64,000 nt of DNA. It comes from an uncultured Nitrospirales bacterium. GTDB lineage: Bacteria; Nitrospirota; Nitrospiria; Nitrospirales; NS-4. The notes under the pieces were generated by a model. It did not search any database and had not been told where the DNA came from. It saw nothing but the letters and a program-made list of their open reading frames with translations. The stretch is taken from assembly GCA_964472655.1 (NCBI GenBank), contig CAYYLQ010000004.1, positions 1,912 through 65,911 on the forward strand, written 5' to 3'. The first letter of the stretch is position 1. Each line of letters begins with the position of its first letter. Positions 1-64,000 of the stretch are shown here, piece by piece. Both the position numbers and the translations under genes were made by a program.

Positions 1-27
1 CGGCTGTTCGAAGAGGAGGATCTTTCC

Positions 28-486
28 GTGGACTACGAAGGACGACGCGTGGGGAAGACCCCGGAAGTCTACCTGACCCGCCGCTACCGGTTTGCGGCCG
101 CCCATCGCCTGCATACGGAGGCGCTGTCGGAGCCGGAGAACCGGCGCGTGTTCGGCAAGTGCAACAACCCGAACGGGCACGGCCACAATTACACGCTGGA
201 AGTCACCGTCCGGGGCGAGATCGTCCCGGAGACGGGCATGGTCACCGACCTGAACCGCCTGGACCGGACGGTGGAAGAGCGGGTCCTCCGGCGGTTCGAC
301 CACCAGCATCTCAACTTCGACGAGGCGTTCGCTGGCAAGACCACGACGGGGGAAAACCTGGTGATGCTGCTGTGGGACCTGCTGGAGAAGGCGGTTCCCG
401 CCGGGACGCTCCACAAAATCGGCCTGATCGAGACGCGGGACAACCACTTCGAATACGCCGGGCCGGCGAAGGAGCGGGTATCGTGA
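28..486 (+). CDS. queD: 6-carboxy-5,6,7,8-tetrahydropterin synthase (QueD / PTPS family)
   Basis: GTG start with GAGGAGGA upstream. 152 aa with RFAAAHRL and [11 protein letters not shown] motifs typical of PTPS/QueD. Sits directly upstream of folE. Confidence 0.85.
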
Positions 487-1088
487 GCGAAAAAAAAGAT
501 CTGGTTGAAACGGACACCGACGAAATCCAGGCGCTCGTGGAGCAGCTGCTCGTCCACTTGGGCGAGAACCCGACGCGCGAGGGCCTGGCGAAGACGCCCG
601 AGCGGGTCGCCAAGGCGTTCCGGTTTTTCACGGAGGGCTACCAGCAGGACGCGGACGAGGTCCTGAACGGAGCGCTGTTTCCCATCGAGTACGACGAAAT
701 GGTGGTGATTCGGGACATCGATTTCTTCAGCCTCTGCGAACACCACCTCCTGCCGTTCTACGGCAAGTGCCATGTCGCCTACCTGCCCAACGGCCGCATC
801 GTGGGGTTGAGCAAGATCCCGCGCCTGGTGGAAGTCTTCAGCCGCCGGCTGCAGGTGCAGGAACGGCTCACCGTGCAGATCGCCGAGGCCCTGCAGCAAA
901 AGCTGAATCCCCAGGGCGTGGCGGTGGTGATGGAGGCCCGCCATCTCTGCATGATGATGCGGGGGGTGGAGACGCCCAACGCTGTCGCCGTGACCAGCTC
1001 CATGCAGGGCGTCTTTCAAAGCCAGCAGCAGACCCGCGAGGAGTTTCTGAATCTGATCCGCCGCAGCGGGCCCGGCAGCGGCGTCTAA
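483..1088 (+). CDS. folE: GTP cyclohydrolase I
   Basis: In-frame GTG at 483 overlaps the queD stop (GTGA). The upstream part of ORF 159..1088 is an Arg/Pro/Gly-rich shadow of queD. Motifs [12 protein letters not shown] and CMMMRGV. Confidence 0.9.
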
Positions 1089-1423
1089 TTCTTCAGGATC
1101 AGGGTCTCGATCGCCCGCTCCAGCTCGGCCGCGTCGACCGCCCCCTCTTTTCGTTCGACCAGCTTGCCCCGCGCGTACAGGTGGGTCGTCGGGTAGGTTT
1201 CGAAAAAATACCGCTTCTTGATTTCCCGGCAGGCGCCCGGCACGTGCATCTTGGCCTTGCCGAAGCGCACGCGGCCGTTCAGCTTCGGCGCGAGGTCGGC
1301 CAGCACGCCGTCCATGAGGGCGCAGCCCTCGCAGTTGGCGATGCCGAAGACCACCACCGCCGCGGGGCTGGTCGCGTACTCGTCGATCGTGGCGTCCGTG
1401 ACGTTGCCGATCAGCTCGTCCAT
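1085..1423 (-). CDS. thioredoxin-fold protein (CxxC = CEGC)
   Basis: 112 aa, ATG start, FGIANCEGC redox motif. Adjacent to a peroxiredoxin gene on the same strand. Confidence 0.6.
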
Positions 1424-1475
1424 GTGTATCAGGCGGGAACGGGAGCCGCTCGCTGAGCGGCCCCCGTGAAGATCG

Positions 1476-1952
1476 CTATTTCAGTTTCTTGAGGGCTTCC
1501 AGGATGTCCTTGTCGTCGCGCGCGACCTTGATCTCCTGGACCTTCACGTAGGCCACCTTGCCGTTCTTGTCCACGATCACGGTCGCCCGCTTGCCGCAGT
1601 TCAGCGGCTCGAAGTACAGGCCGTACTTCTTCACCACGTCGCGGTTGAAGTCCGCGAGGAGCTGCTGCTTGAGGCCGAGGGCGTCGGCCCAGGCCTTGTG
1701 GGAGAAGAAGCTGTCGGTGCTGATCCCGAACACGACGGCGTTCAGCCCGTCGAACTTCGGGAAGTCGTCGGTCAGGCATTTGTTCTCCCCCGTGCAGACC
1801 GGGCTCCAGTCCAGGGGATAGAAGGCCAGCACGACGTTCTTCTTGCCCCGAAAGCTGCTCAGCGTGACGTCTTTTTGATCCTGGTCTTTCAACGTGAAAT
1901 CAGGGGCGGTATCGCCCACTGCGATCTCTTTCGCCACTTCTTGTACGGCCAC
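1476..1952 (-). CDS. peroxiredoxin (AhpC/TSA, Bcp-like)
   Basis: GTG start preceded by [17 protein letters not shown] peroxidatic-Cys motif. 158 aa. Confidence 0.85.
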
Positions 1953-2069
1953 GGCAACCTCCCTCGTAAAATATATTGATGATTGGGTTTTGTCGGCGAA
2001 CGCGGAGCCATTGACCTAACACAGCCTTTCCGAGTTTGTCAACCGGCCCGGCCTCTGGTATTCTCGGTC

Positions 2070-3350
2070 ATGGACCTCTTCGCCACGTCGGATGAGGAGT
2101 CCCGCGTCCGGGGGCCGCTGGCGGAACGGATGCGGCCCAGGACGCTCGACGAAGTGGCCGGGCAGGACGAGATTCTGGCTCCCGGCCGCCCTCTGCGAAC
2201 GGCCATCGAGCAGGACACCCTCACGTCCCTGATCCTCTGGGGGCCTCCCGGCAGCGGGAAGACCTCGCTCGCGCGCCTGATCGCCGCCCATACCAAGGCC
2301 CAGTTCGAGCCCTTCTCGGCCGCGACCAGCGGGCTGCCGGAGCTGCGCCGGATCATCAAGCTCGCGGAGCAGCGGCGCGCGGTCAAGGGGCAGCGGACCA
2401 TCCTGTTCGTGGACGAGATCCACCGGTTCAACAAGGCCCAGCAGGACGCCTTTCTCCCGCACGTCGAGTCCGGCACGGTCACGCTCATCGGCGCCACCAC
2501 GGAAAACCCGTCGTTCGAAGTGGTCAGCCCGCTGCTCTCGCGGTCGCTGGTCGTCGTCCTCCAGCCGCTGTCGGAGCAGGCCCTGGCGAAGATCATCGAG
2601 CGGGCGTTGAAGGATCAGGACCGGGGCCTGGGAAAATACCGAGTGGAGCTCGAAGCCGACGCCCTGCTCAACCTCGTCGCCTTCGCCAACGGGGACGCTC
2701 GCGTCGCGCTCAACGCGCTGGAGTTCGCCGTCCTTCACCAGGCGCCGGGGCCCGGCGGCGGCGTCCATCTGAACGCGCCCGCGCTCGCCGAAGCGCTGCA
2801 GAAGAAGAGCCTGCGCTACGACAAGGGCGGGGAGGAACATTACAATCTCATCTCGGCCTTCATCAAGAGCCTGCGTGATTCGGACCCGGACGGCGCGCTC
2901 TACTGGATGGCCCGGATGCTGGAGGCGGGCGAGTCGCCGCGCTTCATCGCCCGACGGATGGTGATCCTGGCGTCCGAGGACGTCGGCAACGCCGATCCCA
3001 TGGCCATCGTGGTCGCGACGGCTGTCGCGCACGCGGTGGAGTTCATCGGCCTGCCCGAATGCAAGTTGAACCTGGCCCAAGGCGTGACGTACCTGGCGAC
3101 CTGTCCCAAGGACAATGCGTCGTACAAGGGATTGCTCGAAGCCGAGAAGGACGCCGAGGAGCACGGCAACCTGCCGGTGCCGCTGCACTTGCGGAACGCG
3201 CCGACCGACCTGATGCGCAATCTGGGCTACGGGAAGGACTACCGTTACGTGCACGACGACCCGTCGGCGAAGACCGAGCAGACCCACCTGCCGGAGAAGC
3301 TGGGAAAGAAGAAATACTACAAGCCGAAGAAATCGAAAAAAGATTTGTGA
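2070..3350 (+). CDS. rarA: replication-associated recombination protein A (AAA+ ATPase)
   Basis: Walker A GPPGSGKTS, FVDEIHRFNK, conserved MgsA C-terminal region. I chose the internal ATG at 2070 (MDLFATS...). Confidence 0.9.
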   Translation: MDLFATSDEESRVRGPLAERMRPRTLDEVAGQDEILAPGRPLRTAIEQDTLTSLILWGPPGSGKTSLARLIAAHTKAQFEPFSAATSGLPELRRIIKLAEQRRAVKGQRTILFVDEIHRFNKAQQDAFLPHVESGTVTLIGATTENPSFEVVSPLLSRSLVVVLQPLSEQALAKIIERALKDQDRGLGKYRVELEADALLNLVAFANGDARVALNALEFAVLHQAPGPGGGVHLNAPALAEALQKKSLRYDKGGEEHYNLISAFIKSLRDSDPDGALYWMARMLEAGESPRFIARRMVILASEDVGNADPMAIVVATAVAHAVEFIGLPECKLNLAQGVTYLATCPKDNASYKGLLEAEKDAEEHGNLPVPLHLRNAPTDLMRNLGYGKDYRYVHDDPSAKTEQTHLPEKLGKKKYYKPKKSKKDL

Positions 3351-3368
3351 GCGGGGCAGGCCCCCCGC
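3351..3368. terminator. GC-rich hairpin between convergent rarA and the ABC-F gene
   Basis: GCGGGG-cagg-CCCCCCGC lies immediately after the rarA TGA and before the ABC-F stop. No clear U-tract. Confidence 0.4.
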
Positions 3369-3369
3369 C

Positions 3370-5235
3370 TTAGTTGGCTTCCAATTCCTTGAGCCGGGCC
3401 CGCAGCTTCTCCGCTTCCTCGCAGCACTCCGCCCACTGCCCGGTCAGGACCGACTGGTCCTTGACCCACTGCTCCCGCTCCTGCATCAAGGCGGTCCAGC
3501 GCACGTGGTCTTGGTAGAGGTCCGGGCAGGCCAGCTCCTTGTCGCGGGCCTGGATTTTCTCGTCGTTGGCGGCGATCTCGCCTTCGAGCTTGGCGATCCG
3601 GCGTTCGGCGCGGGCCAAGGCCTTCGTCGCGTCCTTGCGTTCGACCGTCCGGCTCTTCCCGCGTTGTTCGGATGCCCGCGCGCGGGGGGCCTCGGTCGGC
3701 GCCGCCCTGGCGGGCTTCGGAGCCGGCGGCGCGGACGTCTGCGCCTCCGGCGCGCCCTTGATGGAGTCCATTTCCTGCATCTTCTTCCAGAGGTAGTACT
3801 CGTAGTCGCCGTGGTAGTCCCGCGCCAGGCCCTCCTCGATCTCCACGACGCGGGTCGACACGCGGGTGAGGAAGATCGGGTCGTGCGAGATGAAGACGAG
3901 CGTGCCGGGGAATGCCACGAGGGCGTCGGTCAGCACGTCCACCGAGGCGGGGTCGAGGTGGTTCGTCGGCTCGTCCAACAAGAGCGTGTTCGCCGGCTTC
4001 ACGAGCATGCGGGCCAGAGCCACGCGGTTCCGCTCGCCGCCGCTCAGCACCTTGACCGGCTTTTTCTGGTTGGCGCCTTCGAAGAGGAACGCGCCGGCCA
4101 GGCCGCGGATGAAGTTCATCTCGGCGCCCGAGTCCGCCTCCGCGATGGATTCCAGGACGGTATGCTCGGCGTCCAGAATGTCGGCCTGGTGCTGGGCGAA
4201 GTAATGCAGCGTCACGCCGTGGCCGACCGTCCGCGTCCCGGCGTCGGCGGGGAGGACGCCCGCCAGCATCTTCAAGAGCGTGCTCTTGCCCGCGCCGTTC
4301 TCGCCGACGAGCGCGATGCGCTGATTGCGCTCGACGGAGAAATTGAGCGAGCGGTACACGACGTTGTCGCCGTAGGCCTTGGCGACGCCCGCGAGTTCCA
4401 GCACCTGGCGGCCCGAGGCGGGCGGAACGGGGAAGCGGAACCGCACGCGCTTGGGGTCGCGCGTCCGCTCGATCCGCTTGATCTTCTCCAGCTGCTTGAG
4501 CCGGGACTGGACCTGGCGGGCCTTGGTGGCCTGGTAGCGGAACCGGTCCACGAATTTCTGCACCCGCCCGAGCTCCTTGTCCTGGCGGTCGGCGGCAGCC
4601 TCCTGCGCGGCCTCGTACGCCTCGCGCCAGGCGAGGTACTTCGTGTAGTTGCCCTTGGACTCCATGATCCGCTGGTGGCGGATCTCCCAGACGTGCGTGG
4701 CGATGCGGTCGAGGAACTTCGTGTCGTGGCTGATGACGATCATCGTGAAGTCGGACTGGAGCAGGAAGTCCTCGAACCAGCGCTGGGTGGCCTTGTCGAG
4801 GTGGTTGGTCGGCTCGTCCAGGAGGATGACGTCGGGGGCCGACAGCAGCAGGTGCGCCAGGGCGACCCTCATCCGGAACCCGCCGGAGAGCTCCGCGATC
4901 GGCCTGGTGAAGTCGGCTTCCGAGAAGCCGAGGCCGGAGAGAATGCGCTTGGCCTCGTGCTCCGGATGCTGATTGCGGTGCGTGGCATCCAACGCCGTGT
5001 GGCCGGGGATGGTCTCGAGGTCTTGCGGCAGGTAGCCGATCCGCAGGCGCGGGCGCTTGCGGATGCGGCCGCCGTCGAGCTCCTGCTCGCCCAGGATCAG
5101 CCGGAGGAGCGTCGTCTTGCCGACGCCGTTGGGGCCGACCAGGCCGACGCGGCTGCCGGGACGCAGGTGGGCCGTGGCCTCCTTGAGCAGGGCCTTGGTG
5201 GCGAAGTGCTTGCTGACGGCTTCGAGCTGGAGCAT
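3370..5235 (-). CDS. ABC-F family ATPase (Uup/YheS-like, no membrane domain)
   Basis: Two cassettes (GPNGVGKTT/LSGGFRMR and [17 protein letters not shown]). Charged C-terminal coiled-coil tail. 621 aa. Confidence 0.85.
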   Translation of the reverse strand: MLQLEAVSKHFATKALLKEATAHLRPGSRVGLVGPNGVGKTTLLRLILGEQELDGGRIRKRPRLRIGYLPQDLETIPGHTALDATHRNQHPEHEAKRILSGLGFSEADFTRPIAELSGGFRMRVALAHLLLSAPDVILLDEPTNHLDKATQRWFEDFLLQSDFTMIVISHDTKFLDRIATHVWEIRHQRIMESKGNYTKYLAWREAYEAAQEAAADRQDKELGRVQKFVDRFRYQATKARQVQSRLKQLEKIKRIERTRDPKRVRFRFPVPPASGRQVLELAGVAKAYGDNVVYRSLNFSVERNQRIALVGENGAGKSTLLKMLAGVLPADAGTRTVGHGVTLHYFAQHQADILDAEHTVLESIAEADSGAEMNFIRGLAGAFLFEGANQKKPVKVLSGGERNRVALARMLVKPANTLLLDEPTNHLDPASVDVLTDALVAFPGTLVFISHDPIFLTRVSTRVVEIEEGLARDYHGDYEYYLWKKMQEMDSIKGAPEAQTSAPPAPKPARAAPTEAPRARASEQRGKSRTVERKDATKALARAERRIAKLEGEIAANDEKIQARDKELACPDLYQDHVRWTALMQEREQWVKDQSVLTGQWAECCEEAEKLRARLKELEAN

Positions 5236-5274
5236 GGCGATTGATTCAGGGTAACGGTTGCTGGAAGTGCGGCG

Positions 5275-6054
5275 TCAGCTCTTGATGCCGGTGGCGATGG
5301 TCAGCAGCATCGCGGTCACGTACATGAGGCTCATGCCGGCGAAGACGCCCGAGGCCGTCTGCACCCGCCGCGTGGCCGTGTAGAAGATTGTCACGAGCGA
5401 GAAGATCACGAACAGCAGCGATCCGGCCGCCAGGGCGTAAGCGGCGATCGTGAAATAGGGAGAAACCGCCAGGCCGCTGATGACCGCCCCCAGGCAGGTC
5501 GGCGCGCCGGCCACGAAGCCCATCAGGACGGCCTCTTTGAAGGGCAGGCGTGTCTTTCCCGCCGCCGCGATGATGGCGAACCCCTCCGTGCCGTTATGGA
5601 TCGCAAACCCTCCGACCAGCAGCCCGCTCAGGGTCCAGGCCCCCTGGGCGTAGCTGGCCCCGATGGCCAGGCCCTCTCCGAGATTGTGCAGGCCCAGGCC
5701 CAGCGCGATCATGTAGGGGAGGAAAAGGCCGGGGGACGGTGCCGGCCGGTTGCGCCCCTGTTGCTGCTGCTCCAACGCGACCAGGCCGACGAAGCCGATG
5801 AGCACGCTGCCGAGGAAGACGAGCCACGAGAGCGGGTCCTGCGCCCTTGTTTGCTCGACGGCTTCATGCATGAGGTCGAAGAAAAGATAGACCAGGATGC
5901 CGGTCGAGATGCCCGTGAGGAAGCTTTCCCATGACCGGCTCGCTATTTTCTGGGCGAGCAGGGCGGCGGCGATCCCGGCGTAAATCGGGATGACGCCCGC
6001 GATGCCGCCGAGCCCGATCAACTGCCCGACGTTGTCCATGCCTCCGTGCTCCAT
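5275..6054 (-). CDS. ZIP family divalent-metal transporter (ZupT-like)
   Basis: Multi-pass membrane protein with HNLGEGLAIG and HNGTEGFAI metal-site motifs. Start is uncertain: ATG 6054 is preferred over TTG 6075. Confidence 0.75.
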   Translation of the reverse strand: MEHGGMDNVGQLIGLGGIAGVIPIYAGIAAALLAQKIASRSWESFLTGISTGILVYLFFDLMHEAVEQTRAQDPLSWLVFLGSVLIGFVGLVALEQQQQGRNRPAPSPGLFLPYMIALGLGLHNLGEGLAIGASYAQGAWTLSGLLVGGFAIHNGTEGFAIIAAAGKTRLPFKEAVLMGFVAGAPTCLGAVISGLAVSPYFTIAAYALAAGSLLFVIFSLVTIFYTATRRVQTASGVFAGMSLMYVTAMLLTIATGIKS

Positions 6055-6158
6055 GATTTTGAAAACTGTTCTCAATATACCGGAGCAGCAGCGGCTCTGT
6101 CAAGGCCGGTCTCCCGGCGAGAGGGCGATGCCTTGGAATCAGTGGGTTGGGTTGGGTT

Positions 6159-6234
6159 TGGTGGAGCTGGCGGGGATTGAACCCGCGACCTTCAGACTGC
6201 CAGTCTGACGCGCTCCCAACTGCGCTACAGCCCC
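6159..6234 (-). tRNA. tRNA-Ala (anticodon GGC)
   Basis: Reverse complement reads GGGGCTGTAGCGCAG...CTGGCAG loop...GGTTCAATCCCCGCCAGCTCCACCA. G3:U70 pair present, CCA encoded. Confidence 0.9.
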
Positions 6235-6245
6235 ACTCGGCAGGC

Positions 6246-6275
6246 ATCTTAACATTCACTTTTTCTTCGAGTCAA
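6246..6275 (-). promoter_or_regulatory. sigma70-like promoter of tRNA-Ala
   Basis: Minus strand reads TTGACT-N18-TAAGAT. The -10 ends 11 nt before the mature tRNA 5' end. Other tRNA genes here share this geometry. Confidence 0.4.
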
Positions 6276-6305
6276 CTAAGCCTGACGCGTGACAGAGGTT
6301 GTTTG

Positions 6306-6334
6306 TTGACAATAGCCGGAGAGGTGCCTAGACT
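6306..6334 (+). promoter_or_regulatory. candidate promoter of purA
   Basis: TTGACA-N17-TAGACT, about 70 nt upstream of the purA ATG. Confidence 0.3.
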
Positions 6335-6401
6335 TGAACGCCATGGGAGCTCTGGACCATTCGGGACAGGGCTCTTTTCGTGTCGGGAGGATGCAGGAGC
6401 G

Positions 6402-7709
6402 ATGGGCGTGTTGGTGGTGGTCGGCACCCAATGGGGCGACGAAGGCAAGGGCAAGATCGTGGACCTGTTGGCGCGGGACGCCGACATGGTCGTGCGCTAC
6501 CAGGGCGGGTCCAACGCCGGCCACACGGTGGTGAAGGGCGGGCAGAAGTACGTCTTCAAGCTGATCCCGTCGGGGGTGCTCTACCGCGGCACGGCCTGCG
6601 TGATCGGCAACGGCGTGGTCGTGGACCCGGCGGACCTGATCGCGGAGATGGACGAGCTGAAGGCCAAGGGCGTGCGGGCCGACCGGAATCTCTTCATCAG
6701 CCAGGCCGCGCACGTGATCATGCCGTACCACAAGGCCATCGAGAAGGCGAGCGAGACCCACAAGGGCGGGCGGCGTATCGGGACGACCGGCCGCGGCATC
6801 GGCCCGGCCTACGTGGACAAGATGGCCCGGATCGGGATCCGCATGGGCGACCTGCTGGACCCGCCGTACTTCCGCCAGCAACTGGAGGACAACGTCGCCG
6901 AGACGAACGCCTTGCTGGAGACGCTCTACCAGGCGCCGGGATTCGCGGCGGAGAAGATTTTCCAGGACTACCTGCGCTATGCCGAGCGGCTGAAGGACAT
7001 GATCGTGGACACGGGCCTGCTGGTGCATCAGGCCGTCGCCAAGGGGAAGAAGGTTGTGCTGGAGGGCGCGCAGGGCACGCACCTGGACGTGGACCACGGC
7101 ACCTATCCCTACGTCACCTCGTCGAGCGCGGCGGCCGGCGGCGCCTGCACGGGCACGGGCGTGGGGCCGACGGCCGTGGACGCCGTGCTGGGGATCGCCA
7201 AGGCCTACACGACCCGCGTGGGGAGCGGGCCCTTTCCCACCGAGCTGACCGGCGAGATCGGCGCCTTGTTGCAGAAGCGCGGCAACGAATTCGGCGCCGT
7301 CACCGGCCGGGAGCGCCGCTGCGGCTGGTACGACGCGGTCCTGGTCCGCTACGCGGTCCGGGTGAACGGGCTGACGTCGCTGGGCATCACGAAGCTGGAC
7401 GTCCTGGACGGTGTCGGCGAGATCAGGCTCTGCACGGGCTACACATTCAAGGGCAAGAAGCTGACCGCCGCGCCGTTGGATGTGGCGATGCTGGGGGCCT
7501 GCGAGCCACAGTATGAAACGTGGCCGGGCTGGACCACGTCCACGACGAGCGTGAAGGCCTATCGCGACCTGCCCAAGGAGGCGCGCCGCTACCTGGCGCG
7601 GCTGGAAGAGCTGGCCGAGTGCCCGATCGACATCGTCTCGACCGGCGCCAGGCGGGAAGAGACGGTCGTGCTCCGCAATCCGCTGCTCCGCGCCAGACGC
7701 AAACGTTGA
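6402..7709 (+). CDS. purA: adenylosuccinate synthetase
   Basis: MGVLVVVGTQWGDEGKGK N-terminus, full-length family match by eye. The upstream part of the ORF overlaps tRNA-Ala and is rejected. Confidence 0.95.
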   Translation: MGVLVVVGTQWGDEGKGKIVDLLARDADMVVRYQGGSNAGHTVVKGGQKYVFKLIPSGVLYRGTACVIGNGVVVDPADLIAEMDELKAKGVRADRNLFISQAAHVIMPYHKAIEKASETHKGGRRIGTTGRGIGPAYVDKMARIGIRMGDLLDPPYFRQQLEDNVAETNALLETLYQAPGFAAEKIFQDYLRYAERLKDMIVDTGLLVHQAVAKGKKVVLEGAQGTHLDVDHGTYPYVTSSSAAAGGACTGTGVGPTAVDAVLGIAKAYTTRVGSGPFPTELTGEIGALLQKRGNEFGAVTGRERRCGWYDAVLVRYAVRVNGLTSLGITKLDVLDGVGEIRLCTGYTFKGKKLTAAPLDVAMLGACEPQYETWPGWTTSTTSVKAYRDLPKEARRYLARLEELAECPIDIVSTGARREETVVLRNPLLRARRKR

Positions 7710-7734
7710 ACGCCTTCCGGGGCTGTGCTAAGTT
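7706..7734 (+). promoter_or_regulatory. sigma70-like promoter of tRNA-Lys
   Basis: TTGAAC-N17-TAAGTT. The -10 ends 11 nt before the tRNA 5' end. The -35 overlaps the purA stop. Confidence 0.4.
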
Positions 7735-7745
7735 CCCGTGAGGTC

Positions 7746-7821
7746 GAGCCGGTAGCTCAGTCGGTAGAGCATCGCCCTTTTAAGGCGAGGGCCGTGGGTT
7801 CGAGTCCCACCCGGCTCACCA
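7746..7821 (+). tRNA. tRNA-Lys (anticodon UUU)
   Basis: GAGCCGGTAGCTCAGTCGGTAGAGC..., anticodon loop CTTTTAA, GGGTTCGAGTCCCAC T-arm, CCA encoded. Confidence 0.9.
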
Positions 7822-9565
7822 CAAATCCCTCCACACTTTCCGACCTCACCCCACCCCTGTATCTTTTTCGATTCACCTCACATCACCTTCAATTTTCTCC
7901 TGCATGACTTTACGGAGGAGGAGTGGTAGGATTCGAGGACGGAATGAAGAGTGTTGATAAGGGGAGCTAGTTATCAAGTGAGAAAGTGAGGGTAAGTGTT
8001 ATGCCCTACTCGAGATTTGGACAGGTAGTATAGGTCGTGTATGCTCGCAGACGATGATTTTCCTGTTATTTTTCTCGGAGTAGCCGACTACATTCCGCCC
8101 AATCAGGGACCACATCCCTACAACCCTATCGACATATTCCAGCTCTCAAAATTTAAAAGACATCTTATTTTCCCCGTTTCTTTCAAAGGTACATACTGGC
8201 TGTTCCTCTTAAGCGAAAAGTTGTTAGACGCTTCGCCAATGCCATCAATGAAAGTGCGTATTCGCAATAACAAAGGGGAAGAATTGTTAAAAATCGAAAT
8301 GAAGTTAGCTTCAAGATTCGGACCCGCTGAACAAATTTCATCAGATCCTTCTACCGGCCCTCAGCCTTCGCCTGTTAGTTCGCCCAGTTCTTTGGCATCG
8401 ACTCCGGCTTCGTCACAGAGCCAACAGGATACTAGAGTGATAGCACTTCAACCAAATGAAATGATTGCTCCTAAAGGGGTTGGTTGGATCTTAGTCACAG
8501 TCCCTTTTCATGATGATGCAGTAATGATCGAGCCCGGAAAACTTACCATTGAGGTGGAGTTAAACGAAAAATCAGGCACGATTGGGGAAATGCATTATCT
8601 TTATCACAAGGTGCCCCCCTTCACGCCAGAGACTATTAAAGCAATAGAATCTAACCTTACGTCTGTTAGAGCAGTAATAGCACAAATCGGCTGCAAGCAT
8701 TGCACAAGTTTACTTAAAACCTATGCTGCACTACAGAAAGACTCTGACTTGGAAAGAGACGGCCATATTTGGTATTCCGATCTTCCCGAAACACCTTTCA
8801 TTTGCCAGTGCGGAAAATCGAAGCAGCCGCTTCAATACCTAAAGGAGAACTTACATGCCCTTCTCGGGCGAGATAAGCCAGCTTCCAAGCAGGGACATCT
8901 TGATTACGTTAGGCGGTATGCTCACACCGAAGTAATAAAAGTAGTGCAGAGATTTAACGAATTGCTAGACAAACACAAAGACGAAGGAACATTTCAGAAA
9001 TTCATTGAAGAGAACCCGCTCATGTTAGCAATGTTTCACTCGAAAGCGCTTTTTGTTAAACCTAACATACTTGGAAAATTTCAGCCAGATTTCGCCGTAT
9101 TTGATACAAGCAACAGGCTCATATTTATTGAACTAGAAAGGCCCAGCATGAACCTCTTCAAGAAGGATGGTCATCCAACCGCTGACTTATGGCATGCCTA
9201 TGGTCAAGTCGAAGACTGGCTACATGAGTATGAAAAACACCCTGCAGCAGTATTGGAGGCGCTAAAGTTGACTCAAGAAAAAGTAATGGCGGTAAACGGA
9301 GCTGTGATTGCTGGCAGAAGCAGGGGTCAAAACCCAGCACATATCAAACGCCATATGTCCAATCCTGCATACGCCCGCATCCAATTTTTAACACTAGATG
9401 ACCTTTCATCCGCCTTACAGCAGATATCCAAGCAACTAGCTTAAGGATAAAGGCCGACAGAAATCGGTAAGATGCGTTGGTTACATTTGGGTATTGCGAA
9501 GAAGTAGACGCTGGTCCCAGTTATCCCCAACGCCGTAGCCTAATACTCTATCAATTGAGCTACCA
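7822..9565. mobile_element. A+T-rich genomic islet abutting the 3' end of tRNA-Lys (no integrase, no att repeat found)
   Basis: Abrupt visible drop in G+C starts at the tRNA end and recovers at about 9560. Contains a single large ORF (8041..9444). Confidence 0.4.
8041..9444 (+). CDS. DUF4263/Shedu (SduA)-like PD-(D/E)xK nuclease-domain protein with a novel N-terminal region
   Basis: 467 aa. The C-terminal ~170 aa reads ENPLMLAMF..GKFQPDFAVFD..RLIFIELERP..LWHAYGQVEDWLHEY..AVIAGRS..IQFLTLDDL, which matches my recollection of DUF4263. The middle has CKHC..(33 aa)..CQC. Residues ~100-130 form a Ser/Pro-rich linker. No obvious RBS at 8041, so the start is uncertain. Confidence 0.6.
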   Translation: MLADDDFPVIFLGVADYIPPNQGPHPYNPIDIFQLSKFKRHLIFPVSFKGTYWLFLLSEKLLDASPMPSMKVRIRNNKGEELLKIEMKLASRFGPAEQISSDPSTGPQPSPVSSPSSLASTPASSQSQQDTRVIALQPNEMIAPKGVGWILVTVPFHDDAVMIEPGKLTIEVELNEKSGTIGEMHYLYHKVPPFTPETIKAIESNLTSVRAVIAQIGCKHCTSLLKTYAALQKDSDLERDGHIWYSDLPETPFICQCGKSKQPLQYLKENLHALLGRDKPASKQGHLDYVRRYAHTEVIKVVQRFNELLDKHKDEGTFQKFIEENPLMLAMFHSKALFVKPNILGKFQPDFAVFDTSNRLIFIELERPSMNLFKKDGHPTADLWHAYGQVEDWLHEYEKHPAAVLEALKLTQEKVMAVNGAVIAGRSRGQNPAHIKRHMSNPAYARIQFLTLDDLSSALQQISKQLA

Positions 9566-9877
9566 ATGATCGCCACGATTACCTATTGCCTTTCTGAAGA
9601 AGCGAGAGACTGCGAGGTGAAGGCGGGCGGGTCGGGCGCGTACCATCGGAATGTCTCCGGGCCGATTGCGCCGGCGGACGAGCGGTTGTTCCAGGTAACT
9701 GACGACGGCTCTGTGTCGGCGATGTTCACGGTGATGGAGTTCGACGCGCCGCAATCCTTCGAGACGCTGCTCGCGCATCTTCGCGCCCGCCGCCACCGCC
9801 TCTCGGCGATCCGGTTCGCGCTCGAAGCCGGGACCACGGCGGCCGACCTTCGCAAAACCACGCCCCTTGACATTTAG
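9566..9877 (+). CDS. hypothetical protein (coding status uncertain)
   Basis: 103-aa ATG ORF with no recognisable motif. Two antisense ORFs of similar length overlap it, as expected in high-G+C DNA. Confidence 0.3.
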   Translation: MIATITYCLSEEARDCEVKAGGSGAYHRNVSGPIAPADERLFQVTDDGSVSAMFTVMEFDAPQSFETLLAHLRARRHRLSAIRFALEAGTTAADLRKTTPLDI

Positions 9878-9902
9878 GAATTGAATCGTAATCATACAGC
9901 CC

Positions 9903-10220
9903 ATGCGCATGAAACTGACAGAGTTGCTCCGGGTGTCAATCCTTGTAGCGGCGTGGCTCGTCTTCGGAGGAGCGTACGTCGTTGACGCCCTCGATGCATC
10001 CTACGAAATGAACGCGGCCGGATCAGACCTTGAGCAGGCCCTCGAACCTGAAGACAAGGTCGGACTCCACGTGCTTGGCGTTTCCCACGCGGGCGCCGTC
10101 GAAACGATGGCGTTCTGCCGGTGTCGCGACGTTGACACGAATGCTCAGCCTCACCCCTGGCTGTTCCGCGAACTTCCCGCCTGCCCTCTTTATCAGCGTC
10201 TTTCCAGCTACCGGATCTGA
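9903..10220 (+). CDS. hypothetical membrane-anchored or secreted small protein
   Basis: 105 aa. N-terminal hydrophobic helix VSILVAAWLVFGGAYVV. Cys- and His-containing C-terminal part. Upstream of the RND pump. Confidence 0.4.
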   Translation: MRMKLTELLRVSILVAAWLVFGGAYVVDALDASYEMNAAGSDLEQALEPEDKVGLHVLGVSHAGAVETMAFCRCRDVDTNAQPHPWLFRELPACPLYQRLSSYRI

Positions 10221-10325
10221 TCCCCTTCCCAGACGCCTCTGAGACGGAGAACCTCGGCTCTCCGCTGGCCCTGTTGTGCGCTGAAGGGATTACCGCTTCC
10301 TGTCTCCAGGAGGAAGGGGGGAAGG

Positions 10326-13300
10326 ATGTTGACCGTCATAGTAAAAGCCGCGCTCTCGCACCGAAAGATTGTGCTCGCATTGGCCGTCGGATTGTTGATC
10401 GGAGGCCTCTACGCGTTTCATGTCCTCGATATCATTGCCTATCCCGATCCCGCGCCTCCGATGATCGAGGTGATCACCCAGAATCCGGGCTGGTCTGCCG
10501 AGGAAATTGAACGGCAGATCACGATCCCGCTGGAGACCACCCTGAATGGCATGCCGGGTCTCACCACCCTCCGCTCGATCTCGTTGTTCGGGCTCAGTGA
10601 TATCAAAGCCTACTTCGATTTTGACACTGATTATTTCAAAGATCGGCAAGAAGTGCTCAACCGGTTGCAACTCGTCACACTGCCGAACAACCTCCAGCCC
10701 CAGATTTCTCCCTGGTCGGCGATCGGCGAGATCTACCGCTACCAGCTGGTCGGCGAGGCCTACTCCCTCACGCAACTGAAAGAGGCGCAAGATTGGATCG
10801 TGCGGCGACAGTTTAAGCAGGTGCCCGGCATCCTCGACGTGGTCGGATTCGGAGGGACGACCAAAGAGTACCACGTCGAGATCGATCCCCGGGCCCTTCT
10901 CAATTATGGCGTCACGCTCCCCCAAGTCATGACCGCCCTCGGCAACAGCAACATCAACGTCGGGGGCAGTTTCATCCCGATAGGGGAACAGAACACCAAT
11001 ATTCGCGGGCTCGGTCTCTTCCGCACCGTGGAGGACATTGCGCGGGTGGTTGTCGCGGAGAGAAACGGCGTACCGATTTATGTCTCCAATCTGGCGCGAG
11101 TTGGCATCGGCCATGCGATTCGACTTGGGAAGGTGGCGCATGACCGGGAGGATGACATCGTCGAGGGCATTGTCCTGATGCATCGAGGCGCCAGAGCCCT
11201 CACGACCCTGGAGGGTGTCCGGGCGAAGGTGGGAGAATTGAATACGCGTTTGTTGCCGGCGGGGATGAAATTGCAATCCATCTATGACCGGTCGAAATTG
11301 ATCAATCTGACTACCACGACCGTGCTGCACATCCTCGTCCTCGGCATCGTTCTCGTCTGCGCCATTCTGTTTGTCTTCCTGGGCGACATCGCAACCGCCT
11401 TGATCGTCGCCGTGTCCATCCCCCTCTCGTTGCTGGCGACGTTTTCCGTTATGGCCGGGCGTGGGGAGTCGGCGAACCTCATTTCGATGGGCGCCATTGA
11501 TTTCGGTATTATCGTGGACGCCTCCGTGGTCATGGCTGAAAACATTTTCCGCCACCTCACCGCCACACATTTCCGACGACAAGGCGCCACGTCAGTCATT
11601 ATTCACGCCGCCGAGGAGGTCACCGGGCCGATCTTCTTCTCCACCGTCGTCATCCTGATCGCCTTTCTGCCCCTCTTCACCATGTACGGCGTCCCGGGGC
11701 GCATTTTCGCGCCGATGTCGCATACCTATGGGTACGCCATGGCCAGCGCGCTGCTTCTTTCCGTCACGCTCACCCCGGTGCTGTGCCGGTGGTTCCTTCC
11801 AGACAGAACGCATCGAGAGGAAACCACCGTTGTCCATGCCATCAAGACGCGGTACCTCTGGATCTTGGACCGTGTCTTGCATCATCGTGGAGTGGTGGTC
11901 GCCTGCGCCGGAGGGCTGTTGCTCGCGACGTTGTTCGCGTCCAGATTGCTCGGCGGAGAATTCATGCCCAAGCTGGAAGAAGGGAACATTTGGCTCCGCG
12001 CCTCCATGCCCCTGGATATCAACTTTGAGACTGCCAGTGAAATCGAGCGCACGATCCGAACCATCTTACGACAGGTGCCCGAAGTCACGTCTGTCACCTC
12101 ACAGTTGGGACGCCCGGACGACGGGACCGATGTCACCGGCTTCTTCAATGGTGAGTTTCTGGTCGAGATCAAACCTCGAAGCGAGTGGCGTAGCGGGATC
12201 TCCTCCAAGGAACAACTGGTGCAGGACGTGGAACGGAGGCTCGCGGTCCTCCCCGGGATCGTGTTCAACTTCTCCCAAGCCATTCAAGACAATGTCGAAG
12301 AGGCCATGGCCGGAGTCAAGGGAGAGAATGCCATCAAGATTTTTGGCGATGATCTGCCGGCCTTGGAAGTGAAAGCCGAGGAGGTGGTCAAGATCATGAA
12401 GACCATTCACGGTATTCGCGATCTCGGGTACATCGATGAATTCGGCCAGCAAGACCTTGTCGTTGAAATCGATCGGGAGGCCACCGCGCGCTACGGCATT
12501 CAGGTGGGCGACGTCGCCGCGATGATTCAAGCCGCACTCGGCGGCCAGGCTGTGACGCAACTCCTGGATCGGGACAGGCGCTTCGATGTCACCGTCCGTC
12601 TCCTGCCGGAGTACCGCGAGCAGTCTGATCAGATTGAGGAACTACAAATCGCTTCTCCCGACGGGGGGCGGATTCCGTTGAAACAACTGGCGACAATCAA
12701 GCGCCAGTCCGGGGCCTCGTTGATCTTCCGGGAAGGCAACAACCGCTATTCTGCGGTGAAGTTCAGCGTGCGCGACCGCGACCTTGAGAGCACGATCAAT
12801 GAAGCTGAAGCGAAGCTTGCCTCTGGCACGGAGTGGCCCAAGGGATATCACTATGAGTGGCACGGAGAAATTCGGCAACTCCGGGAGGAACAGCGACGAT
12901 TGCTGGTCATTGTGCCGGTGAGCCTCCTGCTCATCTTTTTTGTCCTCTATAACGCGCTCTCCTCGGTCAAGGATGCGTTGCTGATCCTTGGGGCGGTTCC
13001 GTTTGCCCTGGTCGGAGGGGTGCTGGCGCTGTTCGTTACCGGCACGCATTTCAGCATCTCCGCCGCCGTTGGCTTTCTCTCGGTCTTTGGCGTGTCTATT
13101 CTCGACAGCACGATCCTGATCACTTATATCCGGCAACTCCGTCTGGAAGGCCTCGGGCTGGAGGAGGCGGTCAGGCAGGGCGCTGAAATGCGGATGCGCC
13201 CTGTCTTGATGACTGGTCTGGCTGCGGCGATCGGGCTGCTGCCAGCCGCGATCGGCGGCGGAATCGGATCGGAAACGCAGCGTCCCCTGGCCAGGGTCGT

Positions 13301-13421
13301 CGTGGGTGGGATGCTGACGGCGTCGACGCTGATCCTGCTCGTTCTCCCAGCCATGTACAGCTTGGTCACAAAAAGGGAGGACATTTCTATGGAAACCATG
13401 AACCCGGAGGGTCCAACATAA
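10326..13421 (+). CDS. CusA/CzcA-family heavy-metal efflux RND permease
   Basis: 1031 aa. 12-TM RND architecture with two large periplasmic loops. N-terminus ...AYPDPAPPMIEVITQNPGWSAEEIERQITIPLE is typical of HME-RND. GGAAGGGGGGAAGG RBS. Confidence 0.9.
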   Translation: MLTVIVKAALSHRKIVLALAVGLLIGGLYAFHVLDIIAYPDPAPPMIEVITQNPGWSAEEIERQITIPLETTLNGMPGLTTLRSISLFGLSDIKAYFDFDTDYFKDRQEVLNRLQLVTLPNNLQPQISPWSAIGEIYRYQLVGEAYSLTQLKEAQDWIVRRQFKQVPGILDVVGFGGTTKEYHVEIDPRALLNYGVTLPQVMTALGNSNINVGGSFIPIGEQNTNIRGLGLFRTVEDIARVVVAERNGVPIYVSNLARVGIGHAIRLGKVAHDREDDIVEGIVLMHRGARALTTLEGVRAKVGELNTRLLPAGMKLQSIYDRSKLINLTTTTVLHILVLGIVLVCAILFVFLGDIATALIVAVSIPLSLLATFSVMAGRGESANLISMGAIDFGIIVDASVVMAENIFRHLTATHFRRQGATSVIIHAAEEVTGPIFFSTVVILIAFLPLFTMYGVPGRIFAPMSHTYGYAMASALLLSVTLTPVLCRWFLPDRTHREETTVVHAIKTRYLWILDRVLHHRGVVVACAGGLLLATLFASRLLGGEFMPKLEEGNIWLRASMPLDINFETASEIERTIRTILRQVPEVTSVTSQLGRPDDGTDVTGFFNGEFLVEIKPRSEWRSGISSKEQLVQDVERRLAVLPGIVFNFSQAIQDNVEEAMAGVKGENAIKIFGDDLPALEVKAEEVVKIMKTIHGIRDLGYIDEFGQQDLVVEIDREATARYGIQVGDVAAMIQAALGGQAVTQLLDRDRRFDVTVRLLPEYREQSDQIEELQIASPDGGRIPLKQLATIKRQSGASLIFREGNNRYSAVKFSVRDRDLESTINEAEAKLASGTEWPKGYHYEWHGEIRQLREEQRRLLVIVPVSLLLIFFVLYNALSSVKDALLILGAVPFALVGGVLALFVTGTHFSISAAVGFLSVFGVSILDSTILITYIRQLRLEGLGLEEAVRQGAEMRMRPVLMTGLAAAIGLLPAAIGGGIGSETQRPLARVVVGGMLTASTLILLVLPAMYSLVTKREDISMETMNPEGPT

Positions 13422-13495
13422 AAGTGCCCTCTTGAATTATTTGGATCGGAAGAAACCGACTATCATGGCGATTCTTAAAGCGAAACGGGGAAACC

Positions 13496-13524
13496 TTCAC
13501 AAAATCGAGCGAGTCGTGTAAAGT
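13496..13524 (+). promoter_or_regulatory. sigma70-like promoter (copy 1 of a 33-bp repeat)
   Basis: TTCACA-N17-TAAAGT, about 125 nt upstream of the PagL-like gene. 29/33 identical to 15055..15087. Confidence 0.4.
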
Positions 13525-13650
13525 GCCTGACGCACCGCACATTTTCTTTTTCTGCAAATCCATTCAACCTTCCCTGAAGTCCCCGTGTCTCACGTTCAGG
13601 CGAATTTGCGACCTGCAGCTAAGTTCAAGTCCGGAAGGAAAGGAGTTTGG

Positions 13651-14271
13651 ATGCGACAGCGTTTGATTATCGTTGTGATCGCGGGGCTGTGTGCCATCAT
13701 GCCTGTGCTCGGGGCGCGGGCCGACGCGCAGACCATCCAGGCCCGGGATATCGTCAAGCAAGGCACGATCGAGGCGGGGGCGGTCGTCGGCTTTCTCCAA
13801 GGCCTTGATGTGGGGACTTCAGAGCCCAATCGCAGCGCGACGTATGTGCTTCCAAGAATCGGAAAGGTGGTGACAGGAGACCTGGGGAAAGATCTCTATG
13901 TAGGAAACTTCGAGGTCCTCTTCGAACCTCTCTATGCGCACTATTGGGAGCCTTTTCACGGTGAAGCGGCGGGCGGCTCCGCGCTGTTCAAGTATAACTT
14001 TCTTGCCTTCGGCAGGTGGATGCCGTTCTGGGATCTCGGCCTCGGGATGCTCTGGACGGACCTGGCGCCGCGTATTCCCGAACAGAGCGAGCAATTCAAT
14101 TTTGTGCTCGAAAGCGGCACCGGGACGCAGTACTTCATGACGGAGAGCATCGCGCTGACGATAGGGGCGCGCTTCCACCACATCTCGAACGCGGGCATCG
14201 GCGATCGGAATCTCGGATTGAACTCGGTTTTAGGGTACGTGGGCGTCTCGTTCTTTCTGCCTCGGCAGTGA
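13651..14271 (+). CDS. acyloxyacyl hydrolase / lipid A deacylase (PagL-like) outer-membrane protein
   Basis: ATG preceded by GGAAAGGAG. Signal peptide MRQRLIIVVIAGLCAIMPVLGARADA. FHHISNAG catalytic His/Ser motif. C-terminal beta-barrel-like sequence. Confidence 0.6.
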   Translation: MRQRLIIVVIAGLCAIMPVLGARADAQTIQARDIVKQGTIEAGAVVGFLQGLDVGTSEPNRSATYVLPRIGKVVTGDLGKDLYVGNFEVLFEPLYAHYWEPFHGEAAGGSALFKYNFLAFGRWMPFWDLGLGMLWTDLAPRIPEQSEQFNFVLESGTGTQYFMTESIALTIGARFHHISNAGIGDRNLGLNSVLGYVGVSFFLPRQ

Positions 14272-14292
14272 CCCGCTCCCTCCCTTGATGAC

Positions 14293-14946
14293 TCAGAAGT
14301 GCAGCGCTGCGCCCACGACCACGGCATTGGCCGAATAGTCGCCCCTGATGCCGATCGTCGAAGAGACGGCCTCCCTGAAGTCGAGTTTGGCTCTCGTGTA
14401 CTTGTATTCGGCGAAGAGCGCGACCCAGGAGGGAATGACGAACACGCGGAGGCCCGCCAGGGCGTTGAGGCCGGCCTTGGTGGACGTATCGGTGCCGAAG
14501 ACGTTGCTGGCGCGGGCGAAGAAGATCGCGGGGCCGGCGCCCACATAGGGCTGGAAGATGGGATGCGGAATCCGGACCACGGCATTCACGGCCCACGTCG
14601 TGATGCGCAGATTCGTGTCAGGCTGAGTCGATGTGGCTGTCCCTCCGGGACCACTGGCCGTCACGGCTTGCTGTTTGATATGAGGGGTCGTGCTGAACAC
14701 CTCCGTCTCGATGCCGACGAACGTCAGCGGCCCCGGGAGATAGTAGCCGATCTTGGCGCCATACAGCCCCGCCCCCCTCAAGGACAAATCCGTCAACGTG
14801 CCGGATCCGGCTCCCGTCGCCGTAATGTGGTTCAGGTCGTTCGGGATCGATACCCCGAGGTCTCCCGCGATGTACAATTCAGCCGATGCGGTTCCGGCAA
14901 GGGTGAGCAGCAAGCCCAAGAAGACGGTCACGATACAGAGCTTCAT
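14293..14946 (-). CDS. outer-membrane beta-barrel protein (OmpW/OMP_b-brl-like)
   Basis: ATG preceded by AAGGGAGA. Signal peptide MKLCIVTVFLGLLLTLAGTASA. Alternating beta-strand pattern. C-terminal ...GAALHF. Confidence 0.65.
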   Translation of the reverse strand: MKLCIVTVFLGLLLTLAGTASAELYIAGDLGVSIPNDLNHITATGAGSGTLTDLSLRGAGLYGAKIGYYLPGPLTFVGIETEVFSTTPHIKQQAVTASGPGGTATSTQPDTNLRITTWAVNAVVRIPHPIFQPYVGAGPAIFFARASNVFGTDTSTKAGLNALAGLRVFVIPSWVALFAEYKYTRAKLDFREAVSSTIGIRGDYSANAVVVGAALHF

Positions 14947-15058
14947 GGCGTCTCCCTTCTTTTTCGATGGGGATCTCATCGGCTCCCTCCGTCTTGCACA
15001 CAAGTATAACTCTGAAAAAGCCGCCTGTCCTCTTGTTTGTGCCGCAGACGCGCCAACC

Positions 15059-15087
15059 TTCACAAAATCGCGCCATTAGTGTAAAGT
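15059..15087 (+). promoter_or_regulatory. sigma70-like promoter (copy 2 of the 33-bp repeat)
   Basis: TTCACA-N17-TAAAGT ends 23 nt upstream of the epimerase ATG. Confidence 0.4.
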
Positions 15088-15110
15088 TCTGGCTCTCATT
15101 GGGAGCAGAC

Positions 15111-16124
15111 ATGGACGCGAGCGTGCTTGTGACAGGCGTGGCCGGCTTCATCGGCTACCACGTCGCCCGGCGTCTGCTGGAGCGGGGCGACCGGGTGCTG
15201 GGCCTGGACAACCTGAGCGACTATTACGACGTGCGCCTGAAGAAGGCGCGGCTCGCGCAGCTCGAGCCCTTTGAGCGCTTCCGGTTCCTCAAGCGCGACC
15301 TGGCCAACCGGTCGGCCATGGAGAAAGTGTTCGCCGCGCATCCCATCAGGCGGGTGGTTCACCTCGGAGCCCAGGCGGGCGTCCGCTATTCGCTGGTCAA
15401 CCCCCATGCCTACGCGGACAGCAATCTCACGGGCTTTCTCAACGTCCTGGAGGGCTGCCGGCGCCGGAAGGTCGAGCACCTTGTCTTCGCCTCCTCCAGT
15501 TCCGTCTACGGCGGCAACACCCACATGCCGTTCTCGGTGAACGACAACGTAGACCATCCCCTGTCGCTCTACGCCGCCAGCAAGAAGGCCAACGAGCTGA
15601 TGGCCCATACCTACGCCCACCTCTACGGAATCCCCTGCACGGGACTCCGGTTCTTCACCGTCTACGGGCCCTGGGGCCGGCCCGACATGGCGCTGTTCAT
15701 CTTCACCAAGGCGATCCTGGAAGGGAAACCCATCCAGGTGTTCAATTTCGGCAAAATGCAGCGGGACCTGACGTATATTGATGATATTGTGGAGGGTGTG
15801 GTCCGCGTGCTGGACCGGACGGCCGTGCCCGACCCGGCCTGGTCGGGGGAGCGCCCGAAGCCCGGGAGCAGCAACGCGCCCTATCGCCTGTATAATATCG
15901 GCAACCATCAACCGGTGGAGTTGCTGCGGATCATCGCCGTGCTCGAAGGCGTACTGGGAAAGAAGGCGAAGATGGAGATGAAGCCCATGCAGGCGGGCGA
16001 CGTGCCGGCGACCTATGCGGAGATCGAGGACCTGGCCGCCGACGTCGGCTTCCGCCCCGGCACGCCCATCGAGGTGGGGATCCGGCGGTTCGTCGAGTGG
16101 TACCGGACGTATGCGGGCCGCTGA
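15111..16124 (+). CDS. NAD-dependent nucleotide-sugar epimerase (UDP-glucuronate 4-epimerase-like SDR)
   Basis: [12 protein letters not shown] Rossmann motif, YAASKKANE (YxxxK). 337 aa. Confidence 0.85.
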
Positions 16125-16126
16125 CG

Positions 16127-17182
16127 ATGCGTAAGCGCGCCATCATCACCGGCATCACGGGCCAGGACGGCTCCTACCTGGCCGAACTGCTCCTGGCCAA
16201 GGGCTATGAGGTCCACGGCCTCGTGCGCCGCGCCAGCACCTTCAACACGTCGCGCATCGACCATATCTACGTGGACCCGCACAAGCCCGGCGCGCGGTTC
16301 TTCCTGCATTACGGCGACCTGGGCAGCGCAGGCGAGATCGCCCAGCTGATCCAGCAGGTCAAGCCGGACGAACTCTATCACCTGGCCGCGCAAAGCCATG
16401 TCCGCGTGAGCTTCGACCTGCCGGAACACACCGGCGAGATCACCGGGCTGGGGGCCACGCGGGTCCTGGAGGCCGCGCACCAGTCCAAACTGCCGGTCCG
16501 CCTGTACCAGGCGTCGAGCAGTGAAATGTTCGGCTCGACGCCGCCGCCGCAGAACGAGACGACGCCGTTTCATCCCCGCAGTCCCTACGCGGCTGCCAAG
16601 GTCTATGCCTACTGGATGACGATCAACTACCGGGAGGCGTACGGCCTGTTCGCCAGCAACGGGATCCTGTTCAACCACGAGTCGCCCCGGCGCGGCGAAA
16701 CCTTCGTCAGCCGCAAGGTCACGCGGGGCGTCGCCGCCATCGTCGCCAAGCGGGACGAGAAGCTGTTCCTGGGCAACCTGGACGCCAAGCGGGACTGGGG
16801 CTATGCGCCCGAATACGTGGAGTGCATGTGGCAGATCCTCAACGCCGACCGCCCCGACGACTACGTGATCGGCACGGGCGAGACGCACACCGTGCGCGAA
16901 CTGGTGGAGCAGGCCTTTGCCTACGTGGGTCTGGACTGGAAGCGCCACGTCGAGAAGGATCCCCGCTACCTGCGGCCGACGGAAGTGGACGGGTTACAGG
17001 CGGACGCGACGAAAGCGAAGAAGCAGCTGGGATGGACTCCGCGCGTCCGGTTCGCCGACCTGGTGAAGATCATGGTGGATTGCGACCTGGAACGGATGGG
17101 GTGCCGGCCGATCGGAGAAGGCAAAAAGATTCTCGAAGCCGCCGGGCTCGATTGGACGACCAATCGCATGACGGCCGGCTAA
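16127..17182 (+). CDS. gmd: GDP-mannose 4,6-dehydratase
   Basis: [18 protein letters not shown]-terminus and full-length family resemblance. ATG lies 2 nt after the epimerase stop. Confidence 0.95.
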
Positions 17183-17189
17183 GGGCGCC

Positions 17190-17219
17190 TTGCTTTTTCA
17201 GCAACAGGAATGGTAAACG
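17190..17219 (+). promoter_or_regulatory. candidate promoter of tRNA-Glu(UUC)
   Basis: TTGCTT-N18-TAAACG. The -10 ends 11 nt before the tRNA 5' end. Confidence 0.3.
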
Positions 17220-17230
17220 AACCGGCGGCT

Positions 17231-17308
17231 GTCCCCATCGTCTAGCCTGGCCTAGGACGCGGCCCTTTCAAGGCCGCAACACGGGTTCAAATCCCGTTGG
17301 GGACACCA
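17231..17308 (+). tRNA. tRNA-Glu (anticodon UUC)
   Basis: GTCCCCATCGTCTAGCCTGGCCTAGGAC..., anticodon loop CTTTCAA, ...GGGTTCAAATCCCGTTGGGGACACCA. Confidence 0.9.
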
Positions 17309-17323
17309 CACATAACGGAGTAG

Positions 17324-17725
17324 CTAACCTAGTGCTAGCAGACGCTTGACGACTCCATGGAGTTCGTGCACATCCACCGGTTTGTGGAACGCTGCGTCCA
17401 CAATGCCGCTGTTGACGGCATCCAACAACATGGGTTGCGTGGTTTCCCCGGAAATCAGAACGATCTTAAGCGGCTTCGAAATATTCAACGTCGGTTTCTT
17501 ATCGGACTGCCCTCGAAGCTCATAGCATAGGGTCAGGCCGTCCCAGTTCGGCATCAGATAATCGGACAACAGAAGGTCCGGTTGCTCGGTTTCGATCAAG
17601 GTCATGGCGTCCATGCCGTCACCGGCTTCTATAATATCCAGCGGGAAGTCCTCCAGCGCATCGCGCAGGAACGCGCGCATCTCAGGTTGGTCGTCTACGA
17701 TTAGGACCTTGGCTCTTTTGCCCAT
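17324..17725 (-). CDS. single-domain response regulator (CheY-like receiver)
   Basis: 133 aa. KVLIVDD...DLLLSDYLMPNWDG...HKP receiver motifs. No output domain. Stop lies 15 nt from the tRNA-Glu end. Confidence 0.85.
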   Translation of the reverse strand: MGKRAKVLIVDDQPEMRAFLRDALEDFPLDIIEAGDGMDAMTLIETEQPDLLLSDYLMPNWDGLTLCYELRGQSDKKPTLNISKPLKIVLISGETTQPMLLDAVNSGIVDAAFHKPVDVHELHGVVKRLLALG

Positions 17726-17727
17726 TC

Positions 17728-20592
17728 CTAATGTCCTCCCTTGTTGGTCATCAGGTCATCCAGTAACGAGTAGAATTGAGTCACGTCGATCGGTTTGGTC
17801 ATGTATCTCTGCGCGCCGGCAGCCAGCAGCTTGTCAACCTGTTTCTGCATGGCATCGGCGCTGAGCATGACGACCGGGATCGTCGCCGTTTCCGGCCGTT
17901 CACGGAGGCGCAACAGGACCTCGTCTCCCTGAATGTCCGGGAGGTTCAGGTCCAGCAGGATCAGGTCGGGCCGGTGCGCGATCGCAAGCTCTACCCCCAG
18001 TTGCCCCTGCATCGCGCCGATCAGTTTGATGCCTGGTCGTTTCTCAACTAGCTCCTCGACGAGACGGTAGTTGGCCTGATTGTCCTCGATGTACAACACG
18101 GTCACGGCTTTACCGGACAGCGGGGCAGAGATCTCGACCTTGCGGGAGGGCACCGACTCGGCACGGCCCGCGGGAGGTCCCGTCAGTGGAAGATCCAGGG
18201 CGAATGAAGTACCCCGGCCCACTTCACTCTCCACGGAGAGCGTGCCGCCCATCGCCATCATCAAGTTTCGACTTAAAACTAATCCCAATCCTGTGCCCTC
18301 AATGCGGGAATCTGCTCCGAGCCGGTCAAACGGAGTGAACAGCCGCGACAACAGGGCGGGTGGAATCCCGCCTCCCGTATCGGTGACGGTGATCCGGTAT
18401 TGCCTCTCAGAAGTCGCCTCACAGGAGACCGTCAAAGTGCCGCCTTCCCGGTTGTATTTGACCCCGTTCGACAAAAGGTTCAGCACCACCTGCTTCAAGC
18501 GCTGCTGCTCGGCCAGTACATAGACGGGTTTCCCCTCTGCGGATGGCGTCACGAGTTGAATGTGCCGCGAGGCCGCCTGAGGGCGGACCAAATCCACCGC
18601 CTCGCCGATGACAGTGGTAGCCAGGACCGGCTCAATGGAGAGTGTCATACGGCCGGCCTCGATGCGGGTGATGTCCAGCACCTCATTGATGAGGGCCAGC
18701 AGGTGCCGCCCTCCTTTAAGGATGTGCTGCACACGCTGTTGCTGTTTGGCGGTCAGGGTCTCCATCTCCAGCATCTGGGCGAACCCCAGCACGGCATTCA
18801 GCGGCGTCCGCAGCTCATGGCTCATCCGCGAGAGAAATTCGCTCTTGGCCTGGTTCGCGCGTTCAGCCGAAAGCTTGGCGAGAGAGGACTCTTGGAGCTG
18901 TTTCCGTTCGGTGATGTCACGGCCGATTTTCGAGATGCCGATGATCTTTCCGGATGCATCCCTGACCGGCGAGGCTGTCACGGAAACGTCCACCAGCGTT
19001 CCGTCCTTGCGCCGCCGGACGGTTTCATAGTTTTCGATCCGTTCGCCTCGTGCGACCCGCGGCAGAATCTCCGCTTCCTCGTTCTCGCGATCGGGAGTTA
19101 AGAGCATATGGTTCGTGTGTCCGATGGCTTCGGCGGCGGTGTAGCCGAACAGCCGCTCGGCCCCTGCATTCCAACTGGTAAATACGCCGTTCAGGTCCAC
19201 GGCGGTGATTGCGTCGTCGGAGGATTCGACGATGCCCGCCAGTCGTGAGAGCGACACCTCCGCCTGCTTGCGCTCGGTGATGTCGAACGCGAATCCGCCT
19301 ACGAACCTTTCTCCCGAAGAATCCCGAACTGGGAATTTGACGATCAAAAAATAGTGGACCCGGCCTTCTGCATCCGGCACGGTTTCCACGGTTTCCAGTG
19401 TTTGCCGCGTGGCCAAAACCTTTTGATCGTTAGCGCGAAGTTCTCGGGCGGCAACTGCAGGCATAAAGTCGGTATCGTGTTTGCCTACTGTCGATTGCTT
19501 GAAGAAGGTTCGGTGGGCCTTATTCGTGTAGGAATATTGTCCTGCTGCATTCTTCATCCAGGCCAATGCGGGACAGTTGTCCATGAAGGCCTGAAACAGT
19601 TCTTCCCTCTCTTTCAGAGCGGTTTCAGCCCGCTTGCGTTCGGCGATGTCGATGCCCATGCCGATCACGCAATGGGTGCCTTTGATCTGTGTTGCAACGC
19701 CGGTGAAGTAATAGGGGGTGCGGGTGCCATCCTTGGCGACGAAGTCTGCTTCAACGTCCGACACACCCTTCTGAAAAACCTCCCCGATTCTTGCTGCCAC
19801 CAACTCCTTGTCCGGACCGGCAAAGAAATCGAGCGGATGCATGCGGGCGATTTCGTCGCCGGTGTAGCCTGTGACCCGTTCGAAATTCTTGTTCCATTTG
19901 AGAAATCGTCCGCTCTCGTCGTATAAATAGACGACGCCCGGCAGGCTCTTGATAAGGGCGTCGGAGAAGGTGCGTTCCTGCCGGACCATTTCCTCTGCCT
20001 GTTTCTGCTGGGAGATGTCGCGCACGAAGGCATTGAAATGCCAGGTGTCGCCGACCCGGGTCGGCCAGACCGTGAGCTCCACGGACAGCTCGCGGCCGCT
20101 CTTGTGCAGGGCGGTCAGCTCGAGGCGCCGGTTGTCGAAGACCTGCTCGCGCCCAGCGGTCGGAAACCGGGCCAGGCCGCGCGCGTGCGCCTCCCGATAT
20201 TGGGGCGGAATGATCGTCTCGGCCAGCAACCGGCCGATGGCTTCCTCGCGGGACCATCCGAACGTCGCCTCCGCCTGACGGTTCCAATCGAGGATCACGC
20301 CCTTGGCGTCGATGGTGATGAAGGCATCGTGGGCCGTGTCGAGGATGGTGCGCATATGTTGCTCGCTGGCCTTCAACTCTGCTGTCCGGCCCTCGATGCG
20401 CTGCTCCAATTCGTCCTGGACCGGCGCCTTTCGCGCACGTCTCGGCTGTGATCGTTTGCGGTTTGTCGTCACGGAGCGTTTTCGTGGTGCGGTTTTGGCC
20501 ATACGGGACTGACGATAAGCCAGCGCCTCCTCTTTGTCAAAGGGTGGGCTGCGGCGAATTTTCCCTTTGAAAGCAATCACCGCGTCTGTCAA
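17728..20592 (-). CDS. hybrid sensor histidine kinase (about 4 PAS domains, HisKA, HATPase_c, C-terminal receiver)
   Basis: Repeated PAS-like blocks. H-box SHELRTPLN. G-boxes. Receiver LILLDLNLPDIQG...KP. The ORF-track start is TTG 20592; ATG at 20502 (MAKTAPRK) is an alternative. Confidence 0.85.
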   Translation of the reverse strand: MTDAVIAFKGKIRRSPPFDKEEALAYRQSRMAKTAPRKRSVTTNRKRSQPRRARKAPVQDELEQRIEGRTAELKASEQHMRTILDTAHDAFITIDAKGVILDWNRQAEATFGWSREEAIGRLLAETIIPPQYREAHARGLARFPTAGREQVFDNRRLELTALHKSGRELSVELTVWPTRVGDTWHFNAFVRDISQQKQAEEMVRQERTFSDALIKSLPGVVYLYDESGRFLKWNKNFERVTGYTGDEIARMHPLDFFAGPDKELVAARIGEVFQKGVSDVEADFVAKDGTRTPYYFTGVATQIKGTHCVIGMGIDIAERKRAETALKEREELFQAFMDNCPALAWMKNAAGQYSYTNKAHRTFFKQSTVGKHDTDFMPAVAARELRANDQKVLATRQTLETVETVPDAEGRVHYFLIVKFPVRDSSGERFVGGFAFDITERKQAEVSLSRLAGIVESSDDAITAVDLNGVFTSWNAGAERLFGYTAAEAIGHTNHMLLTPDRENEEAEILPRVARGERIENYETVRRRKDGTLVDVSVTASPVRDASGKIIGISKIGRDITERKQLQESSLAKLSAERANQAKSEFLSRMSHELRTPLNAVLGFAQMLEMETLTAKQQQRVQHILKGGRHLLALINEVLDITRIEAGRMTLSIEPVLATTVIGEAVDLVRPQAASRHIQLVTPSAEGKPVYVLAEQQRLKQVVLNLLSNGVKYNREGGTLTVSCEATSERQYRITVTDTGGGIPPALLSRLFTPFDRLGADSRIEGTGLGLVLSRNLMMAMGGTLSVESEVGRGTSFALDLPLTGPPAGRAESVPSRKVEISAPLSGKAVTVLYIEDNQANYRLVEELVEKRPGIKLIGAMQGQLGVELAIAHRPDLILLDLNLPDIQGDEVLLRLRERPETATIPVVMLSADAMQKQVDKLLAAGAQRYMTKPIDVTQFYSLLDDLMTNKGGH

Positions 20593-20593
20593 T

Positions 20594-20610
20594 ATCCCGT
20601 TGGGGACACC
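20594..20610 (+). repeat. direct repeat of the tRNA-Glu(UUC) 3' end (att-like, copy A)
   Basis: ATCCCGTTGGGGACACC is identical to 17291..17307. Confidence 0.7.
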
Positions 20611-20714
20611 CCCTTTGGAGCCATATGGCTTGCTATTAGGCAGCCTGATCGATTAGTTTCTTTAAGGATTCTATCTGTCTCAACCAGGCGATAACGTGGT
20701 TCCAATCCGAACTG

Positions 20715-20732
20715 GTTTGGGACACCATACAT
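20715..20732 (+). repeat. degenerate direct repeat of the tRNA-Glu(UUC) 3' end plus flank (att-like, copy B)
   Basis: GTTTGGGACACCATACAT versus tRNA GTTGGGGACACCACACAT (17296..17313), 16/18 identical. Preceded by TCCAATCCG, which resembles the T-loop TTCAAATCCCG. Confidence 0.55.
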
Positions 20733-20761
20733 CCTATCTCGGCCCGCAGGACTCATGGTCT

Positions 20762-22048
20762 ATGGACACGAAGCGCCACATAGCGGTCGTGGGTCTCGGC
20801 TACGTGGGCCTGCCGGTCGCGGCGGCCTTCGGCAAGCTCGGGCCGGTCATCGGCTTTGACGTCAACAAGGCCAAGATCGAGGACCTGCGCCGCGGAGAAG
20901 ACCGGACCGGCGAGGTCTCGAAGGAAGACCTCCGGAACGCACAGATCACCTTCACCGACGATCCCTCGTCGCTCAAAACCGCCGACTTCATCATCGTGGC
21001 GGTCCCGACTCCGATCGATGCCGCCCTGCAGCCGGACCTGACCGCGCTGATGCGCGCGTCCGAGCTCGTCGGCACCCACCTGAAGGTCGGGACGATCGTC
21101 GTCTATGAATCGACGGTCTATCCGGGCGCGACCGAAGAGGTCTGCGGGCCCATCCTGGAGCGCTGTTCCGGCCTGCGCTGCGGGAAGGATTTCAAGCTGG
21201 GCTATTCCCCCGAGCGGATCAACCCCGGCGACAAGGAACATAACTTGGAGAAGATCGTGAAGGTCGTCGCGGGGATGGATGCGGACACGCTCGAGGCGGT
21301 GGCGCAGACCTATGCCCAGGTCGTGAAGGCCGGCGTGCATCGGGCCCCCAGCATCAAGGTGGCCGAGGCGGCCAAGGTGATCGAGAACACGCAACGGGAC
21401 TTGAACGTCGCCCTGATGAACGAGCTGGCCATCATCTTCCATCGGCTGGGCATCAACACCAATGCCGTGCTGGAGGCCGCCGGGACCAAGTGGAACTTTC
21501 TGCGCTTCACGCCGGGGCTGGTCGGCGGCCATTGCATCGGCGTGGACCCCTATTACCTGACCACGAAGGCCGAATCGGTGGGGTATCACCCGCAGGTCAT
21601 CCTGGCGGGGCGGCGGATCAATAACGGCATGGGCGTCTATGTGGCGGAGCAGACCGTCAAGTCCCTGAGCCGGACCGGCAAGTCCGCCGCCGGCGCACGG
21701 GTCGCCGTCCTAGGCCTGACCTTCAAGGAAGACGTGCCGGACGCGCGGAACAGCCGGGTGCCCGACATCGTCACGGAGTTGCGGCAGTACGGCGTGGAGG
21801 TGGTCGTCCACGATCCGCTGGTGCAATCCGCCGAGGCCGAACATGAGTACGGGATCAGCCTGGCCGCCTGGGACTCCCTGAAGGATTTCGACGGGATCGT
21901 GCTCGCCGTCCCGCATCGCGCCTACCGGGAGATGGGGCAGGCCGCCCTGCTGCGCCTCCTGAAGGGCGGCGGCGGCGTCGTGATGGATGTGAAGGGCCTG
22001 CTCGATCCCCGGTCGTTGCCGCCGGCCGTCTCATACTGGCGCCTCTGA
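20762..22048 (+). CDS. nucleotide-sugar dehydrogenase (UDP-glucose/GDP-mannose dehydrogenase family, TviB/WbpO-like)
   Basis: VVGLGYVGLPVA Rossmann motif, catalytic GGHCIGVDP. 428 aa from the internal ATG. Confidence 0.9.
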   Translation: MDTKRHIAVVGLGYVGLPVAAAFGKLGPVIGFDVNKAKIEDLRRGEDRTGEVSKEDLRNAQITFTDDPSSLKTADFIIVAVPTPIDAALQPDLTALMRASELVGTHLKVGTIVVYESTVYPGATEEVCGPILERCSGLRCGKDFKLGYSPERINPGDKEHNLEKIVKVVAGMDADTLEAVAQTYAQVVKAGVHRAPSIKVAEAAKVIENTQRDLNVALMNELAIIFHRLGINTNAVLEAAGTKWNFLRFTPGLVGGHCIGVDPYYLTTKAESVGYHPQVILAGRRINNGMGVYVAEQTVKSLSRTGKSAAGARVAVLGLTFKEDVPDARNSRVPDIVTELRQYGVEVVVHDPLVQSAEAEHEYGISLAAWDSLKDFDGIVLAVPHRAYREMGQAALLRLLKGGGGVVMDVKGLLDPRSLPPAVSYWRL

Positions 22049-22093
22049 GCGCCGGTCGTTCCTTTCCACGATCTTTCACCAATTGAGGACTGC

Positions 22094-23776
22094 ATGAGCG
22101 TCAACGACAAGCAGGTCATCTTCTCGCTGATCGGGGTGGGGCGGGTCCATCCGCCCAAGAAGCAGGTGCTGAAGGACATCTATCTCTCGTTCTACTACGG
22201 GGCCAAGATCGGCGTCCTCGGCCTGAACGGATCGGGCAAGAGCACGCTGCTGCGCATCATCGGCGGCGTGGACAAGGACTATCTCGGCGAGATCACGATG
22301 TCGAAGGGCTACTCGGTCGGGCTCTTGGAGCAGGAGCCGCAGCTCGACAAGAAGAAGACGGTCCGGGAGATCGTTGAAGAGGGACGGAAGGACGTCGTCG
22401 CCGTCCTGAAGGAGTACGAGACCGTCAGCGCCAGGCTGGGCGAGAATCTCGCGTCGGACGAGATGGAGAAGCTGATCGACAAGCAGGCGCAGCTGCAGGA
22501 GAAGATCGAGGCGGTCAACGGCTGGGAGCTCGAGAACCAGCTCGACGTGGCGATGGACGCCCTGCGGTGCCCGCCGCCGGACGCGAAGATCGAGGTGCTC
22601 TCGGGCGGCGAGAAGCGGCGCGTGGCCCTGTGCCGGCTGCTGATCCAGGAGCCCGACATCCTCCTGCTGGACGAGCCGACCAACCATCTGGACGCGGAAT
22701 CGGTCCAGTGGCTGGAGCAGCATCTCCAGCAGTATAAGGGCACGGTCATCGCCGTGACCCACGACCGCTACTTCCTCGACAACGTGGCGCGCTGGATCCT
22801 GGAACTGGACCGGGGGCAGGGCATCCCGTTCGAGGGCAACTATACCTCGTGGCTGGAACAGAAGCAGGCACGCCTGGCCAAGGAGGAGAAGTCCGAATCC
22901 CAGCGCCGGAAGACGCTGGAGCGCGAGCTGGAATGGATCCGCATGTCGCCCAAGGGCCGGCACGCCAAGGGCCGGGCCCGCATCGCACGCTATGAAGACC
23001 TGCTCGGCGACGAGCAGGAGAAACGCGCAGAGGATTTGGAAATCTACATCCCGCCGGGGCCGCGGCTAGGCGACATCGTCGTGGACGCCAAGGACCTCGT
23101 CAAGGCATATGGCGACAAGGTGCTCTTCGAGGGTCTCGGCTTCAGCCTGCCGCGCGGCGGCATCGTCGGGGTGATCGGGCCCAACGGCGCGGGGAAGACG
23201 ACGCTGTTCCGGATGATCATCGGGAAAGAGAAGCCGGACAAGGGGTCCATCAAGGTGGGCGAAACGGTCACGATCGGCTACGTCGACCAAGACCGCACGC
23301 TCGACGACAAGAAGACGGTCTGGGAGGTCCTCTCGGACGGGCAGGACAAGATCAAGTTGGGGAAGATCGAGGTCAACTCGCGGGCCTATTGCGGGCGGTT
23401 CAACTTCGGCGGCACGGAGCAGCAGAAGAAGGTCAAGGACCTCTCGGGCGGGGAACGCAACAGGCTGCATCTCGCGCGCATGCTCCGGGAGGGGGCGAAC
23501 CTTGTCCTGCTGGACGAGCCGACCAACGATCTCGACGTGAACACGCTGCGGGCGCTGGAGGAGGGGCTTGAACGGTTCGGCGGCTGCTGCATGGTGAGCA
23601 GCCACGACCGGTGGTTCCTCGACCGGATCGCGACGCACATCCTGGCGTTCGAAGGGGACAGCCAGGTGGTCTGGTTCGAGGGGAACTACAGCGAGTACGA
23701 GGCGGACCGGAAGAAACGGTTAGGGAAAGAGGCGGAGCGTCCGCACCGCATCCGCTACAAGAAGCTCACGCGGTAG
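22094..23776 (+). CDS. ettA: energy-dependent translational throttle protein EttA (ABC-F)
   Basis: 560 aa. N-terminus ...[47 protein letters not shown] and a second cassette GPNGAGKTT. EttA-like length and arm. Confidence 0.9.
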
Positions 23777-23901
23777 TTGCTACGGCAAGGGCCAGGGGAA
23801 CCTCCTGCTCCGCGTTCCCGCGCCTCGGAAGTCGCTCGAACCAGCGGCGCATTTGAGGCTCACCCCGGCCCTTGCCCTTTCAGACGCGCTCCATCATCAT
23901 C

Positions 23902-23930
23902 TGGCTTTCGAGGTGATGCTTCGCTAGACT
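23902..23930 (+). promoter_or_regulatory. candidate promoter of tRNA-Leu
   Basis: TGGCTT-N17-TAGACT. The -10 ends 12 nt before the tRNA 5' end. Confidence 0.3.
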
Positions 23931-23942
23931 GGGGGCGTTTGG

Positions 23943-24031
23943 GCCGGGGTGGCGGAATTGGCAGACGCCCGGGACTTAAAATCCCGTGGCCCGAAAGGGC
24001 CGTGCGGGTTCGATCCCCGCCCCCGGTACCA
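23943..24031 (+). tRNA. tRNA-Leu (anticodon UAA)
   Basis: GCCGGGGTGGCGGAATTGGCAGAC..., anticodon loop CTTAAAA, long variable arm, GGGTTCGATCCCCGC T-arm, CCA encoded. 89 nt. Confidence 0.9.
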
Positions 24032-24051
24032 AAGGAAAGCGAGAGCCGGCG

Positions 24052-24432
24052 ATGTCGTCAGCAGGCAGGCATGTCGGGCCGTTAGGCAAAGAACGACGGG
24101 TGTTGCCCCGCTACCAGCTCATGCCGCAGGTGGACGTCATCGCGGAAGACGGGCACGAAACCTATTGGGGCGTGCTCAAGGATCTCAGCCGGACCGGGGT
24201 TGCGATCAGCCTCCAGCAGGCGCTGCACTCGAACCAGAAAGTCACCGTGCGGTTTCGCCTGCAAAGCGACGACGGCAGAGCCGTCCTTGAGGAACTGGAT
24301 ACCACGGTGGCCTGGAAGAGCGGACACAACGCGGGTCTGGAATTCATCAAGCCGCTGATCCCGGGCTCGTCTTTTCTCAAAAAGGCGCCTCTCTTGGCCG
24401 CGCACCTCGAAAAGATAAAATCCGGGCGGTAG
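24052..24432 (+). CDS. PilZ domain protein (putative c-di-GMP receptor)
   Basis: RRVLPRY and DLSRTGVAI motifs (RxxxR / DxSxxG). I chose the ATG at 24052 because the longer ORF overlaps tRNA-Leu. Confidence 0.7.
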   Translation: MSSAGRHVGPLGKERRVLPRYQLMPQVDVIAEDGHETYWGVLKDLSRTGVAISLQQALHSNQKVTVRFRLQSDDGRAVLEELDTTVAWKSGHNAGLEFIKPLIPGSSFLKKAPLLAAHLEKIKSGR

Positions 24433-24441
24433 CGGCCGAGG

Positions 24442-24522
24442 TCAGCGTTTCGAGAGGATCAGGCCCACTTGAATCGCCAGCGCGAGCCGTTCGAGGTCGA
24501 ACGGCTTGGGCATGAGCTCCAC
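24442..24522 (-). pseudogene. orphan C-terminal fragment of a receiver domain
   Basis: Minus strand reads (TAA) VELMPKPFDLERLALAIQVGLILSKR*. This looks like the KPF/alpha-5 end of a response regulator with no upstream body. Confidence 0.3.
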
Positions 24523-24685
24523 TTATCCCGCAGAAACCGAGCGAGGCGTCCCTGCATGGCTGCCATGGACTCATGGAATATCCATGCCAGATTAGGAGAT
24601 GGCGATACGGCGGGAGTGCAGTATAGACGAATGTGTCCTCGATACTATCAGTATCAGGACTACGTGAAAGCTTGTACGCGTGTAG

Positions 24686-25870
24686 TTATTTCACAGAGGG
24701 CCGGGTCATCCGCTGTGGGATCAGCAGGCAGCCCAACCCTTTTAACCCTTCCCACAGCACTGAACCGACTCGGCGGACATAGGAAAAGGGCAGCTGCCGC
24801 CGTGCGGTCAGCCCGTAGCGGAGGCGCATGAATTCGGACGAAGGAACGAGCAACGCAGAAAGATAACGCAATTTCGAACGCATCCCCTTGAGCGCGAAGA
24901 ACAGGGCCAATTCCTCACGTGCGGTTGCGCTCGATGCCCTCGCAAGCGACCGAATGATCCGTGCCGACAGTGAACCGGAGGTCGGCCGGACACGGAGTTG
25001 TACAAACACCTGCGCAGGGATCGGGGAACCGAAGAAGCGCCGCAGCCTCTCCAAAACTTCAATCAACGACGATTCCTGTTCCGCCTGCAGGGCGACCGTC
25101 ACGATCCAAGACCAGTCGAGCCGTGTTTCGTCGCGCCGGATCAGGCGGTCGAGCTCGTAGAACCAGAGGAGCGGCGCTTGCTCACCATGATGGAGCGCAT
25201 GGAAGCAGAGGTGCAGGAGCAGGTCTTCTCGGCCCAGAGACCATGTCTCGATGCCGAGGAACCGCCTCTTGACGCACCGGCTCCAGACGGCGTCCATATC
25301 CACGCTGTCTGCAAAGGGGGGATAGGTAATCGTCCAATGGGGTTCCACGACGATCCAGCCATGCCGGTTTTTGAGGAATCCGAGGGTGTACGAATAGACC
25401 TGGGCAAATCCGGGGCGGTGGTTCAGTTCCCGAAATCCTAACTCGCCCAGCGTGTCCGCGACCCTCGGCAGGTCCTTCTTACGCACCAGAAGATCGATGT
25501 CGCCGGTTGGACGGGCCGTGATGTCGCCGTAGAGCAGCTCCGCGAGGGCCAACCCTCGGATGGGGGCGCAGGCAATCCCGGCGCTCTCGAACGCCCGCAG
25601 CACGGAAGCAAGTTCTTCCGCCAGCAGGAGATTATGCGCTGACGTGCGCACGGTGCTCGCTTTCAGCTGTTCCAGCAGGGCTGTGGAAGGGCGATGGTTT
25701 GGATGGGACTCATTGAACCACCGATAGAGAAGGTGAGTCAGTCCTTGTTGGTCCGCCTCCCTGATGATCTGTTCCCATGCCCGGTCATCTTGGGATTGGG
25801 GAGCGCAGCCTTCGACACCTGTGCTCAGAAGGATGGACATGAGAAAGGGATGTACAGGGGGCGAGGTCAT
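24686..25870 (-). CDS. nucleotidyltransferase family protein (NTP_transf_5-like), lasso-cluster associated
   Basis: 394 aa. GDIDLLV nucleotidyltransferase motif. Its ATG overlaps the kinase stop (ATGA). Confidence 0.7.
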   Translation of the reverse strand: MTSPPVHPFLMSILLSTGVEGCAPQSQDDRAWEQIIREADQQGLTHLLYRWFNESHPNHRPSTALLEQLKASTVRTSAHNLLLAEELASVLRAFESAGIACAPIRGLALAELLYGDITARPTGDIDLLVRKKDLPRVADTLGELGFRELNHRPGFAQVYSYTLGFLKNRHGWIVVEPHWTITYPPFADSVDMDAVWSRCVKRRFLGIETWSLGREDLLLHLCFHALHHGEQAPLLWFYELDRLIRRDETRLDWSWIVTVALQAEQESSLIEVLERLRRFFGSPIPAQVFVQLRVRPTSGSLSARIIRSLARASSATAREELALFFALKGMRSKLRYLSALLVPSSEFMRLRYGLTARRQLPFSYVRRVGSVLWEGLKGLGCLLIPQRMTRPSVK

Positions 25871-26844
25871 AGGTTCGAGTCGGACTTGATTGCCGTAACG
25901 ACTTCCGGAAGGAACGCAAGATCATGCGGATACGACAAGGACTTGACGGGGATGTTCGCAGTCAGCCGGGAGGTCCACTTGAATTGACGCGCGAGCCGGG
26001 CCCTTTCCACGATCACGGGGTTGAACGTATTGGCGATCAGCGCGAGACATGCCCGGCGGTGAGGCAAGGTTCTGATCGTCACGCGTTGTGCGCGGGTTCG
26101 GCTGCGCGGCGGTCTCAGCACGTAGATGGCTCGTAACGGCGCTTCCGCGCGTGAGGAAAGAGGATGGGGCAGGGGAATCACCAGCTTGGGGGTTTCGGGA
26201 TTCATGGGGGTCCCGGCAGCCAGGTGCCCAAGGAGCGCATTTGCGATCTCTGGAAACAGCTTGATGCGGGGAGGGCCAGGTTGGGCGGCGAAAAGACCGC
26301 CGTCCTCTTTGACCACCAGCAAGTCGTCGGTCAAAAGGGAGTGCCCTGCTTGGAGAAAAGCGGCGCCCAGGCTCGATTTGCCGTAGCCGCAGTCCCCCAG
26401 GAACGCCGCCGCTTGTCCGTTCACCTCGACGACCGTCGCATGCAGGGGTTCGATCCCTTGCTTGACCAGAGCAAAGGAGAGGACCTGGCCCAGGAGATAG
26501 GTTTGAAAAGTCTCTTGCGAGGCTCCGTTGAGGGCGCGGCAGGCAATCTGTCGGCCTTCGGCGGAGACCAGGAACTCGAAGAGCCCGGTCCAGCGAAGAT
26601 AGTCCGATCCGTCCGCAAGCCGATCATAGTGGAACCAGGTTGCCGCATCCGGTCCGCTCCCGGCTTTCTTGGAAGCGTCGGAAAAAAGCGAAGGGGGGCC
26701 CTCGAAGCATTCAACGTCGGTCGGGCCGGATTCCTCGAGGTCTTGGCAGGGAAACGGCCAATGGCTCCTGAAACGGAAGCCGTAAAGCCGGTAGGTGCGG
26801 AGAGATCGCCGCCCGCCCGCTGGAATAGCGACTGTCTCAATCAT
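25867..26844 (-). CDS. HPr kinase/phosphorylase-like kinase (lasso-peptide kinase candidate)
   Basis: 325 aa. P-loop GDCGYGKSSLG followed by LLTDDLLVV. Its ATG overlaps the precursor stop (TAATG). Confidence 0.75.
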   Translation of the reverse strand: MIETVAIPAGGRRSLRTYRLYGFRFRSHWPFPCQDLEESGPTDVECFEGPPSLFSDASKKAGSGPDAATWFHYDRLADGSDYLRWTGLFEFLVSAEGRQIACRALNGASQETFQTYLLGQVLSFALVKQGIEPLHATVVEVNGQAAAFLGDCGYGKSSLGAAFLQAGHSLLTDDLLVVKEDGGLFAAQPGPPRIKLFPEIANALLGHLAAGTPMNPETPKLVIPLPHPLSSRAEAPLRAIYVLRPPRSRTRAQRVTIRTLPHRRACLALIANTFNPVIVERARLARQFKWTSRLTANIPVKSLSYPHDLAFLPEVVTAIKSDSNL

Positions 26845-27008
26845 TAGCCGGGTGGGTTCTTGGTATGGGGGTGTCCGCCCCCATCCGAATTGGTTCCTTG
26901 CTTTGCTTTCGTCAGGCGGCGGAGGTCTCCGTAAACTACCAAGCGAGGAGCACGATACAGTTTTTTGCTGTGACCTGCCGTGTTGGGTTTCGCCTTGTTC
27001 GATTTCAT
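26844..27008 (-). CDS. lasso-peptide precursor (A) candidate, 54 aa, not in the ORF track
   Basis: My hand translation: MKSNKAKPNTAGHSKKLYRAPRLVVYGDLRRLTKAKQGTNSDGGGHPHTKNPPG. AGGAGG lies 6 nt upstream of the ATG. The leader fits YxxPxLxxxGxxxxxT with Thr at position -2. The predicted core is AKQGTNSD... with Asp8. Confidence 0.7.
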   Translation of the reverse strand: MKSNKAKPNTAGHSKKLYRAPRLVVYGDLRRLTKAKQGTNSDGGGHPHTKNPPG

Positions 27009-27009
27009 G

Positions 27010-28977
27010 CTATGCCTCCTGATGCGCCATCATTGCCGATTCTGCATGACCGCGTTTCGTGGCCGTTCCGCGGTGGTTGTTCTCTCCAAAGAAAACTTGC
27101 AGCCAGAGTTCTAACGCAAGGAGATCGCCGAGATCCCAGGCAAGTTCGCACCCGGGCCCTCGGATCCGGTCTTTTAATCGTGCGAATTCTTTCCGCATCA
27201 CCTCTGCCTTCAGATATCCCAACCGGACCGCTGCCCCCTCCGACTCAAGATGGTGAACCAGTTGCGGATAGTCCTGCTCCAGTCCTTCATTCACCAGATC
27301 GGTGAAATCGGCCTTCCAAGTACGACGAACGATGGCGTCCGGGAGCACTCCGCGCATGGCTTCGCGCAACAGCGCCTTGGGCACGCCCTTCCAGGTCTGT
27401 ATCTCTCCCGGGATTCCCATCAGAAAGGTGAGGAGGTCACGATCCAGGAAGGGAAACGCCTTCTCCAGCCCGTGCATGGACGCCACCTTGTTGTTCCATT
27501 CCATACACATGACATGATAGCCCGACCGGGCTTCTTCATAGAGGGAGCGGGCATGAACCGTGGGGAAAGCCTTCCTCATGGCGTGTTGTAGTGAGAGGCC
27601 CAGCCGTGTTCGCTGCCGCAGCTTTTCCCCGTACCAGGGACGATCTCGGTGATTGGGTCGAAGCCGGCGAAGGTAGGGAAGGAGTGCGGGAGGAACATGG
27701 TATTTGACGAGTTCCAGGAAGAAGCGTCGGTAGAAACAGCGCGGGTCCGCGTCGGTCAACCAACGGCCGAATTCCTTCAAATGCGAACGGACTTGGCCCC
27801 ATGCCAACCGTCGAAAGAGGTCAACCAGATAGGCCTGGGGGAAGATCACTTGATCGGCCCAGTGGCCCGTCAGAAGCACCCGGGCCCCGCGCTGGCGGGT
27901 GGTCTGTAAAAAGGCGTGGGTCGTGTTCCATTGTTCGTCCAGGAAGGGGACCTCGACGTGCCACATCTCTTCGTGAGATGCCGTCATGAGCCCCAACTTT
28001 CCCCTGGGAACGCGTTCGATCGCGATTCCGTAATCGCGTTCGATTTCCAGGAGAAACGCTTTTTCATCGGATGCCGATCCCTCGGGAGAAATATAGGAGA
28101 GGCCAAGAATGGGCGGGTACCGACCTGGACTGTGCCGTCCCAGGGTTTCTGCCTGGCATAAAATGGAGGAAGAGTCCAGGCCTCCGCTCACGGAGACCGC
28201 AACTGGATGCGCGCTCCGAAGACGGCGTCGAACCGCCTGCTCAAAGTAATGTCGGAACGCTTCAGCGTACTCCTGAAAGGATTGGAGGCGCGTCTCCCTG
28301 GAGGGTTCAAAGTCCCAGTATTGCCGTGTCTGGAATCCCTGAACTGCAAGGATCGCCAGGTGGGCGGGGAGCAGGCTGAATATCCCTGCAAAGCAGGTCA
28401 GGCCCCGACTATCCGGAGCGCCCGACAGCAAACACTCGCCGAGTATCTCGTCGTTGGGTTTGGTGGAGACATGGGGATGGGCCAGGATCGCCTTGATCTC
28501 AGATGCAAAGAGAAAGAGATTCTGGCTCCTGTAATAGTAAAGAGGCCTGATCCCTATTGCATCACGGGCTAACAGAAGTCGCTGCCGCTTGGGGTCGAAG
28601 AGTCCCAGAGCGAAGTCTCCATTTAAACGTTCGGGGAACCGGTCCCCGAAAACTTCGTATGCGGCCATGACGAGAGCGGAGTCGGGAGACGCAGCGGAAA
28701 GCCCCGGGGACGCCTTGAGGCTCGCGAGGAGGTCGTCGCGGTTGTCGAGACGGCCGTCAAAGACGAGCACGGTTCCTGCTGGATGTAGGAGCGGCTGGGT
28801 CTCGGTGGACGATTCAGGGGTAACCCGTAGGAGCTGGCAGACCAGTCCGACTGGCCCCTGGAGACGCAGCCCTTCGCCGTCCGGCCCTCGGTGAGCCAGC
28901 GTTGCGCTAAGACGCGCGAGGACGGCGCGCTCGACCGGCTGCCCATCGAGGTTCCAGATGCCGAGGATTCCGCTCAA
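27010..28977 (-). CDS. lasso-peptide cyclase (C), asparagine-synthetase-B homologue
   Basis: A TTG start at 28977 gives MSGILGIW... (Ntn position, Ser instead of Cys) and overlaps the B2 stop (TTGA). PP-loop SVSGGLDSS. 655 aa. The upstream 68 codons of the ORF track are rejected. Confidence 0.85.
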   Translation of the reverse strand: MSGILGIWNLDGQPVERAVLARLSATLAHRGPDGEGLRLQGPVGLVCQLLRVTPESSTETQPLLHPAGTVLVFDGRLDNRDDLLASLKASPGLSAASPDSALVMAAYEVFGDRFPERLNGDFALGLFDPKRQRLLLARDAIGIRPLYYYRSQNLFLFASEIKAILAHPHVSTKPNDEILGECLLSGAPDSRGLTCFAGIFSLLPAHLAILAVQGFQTRQYWDFEPSRETRLQSFQEYAEAFRHYFEQAVRRRLRSAHPVAVSVSGGLDSSSILCQAETLGRHSPGRYPPILGLSYISPEGSASDEKAFLLEIERDYGIAIERVPRGKLGLMTASHEEMWHVEVPFLDEQWNTTHAFLQTTRQRGARVLLTGHWADQVIFPQAYLVDLFRRLAWGQVRSHLKEFGRWLTDADPRCFYRRFFLELVKYHVPPALLPYLRRLRPNHRDRPWYGEKLRQRTRLGLSLQHAMRKAFPTVHARSLYEEARSGYHVMCMEWNNKVASMHGLEKAFPFLDRDLLTFLMGIPGEIQTWKGVPKALLREAMRGVLPDAIVRRTWKADFTDLVNEGLEQDYPQLVHHLESEGAAVRLGYLKAEVMRKEFARLKDRIRGPGCELAWDLGDLLALELWLQVFFGENNHRGTATKRGHAESAMMAHQEA

Positions 28978-29423
28978 GGGGCGACCTGCCTGATCATCGG
29001 CGCAGACACGAGTGTTGTGAAGCCGTCCTGTTCCGGTTGTCCGAAGATCACGTGGCCGTTGTTTTCGAGCCACGCGTGGGCGGCGAGGGTCTCTGCGTTG
29101 CGTGCGACTCCGATGTGAAGCGTGACTGCGAGTCCACGCCGTCCGAGGAGCCAGGAAAGGACGAGAGCCTGTTTGAGGCATGTGGCTGCGACAGGGTTGT
29201 AACGGCCGGCGACCTCCACGAGCCAGGCCAGGCGCGGAACGGAAGAAACTGTCTCAGGGTGGGGTTCTCGCTCCTTCCGGTCAACATGGGCGAAGAGTGT
29301 GAGGACGCGTGGAAACGGCAGGAGTTGCATGGCCAGTTCCACGAGGAGAAACAGCGTCCAGGCTTGAACGAGGACGAGACGTTCACTTGGCGGGAGTTGG
29401 AAAAATTTATGAAGCCGTCCCAT
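28974..29423 (-). CDS. lasso-peptide leader protease (B2), transglutaminase-like Cys protease
   Basis: Catalytic-type motifs ATCLKQALV (Cys) and AHAWLE (His). Start is either ATG 29423 (MGRLHKFFQLPPSERL) or 29465. Confidence 0.8.
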   Translation of the reverse strand: MGRLHKFFQLPPSERLVLVQAWTLFLLVELAMQLLPFPRVLTLFAHVDRKEREPHPETVSSVPRLAWLVEVAGRYNPVAATCLKQALVLSWLLGRRGLAVTLHIGVARNAETLAAHAWLENNGHVIFGQPEQDGFTTLVSAPMIRQVAP

Positions 29424-29706
29424 TGTAAACTTCGACCAATCCTTTCTCCTGCATTTGGACCACAAGGCTGAAAAGATCTTTTGCGCACTGGGTTTTGGTC
29501 ACCGCATAATCTTCCAGCAATGCATCGAGAATCTTCTCGAGAGACTGCTGTTCTTGGAGCAGATGCCAGATCCTCGTCCCTACCTGGTCGAGGCCGAAAT
29601 AGACGCCGGTATTGAGGTTCAGGATGACCGCTTCTCCCCGAAGATTGTGGGAGAGGACGCCTTCTGGGACTCGCAGACGTGATGCCAGAGAAAGGCCGCG
29701 CTCCAT
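29407..29706 (-). CDS. PqqD-family RiPP recognition element (B1)
   Basis: 99 aa from ATG 29706. ...LRGEAVILNLNTGVYFGLDQVGTRIWHLL... is PqqD-like. The GTG at 29769 lies upstream of the predicted -10 and is rejected. Confidence 0.8.
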   Translation of the reverse strand: MERGLSLASRLRVPEGVLSHNLRGEAVILNLNTGVYFGLDQVGTRIWHLLQEQQSLEKILDALLEDYAVTKTQCAKDLFSLVVQMQEKGLVEVYNGTAS

Positions 29707-29754
29707 GAGCGAGAGTCCTCTAGGTTTAGAGGGCGTCGAGGTCTTGAAGCTAAG

Positions 29755-29783
29755 AAGGTATCCTCTCACTCAACCCATGTCAA
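29755..29783 (-). promoter_or_regulatory. candidate promoter of the lasso operon
   Basis: Minus strand reads TTGACA-N17-TACCTT, about 45 nt upstream of the B1 ATG. Confidence 0.3.
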
Positions 29784-29875
29784 GACTGCGTGGCCCAGAC
29801 ACCGGCCGGAGTAGGACACCGCGGGACAGTTACTCCCGCCTCGCGCGCTTTGTTGTCGTCTCCGCCTGTGTTACT

Positions 29876-31009
29876 ATGGCGCTCATGAGTTTCTGGAATG
29901 ACATTGCGCAGCCGATCATCGGCCTCTCGCCCATGGACGGGGTGACCGACCCGGCGTTCCGGTTCATCGTGGCCAAGTACGGCAAGCCGGATGTCCAGGT
30001 CACCGAGTTCATCAACGTGGACGAAGTCTGTCACGGCGGCGACGCGGCCTGGGGTCAGCTGCACTATGCCGAGATCGAGCGGCCGGTCGTCGCCCAGATC
30101 TACGGCGCCGATCCCGCCAAGTTCTACCGGGTGGCGCAGGTGGTCTGCGAGCTGGGCTTCGACGGCGTGGACATCAACATGGGCTGTCCTTCGAAGAACG
30201 TCTCCGCGCGCGGCTGCGGGGCGGCGCTGATCAAGAACCCGCCGCTGGCGCGGGAGATCATCCGCGCGGTCCAGGCCGGCGTGAGTGATTGGGCGTCGGG
30301 GCACCGTCTTGACGCCCTCGGCCTGCGCCCTCGAGTGGTGGAACGGGTGAACGCGCTCGTGTCTGGACGAACGGGCGCTGGCATGAAGTCCCGCAGGCTC
30401 ATCCCGGTTTCCGTCAAGACGCGTCTCGGCTACGATTCGGTGGTCATCGAGGATTGGGTGTCGATCCTTCTGGAGGAACGGCCTGCAGCGATCTCCATCC
30501 ACGGCCGGACGCTGGCCCAGATGTACCGGGGGCAGGCCGATTGGGGGGCGATCGCCCGTGCGGCCAAGCTCGTCCGCGAGACTCCAACCCTGGTGCTCGG
30601 GAACGGGGATGTGGAGTCGATGGCGGATCTGGTCAGCAAGGTGAGAGACGCCCACGTTCACGGCGTGCTCATCGGGCGAAGCGCGCTCGGCAATCCCTGG
30701 ATCTTTCTCGCCAAGGCCTGGGCCAAGGCACAGGTGAATGACGCGAGGATCGCCGAACCCTTGTCCGACGTTCCTTTGCAGGAGCGGTTCCGGGTCGCGC
30801 TCGAGCACGCCCGCTATTTTGAAGCCCTCGGCGGGGCCTCGCGGTTTGCGGCCATGCGCAAGCACCTGGGCTGGTACTGCACCGGCTTCTTCAAAGCGGC
30901 TGAGGTCCGCGCGCGGATGTTCCGCGCCACCAGCTCGCACGATGTGGAGCAGATCCTCGCCGGGATCGTTACAGACGTTTCCGAGCCCGTCGGCGGTCTT
31001 CCAGCTTGA
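29876..31009 (+). CDS. tRNA-dihydrouridine synthase
   Basis: LSPMDGVTDPAFR, DINMGCP and HGRT motifs of the Dus TIM-barrel flavoenzyme family. I chose the internal ATG. Confidence 0.85.
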   Translation: MALMSFWNDIAQPIIGLSPMDGVTDPAFRFIVAKYGKPDVQVTEFINVDEVCHGGDAAWGQLHYAEIERPVVAQIYGADPAKFYRVAQVVCELGFDGVDINMGCPSKNVSARGCGAALIKNPPLAREIIRAVQAGVSDWASGHRLDALGLRPRVVERVNALVSGRTGAGMKSRRLIPVSVKTRLGYDSVVIEDWVSILLEERPAAISIHGRTLAQMYRGQADWGAIARAAKLVRETPTLVLGNGDVESMADLVSKVRDAHVHGVLIGRSALGNPWIFLAKAWAKAQVNDARIAEPLSDVPLQERFRVALEHARYFEALGGASRFAAMRKHLGWYCTGFFKAAEVRARMFRATSSHDVEQILAGIVTDVSEPVGGLPA

Positions 31010-31629
31010 CCATCGTTCTGGCTTCGACTTCCCCCCGGCGCTATCAGATCCTGTCGCTGCTCAACCTGCCCTTTCTGATGGTGCCCCCTGACGGCGCCGA
31101 AGTCGTGACCGCCGGACATTCACCGGCCGAAGAAACGCTCTTTCAGGCCCGGCGCAAGGCCGCCTCGCTGGCCGTCCGATTCCCGGAGGCGATGCTCATC
31201 GGCAGCGATACCCTCATCAGCTTCGAAGGGGCCAAGATCGGCAAGCCGCGGGATTCCGCTGACGCGCGGGCCATCCTCCGGCGCTTGCGGGGCAGGACAC
31301 ATGAAGTGGTGACCGCCGTGGCGATGATGAAGGGCACGCGCGCGATCGAGGCCGTCGAGACGGCGCAGGTCTTCATGCGGGAGTTCAGCGACGAGGAGCT
31401 GGAGACTTACCTGGCGACCGGCGATTCTCTCGACAAGGCCGGCGCATACTCGGTACAGGGGCTGGGACGGAACCTGATCGCCGGGGTGGACGGCGACTAT
31501 CTTGCGGTGGTGGGGCTGCCGCTGCGAGCCGTCGCTGCAGGCCTGCAGAGCATGGGCTGCGCTGTGCCGGCGGATCTCGACCGGCTCTACCGCGAGCGCG
31601 CGGTCCTCAACTGGCGGACGTGTCCCTGA
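31006..31629 (+). CDS. maf: Maf-like nucleoside-triphosphate pyrophosphatase
   Basis: TTG start overlaps the dus stop. IVLASTSPRR and GAYSVQG motifs. Confidence 0.85.
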   Translation: MTIVLASTSPRRYQILSLLNLPFLMVPPDGAEVVTAGHSPAEETLFQARRKAASLAVRFPEAMLIGSDTLISFEGAKIGKPRDSADARAILRRLRGRTHEVVTAVAMMKGTRAIEAVETAQVFMREFSDEELETYLATGDSLDKAGAYSVQGLGRNLIAGVDGDYLAVVGLPLRAVAAGLQSMGCAVPADLDRLYRERAVLNWRTCP

Positions 31630-32224
31630 CCGTCCCGCCGGGGAGAGCGGCCGGCCGCGGGATATACAGGCCGGCGGAGAATTCCATCTTCATCGCGTCA
31701 TGGAATCCCATCGTCAGCGGGATCAATTCGTGGTTGAGCACGAGGGCCAGATATCCCGTAAAGGGGTGGGGCGCGGTGGGGACGAAGATCAGGCTCAGCC
31801 GGCCTTGAGGCGCGAGCTGGAGCGCGGCAGGGGCTTCGCCCATGAGGAGGCCGATGGCGTAAAGACCCTGCCGCGGGAACGGCAGGAGGACGATCCGGTT
31901 TTCCCGCTGGCGATCCATGAAGGCGAAAATGTCGGTCACGGACTTGAAGGTCGTGTAGATGCTCCGGACCAGCGGAACGCGCAGGAGCGCCTTCTCGGAC
32001 GATTTCAGGAGACGCTCGCCCAGCAGGTTGGACGCGAGGGCCCCGGTGATCAGAATCACCAGGAGGAGCGCGAGCACTCCCAGCCCCGGGATCGAGGAAC
32101 TGACGCCCGGCCCGAACAGATCGCCGAGCGCGCCGTCCAGGGTCGTAAACAGCGTCTTGAGAACGAAGAGCGTGCCCCAGATGGGCACGATGACGACGAG
32201 GCCCGTCAGAAAGTGGCGTCGCAA
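31607..32224 (-). CDS. DUF502 family membrane protein
   Basis: N-terminus MRRHFLTGLVVIVPIWGTLFVL... and overall pattern are typical of DUF502. TTG start. Confidence 0.7.
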   Translation of the reverse strand: MRRHFLTGLVVIVPIWGTLFVLKTLFTTLDGALGDLFGPGVSSSIPGLGVLALLLVILITGALASNLLGERLLKSSEKALLRVPLVRSIYTTFKSVTDIFAFMDRQRENRIVLLPFPRQGLYAIGLLMGEAPAALQLAPQGRLSLIFVPTAPHPFTGYLALVLNHELIPLTMGFHDAMKMEFSAGLYIPRPAALPGGTVRDTSAS

Positions 32225-32232
32225 CGGAGCCG

Positions 32233-32928
32233 TTATTCCAGGATGACGGCGGTGCCGATCAGGGTGACGATCGCGAGGGGACCTTGCGCCGGCAGCACTT
32301 CAAGGCGTGCGCCGACGACGCCATTGCCGCCCCGTTCGAGGGCCTCGGTTTTCAAGTCGGCGATGGCCAGATCAATGGCCTTGCGCAGCCGGAGCCCGAC
32401 CACCCCCCCGCTCAGACGCTGGATGTGCTGCCCTTCCGGCAACAGTTCTTTCGACTCACCGACACGAACGATGACGGTGGCGGCCACAAGCCCGGCGTAA
32501 CCTGCGATACGCTGGCCTTCAAACACGAACTGAGTCGTTACCGGGATGGATGCCTGCTGCAGGGTGACCGGCGGAGGCGCGGAGGCAGAAGGCGCGGCTG
32601 GCGGAGGTGCGGCCGGCTGAGCCGCGCGCGCCATGACAGGCGCCGATTCCAATTTATTGATCCGTTCCAGAAAATCGTCCGTGTCCGGAGAAGTCGCACG
32701 GGGTGCCTGCGCCGCGGCCTTCTCCTTCTGCTTGCCTTTGCCTTTTTTCTCAACGGACGGGAGCATCTCCCTGATGGAGGCAAGCGGGTCAGATTTCTCT
32801 TCGTATGGGGGAGGTTCCGGTATCGCCGGTTTGGAGGCCGGAAGCACGCCGGGCTTGCTGGGGTCGTAGCCGCAATTGATGCAGATTTTTCCGGGCAAGA
32901 GACCGATCCCGCAGAGTGGACACGTCAT
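32233..32928 (-). CDS. zinc-ribbon protein with Pro/Ala-rich linker and YbjQ-like C-terminal domain
   Basis: N-terminal CPLC...CINC, low-complexity linker, C-terminal ~100 aa resembling UPF0145/YbjQ. GGAGG RBS. Confidence 0.5.
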   Translation of the reverse strand: MTCPLCGIGLLPGKICINCGYDPSKPGVLPASKPAIPEPPPYEEKSDPLASIREMLPSVEKKGKGKQKEKAAAQAPRATSPDTDDFLERINKLESAPVMARAAQPAAPPPAAPSASAPPPVTLQQASIPVTTQFVFEGQRIAGYAGLVAATVIVRVGESKELLPEGQHIQRLSGGVVGLRLRKAIDLAIADLKTEALERGGNGVVGARLEVLPAQGPLAIVTLIGTAVILE

Positions 32929-32943
32929 CGCTCGCCTCCGTTC

Positions 32944-33774
32944 TTACCTGACACGTTGAGAGTCGGGCAGCGGCCGGACACCGAGGTGATCGGCCAGGAT
33001 GTATTTGTCCAGAAAGGTCAGGGTCCGGGCCCAGGCTTCCGCCGCCGCCGCGGCATTATAGACCTCCGGCCTCGTGTCGTTGAAGAAGGCATGCGAAGTG
33101 CCGGGGTAGGTGTGGATTTCGCAGACTACCTTTCTCGCGGCCAAGGTGCGGGCCAGATACTCCACTTCGTCCCGGGTGATCCAGTCGTCGTGTTCCGCTT
33201 GGTGATAGAGCACGGGACATTGCAGGGTCGCCAGCGATTCCCGGGGCACTTTCCCGTAAAACGCCACCACCGCCCGCAGTTGACGCCTCGCGCAGGCGTA
33301 GCCGAGAGCGTTGGAGCCTCCCATGCAGAAACCGAGGACCGCGAGCCGGTTCTTTTTCACGTACTCCTGGAAGTTCAAGTATTCGCAGGCGGCGCCCAAG
33401 TCCTGCGTCAGTTCGGAGATCTTCACCTTGCCCATGAGCTGAGCGGCGGCCGCGGCATCGCTCGTGACCGCCCCCCCGATCCGGCTGTATTGATCCACCA
33501 CCAGCGCCACGTAGCCGTGCTGGGCCAGCCGGAAGGCGAGATCCTGAAAGTGGGCGTTCATGCCCCACCACTCGTGGAGGAGGATTACGGCGGGAAACGG
33601 CCCGCCTTTCTGCGGCCAGGCCTGGAATCCCCGGATGAACACCTGCTTGGCGGTCTTGGTGGGCGCGTAGGGATCGATGGCCACGTCCAGGATGTCGGGC
33701 ATGCCGGCCGCGGGGATGCGGACGGCGGAGGAACCGATATCCTTGCGGTCATGCTTGGGGGGCGAAACGGGCAT
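32944..33774 (-). CDS. dienelactone hydrolase family protein
   Basis: VILLHEWWGMN and the nucleophile elbow GFCMGG. I chose ATG 33774, directly after the upstream gene's stop. Confidence 0.8.
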   Translation of the reverse strand: MPVSPPKHDRKDIGSSAVRIPAAGMPDILDVAIDPYAPTKTAKQVFIRGFQAWPQKGGPFPAVILLHEWWGMNAHFQDLAFRLAQHGYVALVVDQYSRIGGAVTSDAAAAAQLMGKVKISELTQDLGAACEYLNFQEYVKKNRLAVLGFCMGGSNALGYACARRQLRAVVAFYGKVPRESLATLQCPVLYHQAEHDDWITRDEVEYLARTLAARKVVCEIHTYPGTSHAFFNDTRPEVYNAAAAAEAWARTLTFLDKYILADHLGVRPLPDSQRVR

Positions 33775-33776
33775 TG

Positions 33777-34613
33777 TTATTTCTTCACGCTCCCGGCGTC
33801 GATATTGATGAACGGCATGGCTCCGCTGCCCCCGATCACCTGGGGGAATTTTCCGTCCCATTTTTCGATCGCCCGGAGCTGCAGGATGATCGGGCTGATC
33901 GTTTCTTTCTGGATCCGCTGAGATTCGGCCTCCGCCTTGGCCTGGACGACCTTCTGCTGCCCTTCGATCTTGACCCGCTCCAGGTCCCGCTGGGCCTTCA
34001 AGGCCAGCTGCTCGGCCGTCTGCTTGGACTCGATCGCCTCGTTGAAGATTTTCGAGAACTGGAAATCCGTGATGTTCAATTCGTCCATCGAAATGTGCGA
34101 GGTCATCAACCGCTTGTGGAGGGCGGTTTTGATCTCCTCCTTGACGATCTGGCGCTTCGTGATCAACTCTTCGGCCGTGAACTCGGCGCAGACGGCCTTG
34201 ACGATCTCCTGCACGGCCGGATCGATGATGCGCTTTTCGTATTCCAGGCCGATGTCCTGATAGATCTTGTTCACCTTGTCGGGGAACAGATGGAAGTTCA
34301 GCACGATTTCGGTGCCGACCGTCTGAAGGTCCTTGGAGGCGGCGGTGGCCCGGGTGTCCGACTTGCGGATCCGGACGTCCATCTTGATGACCCGCTCGAC
34401 GACCGGCAGGATGAAGGAAAATCCTTCGCCGAGGATCTTCTGATCCACGCCGTGGAGCTGGTTGAACACCACGCCGCGCTCGCCGGCTCCCACGACGACG
34501 AACGGGGAGAAGACCCAGACCAGAAAGAGAACCGCGGCCACGATCACGAAGGGGCTCATCCGCTTTAACCCGGGCACTTCGCTCAAGGGGTCGAAATCTT
34601 TGTTCAAGGCCAT
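33777..34613 (-). CDS. SPFH/prohibitin (band 7) family membrane protein
   Basis: N-terminal TM helix, SPFH core and coiled-coil AEAESQRI region. GGAG RBS. Confidence 0.85.
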   Translation of the reverse strand: MALNKDFDPLSEVPGLKRMSPFVIVAAVLFLVWVFSPFVVVGAGERGVVFNQLHGVDQKILGEGFSFILPVVERVIKMDVRIRKSDTRATAASKDLQTVGTEIVLNFHLFPDKVNKIYQDIGLEYEKRIIDPAVQEIVKAVCAEFTAEELITKRQIVKEEIKTALHKRLMTSHISMDELNITDFQFSKIFNEAIESKQTAEQLALKAQRDLERVKIEGQQKVVQAKAEAESQRIQKETISPIILQLRAIEKWDGKFPQVIGGSGAMPFINIDAGSVKK

Positions 34614-34641
34614 AGTCGTCTCCGTTCCAGCCGGGGCCGGC

Positions 34642-34815
34642 TTATTCGCTGCTGCCCAGCATGTCGTCGATCAGCGGTCGGTTGCGGTCGTAGCAATTGG
34701 GGCATACGTGGTCGAACACGGCGTCATGATCGGACGCGACGTTGCGCGCGTCCACGAGCTTTTCCGCCAGGATGGTTTCGTAGCACGGATCGCAAACCTG
34801 AAACGGCCCTCGCAT
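34642..34815 (-). CDS. small Cys-rich (CxxC...CxxC) protein
   Basis: 57 aa from the internal ATG: MRGPFQVCDPCYE...VCPNCYD. The longer ORF is Arg-rich junk overlapping the next gene. Confidence 0.4.
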   Translation of the reverse strand: MRGPFQVCDPCYETILAEKLVDARNVASDHDAVFDHVCPNCYDRNRPLIDDMLGSSE

Positions 34816-34859
34816 GAGGCTGATGGTGCGCACGGTGGTTGTCCGTCTGGTGCGACGGA

Positions 34860-35096
34860 TCAGGTTTCGGCGACGATGTGCGTGTCGGTCTCTTCTACGC
34901 CGTCGATGGTATGGATCTTCGAAATGACGACGTCGGACAGGGCCTTTTCGTCGTGCACCTCGATGAAGCTGAAGACGTCCGGTTGGCCGAAGCAAGGGTG
35001 AACCTGCTGGACTCCGGGGAGAGCCTTCAGGGACTTCACCACGTCTTTGGTTTTGCCCGCCTTGACCTTGATGAGGATATAGGCTTTGGTCGCCAT
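34860..35096 (-). CDS. Lrp/AsnC ligand-binding-domain small protein
   Basis: 78 aa. MATKAYILIKVKAGKTKDVVKSLKALPGV... pattern. GGAGGGAG RBS. Confidence 0.6.
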   Translation of the reverse strand: MATKAYILIKVKAGKTKDVVKSLKALPGVQQVHPCFGQPDVFSFIEVHDEKALSDVVISKIHTIDGVEETDTHIVAET

Positions 35097-35168
35097 GTGC
35101 CTCCCTCCACTCAAATTGTAGGCCGAATCATAGCAGATCATCGAGGATGAATAAAAGGGCCTGAGCGG

Positions 35169-35681
35169 TCAGCGAAACGGCATGGTCTGCCGTTGCGCCT
35201 CGTAGACTCGGTGAATGTCCCGGCCGGTCGAGCGGAACCGGTCGCGCGCGCGTCCGTAGACGCGTGCTAGGAGGTCGAGATCGGCCTGGCGCACGTTGAA
35301 TTCCATCAGGCCGGCTGTGACTTCGGGACGCTCCGCTGGCGGGTGCGCGGTGGCATGGGCCAAGATTGCTTCAAGGGCGCGCGAGGTGAGACCGTCGCGC
35401 GGGCTGAGCGCGGCTTCCGGCGACTCGCTTGTGCGGAGGGCGTCGGCGAACCACGTGCGAGTGGCCTTGTTCGTGCTTTTGGTCAGGGCCGCCTGCGTCT
35501 GGATCAAGGCATGGATCAGGGCATTCGCCTCGGGGGAAGTCTCGGGCGGCAGGACGTCGGCCTGCTCAAAGACCGCCAGCAGCGCCATGACGTGTCCGAC
35601 CAGGGGGCGGCTGGACTCTCCGGCGGCGGGGGCGGCCATGAGGGCCCCCACAATGGCGAATAGGAGAAGCCGGGAGGGCAT
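35169..35681 (-). CDS. secreted hypothetical protein
   Basis: 170 aa from ATG 35681. Signal-like MPSRLLLFAIVGALMAAPAAG. The upstream part of ORF 35169..36176 shadows comM. Confidence 0.5.
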   Translation of the reverse strand: MPSRLLLFAIVGALMAAPAAGESSRPLVGHVMALLAVFEQADVLPPETSPEANALIHALIQTQAALTKSTNKATRTWFADALRTSESPEAALSPRDGLTSRALEAILAHATAHPPAERPEVTAGLMEFNVRQADLDLLARVYGRARDRFRSTGRDIHRVYEAQRQTMPFR

Positions 35682-35733
35682 TTTCCCATTGTACCTTTTC
35701 CCGGTCCGCGGTGTCTTACCTTCAGGAGGCGTC

Positions 35734-37260
35734 ATGCTGGCCAAGGTCCATAGCGTTGCGGTCAACGGGCTGGAGGCCCACTCCGTCGAGGTGGAAGTGG
35801 ACCTGGCTGCGGGTCTGCCCATGTTCACGGTGGTGGGGCTGCCGGACCCGACCGTCCGGGAAAGCCGCGACCGGGTCCGTTCGGCGCTTCGCAACAGCGG
35901 CTTCGGCTTTCCCCAGCGGAAAATCACCGTCAATCTGGCGCCGGCCGACCTGCGCAAGGAAGGCGCGGGTTTCGATCTTCCCATGGCGGTCGGCATTCTC
36001 GCGGCTGAGGGCTTAGTGCCCCCTGAGGCGCTGCGGGAGTTCGTCATGGTCGGAGAGGTCTCTCTGGAGGGGGGCATCAAGCCGGTCCACGGGGTGCTCT
36101 CCATGGCGCTGGCCTGCCGGCGCCGCGGGATCAAGGGCTTGCTGGTGCCGGCCGAGAATGCGGAGGAAGCCGCCATCGTGGAGGAGGTCCCGGTCTATCC
36201 CGTTGCGACCATTCCGCAGGTCGTCGAGTACTTGAACGGTGCGCAGGCCCTGGCGCCGCAGGAACGGGCGCCCGTGCAGCTCGGTCTGAATCCGAACGGA
36301 GCGGCGGATTTTTCGGACGTGCGCGGCCAGCAGCATGCCAAGCGGGCGCTGGAGGTTGCGGCGGCCGGCGGGCACAACGTGCTGCTCGTCGGGCCGCCTG
36401 GATCGGGCAAGACGATGCTGGCGCAGCGGCTGCCCGGCATTCTCCCGCCGATGACCTTTGAAGAGGCCATCGAATGCACCCGCATCCACAGCGTAGCGGG
36501 AACGCTTCAGCCCGGCCACCCGCTCTTGCCCGTCAGGCCGTTTCGGGCGCCCCATCACTCGATCTCGGACGCCGGCCTGATCGGCGGCGGTACGGTACCG
36601 CGGCCGGGCGAGATTTCGCTGGCGCATAACGGAGTACTGTTCCTGGACGAATTGCCCGAGTACCGCCGCAACGTGCTGGAGAGTCTCCGCCAGCCGCTGG
36701 AGGACGGCACCATCTCCATCACCCGGGTGTCGGCTGCGCTGACCTATCCCGCCCGTGTGATGCTGGTGGCCGCCATGAATCCCTGTCCCTGCGGGTTCCT
36801 GGGTGATCGGATCAAGCCCTGCGTCTGCAACTCCCTTCAGATCCAGCGCTACCGGACGCGCATCTCCGGGCCCTTGCTGGACCGTCTCGATCTGCATATC
36901 GAAGTGCCGGCTGTTCCCTTCCGGGATCTGGACGCAGATGGGCGGAGCGAGGAGTCCACGGCGGTCCGGGACCGCGTGATGGCCGCCCGCACGCGCCAGG
37001 TCGAGCGCTACAAGGGCACCAAGACGCACAACAACGCCCAACTCCGTCCCAACCAGATCAAGAAGCACTGCCGGATCGACGAGCCAGGCCGCACGCTCAT
37101 CGAACAGGCCGTCGCGCGTCTGGGGCTGTCAGCGCGGGCCTACATGCGCATTCTGAAAGTAGCGCGGACAATCGCCGACCTGTCCCAGAAAGACTCGATC
37201 GCCGCTGAGCACGTGGCCGAGGCCATCCAGTACCGGAGCCTCGACCGACGGGTGCTCTGA
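35734..37260 (+). CDS. comM: YifB/ComM family Mg-chelatase-like AAA+ ATPase
   Basis: MLAKVHSVAVNGLEAHSVEVEVDL N-terminus, Walker A GPPGSGKTM. CAGGAGG RBS. Confidence 0.9.
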   Translation: MLAKVHSVAVNGLEAHSVEVEVDLAAGLPMFTVVGLPDPTVRESRDRVRSALRNSGFGFPQRKITVNLAPADLRKEGAGFDLPMAVGILAAEGLVPPEALREFVMVGEVSLEGGIKPVHGVLSMALACRRRGIKGLLVPAENAEEAAIVEEVPVYPVATIPQVVEYLNGAQALAPQERAPVQLGLNPNGAADFSDVRGQQHAKRALEVAAAGGHNVLLVGPPGSGKTMLAQRLPGILPPMTFEEAIECTRIHSVAGTLQPGHPLLPVRPFRAPHHSISDAGLIGGGTVPRPGEISLAHNGVLFLDELPEYRRNVLESLRQPLEDGTISITRVSAALTYPARVMLVAAMNPCPCGFLGDRIKPCVCNSLQIQRYRTRISGPLLDRLDLHIEVPAVPFRDLDADGRSEESTAVRDRVMAARTRQVERYKGTKTHNNAQLRPNQIKKHCRIDEPGRTLIEQAVARLGLSARAYMRILKVARTIADLSQKDSIAAEHVAEAIQYRSLDRRVL

Positions 37261-37276
37261 AGGAGAGCGGGGAAGA

Positions 37277-38626
37277 TTAGCGGGCGGAGGAGGAGACTGC
37301 CGAGCCGGCTTGCTGCAGCGGCAGACGGATGTGGATGGTGGTGCCGACGTCTTCCTTGCTTTCGACCGAAATCTGTCCGCCGTGCGCGTCCACCACGTCT
37401 TTGACGATTTTGGTCCCCAGCCCCGTCCCGCCGACTTTGTTGCTCTTCGCGCGACCGGTGAACAGGCTGTCACGGATGTCGGGCGGCATGCCGGGGCCGT
37501 TGTCGACGACGGCGAGATGCAGGAGGCCGTCACCCTGGTCCACATTGCCCCGGACGGTGATGGAGCCCCCTCCCGACATGGCGGCGATGGCGTTATGGAT
37601 GAGGTTGTAGAACGCGTTGAAGAGCCGGCGCTCGTCGGCCGAGATCGATGGAAGCGCGTCGAGGCCGTCGGCGCGCAGGCGAACGCTTTTCTCCTCGGCG
37701 AGCACGTGCAGGGTCTTGATGACGTCGTCCACCACGCCCGCGACCCGGCAGGGGGCGAATTCCGGAGGCGTGCTCAGACCCTTGACGCAGTCCCCGATTT
37801 CCTTCACCCGGTCCTGGATCCGCCGCGCGGCGTCCTGGAGCAGGCCGATCACGCGGTTGCAGAGATCCTGGCTCGCCTGGGTGCCGCTGATCCCCATGGC
37901 CGTCAAGCTGCCGAACAGTTTGTTGAGCTCGGTCTGCAGAAACTCCGCGCCGGTGATGACGGGGGTGAGCAGGTTCTTGATGTCATGGCCGATGTCGCCA
38001 AGGAGTTGCGCGACCTCGGCCAGCTTGGCTGTTTCGAACAGGCGCGCCTGTTCGATGGCCTGGGCCGCGAGGGCCGAGACGATGGTCAGGATGGCGATAT
38101 CGTCCTTGTTGAGTTGCCCCTCGCGCTTGTTCAGAATTTGCAGGACGCCGATCGGGTCGCCCTCCCAGCGTTTCAACGGGATCGTGATCATGTCGAGGGT
38201 TTTAAAGCCGGTGGAGTTGTCGATGGCGGAGAGGTGGCGGGTATCCCTGGCCACGTCGCCGATGATCGCCGGTTCGCCGGATTGGAAGACCGCGCCGGCG
38301 ACGCCTTTATCCCAGGGAATGGCCGTCCCGCGCAATTGCTCCGCTTTCTCGCCGATCACGTAGCGGAAGACCAGTTGCTGGGCCTTATCGTCGGCCAAGA
38401 GCACCGAGCCGGCCTCCGCGTTGACGACCTCCAGCGCGATGCGCAACGCGTTCTCGACCAGCTCATCCACGTTGACGTGCTGGGACAGAGCCTGACAGAT
38501 GAGGCGCGCCGCCTCGAGCTCGCGCTCGCGCTGCAGCAACCGGCGGTCCTGCTGCCGGCGGGGGGCGCGGCGGCGGTCCCCGGACGGGGGTCGCGGCGCA
38601 GGAGGCTGTCCGGTCTCAAAACCCAC
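37277..38626 (-). CDS. GAF-domain sensor histidine kinase
   Basis: GTG start after AGGAGG. GAF region. H-box-like GHDIKNLL. HATPase G-box GTGLGTKIV. Confidence 0.85.
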   Translation of the reverse strand: MGFETGQPPAPRPPSGDRRRAPRRQQDRRLLQRERELEAARLICQALSQHVNVDELVENALRIALEVVNAEAGSVLLADDKAQQLVFRYVIGEKAEQLRGTAIPWDKGVAGAVFQSGEPAIIGDVARDTRHLSAIDNSTGFKTLDMITIPLKRWEGDPIGVLQILNKREGQLNKDDIAILTIVSALAAQAIEQARLFETAKLAEVAQLLGDIGHDIKNLLTPVITGAEFLQTELNKLFGSLTAMGISGTQASQDLCNRVIGLLQDAARRIQDRVKEIGDCVKGLSTPPEFAPCRVAGVVDDVIKTLHVLAEEKSVRLRADGLDALPSISADERRLFNAFYNLIHNAIAAMSGGGSITVRGNVDQGDGLLHLAVVDNGPGMPPDIRDSLFTGRAKSNKVGGTGLGTKIVKDVVDAHGGQISVESKEDVGTTIHIRLPLQQAGSAVSSSAR

Positions 38627-38654
38627 TGGTTCCTCCTAACGAGCTGGCTCGGGG

Positions 38655-38729
38655 TGGAGCTGGCGAGAGGAATCGAACCTCCAACCTGCGGTTTACAAAA
38701 CCGCTGCTCTGCCGTTGAGCTACGCCAGC
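38655..38729 (-). tRNA. tRNA-Thr (anticodon UGU)
   Basis: Reverse complement reads GCTGGCGTAGCTCAACGGCAGAGC..., loop TTTGTAA, ...GGTTCGATTCCTCTCGCCAGCTCCA. Confidence 0.9.
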
Positions 38730-38837
38730 CTCCGCACGAATGGCGCCTATGGTAGCACATTCATTCCCAGGTCGGAAACGGACCTGCGTCTGTGTTATAG
38801 TCAGGGCGGGGGCGGGAAAGAAGAAAGCAGAGGAACG

Positions 38838-39128
38838 ATGGTGACGTTGCGCTTATTGGGGAATCTGACGGCGGCAAACGGAGAGCACGTCCTTGAGTGG
38901 GAACTGAAAGAACCGACCACGTTGAAGCAACTCTTGCTTGAGCACAAGGAGGAAATCCCCGAGATCATCAGGCTGTGGCGGGAGACCGAGTGCATGTTCA
39001 CGGTGGGTACACGGATCGCAGCGGAAGTCACGGTCGTGAAAGACGGTGACATGGTCAAGGTCACCCCCCATAACAGCTACCTCTATTCCTCCGACCATCC
39101 ATTGGCGGGCACGGGGGGCACGCAGTAG
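38838..39128 (+). CDS. hypothetical small protein, possibly beta-grasp (MoaD/ThiS-like)
   Basis: 96 aa from the internal ATG. MVTLRLLGNL...VKDGDMVKVTP resembles MoaD/ThiS but carries a ~20-aa tail ending GTGGTQ. Confidence 0.35.
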   Translation: MVTLRLLGNLTAANGEHVLEWELKEPTTLKQLLLEHKEEIPEIIRLWRETECMFTVGTRIAAEVTVVKDGDMVKVTPHNSYLYSSDHPLAGTGGTQ

Positions 39129-39138
39129 GGTTTCCCTG

Positions 39139-40959
39139 TCATCCCCGCGTTTTTTTGGCCTTTCGTCTTTCTTCCGGATCCAGCATGCGTTTGCGGAGCC
39201 GGATCGTGGAAGGCGTCACCTCGACAAGCTCGTCCGGCCCGATGTACTCGAGCGCGAACTCCAGCGTCATCTCGCGGGGAGGGGTCAAGACAATGGCCTC
39301 GTCTGACCCGGACGCCCGCATGTTCGTCAAGTGTTTGGCCTTGCAGACGTTGACATCCAGGTCTTCGTCCCGCGCATTCTCACCGACGACCATTCCCTGA
39401 TAGACCTCCACCTGCGAGCCGATGAACAAGGCGCCGCGCTCCTGGGCGATGTTGAGTCCGTAAGCGCTGCTGATCCCCGTTTCATGCGCGACCAGTGAGC
39501 CGTGAGCCTCTCCCTGGAGCGCGCGCAGATCCGCTTTCTCGTAACGGTCGAAAATATGGTGCAGGATGACGGTGCCCTTGGTCTTGGTCAGGAGCGCGTT
39601 CTTCAGGCCGATCACGCCGCGGGTGGGGATGTGGTATTCCAGATGCAGGTCGCCGTGGGCCGTCAGTTTCATGTGGCGCAGTTCGCTCCGTCGCCGGCCG
39701 ACTTCCTCGATCACCGGTCCCTGGAACTCGACCGGCACCTCGATGGTCAGCTCTTCATACGGCTCCAGCGTCGCGCCGCCCTCTTCACGCAGGATGACTT
39801 CGGGCTGGGAGACCTGCAGCTCGTAGCCTTCCCGCCGCATCGTCTCGATGAGGACCGCCAGATGGAGCTCGCCGCGCCCGGCGACCAGGAACTGGTCGGT
39901 GGTATCGGTTTCCTCCACGCGCAGGGCGACGTTGGTTTCCAGTTCCTTGAAGAGCCGATCGCGGAGATGCCGGGACGTGACGAATTTCCCTTCCCGTCCG
40001 GCGAAGGGACTGGTATTGACCGAAAAGGTCATCTGGACGGTCGGTTCGTCGATCGCCACGGGCGGCAACTGCATCGGCCGTTCGGCGTCCGCCAGCGTCT
40101 CGCCGATTCCGATCTCGGGGAGTCCGGCGACGGCGACGATCTCTCCGGCCTCGACCTGCTCCACTTCCTTGCGCTCCAGACCTTCGAAGATCAAGAGATC
40201 GGTGACTTTCCCCGGAATCTGCGTGCCATCGGTCTTGATGCGAATAATCGGCTGGCGCTTGGCGAGGGTGCCGGACAGCAGCTTGCCGATGGCCATCTTA
40301 CCTTTATAAGAATCGTGGACCAGGGCCAGCACCAGCATCTGGAGGGGCCGGTCGGTGAAAACGGGCGGGGACGGGGTTTTGTCCAGGATCGTGTCGAGCA
40401 AGGGGGCGATGTCCACGCCGGGCTTTTCCGAGTTGAGCGAGGCGGTTCCATGGAGCGCGGAGGTATAGACGATGGGAAAGTCCAACTGCTCATCGGTGGC
40501 GCCGAGATGGGCAAAGAGATCGAACGTGCGATTGACGACATCCTCGATCTGGGCGTCGGGACGGTCGACTTTGTTGATGACGACGATGGCCTTGTGCCCC
40601 AGGGCCAGGGCTTTGCGGAGCACGAAGGTGGTCTGCGGCATGGGACCTTCCTTGGCGTCCACCAACAGGAGGACGCCGTCCACCATGCGTAGCGTGCGCT
40701 CGACTTCCCCCCCGAAATCGGCGTGGCCCGGCGTGTCCACGATGTTGATCTTGACGCCGTTGTAGACTACGCTGGCGTTCTTGGCTTTGATGGTGATGCC
40801 GCGCTCGCGTTCCTGGTCCATCGAGTCCAGAATGCGCTCGCCCATGCCCTCGATGTTGCGGTGCACGTGGGTTTGCTTGAGGATCGCATCCACGAGGGTC
40901 GTCTTCCCGTGGTCCACATGGGCAATGATGGCAATGTTCCGAAGGTCTGTGCGGCGCAT
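39139..40959 (-). CDS. typA: translational GTPase TypA/BipA
   Basis: [29 protein letters not shown]-like domains. 606 aa. Confidence 0.95.
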
Positions 40960-41094
40960 ACCGGCTGCGGTCCTCAAGGCATAAAAAAAGCCGCCCGCCT
41001 GCGACGGGCGACATCGATCTCTACTCTAACGCATGAACGAGTCCGGAGTCAAAGTCCGACGGCGTTGCGGTAAGACGCTGTGGTAAGATAAAGC

Positions 41095-43425
41095 ATGCGG
41101 CAGCGATCCATTTGGAAATTCCTGTTTGGGGGAGCCGTCACGGCGGTGCTGATCGGCCTGGGGATCGTCGCCGTCGCCGGCTTGTACCTGATGCAGGGCC
41201 TTCCCCCGCTGACCGGCCTGCATGAGTATCAGCCCAGCCTCGTCACGCGCGTGTACTCGGCCGATAAGCAGGTGATCGGGCAGTTCTTCGTGGAGCGCCG
41301 GATCCTGGTCCCTCTGGACAAGATTCCTCGGCATCTGGTGAACGCGGTCATCGCGATTGAAGACGCCCGCTTTTTCGAGCACCGGGGTCTGGACTTTGTG
41401 GGGATCGCCAGGGCGGCGATGACGAACATCCTGTCCGGAAAAATCCGCCAGGGCGCGAGCACGATCACGCAGCAGCTGGCGCGGTCGCTGTTCCTGTCGC
41501 CGACACGGGATTTCCAGCGGAAGGTGAAAGAAGCGCTCCTGGCGCTCAAGATGGAGCAGATCCTGGGGAAGGAGCAGATCCTCGAGCTCTACCTCAACCA
41601 GATCTACTTCGGGCATGGCGCGTACGGGGTGCAGGCCGCCGCGCAGACCTACTTCGGCAAAGACGTGGGTCAGGTGACGCTGGCCGAAGCCGCCTATCTC
41701 GCCGGGCTCCCCAAGGGGCCGTCCGACTATTCCCCCTATTACCACCCGGAGGCCGCCGCGCGCCGGCATGCCACCGTGCTCAAGCGCATGGTCGAGGAGC
41801 GATTCATCGGCGCCGATGAGGCCGATCGGGCCCTCGAGGAAGCCGTGTCGTTTAAACGCCTCACGCGCGATGAGCCGGCACCGCACTTCGTCGAGAACGT
41901 CCGGCTGAAATTGATGGCCGCCTACGGCGAACAGATGGTCTATAAGGGCGGGCTGCAAGTGTACACGACGCTCTCCCTGTCGGATCAGCAAACGGCTACG
42001 GCGGTCTTGCAGGAGGGACTTCGCCAGCTGGATAAACGGCAGGGGTATCGGGGGCCGCTCCGGCAGGGTGCGTCTCCCGAAGAGTTCTCCGCTGGGCGGG
42101 CCAGCGGGGCGTCGGCCTCCGCTCCGATTCGGGAGGGCGAGCTGCTTGAGGGCGTCGTGACGAGGGTCGCGAAGGACGGGCTGACGGTTGTGGCGCAGGG
42201 GCTCACGGGAAAAGTCTTTACCGAGGATCTCCTCTGGACCAAACGGAGACTGCGGGGTCCCGATCCGACGAAGAATGTGAAGGACATGGGCGCCAAATCT
42301 CCGGGAGAGCTGTTCAAGACCGGCGATGTGGTCGAAGTGGGCGTCAAGAAGCTGTCCGCCTCCGCCGCCCAGTTCGCCCTGGAGCAGACTCCGATCGTCG
42401 AGGGTGCCTTCATGGCGGTCGATCCCCGCACGGGGGCGGTCCGGGCCATGGTCGGCGGATACGATTTCCGCCGAAGCGAATACAACCGGGCGACTTCGTC
42501 CAGACGGCAGCCGGGATCGGCGTTCAAGCCCATCATTTACGCCACAGCCGTCAATCAGGGGCTCTCGCCGGGAACGCCGATCGTGGATTCCGGCGTGGTC
42601 TACAACGAGAACGATCCCGAAATGATCTGGCGGCCGGAGAACTACGACCAGAAGTTCCATGGGTTGACCACCTTGCGTGACGCATTGGCGCATTCCCGCA
42701 ACGCCGCGACGGTGCGACTGCTGGAGAAGCTCGGCGTGCGTCCGGTGGTGGACCTGGCCAAGGATCTGGGGATCGTGTCGCCGCTCGCCAACGATCTTTC
42801 GCTGGCGCTGGGATCGTCGGGCGTGACGCTGCAGGAACTGACGGCGGCGTACGGCGCGTTCCTGAACCAGGGGATGCTCCTCGAACCCTACACCATCGAG
42901 TCAGTGGTGGACGCCAACGGCCAGGCACTTGAAACGCACGTGCCGGCGCCGCGCGAAGCGATGTCCAAGGAGTCCGCCTACCTGATTACCAATATGCTGG
43001 AGGACGTCATCCAGAAGGGGACGGGCCAGGCGGCCAAAGGGATGGGCCGCCCGCTGGCCGGCAAGACCGGTACGACCAACGATTTCACGGACGCGTGGTT
43101 CGTGGGCGGGGCACCCAATCTGGTGACGGGAGTCTGGGTGGGGTTCGACGAAATCCGGACGATCGGGGAGCGGGAGGCCGGGGCGCGCGCGGCGCTCCCG
43201 ATCTGGATGAACTACATGAAAAAAGCCTTGGAGTCCTTGCCGGTCGTGCCCTTCACGGTTCCGGACGGAGTCATCACCGTCAAGATCGATCCGGCCACCG
43301 GTCTGCTCGCCCCGGAGGGCACGGACCAGGGTGTGGATGAAGTGTTTCTGAAAGGCACCGAGCCGACCCAGCACGCGGCCTCCAAGGGCTCGCCGTCCCA
43401 GTTCTTCAAATTCGACCAGATGTAA
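41095..43425 (+). CDS. mrcA: penicillin-binding protein 1A (bifunctional transglycosylase/transpeptidase)
   Basis: GT51 motifs EDARFFEH and RKVKE. Transpeptidase motifs SAFKP, SRN and KTGTT. N-terminal TM helix. Confidence 0.9.
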   Translation: MRQRSIWKFLFGGAVTAVLIGLGIVAVAGLYLMQGLPPLTGLHEYQPSLVTRVYSADKQVIGQFFVERRILVPLDKIPRHLVNAVIAIEDARFFEHRGLDFVGIARAAMTNILSGKIRQGASTITQQLARSLFLSPTRDFQRKVKEALLALKMEQILGKEQILELYLNQIYFGHGAYGVQAAAQTYFGKDVGQVTLAEAAYLAGLPKGPSDYSPYYHPEAAARRHATVLKRMVEERFIGADEADRALEEAVSFKRLTRDEPAPHFVENVRLKLMAAYGEQMVYKGGLQVYTTLSLSDQQTATAVLQEGLRQLDKRQGYRGPLRQGASPEEFSAGRASGASASAPIREGELLEGVVTRVAKDGLTVVAQGLTGKVFTEDLLWTKRRLRGPDPTKNVKDMGAKSPGELFKTGDVVEVGVKKLSASAAQFALEQTPIVEGAFMAVDPRTGAVRAMVGGYDFRRSEYNRATSSRRQPGSAFKPIIYATAVNQGLSPGTPIVDSGVVYNENDPEMIWRPENYDQKFHGLTTLRDALAHSRNAATVRLLEKLGVRPVVDLAKDLGIVSPLANDLSLALGSSGVTLQELTAAYGAFLNQGMLLEPYTIESVVDANGQALETHVPAPREAMSKESAYLITNMLEDVIQKGTGQAAKGMGRPLAGKTGTTNDFTDAWFVGGAPNLVTGVWVGFDEIRTIGEREAGARAALPIWMNYMKKALESLPVVPFTVPDGVITVKIDPATGLLAPEGTDQGVDEVFLKGTEPTQHAASKGSPSQFFKFDQM

Positions 43426-43428
43426 GCG

Positions 43429-43641
43429 TCAGCCGTGGGCGTCCTTGTACTCTTCGTGCCAGGACATCTGGATGGCCTCGAGGATCTTCTCGTTTGATTT
43501 CCTGGGGTCCCCGATAAAGCCTGGAAGCGACGTGACCCATTGATGCAGATCCGTGAACCGGATCGTCAGCGGGTCGGTCTCGGGGTGGCGTTCGAGCAGC
43601 TGAATGGCGATCTCCTCGGTATCGTTCCAGTCTATTTCCAT
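43429..43641 (-). CDS. iscX: Fe-S assembly protein IscX
   Basis: 70 aa, acidic. WNDTEEIAIQLLERHPETDPLTIRFTDLHQWV pattern. Sits downstream of hscA. Confidence 0.8.
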   Translation of the reverse strand: MEIDWNDTEEIAIQLLERHPETDPLTIRFTDLHQWVTSLPGFIGDPRKSNEKILEAIQMSWHEEYKDAHG

Positions 43642-43654
43642 AGGGCGGCCTCGC

Positions 43655-45475
43655 TTACTTCACGTCTGAAAGCTTCTTATCCTTTAACGCGTCTTGCAAG
43701 GTGCTGTTCATGAGCTTCTCGGCCACGCTGTAGGAGGCCTTGTCCAGCGCCGCGATGGCGTCACGGATCGGGCGGTGGTCGGTGCCGGCCATGGCGGCTC
43801 TCAGATCGGCCACCGCCTGCCGGATCGCCGCCAACTCCTCCGGCGTGGCCAGTCCGTCGGCGCGCGCCAGCGCTTTCTCGGTCGCTTTCAAGATACTCTC
43901 CGCCTCGTTCATCGCCTCGATCCGCTGCCGTTCCTTGATGTCCTGCTGGGCGAAGACGAAAGAATCGCGGATCATGCGCTCGACTTCCTGGTCCGACAGG
44001 CCATAGGACGGTTTTACCTCGATGGACTGCGCCTCGCCCGTACGGACGTCCCGGGCAGTGACGCTCAGGATGCCGTTCGCGTCGATCATGAAGGTGACCT
44101 CGACGCGGGGCGCGCCGGCCGGCAGGGGCGGGATCCTGAGCTGGAAGCGCGCCAAGCTCCGGTTGTCCTTGACGAGCTCGCGCTCGCCCTGGAGGATGTG
44201 AATGTCCACGGAGGTTTGCCCGTCCACGAACGTCGTGAACATTTCCTTCGCGCTGGTCGGGATCGTCGTGTTGCGGCGGATCAGGCTACTCATGACGCTG
44301 CCCATCGTTTCGATCCCGAGCGTCAGCGGCGTCACGTCGAGCAGCAGCATGTCCTGAATGACGCCGGAGAGAATATCCGCCTGCACGGCGGCGCCGAGCG
44401 CCACGACTTCGTCCGGGTTGAGCTCGCAATGAGGAGGCTTGCCGAACAATGCCTGGACCCGTTGCCGCACGCGCGGCATCCGCGTGGAACCGCCGACGAG
44501 GACGACCTCGTCCACGTCCGTGGCGGACAGCCCAGCGTCCTTGACCGCCTGCCGGCAGGGCGAGAGGGTCTTCTCCACCAGGTCATTGACCAGGTTCTCA
44601 AGCTCGGCCCGCGTGAAAGTGCGGGTGTAGTCTCCTTTGCCGTCCGGCAGCGGGACCTGGACGGTCGTTTGGACGTCCGTGGACAGCGCGCATTTCGCCT
44701 GCTCGGCGCGGATGCGGATATCCTGTTGCAGTTCGGGCCGGCCTTCCAGTGAAACCCCATGGCGGGTCTTGATCTCCTTCATCATCACGTCCACGAGGCG
44801 CCGGTCGAAGTCGTCGCCGCCGAGGTGGGTGTTGCCGTTCGTCGCCAGCACTTCGAAGATGCCGCCCTTGAGCTTGAGGATCGAGATGTCGAAGGTCCCG
44901 CCCCCCAGGTCGTAGACGGCGATGGTCCCCTGTGTGCGCTTCTGCAGGCCGTAGGCCAAGGACGCGGCGGTCGGCTCGTTGACGATCCGCGCCACGTCCA
45001 GTCCCGCGATCTTCCCGGCGTCCTTGGTGGCCTGCCGCTGACTGTCGTTGAAATAGGCGGGGACCGTGATGACGGCCTTGCGGATCTCTTCGCCGAAGAA
45101 CGCCTCGGCGCGGGTCTTGAGCTCCTTGAGAATCATGGACGAGATTTCTGGCGGGGTGAGCGCCTTGTCGCCGATCTGAAGACGAATGACGCCGTTCTGC
45201 TCGGTGAGCTTGAACGGGAAATACTGCAATTCCTGCGTGACGTCCGCCAGCCCTTTGCCCATGAAACGCTTGACCGAATAGACGGTCTGTTCGGGGTTGC
45301 GCAAGAGCTGGGCCTTGGCCTTGTCGCCGACGAGGAACCCCTCCGGCGTGGAAGCGATGATGGACGGCACCATCGTGTGCCCCTCCGGTCCCGCGATGAC
45401 CGTGGGGATCTTCCCCTTCATGTAGGCGACGAGGGAGTTGGTCGTTCCGAGATCGATCCCGACGATGCGCGCCAT
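43655..45475 (-). CDS. hscA: Fe-S cluster chaperone HscA (Hsp70 family)
   Basis: IGIDLGTTNS, DLGGGTFD. isc operon context. Confidence 0.95.
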   Translation of the reverse strand: MARIVGIDLGTTNSLVAYMKGKIPTVIAGPEGHTMVPSIIASTPEGFLVGDKAKAQLLRNPEQTVYSVKRFMGKGLADVTQELQYFPFKLTEQNGVIRLQIGDKALTPPEISSMILKELKTRAEAFFGEEIRKAVITVPAYFNDSQRQATKDAGKIAGLDVARIVNEPTAASLAYGLQKRTQGTIAVYDLGGGTFDISILKLKGGIFEVLATNGNTHLGGDDFDRRLVDVMMKEIKTRHGVSLEGRPELQQDIRIRAEQAKCALSTDVQTTVQVPLPDGKGDYTRTFTRAELENLVNDLVEKTLSPCRQAVKDAGLSATDVDEVVLVGGSTRMPRVRQRVQALFGKPPHCELNPDEVVALGAAVQADILSGVIQDMLLLDVTPLTLGIETMGSVMSSLIRRNTTIPTSAKEMFTTFVDGQTSVDIHILQGERELVKDNRSLARFQLRIPPLPAGAPRVEVTFMIDANGILSVTARDVRTGEAQSIEVKPSYGLSDQEVERMIRDSFVFAQQDIKERQRIEAMNEAESILKATEKALARADGLATPEELAAIRQAVADLRAAMAGTDHRPIRDAIAALDKASYSVAEKLMNSTLQDALKDKKLSDVK

Positions 45476-46185
45476 TACCCCAGGGCCTCCGCGATGTTCC
45501 CGAGCATGTTGGTCACGTAGGTCCGCTCGGACAGCAGGCCGCGCATCTCCTTCAGAGTTTGCTCTTTCTGGGCCGAGTGGGCCTGGTCGTGCGAGTGTTT
45601 GTCGATCAGCCGGTCCCAGATCTGGAAGAGTTCGGCCAGGCGGCTCTCCAGGGCTGTCCGTTTGGCGTCCAGGGTTTTTCGGGCAGTTTTCAGCAAGTCC
45701 GTGGCGCGCGCGGCGGCGGCGTCATTCTGGGACTTGGCCGTCTGGAACTCTTCCAAGTGCTCCTGGATCTCCAGGATCGTTTCAAAGAGGTCGGCGGGCG
45801 CTTTCCCCGGGATGTCCTTGGCGGCGCCGGCCTCCAATTGCAAAAGGTATTCCACACGCAGGATCGGGTCCTTCAGCGTCCGATAAGCCTGGTTGAGGAT
45901 GGCGGAATTGGCGAGGCTGACGGCCCGTTCCATCTCCGATTTGCCCTCGTAGAAGTCGGGATGGAAGACGCGGCTCAGCTCATAGAACTTGCTCTCCAAA
46001 GACGCGGTGTCGATGCTCAATTTCCGGGGGAGCCCCAAGCACGTGAAGTAGTCGATGTCTTTCGACAGGGGCTGGACCTTGACGCACTGACCGCAAAAGT
46101 ATTCGCCGCCGACGTCGGACTCGCAATGCCAGCACATGCTGCGCGCCATGGGCACCACGGGCAGCTCTTTCTTTTTGGTTTCCAT
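45475..46185 (-). CDS. hscB: Fe-S co-chaperone HscB (J-domain) with N-terminal tetracysteine module
   Basis: HPDFY J-domain motif. N-terminal CWHC-X10-CGQC. Start could be 46185, 46212 or the MARSM ATG. Confidence 0.85.
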   Translation of the reverse strand: METKKKELPVVPMARSMCWHCESDVGGEYFCGQCVKVQPLSKDIDYFTCLGLPRKLSIDTASLESKFYELSRVFHPDFYEGKSEMERAVSLANSAILNQAYRTLKDPILRVEYLLQLEAGAAKDIPGKAPADLFETILEIQEHLEEFQTAKSQNDAAAARATDLLKTARKTLDAKRTALESRLAELFQIWDRLIDKHSHDQAHSAQKEQTLKEMRGLLSERTYVTNMLGNIAEALG

Positions 46186-46273
46186 GCGGGGGTCCCGGCC
46201 CTCTAGACACAACGGGCATGGCCACCGAGTCCGGCCATGCCCCGTGCGCGTGCGTTTCCTGTGGAAGGTGCGG

Positions 46274-46627
46274 TCAGACGGAGAACGATTCTCCGCAGCC
46301 GCAGCTCTTGGCGGCGTTCGGGTTGCTGAACTTGAACTGGCCGCTCAACATGTCCTTCTGATAGTCGAGCTGGGTCCCTTGGAGGTAGATCGCGCTTTTC
46401 ATGTCCACGATGATCCGGATGCCCTCGACTTCGTAGGACTGATCATACGGACCCATCTCCGTATCGAAGTTGACGGTGTAGCTGAGGCCCGAACAGCCCC
46501 CGCCCTTGACGCCCAAGCGCAGCGCCGCCGAGCCCAATCCCTGGACTTCCTGGAGGCGTTTTACCTCCTGGACGGCGTTCGGCGTCAACGTCACGATCGG
46601 GGTGGTGGTTGCAGCGGTCTCTTCCAT
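46274..46627 (-). CDS. iscA: Fe-S cluster insertion protein IscA/HesB family
   Basis: C-terminal CGCGESFSV and an internal GGCSG motif. Confidence 0.9.
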   Translation of the reverse strand: MEETAATTTPIVTLTPNAVQEVKRLQEVQGLGSAALRLGVKGGGCSGLSYTVNFDTEMGPYDQSYEVEGIRIIVDMKSAIYLQGTQLDYQKDMLSGQFKFSNPNAAKSCGCGESFSV

Positions 46628-46645
46628 AGCGGTGCGTGCCTCCCG

Positions 46646-47068
46646 TTACTTTGTCGCCTTGGCGGCGGCAGTCTCCGCCTGAGGCGTGCCGGTCGACGCT
46701 TTCTTCTTGTAGTCTTCCAGCGCGGACTTGATGGCGTCCTCGGCCAAGACCGAGCAGTGGATCTTCACCGGCGGCAGGTTCAGCTCCTGCACGATGTCGG
46801 TGTTCTTGATCTTGTACGCCTCTTCGACGGTACGGCCCTTGAGCCATTCCGTTGCCAGACTGGAGCTGGCGATCGCGGAACCGCAGCCGAAGGTCTTGAA
46901 CTTGGCGTCCACGATGACGTCGTTCTCGACCTTGATCTGCAGCTTCATCACGTCGCCGCACTCCGGGGCGCCCACGATCCCGGTCCCTACCTGCTTGTCA
47001 TCCTTCGGCAGGCTCCCCATGTTGCGCGGGTTATTGTAATGGTCGATGACTTTTTCGCTGTATGCCAT
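46646..47068 (-). CDS. iscU: Fe-S cluster scaffold IscU
   Basis: MAYSEKVIDHYNNPRN, GAPECGDVM, GCGSAIASSS, LPPVKIHCS. Confidence 0.95.
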   Translation of the reverse strand: MAYSEKVIDHYNNPRNMGSLPKDDKQVGTGIVGAPECGDVMKLQIKVENDVIVDAKFKTFGCGSAIASSSLATEWLKGRTVEEAYKIKNTDIVQELNLPPVKIHCSVLAEDAIKSALEDYKKKASTGTPQAETAAAKATK

Positions 47069-47082
47069 GATCCCTTACCCCC

Positions 47083-48297
47083 TTAATGCACAGCCCATTG
47101 TACGGATTTCAAATCAATCCCTTCCTTCGCCATCTCGTAAAGCGGAGACATCTCCCGGAGCCGCGTCACGGCCTCGACCATCCGCTTAGCCGTGTAGTCC
47201 ACTTCCTCATCGGTTGTGAACCGGCCGAGCCCGAACCGGATAGAGGAGTGCGCCAGGTCCGAACCTACGCCCAGGGCCCGCAACACGTACGACGGCTCCA
47301 ACGTGGCCGAGGTGCAGGCCGATCCGGACGACAGCGCGATTTCCTTGACGCCCATGAGCAGGGCCTCGCCCTCCACATAGGCAAAGCTGATATTGAGGTT
47401 GTGCGGCAGCCGCTCCGTCGGGTGCCCGTTGAGGTAGCACTCGTCCAGGCTTTTCATGATCTGGGTCTGGAGACGGTCCCGCATCGCCGCGATCCGCTTG
47501 CTCTCGGCCGGCATTTCCTGCTCGCAGAGCTCGCAAGCCTTTCCGAACCCGATGATCAGGGGAACGGGGAGGGTGCCGGACCGCATCCCGCGCTCGTGGC
47601 CGCCGCCGTCGATCTGGGGCACCAGGCGGACTCGTGGCCCCTTCTTCCGGACGTACAGGGCGCCGACGCCTTTGGGACCGTAAATCTTGTGGGCGGTGAA
47701 GGACATCAGGTCGACCTTGAGCGCTTCCACGTCCACGGGGATCTTGCCAACGCCCTGCGTTGCGTCGCAGTGCAAGAGAATGCCCTTTTCTTTTGCGATC
47801 TTCCCGATCTCGGCGATCGGGTGAATCGTCCCGATTTCATTGTTGGCCAGCATGATCGAGATGAGGATCGTCTTGTCCGTGATGGCTTTGCGGACCTCGT
47901 CGGGGTTGACCCGGCCATCCTTCTCGACCGGCAGGTAGGTGACCTTGATGCCGCGCTTCTCCAGCGACTTGCAGGTGTCCAGGATCGCCCGGTGTTCCGT
48001 GCTGCAAGTAATGATGTGATCGCCCTTCTCCTTGTACATTTCTACGACGCCCTTGAGCGCGAGGTTGTCCGATTCCGTGGCGCCGCTGGTGAAGACGATC
48101 TCCTTGGCGTCGCAGTGGATGAGCTTGGCGATCTGCTTGCGCGCACGTTCGACCGCCTCTTCAGCCTCCCACCCGAACTGGTGGTTGCGGCTGGCGGCGT
48201 TGCCGAACTTTTCGATGAAATAGGGCAGCATCGTCTCGAGAACCCTGGGGTCCATCGGAGTTGTGGAGTGATTATCCATGTAGAGCGGAAACTTCAT
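47083..48297 (-). CDS. iscS: cysteine desulfurase IscS
   Basis: PLP-Lys motif [12 protein letters not shown]. Active-site loop SSGSACTS. Confidence 0.95.
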
Positions 48298-48318
48298 CGC
48301 GTGGCTCCTTTAGGAAAT

Positions 48319-48774
48319 TTAAGTCCGATGGCTGAATAATCGAGCAGGCGACTCGACCGTAGCGGTGCTGAACGTGCTCATGTCTTCGATCGACATACTG
48401 TCGAGCAGGCTGTAGATGCTGTTTTGAACGTTGCGCAAAGGAGTGCGGATGTTGCAGCGCGCCATCTGCATACAATGAGAATCCTCATTATGGTAGCATT
48501 CGGTGATGCCGAGGTGTCCCTCGATCGCTTGAATAATGGAGAGCACCGAGATGCTGTCCGGCGATTTGGCCAGGATATACCCGCCTTTCGGACCGTTCTG
48601 GCTCGCGATCAGGCCCTTCTTCCCAAGTTTCTGGAGCACCTTGGCAAGGAGTTCGACCGGAATTTTGTACTCCTCGGCGATCTCCTTGGTATTGACCACC
48701 CGGTCGGCGCCCTTGGAGGCCATATATTGAATAGCCATCAGGGCGTAATCCGTCTTTTTGGAAAGTTTCAGCAT
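48319..48774 (-). CDS. iscR: Rrf2-family regulator IscR
   Basis: MLKLSKKTDYALMAIQYMA winged-helix N-terminus. Cys residues in the C-terminal half. First gene of the isc operon. Confidence 0.85.
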   Translation of the reverse strand: MLKLSKKTDYALMAIQYMASKGADRVVNTKEIAEEYKIPVELLAKVLQKLGKKGLIASQNGPKGGYILAKSPDSISVLSIIQAIEGHLGITECYHNEDSHCMQMARCNIRTPLRNVQNSIYSLLDSMSIEDMSTFSTATVESPARLFSHRT

Positions 48775-48923
48775 ATGAATGAGTCCGATTCAATCAGTCG
48801 GGGACTATTTATATCGGAGACCATCTTGGTCGGGTATAAATGTAACATCGCCGAAAGTGCTTGTCAATACAAATAATTTATATTATCTTTCAATGTCTTA
48901 AGAATTATAGGGGATCGCTGGTT

Positions 48924-50336
48924 ATGAGTCAAGTCCGAGTCCGATTCGCCCCTAGCCCGACAGGATACCTCCACGTTGGGGGAATCCGCACGGCTCTCTT
49001 TAACTGGCTCTTTGCCAGACATGAAAAGGGCGTGTTCATCCTCCGGATCGAAGATACGGATCGGGAGCGGTCAACGCCTGAAGCCATCCAGGCCATTCTA
49101 GACGGGCTGAAGTGGGTGGGGCTGGATTGGGATGAGGGACCGATCTACCAGACTGCGCGCCTTTCACTTTACAAGAATCACGCCGACCGGTTACTGGAGG
49201 AAGGGAAAGCCTATCTGTGCTACTGCGCGGAAGAAGAACTGGAGACCCGCCGGAAAGAGGCCCTGGCTCGGAAGGAGCTTCCCAAATACGATGGGCGGTG
49301 CCGGCGGCGGTCCGGCGACGCGCCTCCCGGCGTATCCCCGGTCGTCCGGTTCGTGTCGCCGCAGGAAGGACAGACTACGGTCCATGACCTGATCAAAGGA
49401 GACGTCACGTTCGACAACGCCCAACTCGACGATCTCATCATCATGCGGTCCAACGGGATGCCGACCTACAATTTCGGCGCGGTGGTGGACGATGCCCTGA
49501 TGACGATCACTCACGTCATCCGCGGCGATGATCATCTCAACAACACGCCCCGGCAGATTCTTCTGCATCGGGCCTTGGGGCATGAGCCGCCGCGGTTCGG
49601 CCACCTGTCCATGATCCTTGGGATGGACAAAGTGAAGCTATCCAAGCGGCACGGCGCGACCTCGGTGCTGGAATACCAGGAGGCGGGCTACCTGCCCGAG
49701 GCGCTTGTCAATTATCTGGTGCGGCTGGGGTGGTCGTACGGCGATCAGGAAGTATTCTCGATGCAGGAAATGATCGAAAAATTCTCGCTGGCGAACATCA
49801 CCAAATCGCCCGCCGCGTTCAATCCCGACAAATTGTTGTGGCTGAACGGTCAGTACCTGAAGACGACGGACACGAAGCGCGTGGCCGCGTTGCTGATTCC
49901 GTTCCTCCGGAAGCGGGGAGTGCTGAACGGACATACGCAGCCGGACCGAGTCTGGACCGAGAAGCTGGTGCTGGCCCTCCGCGAGCGGTCACAGACGCTC
50001 GTGGAGATGGCCGACAAGGCGGCGCCCTTCTTCCAGGAGGCGGTCACGATGGACCAGGACGCCGCGAAGAAATTTCTGACTGCGACGACGCAGCCGGCTT
50101 TCCGCAAGCTGGTCGCCGTGCTGGAGCGGGCGCCCGCATTCGAGCACGACGTGCTCGAGCAGGGCTTCAAGTCCGTGCTGGCGGAGACAGGCCTCTCGAT
50201 GAACAAACTGGCGCAGCCGGTGCGAGTGGCGCTCACGGGCGGGACCGTCAGCCCCGGCATCTTCGACGTGATGGTCTTGCTGGGCCGGGAGCGGACGCTC
50301 GCGCGACTCACGAAGGCCATTGACTTGATGCGGTGA
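48924..50336 (+). CDS. gltX: glutamate--tRNA ligase
   Basis: HIGH-type FAPSPTGYLHVGG and KMSKS-type KLSKRHG. I chose the internal ATG. Confidence 0.95.
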   Translation: MSQVRVRFAPSPTGYLHVGGIRTALFNWLFARHEKGVFILRIEDTDRERSTPEAIQAILDGLKWVGLDWDEGPIYQTARLSLYKNHADRLLEEGKAYLCYCAEEELETRRKEALARKELPKYDGRCRRRSGDAPPGVSPVVRFVSPQEGQTTVHDLIKGDVTFDNAQLDDLIIMRSNGMPTYNFGAVVDDALMTITHVIRGDDHLNNTPRQILLHRALGHEPPRFGHLSMILGMDKVKLSKRHGATSVLEYQEAGYLPEALVNYLVRLGWSYGDQEVFSMQEMIEKFSLANITKSPAAFNPDKLLWLNGQYLKTTDTKRVAALLIPFLRKRGVLNGHTQPDRVWTEKLVLALRERSQTLVEMADKAAPFFQEAVTMDQDAAKKFLTATTQPAFRKLVAVLERAPAFEHDVLEQGFKSVLAETGLSMNKLAQPVRVALTGGTVSPGIFDVMVLLGRERTLARLTKAIDLMR

Positions 50337-50372
50337 GCCACCGATAATGCTGCTATACCACGCGTCACAGGT

Positions 50373-50446
50373 TGGGGGATCGTCTAGTGGTAGGACGACA
50401 GACTCTGGATCTGTCTACCGAGGTTCGAATCCTCGTCCCCCAGCCA
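50373..50446 (+). tRNA. tRNA-Gln (anticodon CUG)
   Basis: TGGGGGATCGTCTAGTGGTAGGACG..., loop CTCTGGA, ...GGTTCGAATCCTCGTCCCCCAGCCA. Begins 36 nt after the gltX stop. Confidence 0.9.
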
Positions 50447-50462
50447 TCCTCCGCGCCCTCGC

Positions 50463-50888
50463 TTAATGGCCTTCCTTGACGAGGTTCTTGTTCCAGGCGG
50501 GGATCTCGATTTCGATATCAGTCGAGCCGTTCGGAACGCATTGGCAGCCGAGCCGGGAGTTTAGCGAGAGGTCCGGCGCTTCCTCGAGTTGATCGAGCTC
50601 GTCGTCCGTGGGCTCGTTGCAGGACTCCAGCCCCTTGACCACCTTCACGTGACAGGTCGAGCAGGCGCAGACCCCTCCGCAGGCATGTTCCAGGTCAAGG
50701 CCCGCGGCGCCTCCGTTCAGCGCGATGTCGAGGATGCTTCCCGGCAAGCCGGTTGGACCGTAGGGGAGCTTGGCGGGGTCCACTTCAAAGACGATTGAAG
50801 GCCCATCGGGTCTGTGAAACGTCACCTTATAGGGCTTTTGCGGCAGCTCTGCCGCCGGTTTTTCGATGTAGGGATTCGTTCCGCCCAT
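50463..50888 (-). CDS. fdx: [2Fe-2S] ferredoxin, adrenodoxin/ISC-Fdx type, with N-terminal extension
   Basis: CGGVCACSTCH...LGCQ cluster ligands. About 35 extra N-terminal residues. Confidence 0.8.
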   Translation of the reverse strand: MGGTNPYIEKPAAELPQKPYKVTFHRPDGPSIVFEVDPAKLPYGPTGLPGSILDIALNGGAAGLDLEHACGGVCACSTCHVKVVKGLESCNEPTDDELDQLEEAPDLSLNSRLGCQCVPNGSTDIEIEIPAWNKNLVKEGH

Positions 50889-50978
50889 GCGTGTTGTCCG
50901 CCTCGTTCATGCATCAGCAGGAGCTTTCTTTATATCAGGTGGGTATCTCGCAGCGCAAGCTGCACGCAGGACTGCACG

Positions 50979-51008
50979 TTGACAAGCTCGCGCCCTTTTC
51001 GTTAAGGT
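50979..51008 (+). promoter_or_regulatory. sigma70-like promoter of tRNA-Glu(CUC)
   Basis: TTGACA-N18-TAAGGT. The -10 ends 11 nt before the tRNA 5' end. Confidence 0.4.
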
Positions 51009-51019
51009 GCCGAGCCAGT

Positions 51020-51097
51020 GGTCCCATCGTCTAGCCTGGCCTAGGACGGTGCCCTCTCAAGGCATAAACACGGGTTCAAATCCCGTTGGGACCACCA
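51020..51097 (+). tRNA. tRNA-Glu (anticodon CUC)
   Basis: GGTCCCATCGTCTAGCCTGGCCTAGGAC..., loop CTCTCAA, ...GGGTTCAAATCCCGTTGGGACCACCA. Confidence 0.9.
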
Positions 51098-51165
51098 CTC
51101 CGAGCTAGCTGGACCGGCAGTTCGATCAAACCTGCAGGATATTCAATACCGAACCAAATGAGCCC

Positions 51166-51633
51166 ATGCCATCCCCCCAATACTGGTTGATGAAATCCGA
51201 GCCCACATCCTTCAGCTTCGACGCTCTGGTGAAATCGAAGGATTCGACCAACCACTGGGACGGCGTTCGGAACTACCAGGCCCGGAATTACATGCGGAAG
51301 ATGCGGGTAGGAGACAAGGTGCTGTTCTATCACAGCAACTGCGACCAGCCGGGCGTGGTGGGCCTCGCGGAAGTCGTGCGCGAGGCTTATCCGGACCATA
51401 CCCAGTTTAATCCGAAGGAAATCCACTACGATCCGAAGGCCAAGCGCGACCAGCCGATCTGGGACATGGTGAATCTGCGGGCGATCAAGCCGTTGCGAAA
51501 TCCGGCGACGCTGGACGCCCTGCGCAAAACGAAGGGGCTGGAGAAAATGGTCCTGCTTCGGCGAGGCAGCCGGCTTTCGGTTCAACCGGTGAGTCCGAAG
51601 GAGTGGGAGATTATCGTGAAGCTGGGAAGCTAA
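51166..51633 (+). CDS. EVE (PUA-like) domain protein
   Basis: YWLMKSEP...WDGVRNYQARNYMR...GDKVLFYHS motifs of the EVE family. 155 aa. Confidence 0.8.
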   Translation: MPSPQYWLMKSEPTSFSFDALVKSKDSTNHWDGVRNYQARNYMRKMRVGDKVLFYHSNCDQPGVVGLAEVVREAYPDHTQFNPKEIHYDPKAKRDQPIWDMVNLRAIKPLRNPATLDALRKTKGLEKMVLLRRGSRLSVQPVSPKEWEIIVKLGS

Positions 51634-52076
51634 GATTCTGGATTGCGAATGGAGAGAATTACGTCGGTGAGAGCCTTGATGCTGGGACGCTCGCTGTCTT
51701 CCAGCGCCAGTGCGACGTGGCTCTCGTCGCTGTGTGAGAGGCGCAGGCTCAGGAAGGTTTCGGTCTTGTTCGTCTCCTTGTTTTCCCACTGTCCGTCCAT
51801 CACCTGGACTTTATCAATGGCCTTGACGGCCACCGCGTCGTACCGGAAGTATTCTTCCCCGACCACGCAGTCGAAGAGATGGTTGCCGGCCGTGACGATC
51901 AACAGGTTAAATGCGCCCTGGTCTTCGTAGCCCTGCGGGATGTGCTTGTTGACATGGTAGGCCTTGACCGTGCGCTTTTTGATGGTGTCACGGACATGCT
52001 CGACGACAAAATCCAGGGAGATGTCTTTGTAATTCTTGAGAACGTCCTTCAGTCTGGCGATCAACTCGTTTTCCAC
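51630..52076 (-). CDS. hypothetical protein
   Basis: 148-aa ATG ORF with balanced composition. No motif recognised. Its 3' end overlaps the EVE gene's stop by 4 nt (convergent). Confidence 0.5.
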   Translation of the reverse strand: MENELIARLKDVLKNYKDISLDFVVEHVRDTIKKRTVKAYHVNKHIPQGYEDQGAFNLLIVTAGNHLFDCVVGEEYFRYDAVAVKAIDKVQVMDGQWENKETNKTETFLSLRLSHSDESHVALALEDSERPSIKALTDVILSIRNPES

Positions 52077-52223
52077 GATTTCTCTCCTTGAAAGGGTTCA
52101 GCGGCCTTCACTCTAACAGGGCACTCCGCTCATTGGCAAGCCGGTTTGCAAACAGCGCGATGTTTTTTTAGAATGAAGGTCGAAGGCGACCGTTTTCAAC
52201 CCACGAGAGAAGGGGGCGTACGA

Positions 52224-52835
52224 ATGATCGGATTAGCATGGCGGCGTTGGTTGTCGGGAGCGATGATTGCGGCGAGCCTGGTATGTCTGTCGACGGGACC
52301 GACCGGCGCGATCGACGTGGACCTTAATGAGGCCGCCGTCAAAAAAGCCGTCGAGGACGGGAAGCAGACAAAAGACGTCAAGACGCTTCCGACCAGGTTC
52401 GGCGTCGATCTCGCGAAGGACCTCTGCGGCGGCGGCGGGGAAATTCAGACCAAGACGGTTGGGCTCAATCGGTTGGGCGCCCTGATCGCAGCCGACCCCG
52501 AACGGGCGGAACGGGACAAGGAGCAGGTGGACGGCGCGATCAAGAAGACGGCGGAAGCGAAACGCCTGAAGATTGTTTTCGATTTTTGCGGCGACACAGT
52601 GGACTTCGCCGAGGGCTCCTCCGCGACGCTGGAACAGGGCGGCAAGATGGTCAAAGGGGAAATGGTCAAGCCGGACAAGGCCAAGAAGAACGAGAAGGGC
52701 CCGGCCTATCGCGGGAAAATCGCCGCGTCGTTTGCGTACGGCGCGTTCGATCCCAAAGCGCCCACCAAGATCACTCTCTTTCCGCCGATGGGCGATGCCA
52801 TGAGCTGGGAGGTTGATTTCTCCACGATCAAGTGA
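52224..52835 (+). CDS. secreted hypothetical protein
   Basis: ATG after GAAGGGGG. Signal-like MIGLAWRRWLSGAMIAASLVCLSTGPTGA. Lys/Glu-rich mature part. Confidence 0.5.
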   Translation: MIGLAWRRWLSGAMIAASLVCLSTGPTGAIDVDLNEAAVKKAVEDGKQTKDVKTLPTRFGVDLAKDLCGGGGEIQTKTVGLNRLGALIAADPERAERDKEQVDGAIKKTAEAKRLKIVFDFCGDTVDFAEGSSATLEQGGKMVKGEMVKPDKAKKNEKGPAYRGKIAASFAYGAFDPKAPTKITLFPPMGDAMSWEVDFSTIK

Positions 52836-54570
52836 GTTCCGTTCCCACCAGCCCCAGCCGGTACAGGTGAAAGTAGAGGCCTTTCTTGTCGAGGAGGGCG
52901 GCGTGGGTGCCCTCCTCGACAATCCGTCCCTTCTCCAACATTAAGATCCGGTCTGCCTTCTGGATCGTGCTGAAGCGGTGCGCGATCACGAAGGTCGTCC
53001 GTCCCTTCATGAGGCGGTCCAGGGCGTCCTGCACCAGTAACTCCGATTCGTTGTCGAGCGAGGATGTCGCCTCGTCGAGGATGAGGATCCGCGGGTCTTT
53101 GAGGACGGCCCGCGCGATAGCGATCCGTTGGCGTTGCCCGCCCGAGAGATTGATCCCTTTTTCCCCGACCAGCGTCCCGTAGCCGTCCGGCAGGGCCGTG
53201 ATGAAGTCGTGGGCGTTCGCCGCGCGCGCCGCGGCCACGATCTCCCCTTCGGCGGCGGAGACGCGGCCGTATCGGATGTTGTCCCGGATCGTGCCGCCGA
53301 ACAGGTGCGTCTCCTGCGGCACCAGCGCGATCTGCCCGTAGAGGCTCTGCGTCGTGACGGATCGCAGATCGTGGCCGTCGATGGCGACGGAGCCCGCCGT
53401 CGGGTCGTAAAACCGGTGGAGGAGATTGATCAGCGTCGTTTTGCCGGAGCCCGACGGGCCGACCAGCGCGACCAGCTCGCCCGGCCGGGCGCGAAAGGTG
53501 ATGCCGGTCAAGACCGGCGTGCGGCCGTCATAGGAGAAGCTCACGCCCTGCATGGACACGCGGCCTTCGACAGCGGGAAGCGGGCGCGCATCGGGAGCAT
53601 CGGCGACCGCGGATTGGGTGTCGAGGATTTCAAAGACCCGCTCCAGCGCGCCTTGGGCCTCTTTGACCTGGGAGAAAAGCCGCGCGAACGTTCCGAAGGG
53701 ACCAATCAGGAGACCCGCGTAGAGCACGAAGGCGATCAGGTCTCCTGGGCTCATCACGCCCTTGATCACCTGGGTGCCGCCGTACCAGAGCACCGCCGCC
53801 GCGGAGGCGAAGGTGGCGAAGGTGATGATCGGCACGAAGACCGCCATGATCCGCGCACGCTTGAGCACCATGTCCAGCGTGCGGCGGACCTGGGTTCCGA
53901 ACCGTTCCCGCTCGTAGTCTTCCCGCACAAAAGACTTGACCACCCGGATGCCAGACACGACTTCTTCCAAAATCGTCGAGGTGCGCGCGGTCTCGTCCTG
54001 AATGCCGGTGGACAGCGCTTTGAGGCGCCGGCCGAAGAAGCGGGCCACCAGCACGATGGCAGGGAGCAGGAACAGGATCAACACGCACAGCCGCCAGTTC
54101 ATGAAGAACAGGATGGCGAGACCGCCGACCAGCGTGACGAGTTGTTTGGCCAGGTCGATCGGGACCTCGGTCAGGGCGCTCTGCAGGGAGCCCACGTCGT
54201 TCATGAGTCGCGACATCAATTCGCCGGTTCGCCGTTTGGCGAAAAAGCTCAGCGAGAGGGACTGGAGGTGGTCGAACAGATGCGTCCGGAAATCCGCCAG
54301 GATACGCTGGCTTGTCGCGGCGGTCAGGTAGCTGTGTCCCATTCCGAGCGCGCCCTGGCAGAGGAACAAGGCGCCGAGTTCGGCGATGGCCATGTTCAGG
54401 GCGGCCGGGTCTCGTTGAACGAGCACTGTGTCCACCAGCCGGCGGATTACCCAGAGCATGGCCAGGTTGATCCCGGCAGCGCCCATGACGAGCAGGGCGG
54501 AGGCGGCCATGCGGCCGCGATACGGCCGGAGGTAGAGATAGAACCGACCGAACAGGGTGAAGCGGGACAT
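52828..54570 (-). CDS. ABC exporter, fused permease/ATPase (MsbA-like type I exporter)
   Basis: Six-TM N-terminal domain. GPSGSGKTT, LSGGQRQRIAIARA, ILILDEATS. Confidence 0.9.
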   Translation of the reverse strand: MSRFTLFGRFYLYLRPYRGRMAASALLVMGAAGINLAMLWVIRRLVDTVLVQRDPAALNMAIAELGALFLCQGALGMGHSYLTAATSQRILADFRTHLFDHLQSLSLSFFAKRRTGELMSRLMNDVGSLQSALTEVPIDLAKQLVTLVGGLAILFFMNWRLCVLILFLLPAIVLVARFFGRRLKALSTGIQDETARTSTILEEVVSGIRVVKSFVREDYERERFGTQVRRTLDMVLKRARIMAVFVPIITFATFASAAAVLWYGGTQVIKGVMSPGDLIAFVLYAGLLIGPFGTFARLFSQVKEAQGALERVFEILDTQSAVADAPDARPLPAVEGRVSMQGVSFSYDGRTPVLTGITFRARPGELVALVGPSGSGKTTLINLLHRFYDPTAGSVAIDGHDLRSVTTQSLYGQIALVPQETHLFGGTIRDNIRYGRVSAAEGEIVAAARAANAHDFITALPDGYGTLVGEKGINLSGGQRQRIAIARAVLKDPRILILDEATSSLDNESELLVQDALDRLMKGRTTFVIAHRFSTIQKADRILMLEKGRIVEEGTHAALLDKKGLYFHLYRLGLVGTELT

Positions 54571-54607
54571 CAGGAGGGTGGGACGGAGCGGCAGCGCTCC
54601 CGTGTCA

Positions 54608-54835
54608 CTAGTCGGCGAGGGTGATGGATTCGATCATGTTCTTGTTGAGGCAAACGAATTCCATCTCTTCCTTCGTATTCTGTATCCGCACGTCGGTAAG
54701 ATTGAGGAAGGTGTACTTCTCATCGTTGAAGTAATCGGACATTCGATTGCGCATGGCGGGCAGCAGGATGTCGCCGATGTAGACGGCCTGAGTCGTCCGG
54801 ACCCGGACGCGGACTTTTTTGCCATCGGTTGCCAT
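54608..54835 (-). CDS. small hypothetical protein (75 aa)
   Basis: ATG preceded by AGGAGG. Sits directly downstream of the bS22-like micro-ORF. No motif recognised. Confidence 0.55.
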   Translation of the reverse strand: MATDGKKVRVRVRTTQAVYIGDILLPAMRNRMSDYFNDEKYTFLNLTDVRIQNTKEEMEFVCLNKNMIESITLAD

Positions 54836-54861
54836 GGCTGAGCCTCCTTTCGAAGGCGCGC

Positions 54862-54957
54862 CTACACTTTCCGGCGCGCGAATTTCATGCGCCGACGGAG
54901 CTTCCGATGCTTGTGCTTCCGCATTTTCTTCCGGCGCTTCTTGACAACACTCGACAT
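54862..54957 (-). CDS. 31-aa highly basic peptide, bS22 / AURKAIP1-COX24-like (not in the ORF track)
   Basis: Hand translation: MSSVVKKRRKKMRKHKHRKLRRRMKFARRKV*. GGAG lies 8 nt upstream. The pattern resembles the MGSVIKKRRKRM.KKKHRKLL family. Confidence 0.55.
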   Translation of the reverse strand: MSSVVKKRRKKMRKHKHRKLRRRMKFARRKV

Positions 54958-55085
54958 AGGCTTCTCCGTAATGCTTTCCGCAATCTACCGAATCCGACCG
55001 GCAATAGCAAGCCGGCCGCTTCTCAAAACGGGCGGAGGGTATTCTATTAGGGCCGCCTTGTCAAGAATGCTATACTGAAGCCTTC

Positions 55086-55592
55086 ATGTTCGTGCGAGAC
55101 TTCAGCTCGATTCGATCAATCGTAACCTTATGGTTCGTCGGGCTTGCGGGGCTCGGGGCCGTGGCCTGCTCCAAACCCAACACCATCAATCCGGATGACG
55201 CTGCCCGCGTCCGGAAAATCGACAGCACGGTGGAGCAGATACGGAAGGCCTATACGGGCAAAGACCCCAGTGTCTTCGAGGGCCTGTTTATGCCCTCAGA
55301 GAGTCTCCGCAAGATGCAGGCGGACATCCAGCGAGACTTCGCCGCCTACGAGCAGATCAGCCTCGATTTTACGATCGATCGGGTGATGGTGGAAGGACCG
55401 GACGTAGCCGTGTATTTCCACTGGCAGGGGCAGTGGCAGATACGGGACGGAGACCAGCCGCTCCGGGAACGGGGCCATGCCGTGTTCCGGATGGTGGGGC
55501 AACAGAATCTTACGTTGAGCGCGGTCGACGGTGATGCGCCCTTCGGCATGTCGGCCCGCAGGATTCAGATTGAGCGGCCGAAGGGGCGGTAG
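55086..55592 (+). CDS. putative lipoprotein, function unknown
   Basis: Signal peptide with lipobox-like LGAVAC. 168 aa. Confidence 0.5.
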   Translation: MFVRDFSSIRSIVTLWFVGLAGLGAVACSKPNTINPDDAARVRKIDSTVEQIRKAYTGKDPSVFEGLFMPSESLRKMQADIQRDFAAYEQISLDFTIDRVMVEGPDVAVYFHWQGQWQIRDGDQPLRERGHAVFRMVGQQNLTLSAVDGDAPFGMSARRIQIERPKGR

Positions 55593-55593
55593 C

Positions 55594-57243
55594 ATGGCTG
55601 TCCGACGCACGCGTGCGGCTGCGAAGCCGACGCTCCCGATCGCCGACTTCCTGGTCATCGGCAGCGGCGTTGCCGGGCTGCGGGCGGCCATCGGCTTGAG
55701 CCGGGCCGGGCGCGTGCTGATTCTGACGAAAGGAAGCCCTGCAGAGGGAAGTTCGATTTATGCCCAGGGGGGCGTGGCCGTCGCGTCCGAGGAAGACGAC
55801 ATCGCGTTGCATCGAGACGATACGTTGCGCGCCGGCAAAGGGCTGTGCCGGGAGGCGGCGGTCCAGGTGCTCGTCGAGGAGGGGCCGGCCCGGATTCAGG
55901 AGTTGATCCGCTGGGGAGCGCGCTTCGACAAAGCGGGGGCAGGGTATGCCTTCGCCCGCGAAGCGGCGCACAGCCGGGACCGCATCATGCGCGCCGGCGG
56001 CGACGCCACGGGCACCGAGATGGTCCGCACCCTGCTCGACCAGGCGCGTTCTCTGCCGCAGATCGCCTGGCGCGACCACCATTTCACCGTTGACCTGCTG
56101 CAAGACGAGGAGGGCCGTTGCAACGGTGCGTTGGTGTTGGATGAGTCCTCAGGGGAGGTGAAACAGGTCAAAGCGCGGGCCGTGGTGTTGTCCACGGGAG
56201 GAGCCGGACAGATCTACGCCAGGACGACCAATCCGCCCGTTGCGACCGGCGACGGGATCGCGATGGCCTACCGCGCCGGCGCGATCGTGGAGGACATGGA
56301 ATTCGTCCAGTTCCATCCCACGGCCTTGTACCTGCCGGCCACCCCCCAATTCCTGCTCTCCGAGGCCATGCGGGGAGAAGGCGGCATTCTGCGAAACATT
56401 AACGGCGAGGCCTTCATGGGACGCTACCACGAGATGGCCGAGATGGCGTCGCGCGACATCGTCTCCCGCGCGATCTGGAATGAAATGGTGGCGACGTCCG
56501 CCCGGCACGTCTATCTCGACGTGACTCATCTGGAACCGGGCTTTATTCGGGAGCGCTTTCCGACGATCTACGCGACGTGCCTGCGCTACGATGTGGATAT
56601 CACGGAAGAGATGATTCCGGTCTGTCCCAGCGCGCACTTTATGATGGGCGGTGTGTGGACGGACACGTATGGAGCGACCAGCATCTCCGGGCTGTTTGCC
56701 GCCGGCGAGGTGGCCTGTTCCGGCGTCCACGGTGCAAACCGCCTGGCCAGCAATTCCTTGCTGGAGGGCCTGGTCTTCGGCGCCCGCGCGGCCGAGGCCG
56801 CCGCCGCGTATGCAAACGGTCCAGGTACGGCGCGCGATGGCTCGAAGGTCCGAAAGGCGGAGACCGATGCAAAGTCGCGCAGCGATCAGCTCGCGATGGA
56901 GAAGCTGCTCAACTCGCTGCGTCGGCTGATGTGGACAAAGGCCGGCATCATCCGAAACAGGGAGAGCCTTCTTGCCGCGATCGCGCAGTTTGAAAAATGG
57001 GAAGAGCGTCTGAAGGGTCGGTGCCAGACTCGACGCGAGTTGGAGATCCAGAATATGGTGACGGTGGGGCATCTCGTCGCGACGGCTGCCCTCCAGCGCG
57101 AGCATAGCCTCGGCGCCCATTTCCGATCCGACTTTCCGGAGGAATTTTCAGCCGGCTGGGACCGCCACATCCAATTGGAAGCGGCGGGCAGGGGAACGTG
57201 CGAGGTGCGGGAACGAGAGCTTAATTGGGACTCAAATAATTGA
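55594..57243 (+). CDS. nadB: L-aspartate oxidase
   Basis: FAD motif DFLVIGSGVAGL. HPTAL, RGEGG and the succinate-dehydrogenase-like flavoprotein body. Confidence 0.95.
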   Translation: MAVRRTRAAAKPTLPIADFLVIGSGVAGLRAAIGLSRAGRVLILTKGSPAEGSSIYAQGGVAVASEEDDIALHRDDTLRAGKGLCREAAVQVLVEEGPARIQELIRWGARFDKAGAGYAFAREAAHSRDRIMRAGGDATGTEMVRTLLDQARSLPQIAWRDHHFTVDLLQDEEGRCNGALVLDESSGEVKQVKARAVVLSTGGAGQIYARTTNPPVATGDGIAMAYRAGAIVEDMEFVQFHPTALYLPATPQFLLSEAMRGEGGILRNINGEAFMGRYHEMAEMASRDIVSRAIWNEMVATSARHVYLDVTHLEPGFIRERFPTIYATCLRYDVDITEEMIPVCPSAHFMMGGVWTDTYGATSISGLFAAGEVACSGVHGANRLASNSLLEGLVFGARAAEAAAAYANGPGTARDGSKVRKAETDAKSRSDQLAMEKLLNSLRRLMWTKAGIIRNRESLLAAIAQFEKWEERLKGRCQTRRELEIQNMVTVGHLVATAALQREHSLGAHFRSDFPEEFSAGWDRHIQLEAAGRGTCEVRERELNWDSNN

Positions 57244-58135
57244 CGAAACGACGGGTAATGAGGGGGGGAGTTTCCGCATCATAGATCCGGGTAGGCCGAC
57301 TGGCGATCCCTTCGCGGGAAAAGTCCTTGTAGAAGCGGATGACCTTCCGGACGTACTGCTGGGTTTCGCTGATCCGTGGAATCCGGCTCTCGCGCAGCAC
57401 TCTGGACTCTCCCGCGTTATAGGCGGCAAGCGCCAGCTCCAGGTTTCCTCCGAAGCGGTCCAGCAGATAGCGCAGGTAACGCACGCCGCCGGAGACGTTC
57501 TCCTCCGGGTCGTAGGGATTCAAGACGTTCAGCAGCGACGCCGTGCCCGGCATCAACTGCATCAGGCCCATTGCGCCCTTCGACGATACGGCGTTGGGAT
57601 CATAGGCCGACTCAGCGCGGATGACGGCATGTACGAGTGCCGGGCTCATGCGGTGCTTGTGAGAGGTCTGTACAATGGTGTCGTGGAGCTTCAGGGAGGG
57701 GAGCGTCGGTTTCAGTCTGGCGAGCGTCCGCTCTCCCCGAATCCTCTTGTAGCGCGGATTCGTCGGGACGTTGGAAAAATGGATGACTCCGTTGACGTCC
57801 TTATACTGGTAAAACGTGTCGCCGGTTCGTTCCTCTGCAAGGCTGCTCGGCGCGGAAGCGAGGACTTGGCTCGGCGAAGAAACCGGCATGGTCGGTTTTG
57901 TCTGCGTTGGACTGGAGACGACCGGCCTCGCGGCCGCTGGCGAACGGTCTTCCCGCATTTTCCGGTAGCGCGAGTCGGTCGGCGCGTTGGAGAGGTGGGT
58001 CACGCCGTTGGTGTCGACAAAACGGTAGATCGTCTCGGCGGACGCATCGGTGGAAACGACGCCCAGGATCGCAAGACCCGTCAGGCTCCAGATATGCCCG
58101 TACGAACGAATGCGCCGCAACATGAGGTCCACCAT
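57221..58135 (-). CDS. lytic transglycosylase (SLT domain) with two DUF4124-like repeats
   Basis: Repeats IYRFVDTNGVTHLSNAP and FYQYKDVNGVIHFSNVP. SLT motifs AESAYDP and GLMQLMPGTA. Start chosen at ATG 58135 before the signal-like helix. Confidence 0.8.
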   Translation of the reverse strand: MVDLMLRRIRSYGHIWSLTGLAILGVVSTDASAETIYRFVDTNGVTHLSNAPTDSRYRKMREDRSPAAARPVVSSPTQTKPTMPVSSPSQVLASAPSSLAEERTGDTFYQYKDVNGVIHFSNVPTNPRYKRIRGERTLARLKPTLPSLKLHDTIVQTSHKHRMSPALVHAVIRAESAYDPNAVSSKGAMGLMQLMPGTASLLNVLNPYDPEENVSGGVRYLRYLLDRFGGNLELALAAYNAGESRVLRESRIPRISETQQYVRKVIRFYKDFSREGIASRPTRIYDAETPPLITRRFVNYLSPN

Positions 58136-58322
58136 ACCCAACCCGTTCCTACGTGTCAACGTTTCTCTGTGATCGGCCGTCCCGGTCCTAGTGGTTGTTC
58201 GCGGGTATTCCTGGGAATGGAAAGGACGGTGAAGCGGCGAACTGACCGGAATATTGTATGTTTGGGGGCCGCTTCGTATACAATACCCCCTGCTGCGTAA
58301 GCTTGGTAATGGGGGTGCACTG

Positions 58323-59657
58323 ATGTGGCTGGAGCTGATCGCCATTGGGGTTCTGATTCTCTTGAACGGTTTCTTTGCCTGCGCCGAATTGTCCATCGTC
58401 AACACGCGGCGAAGCCGGGTCAAACACCTGGTCGAGGAGGGGAACGTCCGGGCCCGTTTCGTGCAGGTCTTTCAGGAAGATTCGGAGCGCTTTCTGGCAA
58501 CCACTCAGATTGGGATCACGGTCGCGGGCGCGACGGCCGCCGCCATGGGCGGCGTCGTCGCCATCGACCATCTTAAGCCCGTCGTTGCGGCGATCCCCTT
58601 TGCGTTCGTGCAGGCCGTGGCCGAGCCGATCGCGGTCGGGACGGTGGTCCTCATTATTTCGTACTTCGCGCTCATCTTCGGCGAGCTCGTGCCCAAGATA
58701 CTGGCTATCAAGAATCCGGAGCGCCTTGCGCTGTTTATGGCGCGTCCGTTGGAGTGGTTCGCGCGGGTGGCGGTCTGGGGCATCAAGCCGCTGGCCTTGT
58801 CGAGCAGGAGCATCCTGCGCGTGTTGGGCAAGGCGGCTCCGGACCAAAAGGTGTTCATCTCGGAAGAGGAGATCAACCTGCTCATGAAAGAAGGCCAGGA
58901 AACAGGGGTCTTCGACAAGACCGAGCAGGAACTCATCCGGAGCGTATTCGAATTCACCGACACCTCGGTGAAGGAGGTTATGGTTCCGCGCCCCAAGATG
59001 TGCGCGATCGAAATCGATACGCCGATGGCCGACCTCCTGCGCTACATCGATGAGAACAAATTTTCCCGCTACCCGGTGTACCGCAAGGGCCTCAACGACC
59101 TGCTGGGCATTCTCTACCAGAAAGACCTCCTGGGCCAAGTCGCGTCGGGCAAGCTGTTTAACCTCAAGGATTTGCTGCATCCTGTCTATTACGTCCCCGA
59201 AGCCATGAAGGTCAGCCTGCTGCTCAAGGAGATGCAGCGCCGGCGGATACACATGGCCATCGTGGTCAACGAGTATGGCAGCGTCGAAGGGCTGGTCACG
59301 CTGGAAGACCTGATCGAGGAGATCGTCGGAGAGATCCAGGACGAGTACGACACGGAGGAAAAGCCCGTCGAGCGGCTCAAGGATGGTGCGGTTCTCGTCG
59401 ATGCCTCCATGCCCGTGAAAGACCTCATTACCGAATACGCGCTGCCGATCCCGCTCTCGCCTGAGTATGAAACGTTGAGCGGGTTCATTACCTATCAGAT
59501 CCAGGGACTCCCCCGCGGAGGCGAGGTGTTCTATCACGGCGACTACAAGTTCACGGTTGTGGACCTGGGCGACCGGCGGGTGTCCAAGGTCAAGGTCGAG
59601 CGGATTGCGGACCGGTCACAGCCTGTCAAGGAACCGGTCAAGACTGTCCCGAAATGA
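58323..59657 (+). CDS. CNNM/hemolysin-family membrane protein (DUF21-CBS pair-CorC_HlyC)
   Basis: N-terminal DUF21 TM region with LNGFFACAELSIV. CBS pair. C-terminal CorC-like domain. Confidence 0.85.
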   Translation: MWLELIAIGVLILLNGFFACAELSIVNTRRSRVKHLVEEGNVRARFVQVFQEDSERFLATTQIGITVAGATAAAMGGVVAIDHLKPVVAAIPFAFVQAVAEPIAVGTVVLIISYFALIFGELVPKILAIKNPERLALFMARPLEWFARVAVWGIKPLALSSRSILRVLGKAAPDQKVFISEEEINLLMKEGQETGVFDKTEQELIRSVFEFTDTSVKEVMVPRPKMCAIEIDTPMADLLRYIDENKFSRYPVYRKGLNDLLGILYQKDLLGQVASGKLFNLKDLLHPVYYVPEAMKVSLLLKEMQRRRIHMAIVVNEYGSVEGLVTLEDLIEEIVGEIQDEYDTEEKPVERLKDGAVLVDASMPVKDLITEYALPIPLSPEYETLSGFITYQIQGLPRGGEVFYHGDYKFTVVDLGDRRVSKVKVERIADRSQPVKEPVKTVPK

Positions 59658-60482
59658 CGCGTGTAGCTGGCGGGTGATCGCGCCCGGCTTGCCGTTTCCG
59701 ATTCGTTGTCCATCCACCTGCGTTACCGGTAGCACTTCCTGTGTCGTATTGGTGAGGAAGCATTCTTCGGCGCGCAGCAGATCGTCCACGGTCAGTCGCG
59801 CCTCGTCCGATGGGATGCCCAGTTCGGACGCCAACTGCAGCACCAGCCCGCGGGTGATGCCATCGAGGATGCCGCTTTCGACCGGCGGCGTCCGTACGCG
59901 CCCTTGTTGCACCGCGAACAGGTTGCTGGTCGTTCCCTCGGTGAGTTCGCCCCGGTGGTTCAGCATCAGGGCTTCATGAGCGCCGGCCGTTTTCGCCTCC
60001 ATCTTTGCCAGGATGTTGTTCAGGAAATTGAGCGATTTGACCTGCGGCGGCAGGGCCTCAGGCAGGTTGCGCCTGGTTTTGGCGATGATCACCGACACGC
60101 CATCGGTATAGAGCGATTCGGGATACGGCTGAAACGGTTTGGCGATGATGACCAGCGTAGGGGATTTGCACAGCGCCGGGTCTAGTCCGATTTCGCCCGC
60201 GCCCCGCGAAACGGTGATGCGAAGATAGGCTTCCTGTAACTGATTCCGCTTGAGGGATTCCCGCAGGAGGTCGGTCAGGCGTGAGCGACTGACCGGCAAT
60301 GCGAGCTGGATACGCGACGCCGAGCGCTCCAGTCGGGCGAGATGTTCGGCGAGTTGGAGCACCAGGCCGCGATAGGCGCGCAGCGTTTCATACACCCCGT
60401 CGCCGTACAGAAAACCGTGATCGAAGACCGACACGACGGCTTCTTCCTGCGGCACGAATGTGTCGTTCAGATAGACCCACAT
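59616..60482 (-). CDS. pabC: class IV aminotransferase (aminodeoxychorismate lyase PabC-like)
   Basis: FDHGFLYGDGVYET and EGTTSNLF motifs. ATG lies 2 nt after the pabB stop. Confidence 0.75.
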   Translation of the reverse strand: MWVYLNDTFVPQEEAVVSVFDHGFLYGDGVYETLRAYRGLVLQLAEHLARLERSASRIQLALPVSRSRLTDLLRESLKRNQLQEAYLRITVSRGAGEIGLDPALCKSPTLVIIAKPFQPYPESLYTDGVSVIIAKTRRNLPEALPPQVKSLNFLNNILAKMEAKTAGAHEALMLNHRGELTEGTTSNLFAVQQGRVRTPPVESGILDGITRGLVLQLASELGIPSDEARLTVDDLLRAEECFLTNTTQEVLPVTQVDGQRIGNGKPGAITRQLHASFRDSLDRFLDRL

Positions 60483-60484
60483 GG

Positions 60485-61984
60485 CTACGATTCTCGCAGC
60501 GCCTTCAGCAACGCTTCGGCCTTGAACAACGTTTCCTGATATTCGCGGGCGGGATCGGAGTCCGCGACGATCCCGGCGCCGACTTGGAGAGAGGCCTGCT
60601 CGCCCGCGATGACCAACGTCCGGATGATGATGTTCCAATCCACGTCTCCGCACGGGCTGATATACCCGATGGAGCCGGTGTAGGGCCCGCGGCGGACCGG
60701 CTCCAATTCGTTGATGATCTCCATACAGCGCACCTTCGGCACGCCGGTGATGGTCCCGCCCGGGAAGACCGCGCGGAGCAAGTCCAGCGCGTCACGCCCG
60801 GACGCGAGGTGGCCCCGGATGTTGGACACGATATGGCTCACATGCGAGTAACGCTCGACGACCATGAATTCATCCACGCGGACGCTCCCGTACTCACATA
60901 CGCGTCCCAGGTCGTTGCGCTCTAGGTCCACCAGCATGATGTGCTCGGTCCGTTCCTTAGGGTTCATCAGCAGGTCTTCAACCAGCAGGCGGTCCTCGTC
61001 CGTGGAGGCGCCGCGTGGGCGCGTGCCGGCGATAGGCCGCGTGTCCACCTCATTTCCGGAGAGCCGCACGAGCCGTTCCGGCGAGCAACTGACCAGCGTC
61101 ACATCGGGGAGCTCAAGCAGGGCGGCAAAGGGTGACGGGTTGATCTCGCGCAGCCGGCGATAGATGGAGCGGGGCGAGCGGCCTCCCAGATCGACCGTGA
61201 AGCGGTGCGACAGGTTCGCCTGATAGATGTCGCCGGCTGCGATGTACTCGAGGCATCGCCGGACTTTTGCCGTATAGTCGGTTTCGGACATTCCGGGTGA
61301 AATGCGGGGAGGGACTTGAGGGCTCCAGTCTGGCAGGACCGGCAGCAGACTGCTCAGCCGGGTTTCCAGCGCCAGGAGGCGGGCCATGCCTTCTTCATAC
61401 AATTGTTCGCGCGGCTCTTTGAGGAACCGTTCACCGAAGGGGCAGAAGATGAGCCACAGTTCCTGCCGCTCGTGATCCACGACTGCCGCAAGGTCGAAGA
61501 AGGCCAGCTCTGCATCAGGAATCGCTGGGTCGGCGTCGGGCGGAGCGGGAAGGCGTTCAAACCATCGCGCTACGTCATACCCGAAGTACCCGATGGCACC
61601 CCCATAAAAAGGTGGAAATCCAGCCGGGCGGGGGACAGCCATGCGACCGAGGAGGTCCCGAATCGCGCTCATCGGGTCGCCGGCGCGCGTCGCCCATTCT
61701 TCGCCCCGCGCACTCCAGGCCAGACGGGACCCGGTGCATCGAAACAGGAGCGCAGGATCGGCGCCGATGATGGAGTAACGGGGCCCGGCGCCGAGTCCAC
61801 GCGGACTGTGCCCGCTCTCCAGCAGTACGGGACAGCGCACATCCCCAGCCAGCCGCTGGTAGAGATCGAATGTGGAATAGTTCGGCAGGGGGAGGACCGT
61901 CGCCAGGGGAACCGGAAGCGATGCGGTCAGGAAGGATTCTTGGGACGTTCGATGCACGGTCAAAATCCTCTCATTCCACGGCAT
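60485..61984 (-). CDS. pabB: aminodeoxychorismate / anthranilate synthase component I family (PabB-like)
   Basis: Chorismate-binding motifs FPGGTITGVPK and PYTGSIGY. Start uncertain (61984 or 62017). Confidence 0.8.
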   Translation of the reverse strand: MPWNERILTVHRTSQESFLTASLPVPLATVLPLPNYSTFDLYQRLAGDVRCPVLLESGHSPRGLGAGPRYSIIGADPALLFRCTGSRLAWSARGEEWATRAGDPMSAIRDLLGRMAVPRPAGFPPFYGGAIGYFGYDVARWFERLPAPPDADPAIPDAELAFFDLAAVVDHERQELWLIFCPFGERFLKEPREQLYEEGMARLLALETRLSSLLPVLPDWSPQVPPRISPGMSETDYTAKVRRCLEYIAAGDIYQANLSHRFTVDLGGRSPRSIYRRLREINPSPFAALLELPDVTLVSCSPERLVRLSGNEVDTRPIAGTRPRGASTDEDRLLVEDLLMNPKERTEHIMLVDLERNDLGRVCEYGSVRVDEFMVVERYSHVSHIVSNIRGHLASGRDALDLLRAVFPGGTITGVPKVRCMEIINELEPVRRGPYTGSIGYISPCGDVDWNIIIRTLVIAGEQASLQVGAGIVADSDPAREYQETLFKAEALLKALRES

Positions 61985-62074
61985 CTTAACCCACCGCTTC
62001 GAGGCCCGGCAAGGCATTGTGCGTGCCTTGACTTCCCCTGGCGATTCTGTTTAGATGGCGCGGCTTTTGGCTTT

Positions 62075-62284
62075 ATGGCTGATCAGCCCGATGCGTTCCG
62101 GAAAGGCCTGTCGATCGCCATGCGGATCGGCGTCGAGTTGGTCGCCGCTCTGGCCGTGGGCGGGGGGCTGGGATACTTGGCCGATTCGTACTTCGATTCC
62201 GGCCCGATCGGCATTCTGCTCGGTGTTTTCCTGGGCATGTCGGCGGGACTCTTGAACGTGTATCGAATGGCATCGCGCTTCTGA
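62075..62284 (+). CDS. AtpZ/AtpI-like small membrane protein of the F-ATPase operon
   Basis: 69 aa from the internal ATG, two hydrophobic helices. Sits immediately upstream of atpB. The rest of ORF 61316..62284 shadows pabB. Confidence 0.6.
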   Translation: MADQPDAFRKGLSIAMRIGVELVAALAVGGGLGYLADSYFDSGPIGILLGVFLGMSAGLLNVYRMASRF

Positions 62285-62287
62285 ATC

Positions 62288-63049
62288 ATGGAAAGCCACG
62301 CGGAAAGCAACCCGCTTCACCCGTTTGAACTGCACCCCTACGGAGCGTTCCACCTGTTCGGTCTGGATATCTCGCTCAACAAGGCCGTGATCATGATGTG
62401 GATCATCATCGCGCTGGCAGCCCTGTTCCTCATCAAGGCGGGCAGCGGGCGACGGCTCGTGCCGACGCGACTACAGAGCCTGGCCGAATTGCTGGTGGAG
62501 TTCATCAGAGGTATGATCCTGGACACGATGGGCGAGAAAGGCATGCGGTTCTTTCCCTTCATCGCCACCCTGTTTGTCTTCATCCTGTTCTCCAATTTGC
62601 TGGGGCTCATCCCGGGGTCCTACACGGTGACGAGTCAGATCGTGGTCACGGCGGCCTTCGCGTTGTTCGTCTACACGATGAGCATCATAGTCGGGTTTGT
62701 GTTTCATGGCTTTAAGTTCCTCGGCATTTTGATTCCGCCGGGGACGCCCGCCCTGCTCCTGCCGCTGATGATGCCGATCGAGTTGGTCAGCCAGTTGGCC
62801 AGACCGGTGTCGCTGGCAGTCCGACTGTTCGCCAACATGACGGCAGGGCATACGATCCTGGCCGTCCTGTTCGGGATGGCGCTCTCGCTGCCGATCTTCG
62901 TTGGGTGGCTCCCGTTCGCCTTCACCATCGCCATAAACGGCCTCGAAGTGGGCATCGCCCTCATCCAGGCCTACATTTTCACGATTCTGACCTGCGTGTA
63001 CCTCGGAGACGCCATCAACCTACACGGGCATTCCGAAGGCGCGCACTAG
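62288..63049 (+). CDS. atpB: F0F1 ATP synthase subunit a
   Basis: Conserved RLFANMTAGH stator-Arg motif. Polytopic. Confidence 0.9.
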   Translation: MESHAESNPLHPFELHPYGAFHLFGLDISLNKAVIMMWIIIALAALFLIKAGSGRRLVPTRLQSLAELLVEFIRGMILDTMGEKGMRFFPFIATLFVFILFSNLLGLIPGSYTVTSQIVVTAAFALFVYTMSIIVGFVFHGFKFLGILIPPGTPALLLPLMMPIELVSQLARPVSLAVRLFANMTAGHTILAVLFGMALSLPIFVGWLPFAFTIAINGLEVGIALIQAYIFTILTCVYLGDAINLHGHSEGAH

Positions 63050-63093
63050 CAACGGCTCTCGCGGATCGAACGGATAGAAAGGAGAACGCTGTA

Positions 63094-63327
63094 ATGGATG
63101 CTGCATCGGCTGCGCTGTTGGGAATGGGCTTGGCGGCCGCCGGGTTCGCCGGCGCCGGCGTGGGAATCGGCTATGTCTTCGGCAAGATGATCGAAGCGGT
63201 CGCGCGCCAGCCGGAGGCGGAAGGCCGGGTCGGCAAGTACATGTGGATCGGGTTCGCTCTTGTGGAAGCGATCGCGCTCTACGGGCTCGTCATCGCGTTC
63301 ATCATCATGGGGAAGGGCGGGAAATAG
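63094..63327 (+). CDS. atpE: F0F1 ATP synthase subunit c
   Basis: 77 aa from the ATG after AAAGGAGA. ARQPE loop and FALVEAIALY carboxylate helix. Confidence 0.95.
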   Translation: MDAASAALLGMGLAAAGFAGAGVGIGYVFGKMIEAVARQPEAEGRVGKYMWIGFALVEAIALYGLVIAFIIMGKGGK

Positions 63328-63332
63328 CGGCT

Positions 63333-63842
63333 ATGCCACAGTTCGACACGCACTTTTTCTCGTCGCTGCTCTTCTGGGAAATCATCTCGTTCGCGGCCCT
63401 GCTGTTCATCCTGGCCAAGTATGCCTTCCCGCCGATCCTGCAGACTCTCGACGAGCGGGAGCGCAGGATCCGCGAGAGCATCGAATCGGCGGAGCGGCGG
63501 AGCGCGGAGGCCGAGCGGCGGATGGCCGAGTACGAGGCCAAAATGAAGGCCTCGGCCAAGGAAGCCGAGGAGATGATTGCGCAGGCCAAGGCCCGGGCCC
63601 AGCAAATGAAGGAAGAGAACGAGCGCCAGCTCTCGGCCGATGCGGAGCGGATCAAGGCCGCCGCCGCCCGCGAGATCGAGCAGGAACGCCGCAAGGCGCT
63701 CGATGATGTGCGCCGCTACGCCGGTGATTTGGCGCTGCAGGTCGCCGGGAAGGTCCTGGAGCGGAGCCTGACGGACACGGACCACAAGCGTCTGGCCGAT
63801 GAGTCCCTTGCCGCCGTCGCCAAGGACTTCGAGAAGGCGTAA
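63333..63842 (+). CDS. atpF: F0F1 ATP synthase subunit b
   Basis: 169 aa. Single N-terminal TM helix then a long charged coiled coil. Follows atpE. Confidence 0.9.
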   Translation: MPQFDTHFFSSLLFWEIISFAALLFILAKYAFPPILQTLDERERRIRESIESAERRSAEAERRMAEYEAKMKASAKEAEEMIAQAKARAQQMKEENERQLSADAERIKAAAAREIEQERRKALDDVRRYAGDLALQVAGKVLERSLTDTDHKRLADESLAAVAKDFEKA

Positions 63843-64000
63843 GCCGTCCCGTTATCCGCTCATTGCATTCCACAGGGAAGTGTGTTAGAGTGCCGCCGTT
63901 GTGAACAGCCGCTTTCGTTGCCGCGGGGCCGGGCGAAGGAGCGGATAACCCATCAGGCCCCGAAACCGATATTGCCTTGTGCTAGGAATCTGAACGGAAC

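Follow-up and report, generated by a model that had tools for sequence, protein, structure and literature searches.

The window, by which we mean the whole 64 kb stretch of DNA that was analysed, contains an intact tRNA-Glu(UUC) gene on the forward strand at 17231–17308 (ARAGORN; Rfam tRNA, 59 bits), and the identical 78-nt sequence was found in 69 metagenome contigs. The conserved gene on its left flank is gmd, encoding GDP-mannose 4,6-dehydratase (16127–17182, forward strand; Pfam PF16363, E 1e-132), and the conserved gene on the right flank is a ugd-like gene for a nucleotide-sugar dehydrogenase (20762–22048, forward strand; Pfam PF03721, PF00984 and PF03720), whose product is named UDP-N-acetyl-D-galactosamine dehydrogenase by JGI. 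As the first-pass annotation of this DNA had proposed, a cassette splits a set of functionally related nucleotide-sugar genes here, with an epimerase gene and gmd on one side and the UDP-sugar dehydrogenase gene on the other.

The cassette, referred to as islet 1 (17309–20588), is 3.28 kb of inserted DNA without a recombinase gene and is absent from relatives in which the site is empty. Its cargo consists of two genes on the reverse strand, namely a response regulator of 133 aa with a stand-alone receiver domain (17324–17725; PF00072, E 8e-20; GC 0.545) and a hybrid histidine kinase (17728–20502). The kinase had been read as a hybrid kinase with four PAS domains, and Pfam confirmed this with four PAS stretches, HisKA, HATPase_c and a receiver domain. 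Its start is uncertain; the ATG at 20502 is preferred, the database call is at 20355 (875 aa), and the maximal open reading frame begins at a TTG at 20592. A sigma-70-like promoter match (TTGACA, 17 nt spacer, TATCGT; 10/12 in a consensus scan and a pattern match only) lies inside the islet upstream of the preferred ATG, at 20540–20512 on the reverse strand. The two genes were said to fill the interval edge to edge, and this held on the regulator side, where 15 nt separate the stop codon (17324) from the end of the tRNA, but on the kinase side it holds only for the maximal open reading frame. With the promoter-like site and the later starts, 86–233 nt of non-coding DNA would separate the kinase start from the repeat on its right. 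In scans for promoters and terminators, this was the one promoter-like site for the kinase; ugd had no clear promoter, and terminators were not found. The base composition of the cassette was compared with its flanks, and both GC (0.590, against 0.617 for the window and 0.63–0.66 for the flanking genes) and kinase GC3 (0.727, against 0.84–0.92 for neighbouring genes) were lower, but the shift is modest and within the spread of all genes in the window.

Repeats of the tRNA 3′ end

Local alignments and pattern searches showed that part of the tRNA gene, comprising the T-arm, the 3′ strand of the acceptor stem, CCA and 5 nt of flank (17281–17313, forward strand), is repeated twice on the ugd side. 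The last 17 nt of the tRNA, ATCCCGTTGGGGACACC (17291–17307), recur exactly at 20594–20610, as first reported. With one inserted base, this copy A (TCAATATCCCGTTGGGGACACC; 20589–20610, forward strand), which forms the right boundary of islet 1, matches tRNA positions 57–77 at 21/22, with a gapped score of 37 that none of 200 shuffled queries reached. When up to three mismatches were allowed, ATCCCGTTGGGGACACC had 3 matches in the window compared to 0.24 expected, a number reached in 0/100 shuffles; the third match is the other tRNA-Glu of the window, at 51080. Copy B (20694–20732, forward strand) is the ugd-proximal fragment. Here, GTTTGGGACACCATACAT at 20715–20732 matches 17296–17313 at 16/18, again as first read, and this is the sole other match with up to three mismatches in 64 kb (0.01 expected). 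A gapped alignment containing 3 substitutions and 3 short indels extended copy B to tRNA positions 51–78 and the adjoining 5 nt of flank, and the T-loop-like TCCAATCCG noticed earlier in front of it falls inside this extension. The repeats are thus far beyond chance. When downstream self-fragments were sought for all 7 tRNAs of the window, tRNA-Glu(UUC) alone had them.

The DNA between the two copies (20611–20693) had been described as rich in A+T, and its GC of 0.446–0.46, compared to 0.617 for the window, bears this out. On the basis of its composition, we take this stub of about 85–105 bp to be the remnant of an older element, and the ugd promoter is presumably located there today.

Tandem tRNA genes are common and copy B includes T-arm-like sequence, so the copies might be read as decayed tandem tRNA-Glu genes, or else as chance or regulatory repeats unrelated to mobile DNA. 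Chance is excluded by the pattern statistics and the shuffles. Decayed genes do not account for copies that are 3′ fragments only, with no 5′ halves, and there is just one tRNA, with no repeat of its end, in relatives whose site is empty; the same type of fragment bounds unrelated inserts and a prophage elsewhere. An Rfam scan matched the tRNA only and found no family at copy A or copy B, which speaks against a regulatory structure. The probability left to these readings is close to nil, and they can be regarded as effectively refuted.

Empty and occupied sites in relatives

The first-pass annotation proposed looking for gmd, tRNA-Glu and ugd without the cassette in relatives, and this arrangement exists in L086/L087/L088/L154, L096 and L134; gmd also precedes the tRNA in L082, L086, L096 and L134, and L097, L106 and L132 have an empty arrangement of epimerase, tRNA and ugd. 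A Gmd search of genome contigs was uninformative for synteny, as the matches listed came from many phyla at no more than 72% identity. In six empty-site Nitrospirota metagenome contigs the tRNA is located 13–46 nt upstream of ugd, and their Ugd proteins are 86–90% identical to that of the window. The same empty junction of tRNA and ugd was found in L090 (Ugd 83%) in a different upstream context. No extra copies of the tRNA end were found in these six contigs or in L090. Repeats and genes shared with relatives that lack a mobile history had been named as evidence against integration; relatives without a sign of insertion had neither.

A comparison with L082 showed that homology with the window ends at the 3′ end of the tRNA and resumes exactly at copy B on the ugd side. 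Homology breakpoints at the repeats, together with unoccupied relatives, give the empty site that is expected of a genomic island. Further, the pseudo-CCA of copy B ends 34 nt before the ugd ATG, within the 13–46 nt seen in empty-site genomes. Because copy B occupies the position of the intact tRNA in those genomes, it is the original, displaced 3′ end and marks the position of the tRNA before insertion. Within copy B, the tRNA's own 3′ end is confined to the sequence on the right of the crossover, and the attP of the element is the probable source of the degenerate T-arm portion.

Unrelated inserts occupy the same gap in other relatives, and most are bounded by a tRNA 3′ fragment. These include inserts of 2.2 kb in L082 (a perfect repeat of 19 nt, 32/38 in an extended alignment), 0.8 kb in L084/L111 (repeat 19/20) and 1.24 kb in L099, and L108, L116 and L156 have further repeat-bounded inserts after the same tRNA. 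A 3.1 kb insert in L140 carries a different two-component pair and lacks a bounding fragment on the right because the ugd-proximal repeat has eroded. An internal third copy in L082 (4110–4128) scored 24, below the chance threshold, and was not counted. Blastn of the cassette, the spacer between copies A and B and the region upstream of the kinase against the fetched loci gave no similarity beyond 13-nt matches at chance level, and ATGGCTTGCTATT, common to the window and L140/L141, was dismissed at E 0.7. The stub had no homology with any fetched locus by blastn, nor with the DNA to the left of the L082 repeat by alignment, and thus the older element of the window was not the L082/L099 element.

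The same tRNA also hosts prophages. L089 carries phage tail, baseplate and lysozyme genes that end in a 52-nt tRNA fragment beside ugd, and the site in L090 is empty although its Ugd protein is identical to that of L089. A tyrosine integrase at the same att core, for which a search had been suggested, was found in a provirus (L095/L130), where an integrase of 389 aa (PF00589, E 2.5e-13) is encoded directly after the intact tRNA. A tRNA-Glu that shares this 3′ end also stands in front of the genes for a large serine recombinase and a terminase in L094. Fragments of integrase C-termini abut the tRNA in five loci (L118, L143, L151, L158 and L164), showing decay in progress. The 69 contigs with the identical tRNA fell into 38 downstream flank classes compared to 18 upstream, which places the variability on the 3′ side of the tRNA. 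One Logan contig (L081) ends inside the tRNA, and this was not taken as a strain polymorphism, since a simpler explanation is a k-mer assembly in which several community members have the same tRNA. In this group of Nitrospirota, the tRNA-Glu(UUC) upstream of ugd is an attB and a hot spot of frequent integration.

The conserved flanks raise the question of whether the cassette arrived together with its att sites from a related strain, by homologous recombination in gmd, the tRNA and ugd. The identities of Gmd (87–96%) and Ugd (83–93%), the identical tRNA, the lack of recombinases in the islets and the many different occupants between the same flanks all fit such an exchange. However, it covers the route of entry only, as the repeats still need site-specific integration somewhere, and no donor with the same cassette was found among the kinase relatives or the fetched loci. 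We consider this route unlikely.

Proposed formation and decay of the islet

The best non-self match of the kinase was P0122 at 63% identity (P0122/P0243, a contig of 2994 nt) and the next ones were at no more than 46%. With so few close relatives, compared to about 37 relatives of Ugd at 83–93% identity, the kinase is accessory. The response regulator shares 81–85% identity with the gene that closes a conserved signalling operon of other Nitrospirota contigs, and the C-terminal 407 aa of the kinase are 73% identical to an 822-aa hybrid kinase (HK822) in L165. Judged by these identities, the cargo regulator and hybrid kinase are related to the last two genes of this operon. The regulator (84%) and the C-terminal half of the kinase (73%) match an operon found across the phylum, and nothing marks the cargo as clearly foreign to the lineage. 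It presumably came from another Nitrospirota genome.

The homologous pair in L165 bears on the possibility that the regulator and kinase are ancestral at the locus and that relatives with tRNA and ugd side by side lost them by precise excision or by recombination between direct repeats. L165 is more distant, its pair is convergent with purA, and its MgsA-ABCF-purA synteny is shared with the window (2115–7703); moreover, precise excision leaves no scar. But the L165 pair ends a five-gene operon and is not beside a tRNA, precise loss would have had to occur separately in at least six distinct empty-site lineages, and the kinase is almost without close relatives. The att-type repeats still bound the cassette, which would make it an excisable island in any case. 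An ancestral pair is therefore highly improbable.

Two other kinds of mobile DNA were considered and rejected. A prophage remnant was dismissed after Pfam and blastn found no phage structural, lysis or replication genes at 17309–20732, although prophages occupy the same tRNA in L089, L094 and L095. A transposon or IS insertion did not fit either; Pfam found no transposase, there are no terminal inverted repeats, and the duplication of 17–33 nt of the tRNA 3′ end is not the short target-site duplication of such an element.

The reading that we consider probable is that of decayed remnant islets left by site-specific integrations into the 3′ end of tRNA-Glu, in tandem with an older stub. A first element would have entered the 3′ end of the tRNA, giving the tRNA a new 3′ end and shifting the original one (copy B) to its place beside ugd, and would then have decayed to the stub of about 85–105 bp at 20611–20693. 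A second element would have entered the regenerated tRNA and displaced the previous 3′ end, so that copy A would be the leftover of the tRNA end regenerated by the earlier element and would mark a later, second integration. This second element may then have been reduced to the regulator and the hybrid PAS kinase with its promoter-like site (17309–20588), with the recombinase gene gone. The outcome would be two att-bounded remnants in tandem, both without an integrase and equivalent to cis-mobilizable elements, with the tRNA as integration target and left boundary (attL). The order of these events is the one that the two copies suggest.

The earlier proposal of site-specific integration with subsequent loss of the integrase stands in its first part, supported by the empty sites, the repeat-bounded inserts and the prophages, but the loss of the integrase is deduced. 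No recombinase was found in the cassette, where Pfam gave receiver and kinase domains, or in the 64 kb window by tblastn with the L082 integrase, the L095 integrase and the L094 serine recombinase; the sole match was a trivial one, to 19 aa that the tRNA sequence happens to encode. As the window holds no recombinase gene or fragment, it is the relatives that point to a tyrosine (or large serine) recombinase as the catalyst. Its gene was presumably lost by deletion, and with the regulator stop codon 15 nt from the tRNA, the loss of an adjacent integrase would need a tidy deletion. Neither a parent element nor an element with this exact cassette plus an integrase was found among the loci of relatives.

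Islands in tRNA genes (Islander, PMC4383910) are delimited by a regenerated gene and a displaced fragment. As in such islands and prophages, the 3′ part of the tRNA is targeted, one end has an intact gene and the other a displaced 3′ fragment, synteny is broken relative to empty-site relatives, and different elements have made repeated use of the site. In contrast to those tyrosine-integrase islands, the islet has no integrase, is only 3.3 kb long and carries a two-component pair only. PMC5704250 defines cis-mobilizable elements (CIMEs), describes tandem accretion and cites the ICESt1/ICESt3-related elements of Streptococcus thermophilus (Pavlovic 2004; Bellanger 2011). Like a CIME in that account, the islet keeps attL and attR (17 nt exact or 21/22) with only the regulator and kinase between them and no integration or transfer genes. 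It also stands in tandem with a remnant, with an internal att copy between, and fits the three-step scheme of decay and accretion. In contrast to that account, there is no sign of a conjugative ancestor, the elements at this tRNA in relatives are prophages, and the older remnant is reduced to about 85–105 bp. A decayed islet between att sites, comparable to a cis-mobilizable element and with putative mobility, is the description that fits the cassette best. The tandem of copy A, stub and copy B is consistent with accretion and does not prove mobility. The tandem ssrA islands of Dehalococcoides, 15 of which have no integration module (McMurdie 2011, PMC3146451), are similar in that tandem units lie 3′ of a small RNA gene and are bounded by repeats of about 20 bp of its 3′ end, many lack an integration module, their content varies between strains, and they were worked out from environmental and metagenomic genomes. 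They differ in using tmRNA as a target, the serine recombinase DsiB and reductive dehalogenase cargo, whereas the window has tRNA-Glu, two units and signalling cargo.

A bolder reading is a pool of small, integrase-less, att-bounded cassettes that dock at the 3′ end of Nitrospirota tRNA-Glu(UUC) and are still mobile through prophage integrases acting in trans or in cis. The window cassette would then be a captured and remodelled copy of the kinase–regulator pair that ends the conserved signalling operon, with a new PAS sensor array, shuttled between genomes, and the pool would have two-component pairs, secreted proteins and a phosphoesterase among its cargoes. We regard such a pool as doubtful, and prefer decayed remnants. 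The islet is genuine, but as a remnant genomic island it is ordinary and belongs to a textbook class. It introduces no new mechanism, since good descriptions already exist of tRNA 3′ ends as integrase targets, of decay to remnants without an integrase and of accretion in tandem. What is documented is a hot spot in which one identical tRNA has 38 downstream contexts, with its attB, attL and attR states all readable directly from metagenomes. The finding shows the nucleotide-sugar genes at the locus to have been contiguous originally, with the two-component pair as a strain-specific acquisition, and this history of the islet is useful for reading signalling and cell-envelope genes in these uncultured Nitrospirota.

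Repeated tRNA-Glu ends upstream of ugd

In the window, the tRNA-Glu(UUC) gene (17231-17308, plus strand; found by ARAGORN and confirmed by Rfam) lies downstream of an epimerase gene (14967-16124, plus strand) and gmd (16127-17182, plus strand). It is followed by genes for a receiver-only response regulator (RR; 17324-17725, minus strand) and a 4-PAS hybrid kinase (HK; from 17728, minus strand), and then by a ugd-like dehydrogenase gene (20762-22048, plus strand) and an ABC-F ATPase gene (22094-23776, plus strand). The first-pass annotation had described two copies of the tRNA 3′ end beyond the kinase gene, and both were recovered. A pattern search showed that the 17-mer ATCCCGTTGGGGACACC at 17291-17307 is repeated without a mismatch at 20594-20610 (copy A). 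With up to three mismatches there were three matches in the window compared to 0.24 expected, the third being the other tRNA-Glu at 51080. By gapped alignment, copy A covered 20589-20610 (TCAATATCCCGTTGGGGACACC) and matched tRNA positions 57-77 at 21/22, with a score that no shuffled query reached. The 18-mer GTTGGGGACACCACACAT had a single other match with up to three mismatches in the 64 kb, at 20715-20732 (16/18; 0.01 expected). When gaps were allowed, this degenerate copy B extended over 20694-20732, spanning tRNA positions 51-78 and five flanking bases and taking in the T-loop-like stretch that had been noted before it. The spacer between copies A and B was A+T-rich, as claimed (GC 0.446 compared to 0.617 for the window). 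In a repeat search, none of the other six tRNA genes in the window had downstream fragments of its own sequence. The second tRNA-Glu (CUC; 51020-51097), which has the T-arm and most of the acceptor 3′ strand in common with the UUC gene (core match 15/17), likewise showed no downstream repeats. A 238-aa ORF overlapping it (51076-51789, minus strand, GC3 0.525) looks non-coding.

The RR and the 4-PAS HK were confirmed as the gene content between the tRNA and copy A, with the RR stop codon 15 nt from the tRNA, but they do not fill the interval edge to edge. The probable start of the kinase is ATG 20502, upstream of which a consensus scan found a TTGACA-17-TATCGT match (20540-20512), and the database gene call starts it at 20355. 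TTG 20592 is just the start of the maximal ORF, so that a non-coding stretch of 86-233 nt lies before copy A.

Empty and occupied sites in relatives

Relatives were gathered as contigs encoding Ugd homologues and by a JGI metagenome scan for the exact 78-nt tRNA (69 contigs). Ugd homologues at 87-88% identity bear Nitrospirota names (Nitrospirae or Nitrospiraceae MAGs), which places the window in Nitrospirota. The first-pass annotation had proposed looking for gmd-tRNA-Glu-dehydrogenase without the cassette, and the order epimerase-gmd-tRNA-Glu-ugd was indeed found in contigs L086/L087/L088/L154, L096 and L134. Contigs L097, L106 and L132 had the order epimerase-tRNA-Glu-ugd, and in L090 the tRNA was 45 nt upstream of ugd. 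The tRNA-ugd spacers at these empty sites were 13-46 nt, and no extra tRNA fragments were present at any of them. That the repeats are decayed tandem tRNA genes, products of chance or a regulatory structure is hardly credible, being excluded by the repeat statistics, the empty sites, the Rfam result and the fact that no 5′ halves are present. Some contigs with an identical tRNA-Glu lack ugd; the distance from the tRNA to the ABC-F gene is 25 nt in L123 and 808 nt in L118, where an integrase fragment lies between.

Other relatives carried different DNA in the same gap. In L082, the closest relative (Ugd 93%), a 2.2 kb insert with a metallophosphoesterase gene and small ORFs ends in a perfect 19-nt right repeat, CGTTGGGGACACCATACAT (32/38 in an extended alignment). 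L084/L111 (Ugd 85%) have a 0.8 kb insert with a truncated PIN toxin gene and a 19/20 right repeat formed by the last 10 nt of the tRNA and its flank, and L099 (Ugd 88%) has a 1.24 kb insert whose right repeat is a tRNA 3′-end fragment matching at about 19/22-23 with one inserted base. The 3.1 kb insert of L140/L141 (Ugd 90%), with an eroded right repeat, encodes a two-component pair other than that of the window, its RR being 27% and its GAF kinase 33% identical to their counterparts there (L140 native 9249-11207, minus strand). More repeat-bounded inserts lie downstream of an identical tRNA in L108, L116 and L156. Kinase or regulator genes also lie just downstream of an identical tRNA-Glu in L135, L144 and L156. 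Among the contigs with the identical tRNA there were 38 downstream compared to 18 upstream flank classes, so it is the 3′ side that varies, as 3′-end integration would predict.

The pseudo-CCA of copy B ends 34 nt before the ugd ATG, at the position of the intact tRNA in empty-site genomes and of the right-hand repeat in L082, L084 and L099. On the ugd side, the window and L082 become homologous precisely at copy B, and on the other side their homology stops five flanking bases, (C/T)ACAT, past the tRNA 3′ end. This position and these limits indicate that copy B contains the tRNA end that was displaced when a first element integrated. The degenerate T-arm part of this copy is unlike the corresponding part in L082 and L099 and probably came from the element's own attP, which would make the first element in the window a different one from theirs. 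The best-supported account, which we consider likely, is that elements integrated site-specifically twice in succession at the 3′ end of tRNA-Glu and that a deletion then removed all but the cargo and the att sites. The first integration would have pushed the original end (copy B) next to ugd, leaving as its remnant the A+T-rich stub of ~85-105 bp between the copies. In the second, later integration, the tRNA end that the first element had regenerated would have been displaced to become copy A, which is nearer the tRNA and better preserved than copy B. Arrival of a ready-made islet by homologous recombination in the conserved flanks is plausible as a route, if an unlikely one, and would leave the identity of the structure unchanged. 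It is very improbable that the cassette is ancestral and was repeatedly lost by precise excision, since many independent losses would be needed, and it would remain an excisable island anyway. In the window, 3.4 kb of oppositely oriented genes separate ugd from the tRNA, compared to the short spacers at empty sites, so the ugd promoter would now have to be in the stub or in the flank of copy B. The stub may now drive ugd; a consensus scan for the ugd promoter gave no clear site.

Recombinases and other tRNA sites

No recombinase gene or fragment was found in the window, and we infer the catalyst of the integrations from relatives, which have intact and decaying integrases at this tRNA. In provirus L095 (IMG/VR) and metagenome contig L130, a 389-aa tyrosine integrase (PF00589) comes after an intact tRNA, which the end of its ORF overlaps. 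L105 has a full-length homologue, and C-terminal integrase fragments alone lie beside the tRNA in L118, L143, L151, L158 and L164. In L094, a large serine recombinase and a terminase adjoin a tRNA-Glu that has this same 3′ end. In L089, genes for phage baseplate, tail and lysozyme proteins terminate in a fragment of the tRNA, its last 52 nt, directly 5′ of ugd, and the site is unoccupied in L090, which encodes an identical Ugd protein. Together with the empty sites and the repeat-bounded inserts, these integrases support the earlier reading of site-specific integration at the tRNA 3′ end. Identity blocks start anywhere from tRNA position 26 to 69, varying by contig, which suggests that several different elements use tRNA-Glu(UUC). 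Work by Williams from 2002 is said to have found that integration sublocations fall into classes.

The prophage recombinase ORFs (L095 6655-7824; L130; L094 78-1835) end within the tRNA-Glu gene, and the tRNA 3′ half, read as its reverse complement, supplies the codons for the C-terminal 17-19 aa of the tyrosine integrase. Thus, a 19-aa tblastn 'integrase' match at 17255-17311 of the window is spurious. A motif of ~25 nt, TTTTCAATGACTTGNGNGATTTATC, occurs on both sides of the tRNA-derived core at prophage attachment sites (L089 9870-9905; just 3′ of the tRNA in L095/L130), and L084 has the similar CTTTTTCATGACTTGCC after its tRNA. Such motifs may serve as arm-type sites for an integrase or may point to related elements.

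L082 also has a tyrosine integrase gene (PF00589; 8744-9744) downstream of the ABC-F gene, directly after tRNA-Leu(UAA). There is no integrase at the same tRNA-Leu in the window (23943-24031), and tRNA-Leu(UAA) is thus probably another integration site. Near tRNA-Lys (7746-7821), a gene of very low GC (8041-9444; GC 0.439, GC3 0.421), annotated as SduA_C, a Shedu defence nuclease, in the L081 gene table, begins 220 nt after the tRNA. In the relative L086 the epimerase gene directly follows tRNA-Lys, which marks the ~7 kb in the window (within 7746-15000), with Shedu, two small ORFs, AcrB, PagL and an outer-membrane beta-barrel, as a second variable block. No repeat of the tRNA-Lys 3′ end was found within 12 kb.

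Cargo and significance of the islet

Among 5.8 billion proteins, the best non-self match of the kinase was 63% identical (P0122) and the next at most 46%, making it nearly an orphan. The RR has many relatives at 81-85% identity, which are the last gene of a conserved operon, RR159-RR159-REC/GGDEF/EAL-HK822-RR137, in contigs L165, L168 and L170. In none of these three is the operon regulator next to tRNA-Glu. HK822 is an 822-aa hybrid kinase (REC-PAS-GAF-HisKA-HATPase-REC). Compared to the L165 operon (5316-10414), the window RR was 84% identical to its counterpart and the C-terminal 407 residues of the window kinase were 73% identical to HK822. The N-terminal PAS region was only 46% identical, and the N-terminal receiver and GAF domain of HK822 were missing. 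From these alignments the kinase looks remodelled, with its sensor half swapped for a PAS array, and the cargo resembles the kinase-regulator pair at the end of a Nitrospirota operon, copied and remodelled. The housekeeping proteins PurA, ABC-F and MgsA of L165 were 67-70% identical to those of the window, below the RR/kinase pair. The L165 operon ends convergent with purA, and the MgsA-ABCF-purA synteny is shared with the window (2115-7703). The cargo probably originated within the phylum, which fits its mild shift in composition (cassette GC 0.590; kinase GC3 0.727 compared to 0.84-0.92 in flanking genes). Judging from the domain families, the pair would form an ordinary phosphorelay, in which PAS sensing leads to HisKA/HATPase autophosphorylation and then to transfer to the kinase's own receiver and the stand-alone receiver protein.

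The ends of tRNA-targeted islands are marked by a regenerated gene and a displaced fragment, which is outlined as the principle behind Islander (PMC4383910). The islet differs from such islands in having no integrase, the sole one of their defining features found to be missing. Among environmental genomes, the Dehalococcoides ssrA islands offer a close parallel; they form tandem arrays with 20-bp repeat boundaries, and 15 of them have no integration modules (PMC3146451). One speculative and rather doubtful idea is that prophage integrases continue to mobilize such mini-cassettes, which have no integrase of their own, and so shuttle remodelled signalling modules between genomes. The islet adds a new case of a well-known phenomenon, here in an uncultured lineage, at an integration hot spot where the attB, attL and attR states are unusually clear and can be recovered from metagenomes.

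What the first reader, a model, noticed from the sequence alone, without database searches (positions are those of the whole stretch)
24686..29783. Six-gene lasso-peptide (RiPP) operon with kinase and nucleotidyltransferase genes, downstream of tRNA-Leu
**What is there.** All six genes lie on the minus strand with almost no intergenic space.
- PqqD-like RRE (B1)
- transglutaminase-like Cys protease (B2, motifs ATCLKQ...AHAWLE)
- Asn-synthetase-like cyclase (C, MSGILGIW N-terminus and SGGLDSS PP-loop)
- a 54-codon precursor-like ORF
- an HPr-kinase-like P-loop protein (GDCGYGKSS)
- a GDIDLLV nucleotidyltransferase

**Why it matters.** B1, B2, C and A together form the minimal lasso machinery. 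The two extra genes imply post-translational tailoring. By eye the segment is less G+C-rich than the flanking dus and ettA genes, and it sits about 0.65 kb from tRNA-Leu, so horizontal acquisition is plausible. I cannot tell whether an identical cluster has already been described.
Basis: partly seen in the sequence, partly recalled or inferred. Interest (0 to 1): 0.8.

Follow-up and report, generated by a model that had tools for sequence, protein, structure and literature searches.

The report
Lasso-peptide operon with kinase and nucleotidyltransferase
This is a real, intact six-gene operon for a knotted "lasso" peptide that is probably phosphorylated and then sugar-decorated; the gene set is a known kind, but the peptide lacks both known phosphorylation sites and instead keeps one conserved threonine in its tail.

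Summary
Six translationally coupled minus-strand genes (24686-29706) encode B1 (PqqD RRE), B2 (Cys protease), C (Asn-synthetase-like cyclase), a 54-aa precursor, an HprK-like kinase (K) and an NTP_transf_5 nucleotidyltransferase (N). The precursor matches the lasso leader motif YxxPxLxxxGxxxxxTx exactly. That predicts the core AKQGTNSDGGGHPHTKNPPG with an Ala1-Asp8 ring.

Lasso clusters with K and N are already known (paeninodin, pseudomycoidin, Bsf). This core has neither the C-terminal Ser nor the Ser3 that those kinases phosphorylate. Across 41 genome loci and 116 database precursors, the only conserved hydroxyl residue is a tail Thr followed by Lys/Arg, here Thr15-Lys16. I infer that Thr15 is the acceptor. 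This is untested.

The clade is large and sits in uncultured Nitrospirota, Methylomirabilota, Acidobacteriota and other phyla. No member appeared in the literature I could search.

The operon and a PilZ gene form a 5.8-kb indel that starts at the 3' end of tRNA-Leu. One related contig has the empty site. Another carries a different lasso cluster there. No integrase or att repeat was found.

Verdict: new variant of a known kind, moderate interest.

The parts
29407..29706 (-). B1: PqqD-like RiPP recognition element, 99 aa, ATG at 29706
   Evidence: Pfam PqqD 1.4e-16. NCBIfam lasso_PqqD_Bac 7.8e-18, below that model's cut-off. 28% identical to BsfB1, E 8e-11. Start read from the sequence.
28974..29423 (-). 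B2: transglutaminase-like leader peptidase, 149 aa; overlaps B1 by 17 nt
   Evidence: NCBIfam lasso_biosyn_B2 92 bits against a cut-off of 33; Pfam Transglut_core3 6.5e-24. Cys82 is invariant in 60/60 and His116 in 61/61 aligned homologues.
27010..28977 (-). C: Asn-synthetase-like macrolactam cyclase, 655 aa, TTG start inside the B2 stop (TTGA)
   Evidence: Asn_synthase 1.8e-40 and GATase_7 4.3e-26. lass_lactam_cya 3.6e-116, 389 bits, below the 525 cut-off. PP-loop SGGxDS is invariant in 71-72 of 72 homologues. Residue 2 is Ser, not the glutaminase Cys, in 65/70.
26844..27008 (-). A: 54-aa precursor. Leader = residues 1-34 (27008-26907). Core = AKQGTNSDGGGHPHTKNPPG (26906-26847).
   Evidence: NCBIfam lasso_leader_L3 22.2 bits against a cut-off of 19. 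Exact match to YxxPxLxxxGxxxxxTx, and the only such ORF in 20000-34000. 433 database homologues; several are named 'lasso RiPP family leader peptide-containing protein' by NCBI.
26859..26864 (-). Codons for core Thr15-Lys16 (ACC AAG): the conserved tail [ST][KR] dipeptide and predicted phospho-acceptor
   Evidence: [ST][KR] occurs in 40/41 genome-locus tails, and in 32 of them at tail position 6 or 7. Shuffled tails give a mean of 3.3 and a maximum of 11; 0 of 2000 shuffles reach the observed count. It occurs in 115/116 unique database cores. The two closest precursors lose ring Thr5 and Ser7 but keep Thr15. The acceptor role is inferred, not shown.
25867..26844 (-). K: HprK/PEPCK-fold peptide kinase, 325 aa; ATG overlaps the stop of A (TAATG)
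   Evidence: Hpr_kinase_C 2.3e-5, HprK_rel_A 2e-9, ScmC 5e-4. Profile against PDB hits HPr(Ser) kinases at 1.6e-5. AF2 pLDDT 88.6, and Foldseek matches HprK/P and PEPCK. H135, G155, K156, S157, D173 and D174 are invariant in 80/80; G150 and G153 are Gly in 76 and 77 of 80. The spacing of this motif is identical to the mutationally validated BsfK motif (PMC10368454). 28% identical to BsfK, E 4e-12.
24686..25870 (-). N: NTP_transf_5 nucleotidyltransferase-fold protein, 394 aa; ATG overlaps the stop of K (ATGA)
   Evidence: Pfam PF14907 7e-50 against a cut-off of 31. D124 and D126 of GDIDLLV are invariant in 63/63 homologues. In the same family, PsmN is inactivated by a D134A/D136A double mutation (PMC6993621).
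29707..29876 (.). 170-nt divergent intergenic region between B1 (ATG 29706) and dus (ATG 29877); presumed operon promoter region
   Evidence: Read from the sequence. The consensus promoter scan found nothing convincing here.
24032..29865 (.). 5.8-kb variable segment (PilZ gene plus lasso operon) between the tRNA-Leu 3' end and dus
   Evidence: L083 aligns to the window up to 24031 and again from 29866, with only 126 nt between those points in L083. L086-L089 all resume homology at 29862-29886.
23943..24031 (+). tRNA-Leu(taa), left boundary of the variable segment
   Evidence: ARAGORN and Rfam tRNA at 53 bits. 97% identical to the L083 copy.
24052..24432 (+). PilZ-domain gene (126 aa) inside the variable segment, convergent with N
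   Evidence: Pfam PilZ 3.5e-10. Called as a 126-aa gene on identical Logan contigs. Absent from L006, which has a 2OG-Fe(II) oxygenase and a Sel1-repeat gene there instead.

Best explanation
**What it is.** The six genes form one operon that makes a class-II-type lasso peptide from the 54-aa precursor.

**Proposed pathway, by analogy with characterised systems.**
1. B1 binds the leader (Tyr-17, Pro-14, Leu-12, Thr-2).
2. K, an HprK-fold kinase, phosphorylates the still-linear precursor, probably helped by B1.
3. B2 cuts after Lys34.
4. C adenylates Asp8 and closes an Ala1-Asp8 macrolactam around the tail.
5. N, a PsmN-type NTP_transf_5 protein, adds a further group to the phosphate, most likely hexose.

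**The specific prediction.** The acceptor is Thr15 in the tail motif H-P-H-T-K. It is not the C-terminal Ser of the paeninodin and pseudomycoidin type, and not Ser3 of the Bsf type. Thr15 is the only hydroxyl residue conserved across the clade. These cores are almost free of aromatic residues. The bulky modified Thr and the adjacent Lys/Arg may therefore act as the steric lock at the ring.

**Predicted monoisotopic masses.** Lasso 1937.909; with phosphate 2017.876; with phosphate and hexose 2179.928.

**Genomic setting.** The operon lies in a 5.8-kb variable segment at the 3' end of tRNA-Leu. In related Nitrospirales-like genomes that site is empty, holds the same cluster, or holds a different lasso cluster.

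**Shown versus inferred.**
- Shown: gene families, catalytic residues, leader motif, conservation of the Thr-[KR] dipeptide, synteny breakpoints.
- Inferred: every chemical step, the acceptor site and the lock role.
For: **Operon and families.**
- Tight coupling of the six genes.
- Family assignments.
- Kinase fold.
- Catalytic residues: H135/G155/K156/S157/D173/D174 in K 80/80 (G150 76/80, G153 77/80); D124/D126 in N 63/63; Cys82 in B2 60/60; PP-loop in C 71-72/72; His116 in B2 61/61.
- The same B1-B2-C-A-K-N order recurs in many of the 80 genome loci from several phyla.

**Precursor.**
- Exact leader motif and Asp at core position 8.
- In the precursor alignment the invariant columns are Y18, P21, L23, G27 and T33, and T49 (= core Thr15) is conserved at 90% or more.

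**Acceptor argument.**
- [ST][KR] occurs in 40/41 loci, and in 32 at tail position 6 or 7. Zero of 2000 shuffles reach this.
- It occurs in 115/116 unique database cores. 100 of them read P-x-[ST]-[KR]. Only 3 end in Ser. 39 rings have no Ser or Thr at all. Only 3 cores contain an aromatic residue.
- Ring position 3 is Ser/Thr in only 6% of cores.
- The nearest precursors, AKQGGNADGAGHPRTKNPPG and AKAGAAADGAGKPKTKTPPA, keep only Thr15.
- Four of four contexts found through the precursor alone have a kinase-like gene next to A. Three hit Hpr_kinase_C. In L165 it is an unannotated 312-aa gene in the K position.

**Literature.**
- Kinases act on linear precursors, and PsmN is needed for hexose on the phosphate (PMC6993621).
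- BsfK phosphorylates an internal Ser, accepts Thr at that position, and is stimulated by B1 (PMC10368454).

**Locus.**
Against: - There is no experimental datum for this clade. The Thr15 assignment rests only on conservation. A conserved P-x-T-[KR] could instead be a target-binding or threading motif.
- The core also has Thr5 and Ser7 in the ring.
- K is only 28% identical to the one characterised kinase I could compare it with (BsfK). It scores below the curated cut-offs of all kinase models.
- The chemistry of N is unresolved even for PsmN, and LppN was inactive in a heterologous host (PMC13381572).
- No exporter or immunity gene is adjacent, whereas some related loci have an ABC exporter.
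- No promoter or terminator was identified.
- For the island reading: no integrase, no att repeat, and only moderately atypical composition.
Confidence: 0.6

Rival explanations
1. Ring phosphorylation, as in the Bsf system. K phosphorylates a hydroxyl inside the macrolactam ring (Thr5 or Ser7 here). The conserved tail Thr-[KR] is only a plug or target-contact motif.
For: BsfK phosphorylates Ser3 inside the ring-forming segment and is the closest characterised kinase available (28% identity, E 4e-12; PMC10368454). Thr is the commonest residue at ring position 5 in the clade (39% Ser/Thr).
Against: No ring position is conserved as Ser/Thr; the highest is 39%. 39 of 116 rings have no Ser or Thr at all. 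The two nearest precursors have Gly5/Ala7 and Ala5/Ala7, yet appear to sit beside intact kinases 88% and 77% identical to K.
Confidence: 0.12
2. Phosphorylation is a transient activation step. Phospho-Thr15 is eliminated to dehydrobutyrine, or N nucleotidylates (AMP/UMP) rather than glycosylates. The final product would then not be a phospho-hexosyl peptide.
For: N belongs to a nucleotidyltransferase-fold family whose chemistry is unproven. The PsmN authors could not decide whether it is itself a glycosyltransferase or makes a substrate for a host enzyme (PMC6993621). A dehydroalanine-containing lasso peptide is listed in the 2026 review's reference list (PMC13352647).
Against: No lyase-like gene is in the operon or the adjacent flanks. 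In the only tested homologue, the observed products were +162 Da hexose adducts on the phosphate (PMC6993621).
Confidence: 0.1
3. K and N do not modify the lasso peptide in this lineage. Either they are inactive, or they serve another substrate such as immunity or regulation. The product would be a plain Ala1-Asp8 lasso.
For: Unphosphorylated products co-occur with phosphorylated ones in heterologous hosts (PMC9266682). LppN had no detectable activity in a heterologous host (PMC13381572).
Against: K and N are translationally coupled to A. All catalytic residues are invariant. A kinase-like gene follows A in 4 of 4 contexts found independently through the precursor.
Confidence: 0.08
4. The cluster is ancestral at this site and was simply deleted in the L083 lineage. 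There was no horizontal acquisition, and the lower GC3 reflects weak expression.
For: L006, with EttA 97% identical, has the same K-N genes next to the same tRNA-Leu. L087 has B1 and B2 of the same type next to dus. There is no integrase or att repeat. Other window genes also have GC3 of 0.68-0.74.
Against: The breakpoint falls exactly at the tRNA 3' end. L086 carries a different lasso cluster at the same site (kinase 33% identical, unrelated core). The cargo between N and the tRNA differs between the window and L006. The kinase clade is spread over many phyla at 45-63% identity.
Confidence: 0.35

Closest known systems
Pseudomycoidin (psm) cluster, Bacillus pseudomycoides DSM 12442 (PMC6993621)
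   Same: Split B1/B2, a C cyclase, an HprK-like kinase and an NTP_transf_5-type 'N' gene with an essential DxD pair. The kinase acts on the precursor. N is required to add hexose(s) to the phosphate. The authors proposed that the bulky modification locks the lasso.
   Different: The psm gene order is C-A-K-B1-B2-N-D, with an ABC exporter. The acceptor is the C-terminal Ser and the ring is Ala1-Glu9. Here the order is B1-B2-C-A-K-N, there is no exporter, the core ends in Gly, and the conserved hydroxyl is Thr15. I could not obtain the PsmK or PsmN sequences for direct comparison.
Paeninodin (pade) cluster and the ThcoK/SyanK kinases (review PMC9266682)
   Same: [quoted passage not shown]
   Different: There the C-terminal Ser is described as 'extremely conserved' and is the acceptor. 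The pade cluster has no N gene. In this clade only 3 of 116 cores end in Ser.
Bsf cluster, Bradymonas sediminis FA350 (PMC10368454)
   Same: The kinase motif H-x14-G-xx-G-x-G-K-S...D-D has identical spacing. The kinases are 28% identical. The acceptor is internal, not C-terminal. The cluster includes an N gene. The core has a similar outline (BsfA GTSGNEVD GSTPADRGNNPGD; BsfA against A gives E 0.002). B1 stimulates the kinase.
   Different: The Bsf acceptor is Ser3 and the leader has Ile(-2). Here position 3 is Gln (Gly in most relatives) and the leader has the canonical Thr(-2).
Linear polyphosphorylated peptides (LPP), Bacillota (PMC13381572)
   Same: An RRE, an HprK-like kinase and an NTP-transferase act on a leader-bearing precursor.
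   Different: LPP clusters have no macrolactam cyclase or B2. The leader is removed by a signal-peptidase-like enzyme, and the acceptor is Ser3.

Membership tests
Lasso peptide biosynthetic gene cluster | Precursor with the leader motif YxxPxL...T(-2), and a core whose residue 7-9 is Asp or Glu | tested here: met
   Exact YRAPRLVVYGDLRRLTK match; core A1...D8. NCBIfam lasso_leader_L3 22.2 bits against a cut-off of 19.
Lasso peptide biosynthetic gene cluster | B1 RRE (PqqD-like) and B2 transglutaminase-like Cys protease with catalytic Cys and His | tested here: met
   PqqD 61 bits against a cut-off of 23.4. lasso_biosyn_B2 92 bits against a cut-off of 33. Cys82 and His116 invariant.
Lasso peptide biosynthetic gene cluster | Asn-synthetase-like ATP-dependent macrolactam cyclase with a PP-loop | tested here: met
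   Asn_synthase 140 bits against a cut-off of 21. SGGLDSS at residue 264, invariant in homologues. The dedicated NCBIfam cyclase model scores 389 bits, below its 525 cut-off.
Lasso peptide biosynthetic gene cluster | A threaded macrolactam product | not testable with these tools
   Needs expression, MS/MS and NMR or unthreading assays.
Paeninodin/pseudomycoidin-type phosphorylated lasso peptides | [quoted passage not shown] | tested here: met
   H135, K156, D173 and D174 invariant in 80/80. HprK/P fold.
Paeninodin/pseudomycoidin-type phosphorylated lasso peptides | C-terminal Ser of the precursor as phospho-acceptor | tested here: not met
   The core ends ...NPPG. Only 3 of 41 and 3 of 116 related cores end in Ser.
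Bsf-type phosphorylated lasso peptides | Ser/Thr at core position 3, and Ile/Val at leader position -2 | tested here: not met
   Core position 3 is Gln; Ser/Thr there in 6% of relatives. Leader position -2 is Thr.
PsmN-like tailoring enzyme (Pfam NTP_transf_5) | PF14907 domain with the metal-binding DxD pair | tested here: met
   170 bits against a cut-off of 31. D124 and D126 invariant in 63/63.
PsmN-like tailoring enzyme (Pfam NTP_transf_5) | Adds hexose to the peptide phosphate | not testable with these tools
   Known only from psmN genetics in E. coli (PMC6993621). No PDB relative by sequence. The single-sequence AF2 model was unusable (pLDDT 38.5).
tRNA-associated genomic island | Boundary at the tRNA 3' end, and an empty site in a relative | tested here: met
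   L083 homology stops at 24031 and resumes at 29866. In L083, tRNA-Leu and dus are 126-137 nt apart.
tRNA-associated genomic island | Integrase gene and flanking direct repeat of the tRNA 3' end | tested here: not met
   No such repeat in 23800-30100. The only other gene in the segment is a PilZ gene.

The most novel reading that the evidence does not exclude
This operon represents a third regiochemical class of phosphorylated lasso peptides. It is large, confined so far to uncultured phyla (Nitrospirota, Methylomirabilota, Acidobacteriota, Gemmatimonadota and others), and experimentally untouched. In this class an HprK-fold kinase modifies an internal tail Thr in a P-x-T-[K/R] motif. The resulting phospho(-glycosyl)-Thr, together with the adjacent Lys/Arg, supplies the steric lock that these aromatic-free, Gly/Lys-rich cores otherwise lack. 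The tRNA-Leu/dus site in this Nitrospirales lineage would be a swap site for alternative lasso cassettes.
Probability: 0.35. Interest if true: 0.6.

Novelty: new variant of a known kind. Interest (0 to 1): 0.45.

Why it matters
- Lasso peptides are valued as very stable scaffolds. Only a few tailoring chemistries are known, and phosphorylation has been mapped to just two positions: the C-terminal Ser and Ser3.
- A clade of hundreds of clusters with a strictly conserved internal Thr-[Lys/Arg] would add a third site.
- It would also give a direct test of the idea, raised for pseudomycoidin, that a post-translational group can itself lock the lasso thread.
- The window gives a compact six-gene cassette of 5.0 kb with exact predicted masses, ready for synthesis and expression.
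- Ecologically, the result shows that nitrifier-related and other uncultured soil and groundwater lineages carry this RiPP type at a variable chromosomal site.

Tried and rejected
- **Promoter and terminator scan of 24300-30100.** Counts were no better than shuffles and nothing fell in the B1-dus spacer.
- **Rfam scan of the whole window.** Only the seven tRNAs.
- **Search for att-like direct repeats or inverted repeats around the segment.** Only short chance-level matches.
- **Naming the organism through exact-sequence look-up.** The genome-contig scan did not return the source genome. The best hit was a Nitrospirales MAG with K 69% identical.
- **Zhu et al. 2016 (PMC4919450).** Not held. PadeK, ThcoK, SyanK and PsmK could therefore not be compared directly. 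BsfK was recovered from the methods text of PMC10368454 instead.
- **Structure of N.** The single-sequence AF2 model had pLDDT 38.5 and was discarded. Sequence and profile searches of N against PDB found nothing.
- **Rejected: the kinase targets a C-terminal Ser.** None exists in this core.
- **Rejected: the cluster is a recent insertion.** L006 shares it at the same site at 78% nucleotide identity.
- **Rejected: a second precursor nearby.** The motif scan of 20000-34000 found only one.
- **Adjacent exporter or isopeptidase.** The flanks are UDP-glucose dehydrogenase, EttA, Dus, Maf and DUF502.

Full report
**1. The observation**

Six ORFs lie head-to-tail on the minus strand between 24686 and 29769. 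I read the starts from the sequence.

| Gene | Coordinates | Note |
|---|---|---|
| B1 | 29407-29706 | ATG start, AGAGGA upstream |
| B2 | 28974-29423 | |
| C | 27010-28977 | TTG start embedded in the B2 stop (TTGA); gives MSGILGIW |
| A | 26844-27008 | 54 codons |
| K | 25867-26844 | TAATG overlap with A |
| N | 24686-25870 | ATGA overlap with K |

The junctions are -17, -4, +1, -1 and -4 nt, so this is a translationally coupled operon. Gene calls on identical public contigs (Logan SRR12313480 and SRR12313477) give the same six products of 99, 149, 655, 54, 325 and 394 aa.

tRNA-Leu(taa) is at 23943-24031.

**2. Family assignments**

Results from Pfam and NCBIfam:
- B1: PqqD, 1.4e-16.
- B2: lasso_biosyn_B2, 92 bits against a cut-off of 33.
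- C: Asn_synthase 1.8e-40 and GATase_7 4.3e-26. The lasso cyclase model gives 3.6e-116 but 389 bits is below its strict 525 cut-off.
- A: lasso_leader_L3, 22.2 bits against a cut-off of 19.
- N: NTP_transf_5, 7e-50.
- K: only weak profile hits (Hpr_kinase_C 2.3e-5, HprK_rel_A 2e-9, ScmC 5e-4).

I tested K further:
- A profile of 30 homologues hits HPr(Ser) kinase structures at 1.6e-5.
- An AF2 model with pLDDT 88.6 and pTM 0.89 matches HprK/P C-terminal domains. Over both domains it matches PEP carboxykinases, with Foldseek probability 1.0.

Catalytic residues are intact and conserved in homologues from 80 loci:

| Protein | Residues | Conservation |
|---|---|---|
| K | H135, G155, K156, S157, D173, D174 | 80/80 |
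| K | G150, G153 | 76/80 and 77/80 |
| N | D124, D126 | 63/63 |
| B2 | Cys82 | 60/60 |
| B2 | His116 | 61/61 |
| C | SGGxDS PP-loop | 71-72/72 |

- The K motif has exactly the spacing of the BsfK motif H148-G163-G166-G168-K169-S170-D186-D187, which was validated by mutagenesis (PMC10368454).
- C has Ser rather than the glutaminase Cys at residue 2.

**3. The precursor**

- The 54-aa product reads MKSNKAKPNTAGHSKKL-YRAPRLVVYGDLRRLTK-AKQGTNSDGGGHPHTKNPPG.
- The middle block matches the lasso leader motif YxxPxLxxxGxxxxxTx exactly. It is the only such ORF in 20000-34000.
- Tyr(-17), Pro(-14), Leu(-12) and Thr(-2) are the residues recognised by B1 and B2 in studied systems (PMC10368454).
- This fixes the core as AKQGTNSDGGGHPHTKNPPG: 20 aa with Asp at position 8, hence an Ala1-Asp8 ring and a 12-residue tail.
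- Calculated monoisotopic masses: linear 1955.920; lasso 1937.909; with HPO3 2017.876; with HPO3 and hexose 2179.928.

**4. What is already known**

- HprK-like kinases in lasso clusters were characterised for paeninodin (PadeK), ThcoK and SyanK. They phosphorylate, and polyphosphorylate, the C-terminal Ser of the linear precursor. That Ser is described as extremely conserved in kinase-bearing clusters (review PMC9266682).
- Pseudomycoidin adds PsmN, an uncharacterised NTP transferase required to add one or two hexoses to the phospho-Ser. [quoted passage not shown]
- BsfK from Bradymonas phosphorylates Ser3, accepts Thr at that position, and is stimulated by B1. The Bsf leader has Ile(-2) (PMC10368454).
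- A 2026 paper still recognises only the paeninodin and Bsf subfamilies of phosphate-modified lasso peptides, plus linear LPPs (PMC13381572). A June 2026 review cites only C-terminal Ser phosphorylation (PMC13352647).
- So the gene set here is a known kind.

**5. What differs**

- The core ends in Gly, and position 3 is Gln. Neither known acceptor exists.

I collected relatives in two independent ways.

(a) *Through the kinase.*
- A scan of one genome per species with a kinase alignment gave 80 loci. All are MAGs of Nitrospirota, Methylomirabilota/Rokubacteria, Acidobacteriota, Gemmatimonadota, Desulfobacterota and others.
- Nearly all have lasso genes beside the kinase.
- In 41 loci a precursor sits just upstream of K, as here. 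Of these, 40 carry an [ST][KR] dipeptide in the tail, 32 at tail position 6 or 7.
- Shuffled tails give a mean of 3.3 and a maximum of 11. None of 2000 shuffles reach the observed count. Only 3 of the 41 end in Ser.

(b) *Through the precursor.*
- A profile search with a precursor alignment found 433 database proteins.
- Among the 116 unique cores listed:
  - 115 have [ST][KR], and 106 of these are T[KR].
  - 106 have the motif at tail position 6 or 7.
  - 100 read P-x-[ST]-[KR].
  - 3 end in Ser.
  - 39 rings contain no Ser or Thr at all.
  - Only 3 cores contain any aromatic residue.
- In the alignment, the only core column conserved at 90% or more is this Thr (T49 of the precursor, Thr15 of the core).

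The two closest precursors are AKQGGNADGAGHPRTKNPPG and AKAGAAADGAGKPKTKTPPA. Matching contig lengths (4486 and 2976 nt) indicate they lie beside the kinases that are 88% and 77% identical to K. They have lost ring Thr5 and Ser7 but keep Thr15.

Contexts retrieved through four precursors, not through K, all have a kinase-like gene next to A:
- Three of these genes hit Hpr_kinase_C.
- In L165 the gene in the K position is an unannotated 312-aa product.
- Three of the four contexts also have N.

My inference is that Thr15 (ACC at 26864-26862) is the phospho-acceptor. In short-tailed relatives the Thr lies 2-3 residues from the C-terminus (for example ...KPRTKL). In a second gene-order group (K-B2-B1-C...A, mostly Acidobacteriota) a [KR]-T sits 1-3 residues from the end. 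The clade therefore looks like a near-terminal Thr counterpart of the C-terminal Ser systems.

**6. Size of the clade**

A full HMMER scan of 1.84 billion cluster representatives found 375 representatives at E <= 1e-30, 7,725 at E <= 1e-10 and 16,004 at E <= 1e-3. The word-indexed search found at least 1,766 sequences, the best at 88%, 77% and 68% identity. NCBI already names several of the precursors 'lasso RiPP family leader peptide-containing protein'. I found no paper on lasso peptides from these lineages in the searchable library.

**7. Mechanism proposed**

Each step is inferred by analogy.
1. B1 binds the leader.
2. K, helped by B1, phosphorylates Thr15 on the linear precursor.
3. B2 cleaves after Lys34.
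4. C closes Ala1-Asp8 around the tail.
5. N adds a hexose, or another group, to the phosphate.

The cores are Gly/Ala/Lys/Pro-rich and nearly free of aromatic residues. Thr-[KR] sits a fixed 6-8 residues after the ring acid. The modified Thr and the following Lys/Arg could therefore be the plugs on either side of the ring. This extends the lock hypothesis of PMC6993621 and is speculative.

**8. Genomic setting and the horizontal-transfer question**

*Composition.*
- The flanks are housekeeping genes: UDP-glucose dehydrogenase, EttA and tRNA-Leu on one side; Dus, Maf and DUF502 on the other.
- Cluster G+C is 0.597 against 0.6175 for the window, the 19th percentile.
- Cluster GC3 is 0.58-0.71, against 0.83-0.92 in the flanks and a gene mean of 0.80 with sd 0.08.

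*Comparison with relatives.* The window itself reads EttA, tRNA-Leu, PilZ, then the B1-B2-C-A-K-N operon, then dus.

| Locus | Relatedness | What lies at the tRNA-Leu/dus site |
|---|---|---|
| L006 (Nitrospirales MAG) | EttA 97% aa; ettA-tRNA region 87% nt; K-N 78% nt | Same K-N, tRNA-Leu, ettA order. A 2OG-Fe(II) oxygenase and a Sel1-repeat gene replace PilZ. |
| L083 (metagenome contig) | EttA 91%, Dus 82% | tRNA-Leu directly beside dus. Alignment to the window stops at 24031, the tRNA 3' end, and resumes at 29866, with 126 nt between in L083. |
| L086-L089 | Dus about 78-81% | All resume homology at 29862-29886. |
| L087 | as above | Same-type B1 and B2 (67% and 62%). |
| L086 | as above | A different lasso cluster: kinase 33% identical, core SGNGTGADGGPIAGMRMVCL. 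|

*Reading.*
- Segment 24032-29865 (PilZ plus the operon) is a variable cassette at a tRNA-adjacent site.
- No integrase or att repeat was found.
- The cluster predates the split from L006.
- I cannot decide between ancient gain with later swaps and lineage-specific loss.

**9. Verdict**

- It is not a new kind of system. It is a compact, exporter-less representative of a large uncharacterised clade within the kinase/nucleotidyltransferase lasso clusters.
- The clade is distinguished by a conserved tail Thr-[Lys/Arg] in place of either known acceptor.
- This is a good genome-mining target with a sharp, cheap experimental test. I rate its interest as moderate rather than high.

Noticed in passing
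window 8041-9444 (+): A 467-aa ORF with a Shedu SduA C-terminal (DUF4263) nuclease domain (Pfam 1.6e-16; PADLOC SduA 2.6e-14). It lies in the lowest-G+C stretch of the window (about 0.54), 220 nt downstream of tRNA-Lys (7746-7821). This is probably a small anti-phage defence islet at another tRNA.
   Followed up: partly
L086 1-4800 (metagenome contig Ga0184623_10001094): At the same position upstream of dus, a related genome carries a different lasso cluster. It has B1, B2, C, the precursor core SGNGTGADGGPIAGMRMVCL, an extra 379-aa ORF, and a kinase only 33% identical. This suggests cassette replacement at the site.
   Followed up: partly
L010, L014, L015, L016, L028, L031, L055 (upstream of K): These relatives have two tandem Asn-synthetase-like C genes. 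Their cores start with Gly and use Glu8 (for example GGTKKKDE...GPKTR...). The role of the second cyclase-like enzyme is unknown.
   Followed up: no
L003 7667-10405; L009 3048-3875; L042 3491-4699; L079 3107-4066: Some clusters of the clade add an ABC exporter (ABC_membrane plus ABC_tran), an ABC-2 permease, or a SAM-dependent methyltransferase. The window cluster has none of these.
   Followed up: partly
window 24052-24432 (+); L006 2633-3930: The cargo between N and tRNA-Leu differs between close relatives. The window has a PilZ-domain gene. L006 has a 2OG-Fe(II) oxygenase and a Sel1-repeat protein. The oxygenase could be an extra tailoring enzyme in that genome.
   Followed up: partly
window 17324-20592 (-): A 954-aa hybrid histidine kinase (three PAS domains, HisKA, HATPase_c and a receiver domain) followed by a stand-alone response regulator, next to tRNA-Glu (17231-17308). 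Their GC3 (0.68-0.73) is as low as that of the lasso genes.
   Followed up: no
L164 6168-7130: The precomputed Pfam family PF27840, seen on many kinase homologues, is 'ScmC' (the SynChlorMet cassette protein). It is absent from the local Pfam copy. It links these lasso kinases to the ScmC/HprK-related family found in other RiPP-like cassettes.
   Followed up: no
L083 6125-8635: In the relative with the empty site, two extra genes lie between ettA and tRNA-Leu: a 472-aa product that looks porin-like by eye (not checked against any profile) and a 281-aa product. The window lacks both. Both sides of this tRNA are therefore variable.
   Followed up: no

Follow-up and report, generated by a model that had tools for sequence, protein, structure and literature searches.

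The window, the whole 64-kb stretch of DNA that we analysed, from an uncultured bacterium most closely related to Nitrospirales, carries on its minus strand (24686-29769) a complete six-gene lasso-peptide operon in the order B1-B2-C-A-K-N, in which A is the precursor gene, K a putative kinase and N a nucleotidyltransferase-fold enzyme. B1 (29407..29769) is a discrete PqqD-type RiPP recognition element (RRE; PF05402, E = 1.4e-16; NF033536 lasso_PqqD_Bac, 7.8e-18) and occupies the equivalent position in related loci; its ORF starts at a GTG (29769), and an internal ATG near 29706 may be the true start. B2 (28974..29465) is a transglutaminase-like leader peptidase (PF13471, 6.5e-24; NF033537 lasso_biosyn_B2, 3.9e-26, above cut-off), and C (27010..28979) is an Asn-synthetase-like lasso cyclase (PF00733, 1.8e-40; GATase_7, 4.3e-26; NF033535, 3.6e-116). 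The ORF of C runs to 29181, its likely start is a TTG at 28977 adjoining the B2 stop, and alignments to its homologues begin near residue 66-69. All three hallmarks of a lasso biosynthetic gene cluster, the discrete RRE, the peptidase and the cyclase, are identified by Pfam and NCBIfam profiles, and the product is predicted to be a lasso peptide, with a threaded lariat. Further downstream the reading frames interlock: the kinase ATG overlaps the precursor stop (TAATG), and the ATG of N overlaps the kinase stop (ATGA), the second of these overlaps having been noted in the first-pass annotation of this DNA. The operon genes are real, with hundreds of homologues at 45-88% identity that keep the synteny. 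Scans of the operon for promoters and terminators yielded nothing exceeding chance.

Gene A (26844-27008, minus strand) encodes a 54-aa precursor, MKSNKAKPNTAGHSKKLYRAPRLVVYGDLRRLTK followed by AKQGTNSDGGGHPHTKNPPG and the stop codon, and its ATG is preceded 7 nt upstream by AGGAGG. The 34-aa leader (26907..27008) bears the motif YxxPxL...G....LT(-2)K, matches NF033521 lasso_leader_L3 at 22.2 bits (cut-off 19), and is conserved in 75 + 120 relatives. Around the predicted leader/core boundary the precursor reads LYRAPRL...LTK/AKQGTNSD (the slash separates leader from core), combining the YxxPxL motif and Thr(-2) of lasso precursors with an Asp at core position 8, inside the range of positions 7-9 expected for the Asp/Glu. 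The core (26844..26906 with the stop) is predicted to form an Ala1-Asp8 ring; among 65 related cores, position 8 is D/E in 53 and position 1 is A or G in 48. Once Thr(-2) is assigned to the leader and Ala1-Asp8 to the ring, just three hydroxyl residues are left in the core: Thr5 and Ser7, both in the ring, and Thr15 in the tail. The precursor ends ...HPHTKNPPG and thus has no C-terminal Ser. The first-pass annotation had read both the ending and the three hydroxyls correctly; its list of leader hydroxyls (S3, T10 and S14) was right as far as it went and left out Thr33, the universal Thr(-2). Thr15 (codon ACC, 26862-26864), the predicted phospho-acceptor, sits in a P-x-T-K motif, Pro13-His14-Thr15-Lys16 (26859..26870). 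We found no second lasso-type precursor, Ser-terminated or otherwise, in the 64-kb window.

K (25867..26844, minus strand) is a 325-aa HprK-like RiPP kinase whose matches to curated profiles fall below threshold (PF07475, 24.4 bits against a cut-off of 33.3; TIGR04352 HprK_rel_A, 2e-09 and 37 bits against 200) because the family is too divergent for PF07475 and the NCBIfam HprK-related models. At profile level, K and its homologues are best named after the ScmC / HprK_rel_A proteins (PF27840, TIGR04249, TIGR04352) of SynChlorMet/GeoRSP cassettes, which also partner PqqD-like proteins, but K scores far under the curated cut-offs (37 vs 200 bits; 19 vs 125 bits), its homologues match PF27840 (ScmC) weakly or faintly, and those cassettes contain radical-SAM enzymes and no lasso cyclase. 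We know of no functional characterisation of these proteins. The catalytic motif of K, His ... G-x-x-G-x-G-K-S/T ... D-D, is complete: H135, G150/153/155, K156, S157 and D173/D174 fit the lasso-kinase motif (PMC10368454), with the P-loop (G150-S157) encoded at 26374-26397 and D173-D174 at 26323-26328, and none of the catalytic H, K, S, D and D varies among 91 homologues. An AF2 model (pLDDT 87, pTM 0.87) has the HprK/PEPCK-type P-loop fold, its best Foldseek matches in the PDB being 3tqf, 1knx and 1kkm (HprK/P) and ATP-PEPCK, at probability 1.00; a PDB profile search with K returned no solved RiPP kinase structure, HprK/P alone matching, and weakly. Judged by its intact catalytic residues and the confident fold model, K looks active.

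The last gene, N (24686..25870, minus strand), encodes a 394-aa nucleotidyltransferase-fold enzyme of PF14907 (E = 7e-50, 170 bits, cut-off 31.2). A set of 20 homologues shows no variation at R105, G106, G123, D124, D126, E176, P177, H178 or W179, among them the catalytic DxD (G123-D124-I125-D126, with D124-x-D126 encoded at 25493-25501) and E176. N, too, looks active in view of this retained G...DxD...E signature; its structure model is poor (pLDDT 62, below 50 in the catalytic region). The proposal of the first-pass annotation that kinase and nucleotidyltransferase work together gains support from gene context, as K-N adjacency or overlap recurs, most loci with sufficient flank include N, and the PsmK/PsmN pair offers a precedent (PMC6993621). 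PsmN places a hexose on the phosphoserine made by PsmK, requires that phosphate and is inactivated by D134A/D136A, the equivalents of D124/D126 in N, a function that rests on in vivo MS in one study (PMC6993621). Activity of LppN, another such partner enzyme, was not detected (PMC13381572).

We compared the core with those of related loci, using a first set of 65 unique cores next to K homologues and an enlarged set of 171 unique cores that also takes in 116 unique cores recovered by searching with a precursor profile; the latter leans towards motif-bearing cores because the query profile contained the P-x-[ST]-[KR] motif. The clade, with at least 171 distinct cores, extends over Nitrospirota, Methylomirabilota/Rokubacteria, Acidobacteriota and other uncultured groups. 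A comparison of the neighbours' precursor C-termini, which the first-pass annotation had proposed, found a C-terminal Ser in 6/171 unique related cores and in 3/65 of those beside K homologues. Kinases paired with precursors ending ...HFTS, and hence in Ser, fall into a deep clade of their own, in which the gene order differs.

The tail holds the one conserved hydroxyl position of these cores. [ST][KR] occurs in 60 of the 65 tails, against 22.6 +/- 3.6 (maximum 35) in 2000 shuffles, and lies 6-8 residues past the ring Asp/Glu in 53/60, with a usual spacing of about seven. The enlarged set has it in 166/171 unique cores, with Thr in 136, Ser in 30 and no other residue, and with Pro at -2 in 150/166; that the position is solely Ser/Thr in the 166 motif-bearing cores suggests that selection retains the hydroxyl itself. 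All of the best 120 precursor-profile matches carried the motif, even with motif-less relatives being sought. Thirteen cores possess a single hydroxyl, which is the motif residue in 11 and the homologous Thr in a twelfth. At the closest relative, L105 (K 88% and N 86% identical, gene overlaps identical), the core reads AKQGGNADGAGHPRTKNPPG, so that both ring hydroxyls are absent and Thr15 is the sole core hydroxyl. Two loci (L009 and L052) encode two precursors, both of which keep the motif, and K lies directly 3' of A in 8/9 contexts seeded from precursors.

For the characterised members of the kinase family, the first-pass annotation took a C-terminal Ser as the acceptor, a background that newer work has overtaken: BsfK (2023) phosphorylates Ser3 in the ring of an Asp-terminated precursor whose cluster likewise encodes an N (PMC10368454), and LppK (2026) phosphorylates Ser3 in a linear peptide (PMC13381572). 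Paeninodin-type systems of Bacillota (PadeK, ThcoK, BaceK, PapoK) resemble the window in having an HprK-like kinase beside the precursor in a lasso cluster, with the His / GxxGxGKS / DD motif and a linear precursor as substrate, and their kinases are ~29-43% identical to K over the ~95-residue catalytic core; the identities to PadeK, ThcoK, SyanK and BsfK are approximate, as they come from ~95-105-residue fragments of a machine-read supplementary alignment. However, the gene order there is C-A-K-B1-B2-D, an ABC exporter is present, and the acceptor is a strictly conserved C-terminal Ser, whereas the window core ends in Gly. SyanK/SyanA of Sphingobium yanoikuyae, a polyphosphorylated proteobacterial lasso system, shares with the window a Gram-negative host, the leader YxxPxL...LT and a similar kinase block (...AAFL.AGH.LLTDDLL..., approximately 41% identity to K over the catalytic core), but SyanA has the ending ...ELTFS, whose Ser is the phosphorylated residue.

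The pseudomycoidin cluster of Bacillus pseudomycoides likewise pairs a kinase with a PF14907-type enzyme, PsmN, which is DxD-dependent and acts on the phosphorylated peptide; N of the window keeps the DxD. It differs in its C-terminal Ser acceptor and in the psmN gene, which lies between B2 and D and is not fused to K, and its phospho-hexose chemistry was seen in E. coli only. BsfK/BsfN of Bradymonas sediminis comes close in another respect, with a precursor lacking a C-terminal Ser in a cluster containing K, N, B1, B2 and C; BsfK, approximately 35% identical to K over the catalytic core, demonstrates that neither an internal site nor a Thr is beyond the reach of the family, and it is stimulated by B1. 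Yet its acceptor is at core position 3 and its leader has Ile(-2), whereas the window has Gln3 (Gly in 43/65 relatives) in place of Ser/Thr and Thr(-2), shared with nearly all relatives, in place of Ile/Val. LppK/LppN of Bacillota reuse the module of HprK-like kinase, NTP-transferase and discrete RRE for linear polyphosphorylated peptides, without cyclase or B2; there a signal-peptidase-like enzyme cuts the leader, and the Ser3 acceptor cannot be replaced by Thr.

The balance of evidence tilts, though not heavily, towards a six-gene lasso operon in which K targets Thr15 while the precursor is still linear and N builds on the phosphate that K installs. We infer that B1 binds the precursor leader and that K, translationally coupled to the precursor gene, would phosphorylate Thr15 within P-x-T-K, seven residues past Asp8. 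N, coupled in turn to K, would elaborate the Thr15 phosphate with one or two hexoses, by analogy with PsmN, or with a nucleotidyl group; B2 would then remove the leader and C would join Ala1 to Asp8, closing the ring around the tail. The bulk of the phospho-adduct, together with Lys16, may help to lock the threaded tail in a Gly/Ala/Pro-rich core of small residues. Published work is consistent with several of these steps: lasso kinases use linear precursors, B1 speeds the reaction and Thr can replace Ser for BsfK (PMC10368454), and bulky C-terminal adducts have been proposed as a topological lock (PMC6993621). What counts against Thr15 is that the experimentally mapped sites of the family are all a C-terminal Ser or Ser3, none of them tail-internal, and that LppK rejects Thr (PMC13381572), whereas Thr is the majority residue in the window clade. 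One locus, L101, also counts against it, with a motif-bearing precursor beside a cyclase and without K, N, B1 or B2 nearby.

Among the papers accessible to us, we found none that describes an acceptor Thr inside the tail. Few natural products are phosphorylated, and just two acceptor positions, C-terminal Ser and Ser3, are known for this kinase family; if the Thr15 reading is true, the conserved tail-internal Thr/Ser-Lys/Arg would be a third, and a simple sequence rule would predict the modified residue in more than 100 cryptic clusters of uncultured soil and groundwater bacteria. Such a site would also offer a new handle for lasso engineering, including tests of modification as a topological lock. 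We regard as rather doubtful the broad form of this claim, in which the tail-internal Thr/Ser of P-x-[S/T]-[K/R], at a set spacing from the ring, is the third phosphorylation site across a large clade and the phospho(-glycosyl/-nucleotidyl) group installed by K and N is a steric plug that keeps a tail of small residues threaded; the lasso lock would then be made by post-translational modification instead of bulky side chains. For the window itself, the most likely outcome predicted from its genes is that a lasso kinase and an N-like enzyme decorate the conserved tail Thr15, a variant of a known modification. The compact, tightly coupled A-K-N module would also be a convenient system for defining PF14907 partner chemistry.

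NMP transfer to hydroxyl groups is common among nucleotidyltransferase-fold enzymes, which counts for another division of labour, in our view unlikely, in which N modifies Thr15 directly by O-nucleotidylylation or O-glycosylation and K acts on the adduct, on a sugar/nucleotide donor or on a non-peptide substrate. The fold of K is as close to PEPCK as to HprK, the nearest reported structural match of PsmN is to aminoglycoside nucleotidyltransferases, and its authors could not exclude that PsmN merely makes the substrate of a host glycosyltransferase (PMC6993621). Against this, every characterised member of the family of K phosphorylates the peptide itself, PsmN products were confined to already phosphorylated peptide (PMC6993621), and the stop/start overlap with the precursor gene belongs to K, not N. 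We give a still lower chance to P-x-[ST]-[KR] being purely a structural or bioactivity determinant, with K and N modifying any available hydroxyl or being dispensable. The wider loop D-G-x-G-x-P-x-[ST]-[KR] is conserved as a unit, not Thr alone, so the Thr might owe its retention to folding, threading or target binding and not to modification, a point that also weighs against the Thr15 reading; moreover, paeninodin-type kinases show little sequence specificity past the acceptor, and L101 has the motif without K. The 11 cores in which the motif residue is the sole available hydroxyl, the recurrent position of K after A and the invariant catalytic residues of K and N all argue against such a reading.

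The suggestion of the first-pass annotation that the kinase modifies an internal residue gains support from the comparative data, which point to Thr15 over the ring residues. That K acts on ring Thr5 or Ser7 has a precedent in BsfK, whose K- and N-containing lasso cluster likewise has a precursor without a C-terminal Ser (PMC10368454), and both residues are present in the window core, but we rejected these poorly conserved sites as improbable: across the 171 cores S/T occupies position 5 in 36%, position 7 in 22% and position 3 in 2%, 57/171 have no S/T/Y in residues 1-7, and the corresponding pairs in the two closest relatives are G5/A7 and A5/A7, while the catalytic residues of K are invariant family-wide even so. 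Leader targets, which the first-pass annotation had also raised, fared worse and are very improbable. A modification of S3, T10 or S14 would be lost with the leader or serve as a processing signal; lasso kinases do bind leader-containing precursors, and the three closest precursors all retain leader Ser3, but T10 is replaced by M or K and S14 by G in close relatives, the leader N-termini vary in length and sequence and are unalignable across the family, with Thr(-2) the sole common hydroxyl position, and leader modification is not known for any RiPP kinase of this family. Finally, we discarded as next to impossible a sequencing or assembly error of the kind that made the published psmA end in Asn through one wrong base in its final codon (PMC6993621): five independent contigs encode the identical 54-aa product and 165/171 related cores likewise lack a C-terminal Ser, so its absence characterises the clade as a whole.

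The window carries a complete lasso operon on the minus strand, where six tightly packed, co-directional ORFs run from 29769 to 24686. They encode a PqqD-type recognition element (B1, 29407-29769; PF05402, E = 1.4e-16), a transglutaminase-like peptidase (B2, 28974-29465; NF033537, E = 3.9e-26, above cut-off), an Asn-synthetase-like cyclase (C, 27010-28979; PF00733, E = 1.8e-40; NF033535, E = 3.6e-116), a 54-aa precursor (A, 26844-27008; NF033521 lasso leader, above cut-off), a 325-aa HprK-like protein (K, 25867-26844) and a 394-aa PF14907 protein (N, 24686-25870; E = 7e-50). TTG at 28977 is the likely start of C, whose frame stays open up to 29181. Gene A has a Shine-Dalgarno sequence (AGGAGG), its stop overlaps the start of K (TAATG), and the stop of K overlaps the start of N (ATGA). 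A divergent ORF (29612-31009) lies upstream of the operon; a convergent PilZ-domain ORF (23986-24432) and a tRNA-Leu gene (23943-24031) lie downstream. The operon (24686-29769) contains neither an ABC exporter (D gene) nor an isopeptidase: genes for export or self-immunity must lie at another site, unless the product works intracellularly.

The precursor consists of the leader MKSNKAKPNTAGHSKKLYRAPRLVVYGDLRRLTK followed by the core AKQGTNSDGGGHPHTKNPPG. Given the canonical Thr(-2), the core begins at Ala1 with Asp8 as ring acceptor; its hydroxyl residues are Thr5, Ser7 and Thr15, and it ends in Gly. This bears out the first-pass annotation, which had noted K and N beside a core without C-terminal Ser and had named a second, Ser-terminated precursor as potential counter-evidence; no other precursor of lasso type occurs in the 64-kb window. 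The peptide has neither the C-terminal Ser that defines precursors of the paeninodin/SyanK type nor the Ser/Thr3 and Ile(-2) that define the BsfK type. The annotation's background, that characterised kinases phosphorylate the C-terminal Ser, is by now incomplete. BsfK (2023; Bradymonas sediminis) places its phosphate on ring Ser3; the precursor there ends in Asp and the cluster encodes N too (PMC10368454); LppK (2026) acts on Ser3 of a linear peptide, in work that calls the K-N pair typical secondary-modification machinery (PMC13381572). Given these precedents, it is no surprise in itself that a K/N lasso cluster should lack a C-terminal Ser; the general phenomenon has been seen before.

Judged by their conserved residues, both enzymes are catalytically intact. 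K matches PF07475 (24.4 bits, cut-off 33.3) and TIGR04352 (E = 2e-09) weakly; in its features it fits the wider family of HprK-like RiPP kinases. Its lasso-kinase catalytic motif is complete (H135, G150, G153, G155, K156, S157, D173 and D174; in BsfK, H148-G163-G166-G168-K169-S170-D186-D187, PMC10368454), and none of the 91 full-length homologues extracted departs from the catalytic His, Lys, Ser and Asp-Asp residues. A confident AlphaFold2 model of K (pLDDT 87, pTM 0.87) best matched HprK/P (3tqf, 1knx, 1kkm) and PEP carboxykinases of the ATP-dependent kind, and a PDB search yielded no structure of a RiPP kinase. Across the catalytic core, K and the characterised kinases are about 29-43% identical, an approximate range taken from machine-read fragments. 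Among the candidates scored, 1766 were homologues at E <= 0.001, the best 120 of them 56-100% identical to K. Precomputed annotation assigns K homologues (e.g. at related loci L102, 8137-9165, and L105, 1937-2914) to the recent Pfam family PF27840 'ScmC' (SynChlorMet cassette protein C), and this suggests a wider partnership of HprK-like proteins with PqqD-type RiPP recognition elements. N has the features of the PF14907 family. Its structure model was too poor for use (pLDDT 62). R105, G106, G123, D124, D126, E176, P177, H178 and W179 are invariant across 20 homologues; the PsmN mutant corresponding to D124/D126 (D134A/D136A) is inactive (PMC6993621).

Loci encoding K homologues (19 genomic, 80 metagenomic) were fetched, with named sources among MAGs of Methylomirabilota/Rokubacteria, Nitrospirota, Acidobacteriota (Vicinamibacterales, Terriglobia), Desulfobaccales, Gemmatimonadota and Verrucomicrobiota. 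Nearly all with enough flank are lasso clusters, most commonly in the window's order, B1-B2-C-A-K-N. This K-seeded set gave 75 precursors and 65 unique short cores, and a profile search with the precursors added 120 peptides, for 171 unique cores combined. C-terminal Ser occurs in 3/65 and 6/171, respectively. In its stead, one hydroxyl position, Thr15 in the window, is conserved clade-wide. It lies in a tail motif, [S/T]-[K/R] (Thr15-Lys16 in the window), present in 60 of the 65 K-seeded cores versus 22.6 +/- 3.6 (maximum 35) for shuffled tails in 2000 trials; 52 have the fuller P-x-[S/T]-[K/R]. The site lies seven residues after the ring Asp/Glu in 35 of these cores and six to eight after it in 53. 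All 120 precursor-seeded peptides carry the motif, a set biased towards it by a search profile that itself contained it, as do 166/171 combined cores (Thr in 136, Ser in 30; Lys in 87, Arg in 79; Pro at -2 in 150). Both precursors keep it at the two-precursor loci L009 and L052.

Contexts seeded from precursors and not from K place K directly after A in eight of nine. The exception, a Planctomycetes MAG contig (L101, JACQVV010000199.1), has the motif-bearing precursor SKAGTKSDGGGAKPNTRLAGGPT beside a cyclase; B1, B2, K and N are absent from the stretch seen, leaving only C and A, and the cluster is split or decayed. In a neighbour-joining tree of K, kinases with ...HPN[KR]HFTS precursors, which end in Ser, form a separate deep clade (containing L019 and L090, with L094-L096 and L099 grouping with them); where flank shows, its gene order is different too, with K preceding C and the precursor following C.

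On balance we favour Thr15 as the acceptor of K, with little more than even confidence, which partly supports the earlier interpretation and sharpens its suggestion of an internal residue. In the closest relative, L105 (K 88% and N 86% identical, gene overlaps identical to the window), the core AKQGGNADGAGHPRTKNPPG lacks Thr5 and Ser7, and Thr15 is its sole hydroxyl; the core of the second-closest relative, whose K is 77% identical, is AKAGAAADGAGKPKTKTPPA. The only hydroxyl is the motif residue in 11 of 13 single-hydroxyl cores and the homologous Thr of P-L-T-M in a twelfth. A ring site, as in BsfK, is an unlikely rival: Ser/Thr occupies ring positions 1-7 in 8, 6, 2, 4, 36, 8 and 22% of the 171 cores, with 57 having no hydroxyl in those residues. 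A purely structural motif is a further, less likely rival. N might modify the peptide directly while K acts elsewhere, yet the PsmN product (+162 Da once or twice) forms solely on phosphorylated peptide (PMC6993621), and by that analogy N would cooperate with K, as also suggested at first pass. The leader offers hydroxyls too, but T10 and S14 are lost even in the window's close relatives. Sequence error had to be checked because psmA was first mis-sequenced in precisely its last codon (PMC6993621), and is ruled out here by an identical peptide on five contigs and a family-wide trait.

With Thr15 as the putative acceptor, K would phosphorylate the linear, leader-bearing precursor aided by B1, as PadeK/ThcoK and BsfK do (BsfK: PMC10368454); BsfK accepts Thr (PMC10368454). 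N would next modify the phosphate in the manner of PsmN, and B2 and C would complete the lasso. More speculatively, since the site-ring spacing is fixed, a basic residue follows the site and the tail otherwise consists of small residues (Gly/Ala/Pro), the ring may be flanked by the modified Thr and the Lys/Arg, which would serve as a lock, an idea that Zyubko et al. put forward for adducts at the C-terminus (PMC6993621). Neither a tail-internal acceptor nor a P-x-[S/T]-[K/R] family was found in the literature searched, including a 2026 review, and the family-wide motif makes a sharp, cheap-to-test prediction for well over 100 cryptic clusters from uncultured phyla.

Related loci vary in several respects. 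L058 has the only K-linked core without a tail hydroxyl (GGEALEGTEAPVQEPRHN) and no N gene within 2.5 kb downstream; its kinase keeps all catalytic residues, a combination that the Thr15 model leaves unexplained. Some loci have two tandem C genes (L001, 1509-5848; L015, 2035-5780), with the L001 precursor between them. In L089 (from 2371) and L091 (from 1821), a precursor-like ORF does not stop after its core, GGKGRFADTGGSGSHTR, but continues as a hydrophobic stretch of ~85 residues; fusion, read-through or loss of the stop codon could each account for it. A class-I SAM methyltransferase adjoins K in L102 (9120-9947) and L107 (8116-8955), where N, B2 and B1 are on the opposite strand. Their cores belong to a ...PAT[KR]K type that Vicinamibacterales MAGs share, and this sub-clade may carry an extra modification, e.g. 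methylation. Two further contexts, P0357 and P0312, have a methyltransferase-type gene near K, on the same strand in P0357.

Elsewhere in the window, a 467-aa ORF (8041-9444, plus strand) that matches the C-terminal nuclease domain of Shedu SduA (PF14082, E = 1.6e-16) directly follows a tRNA gene (7746-7818) in the only low-GC stretch (0.48 versus ~0.62), and the region has the look of a small defence island against phage that was acquired.
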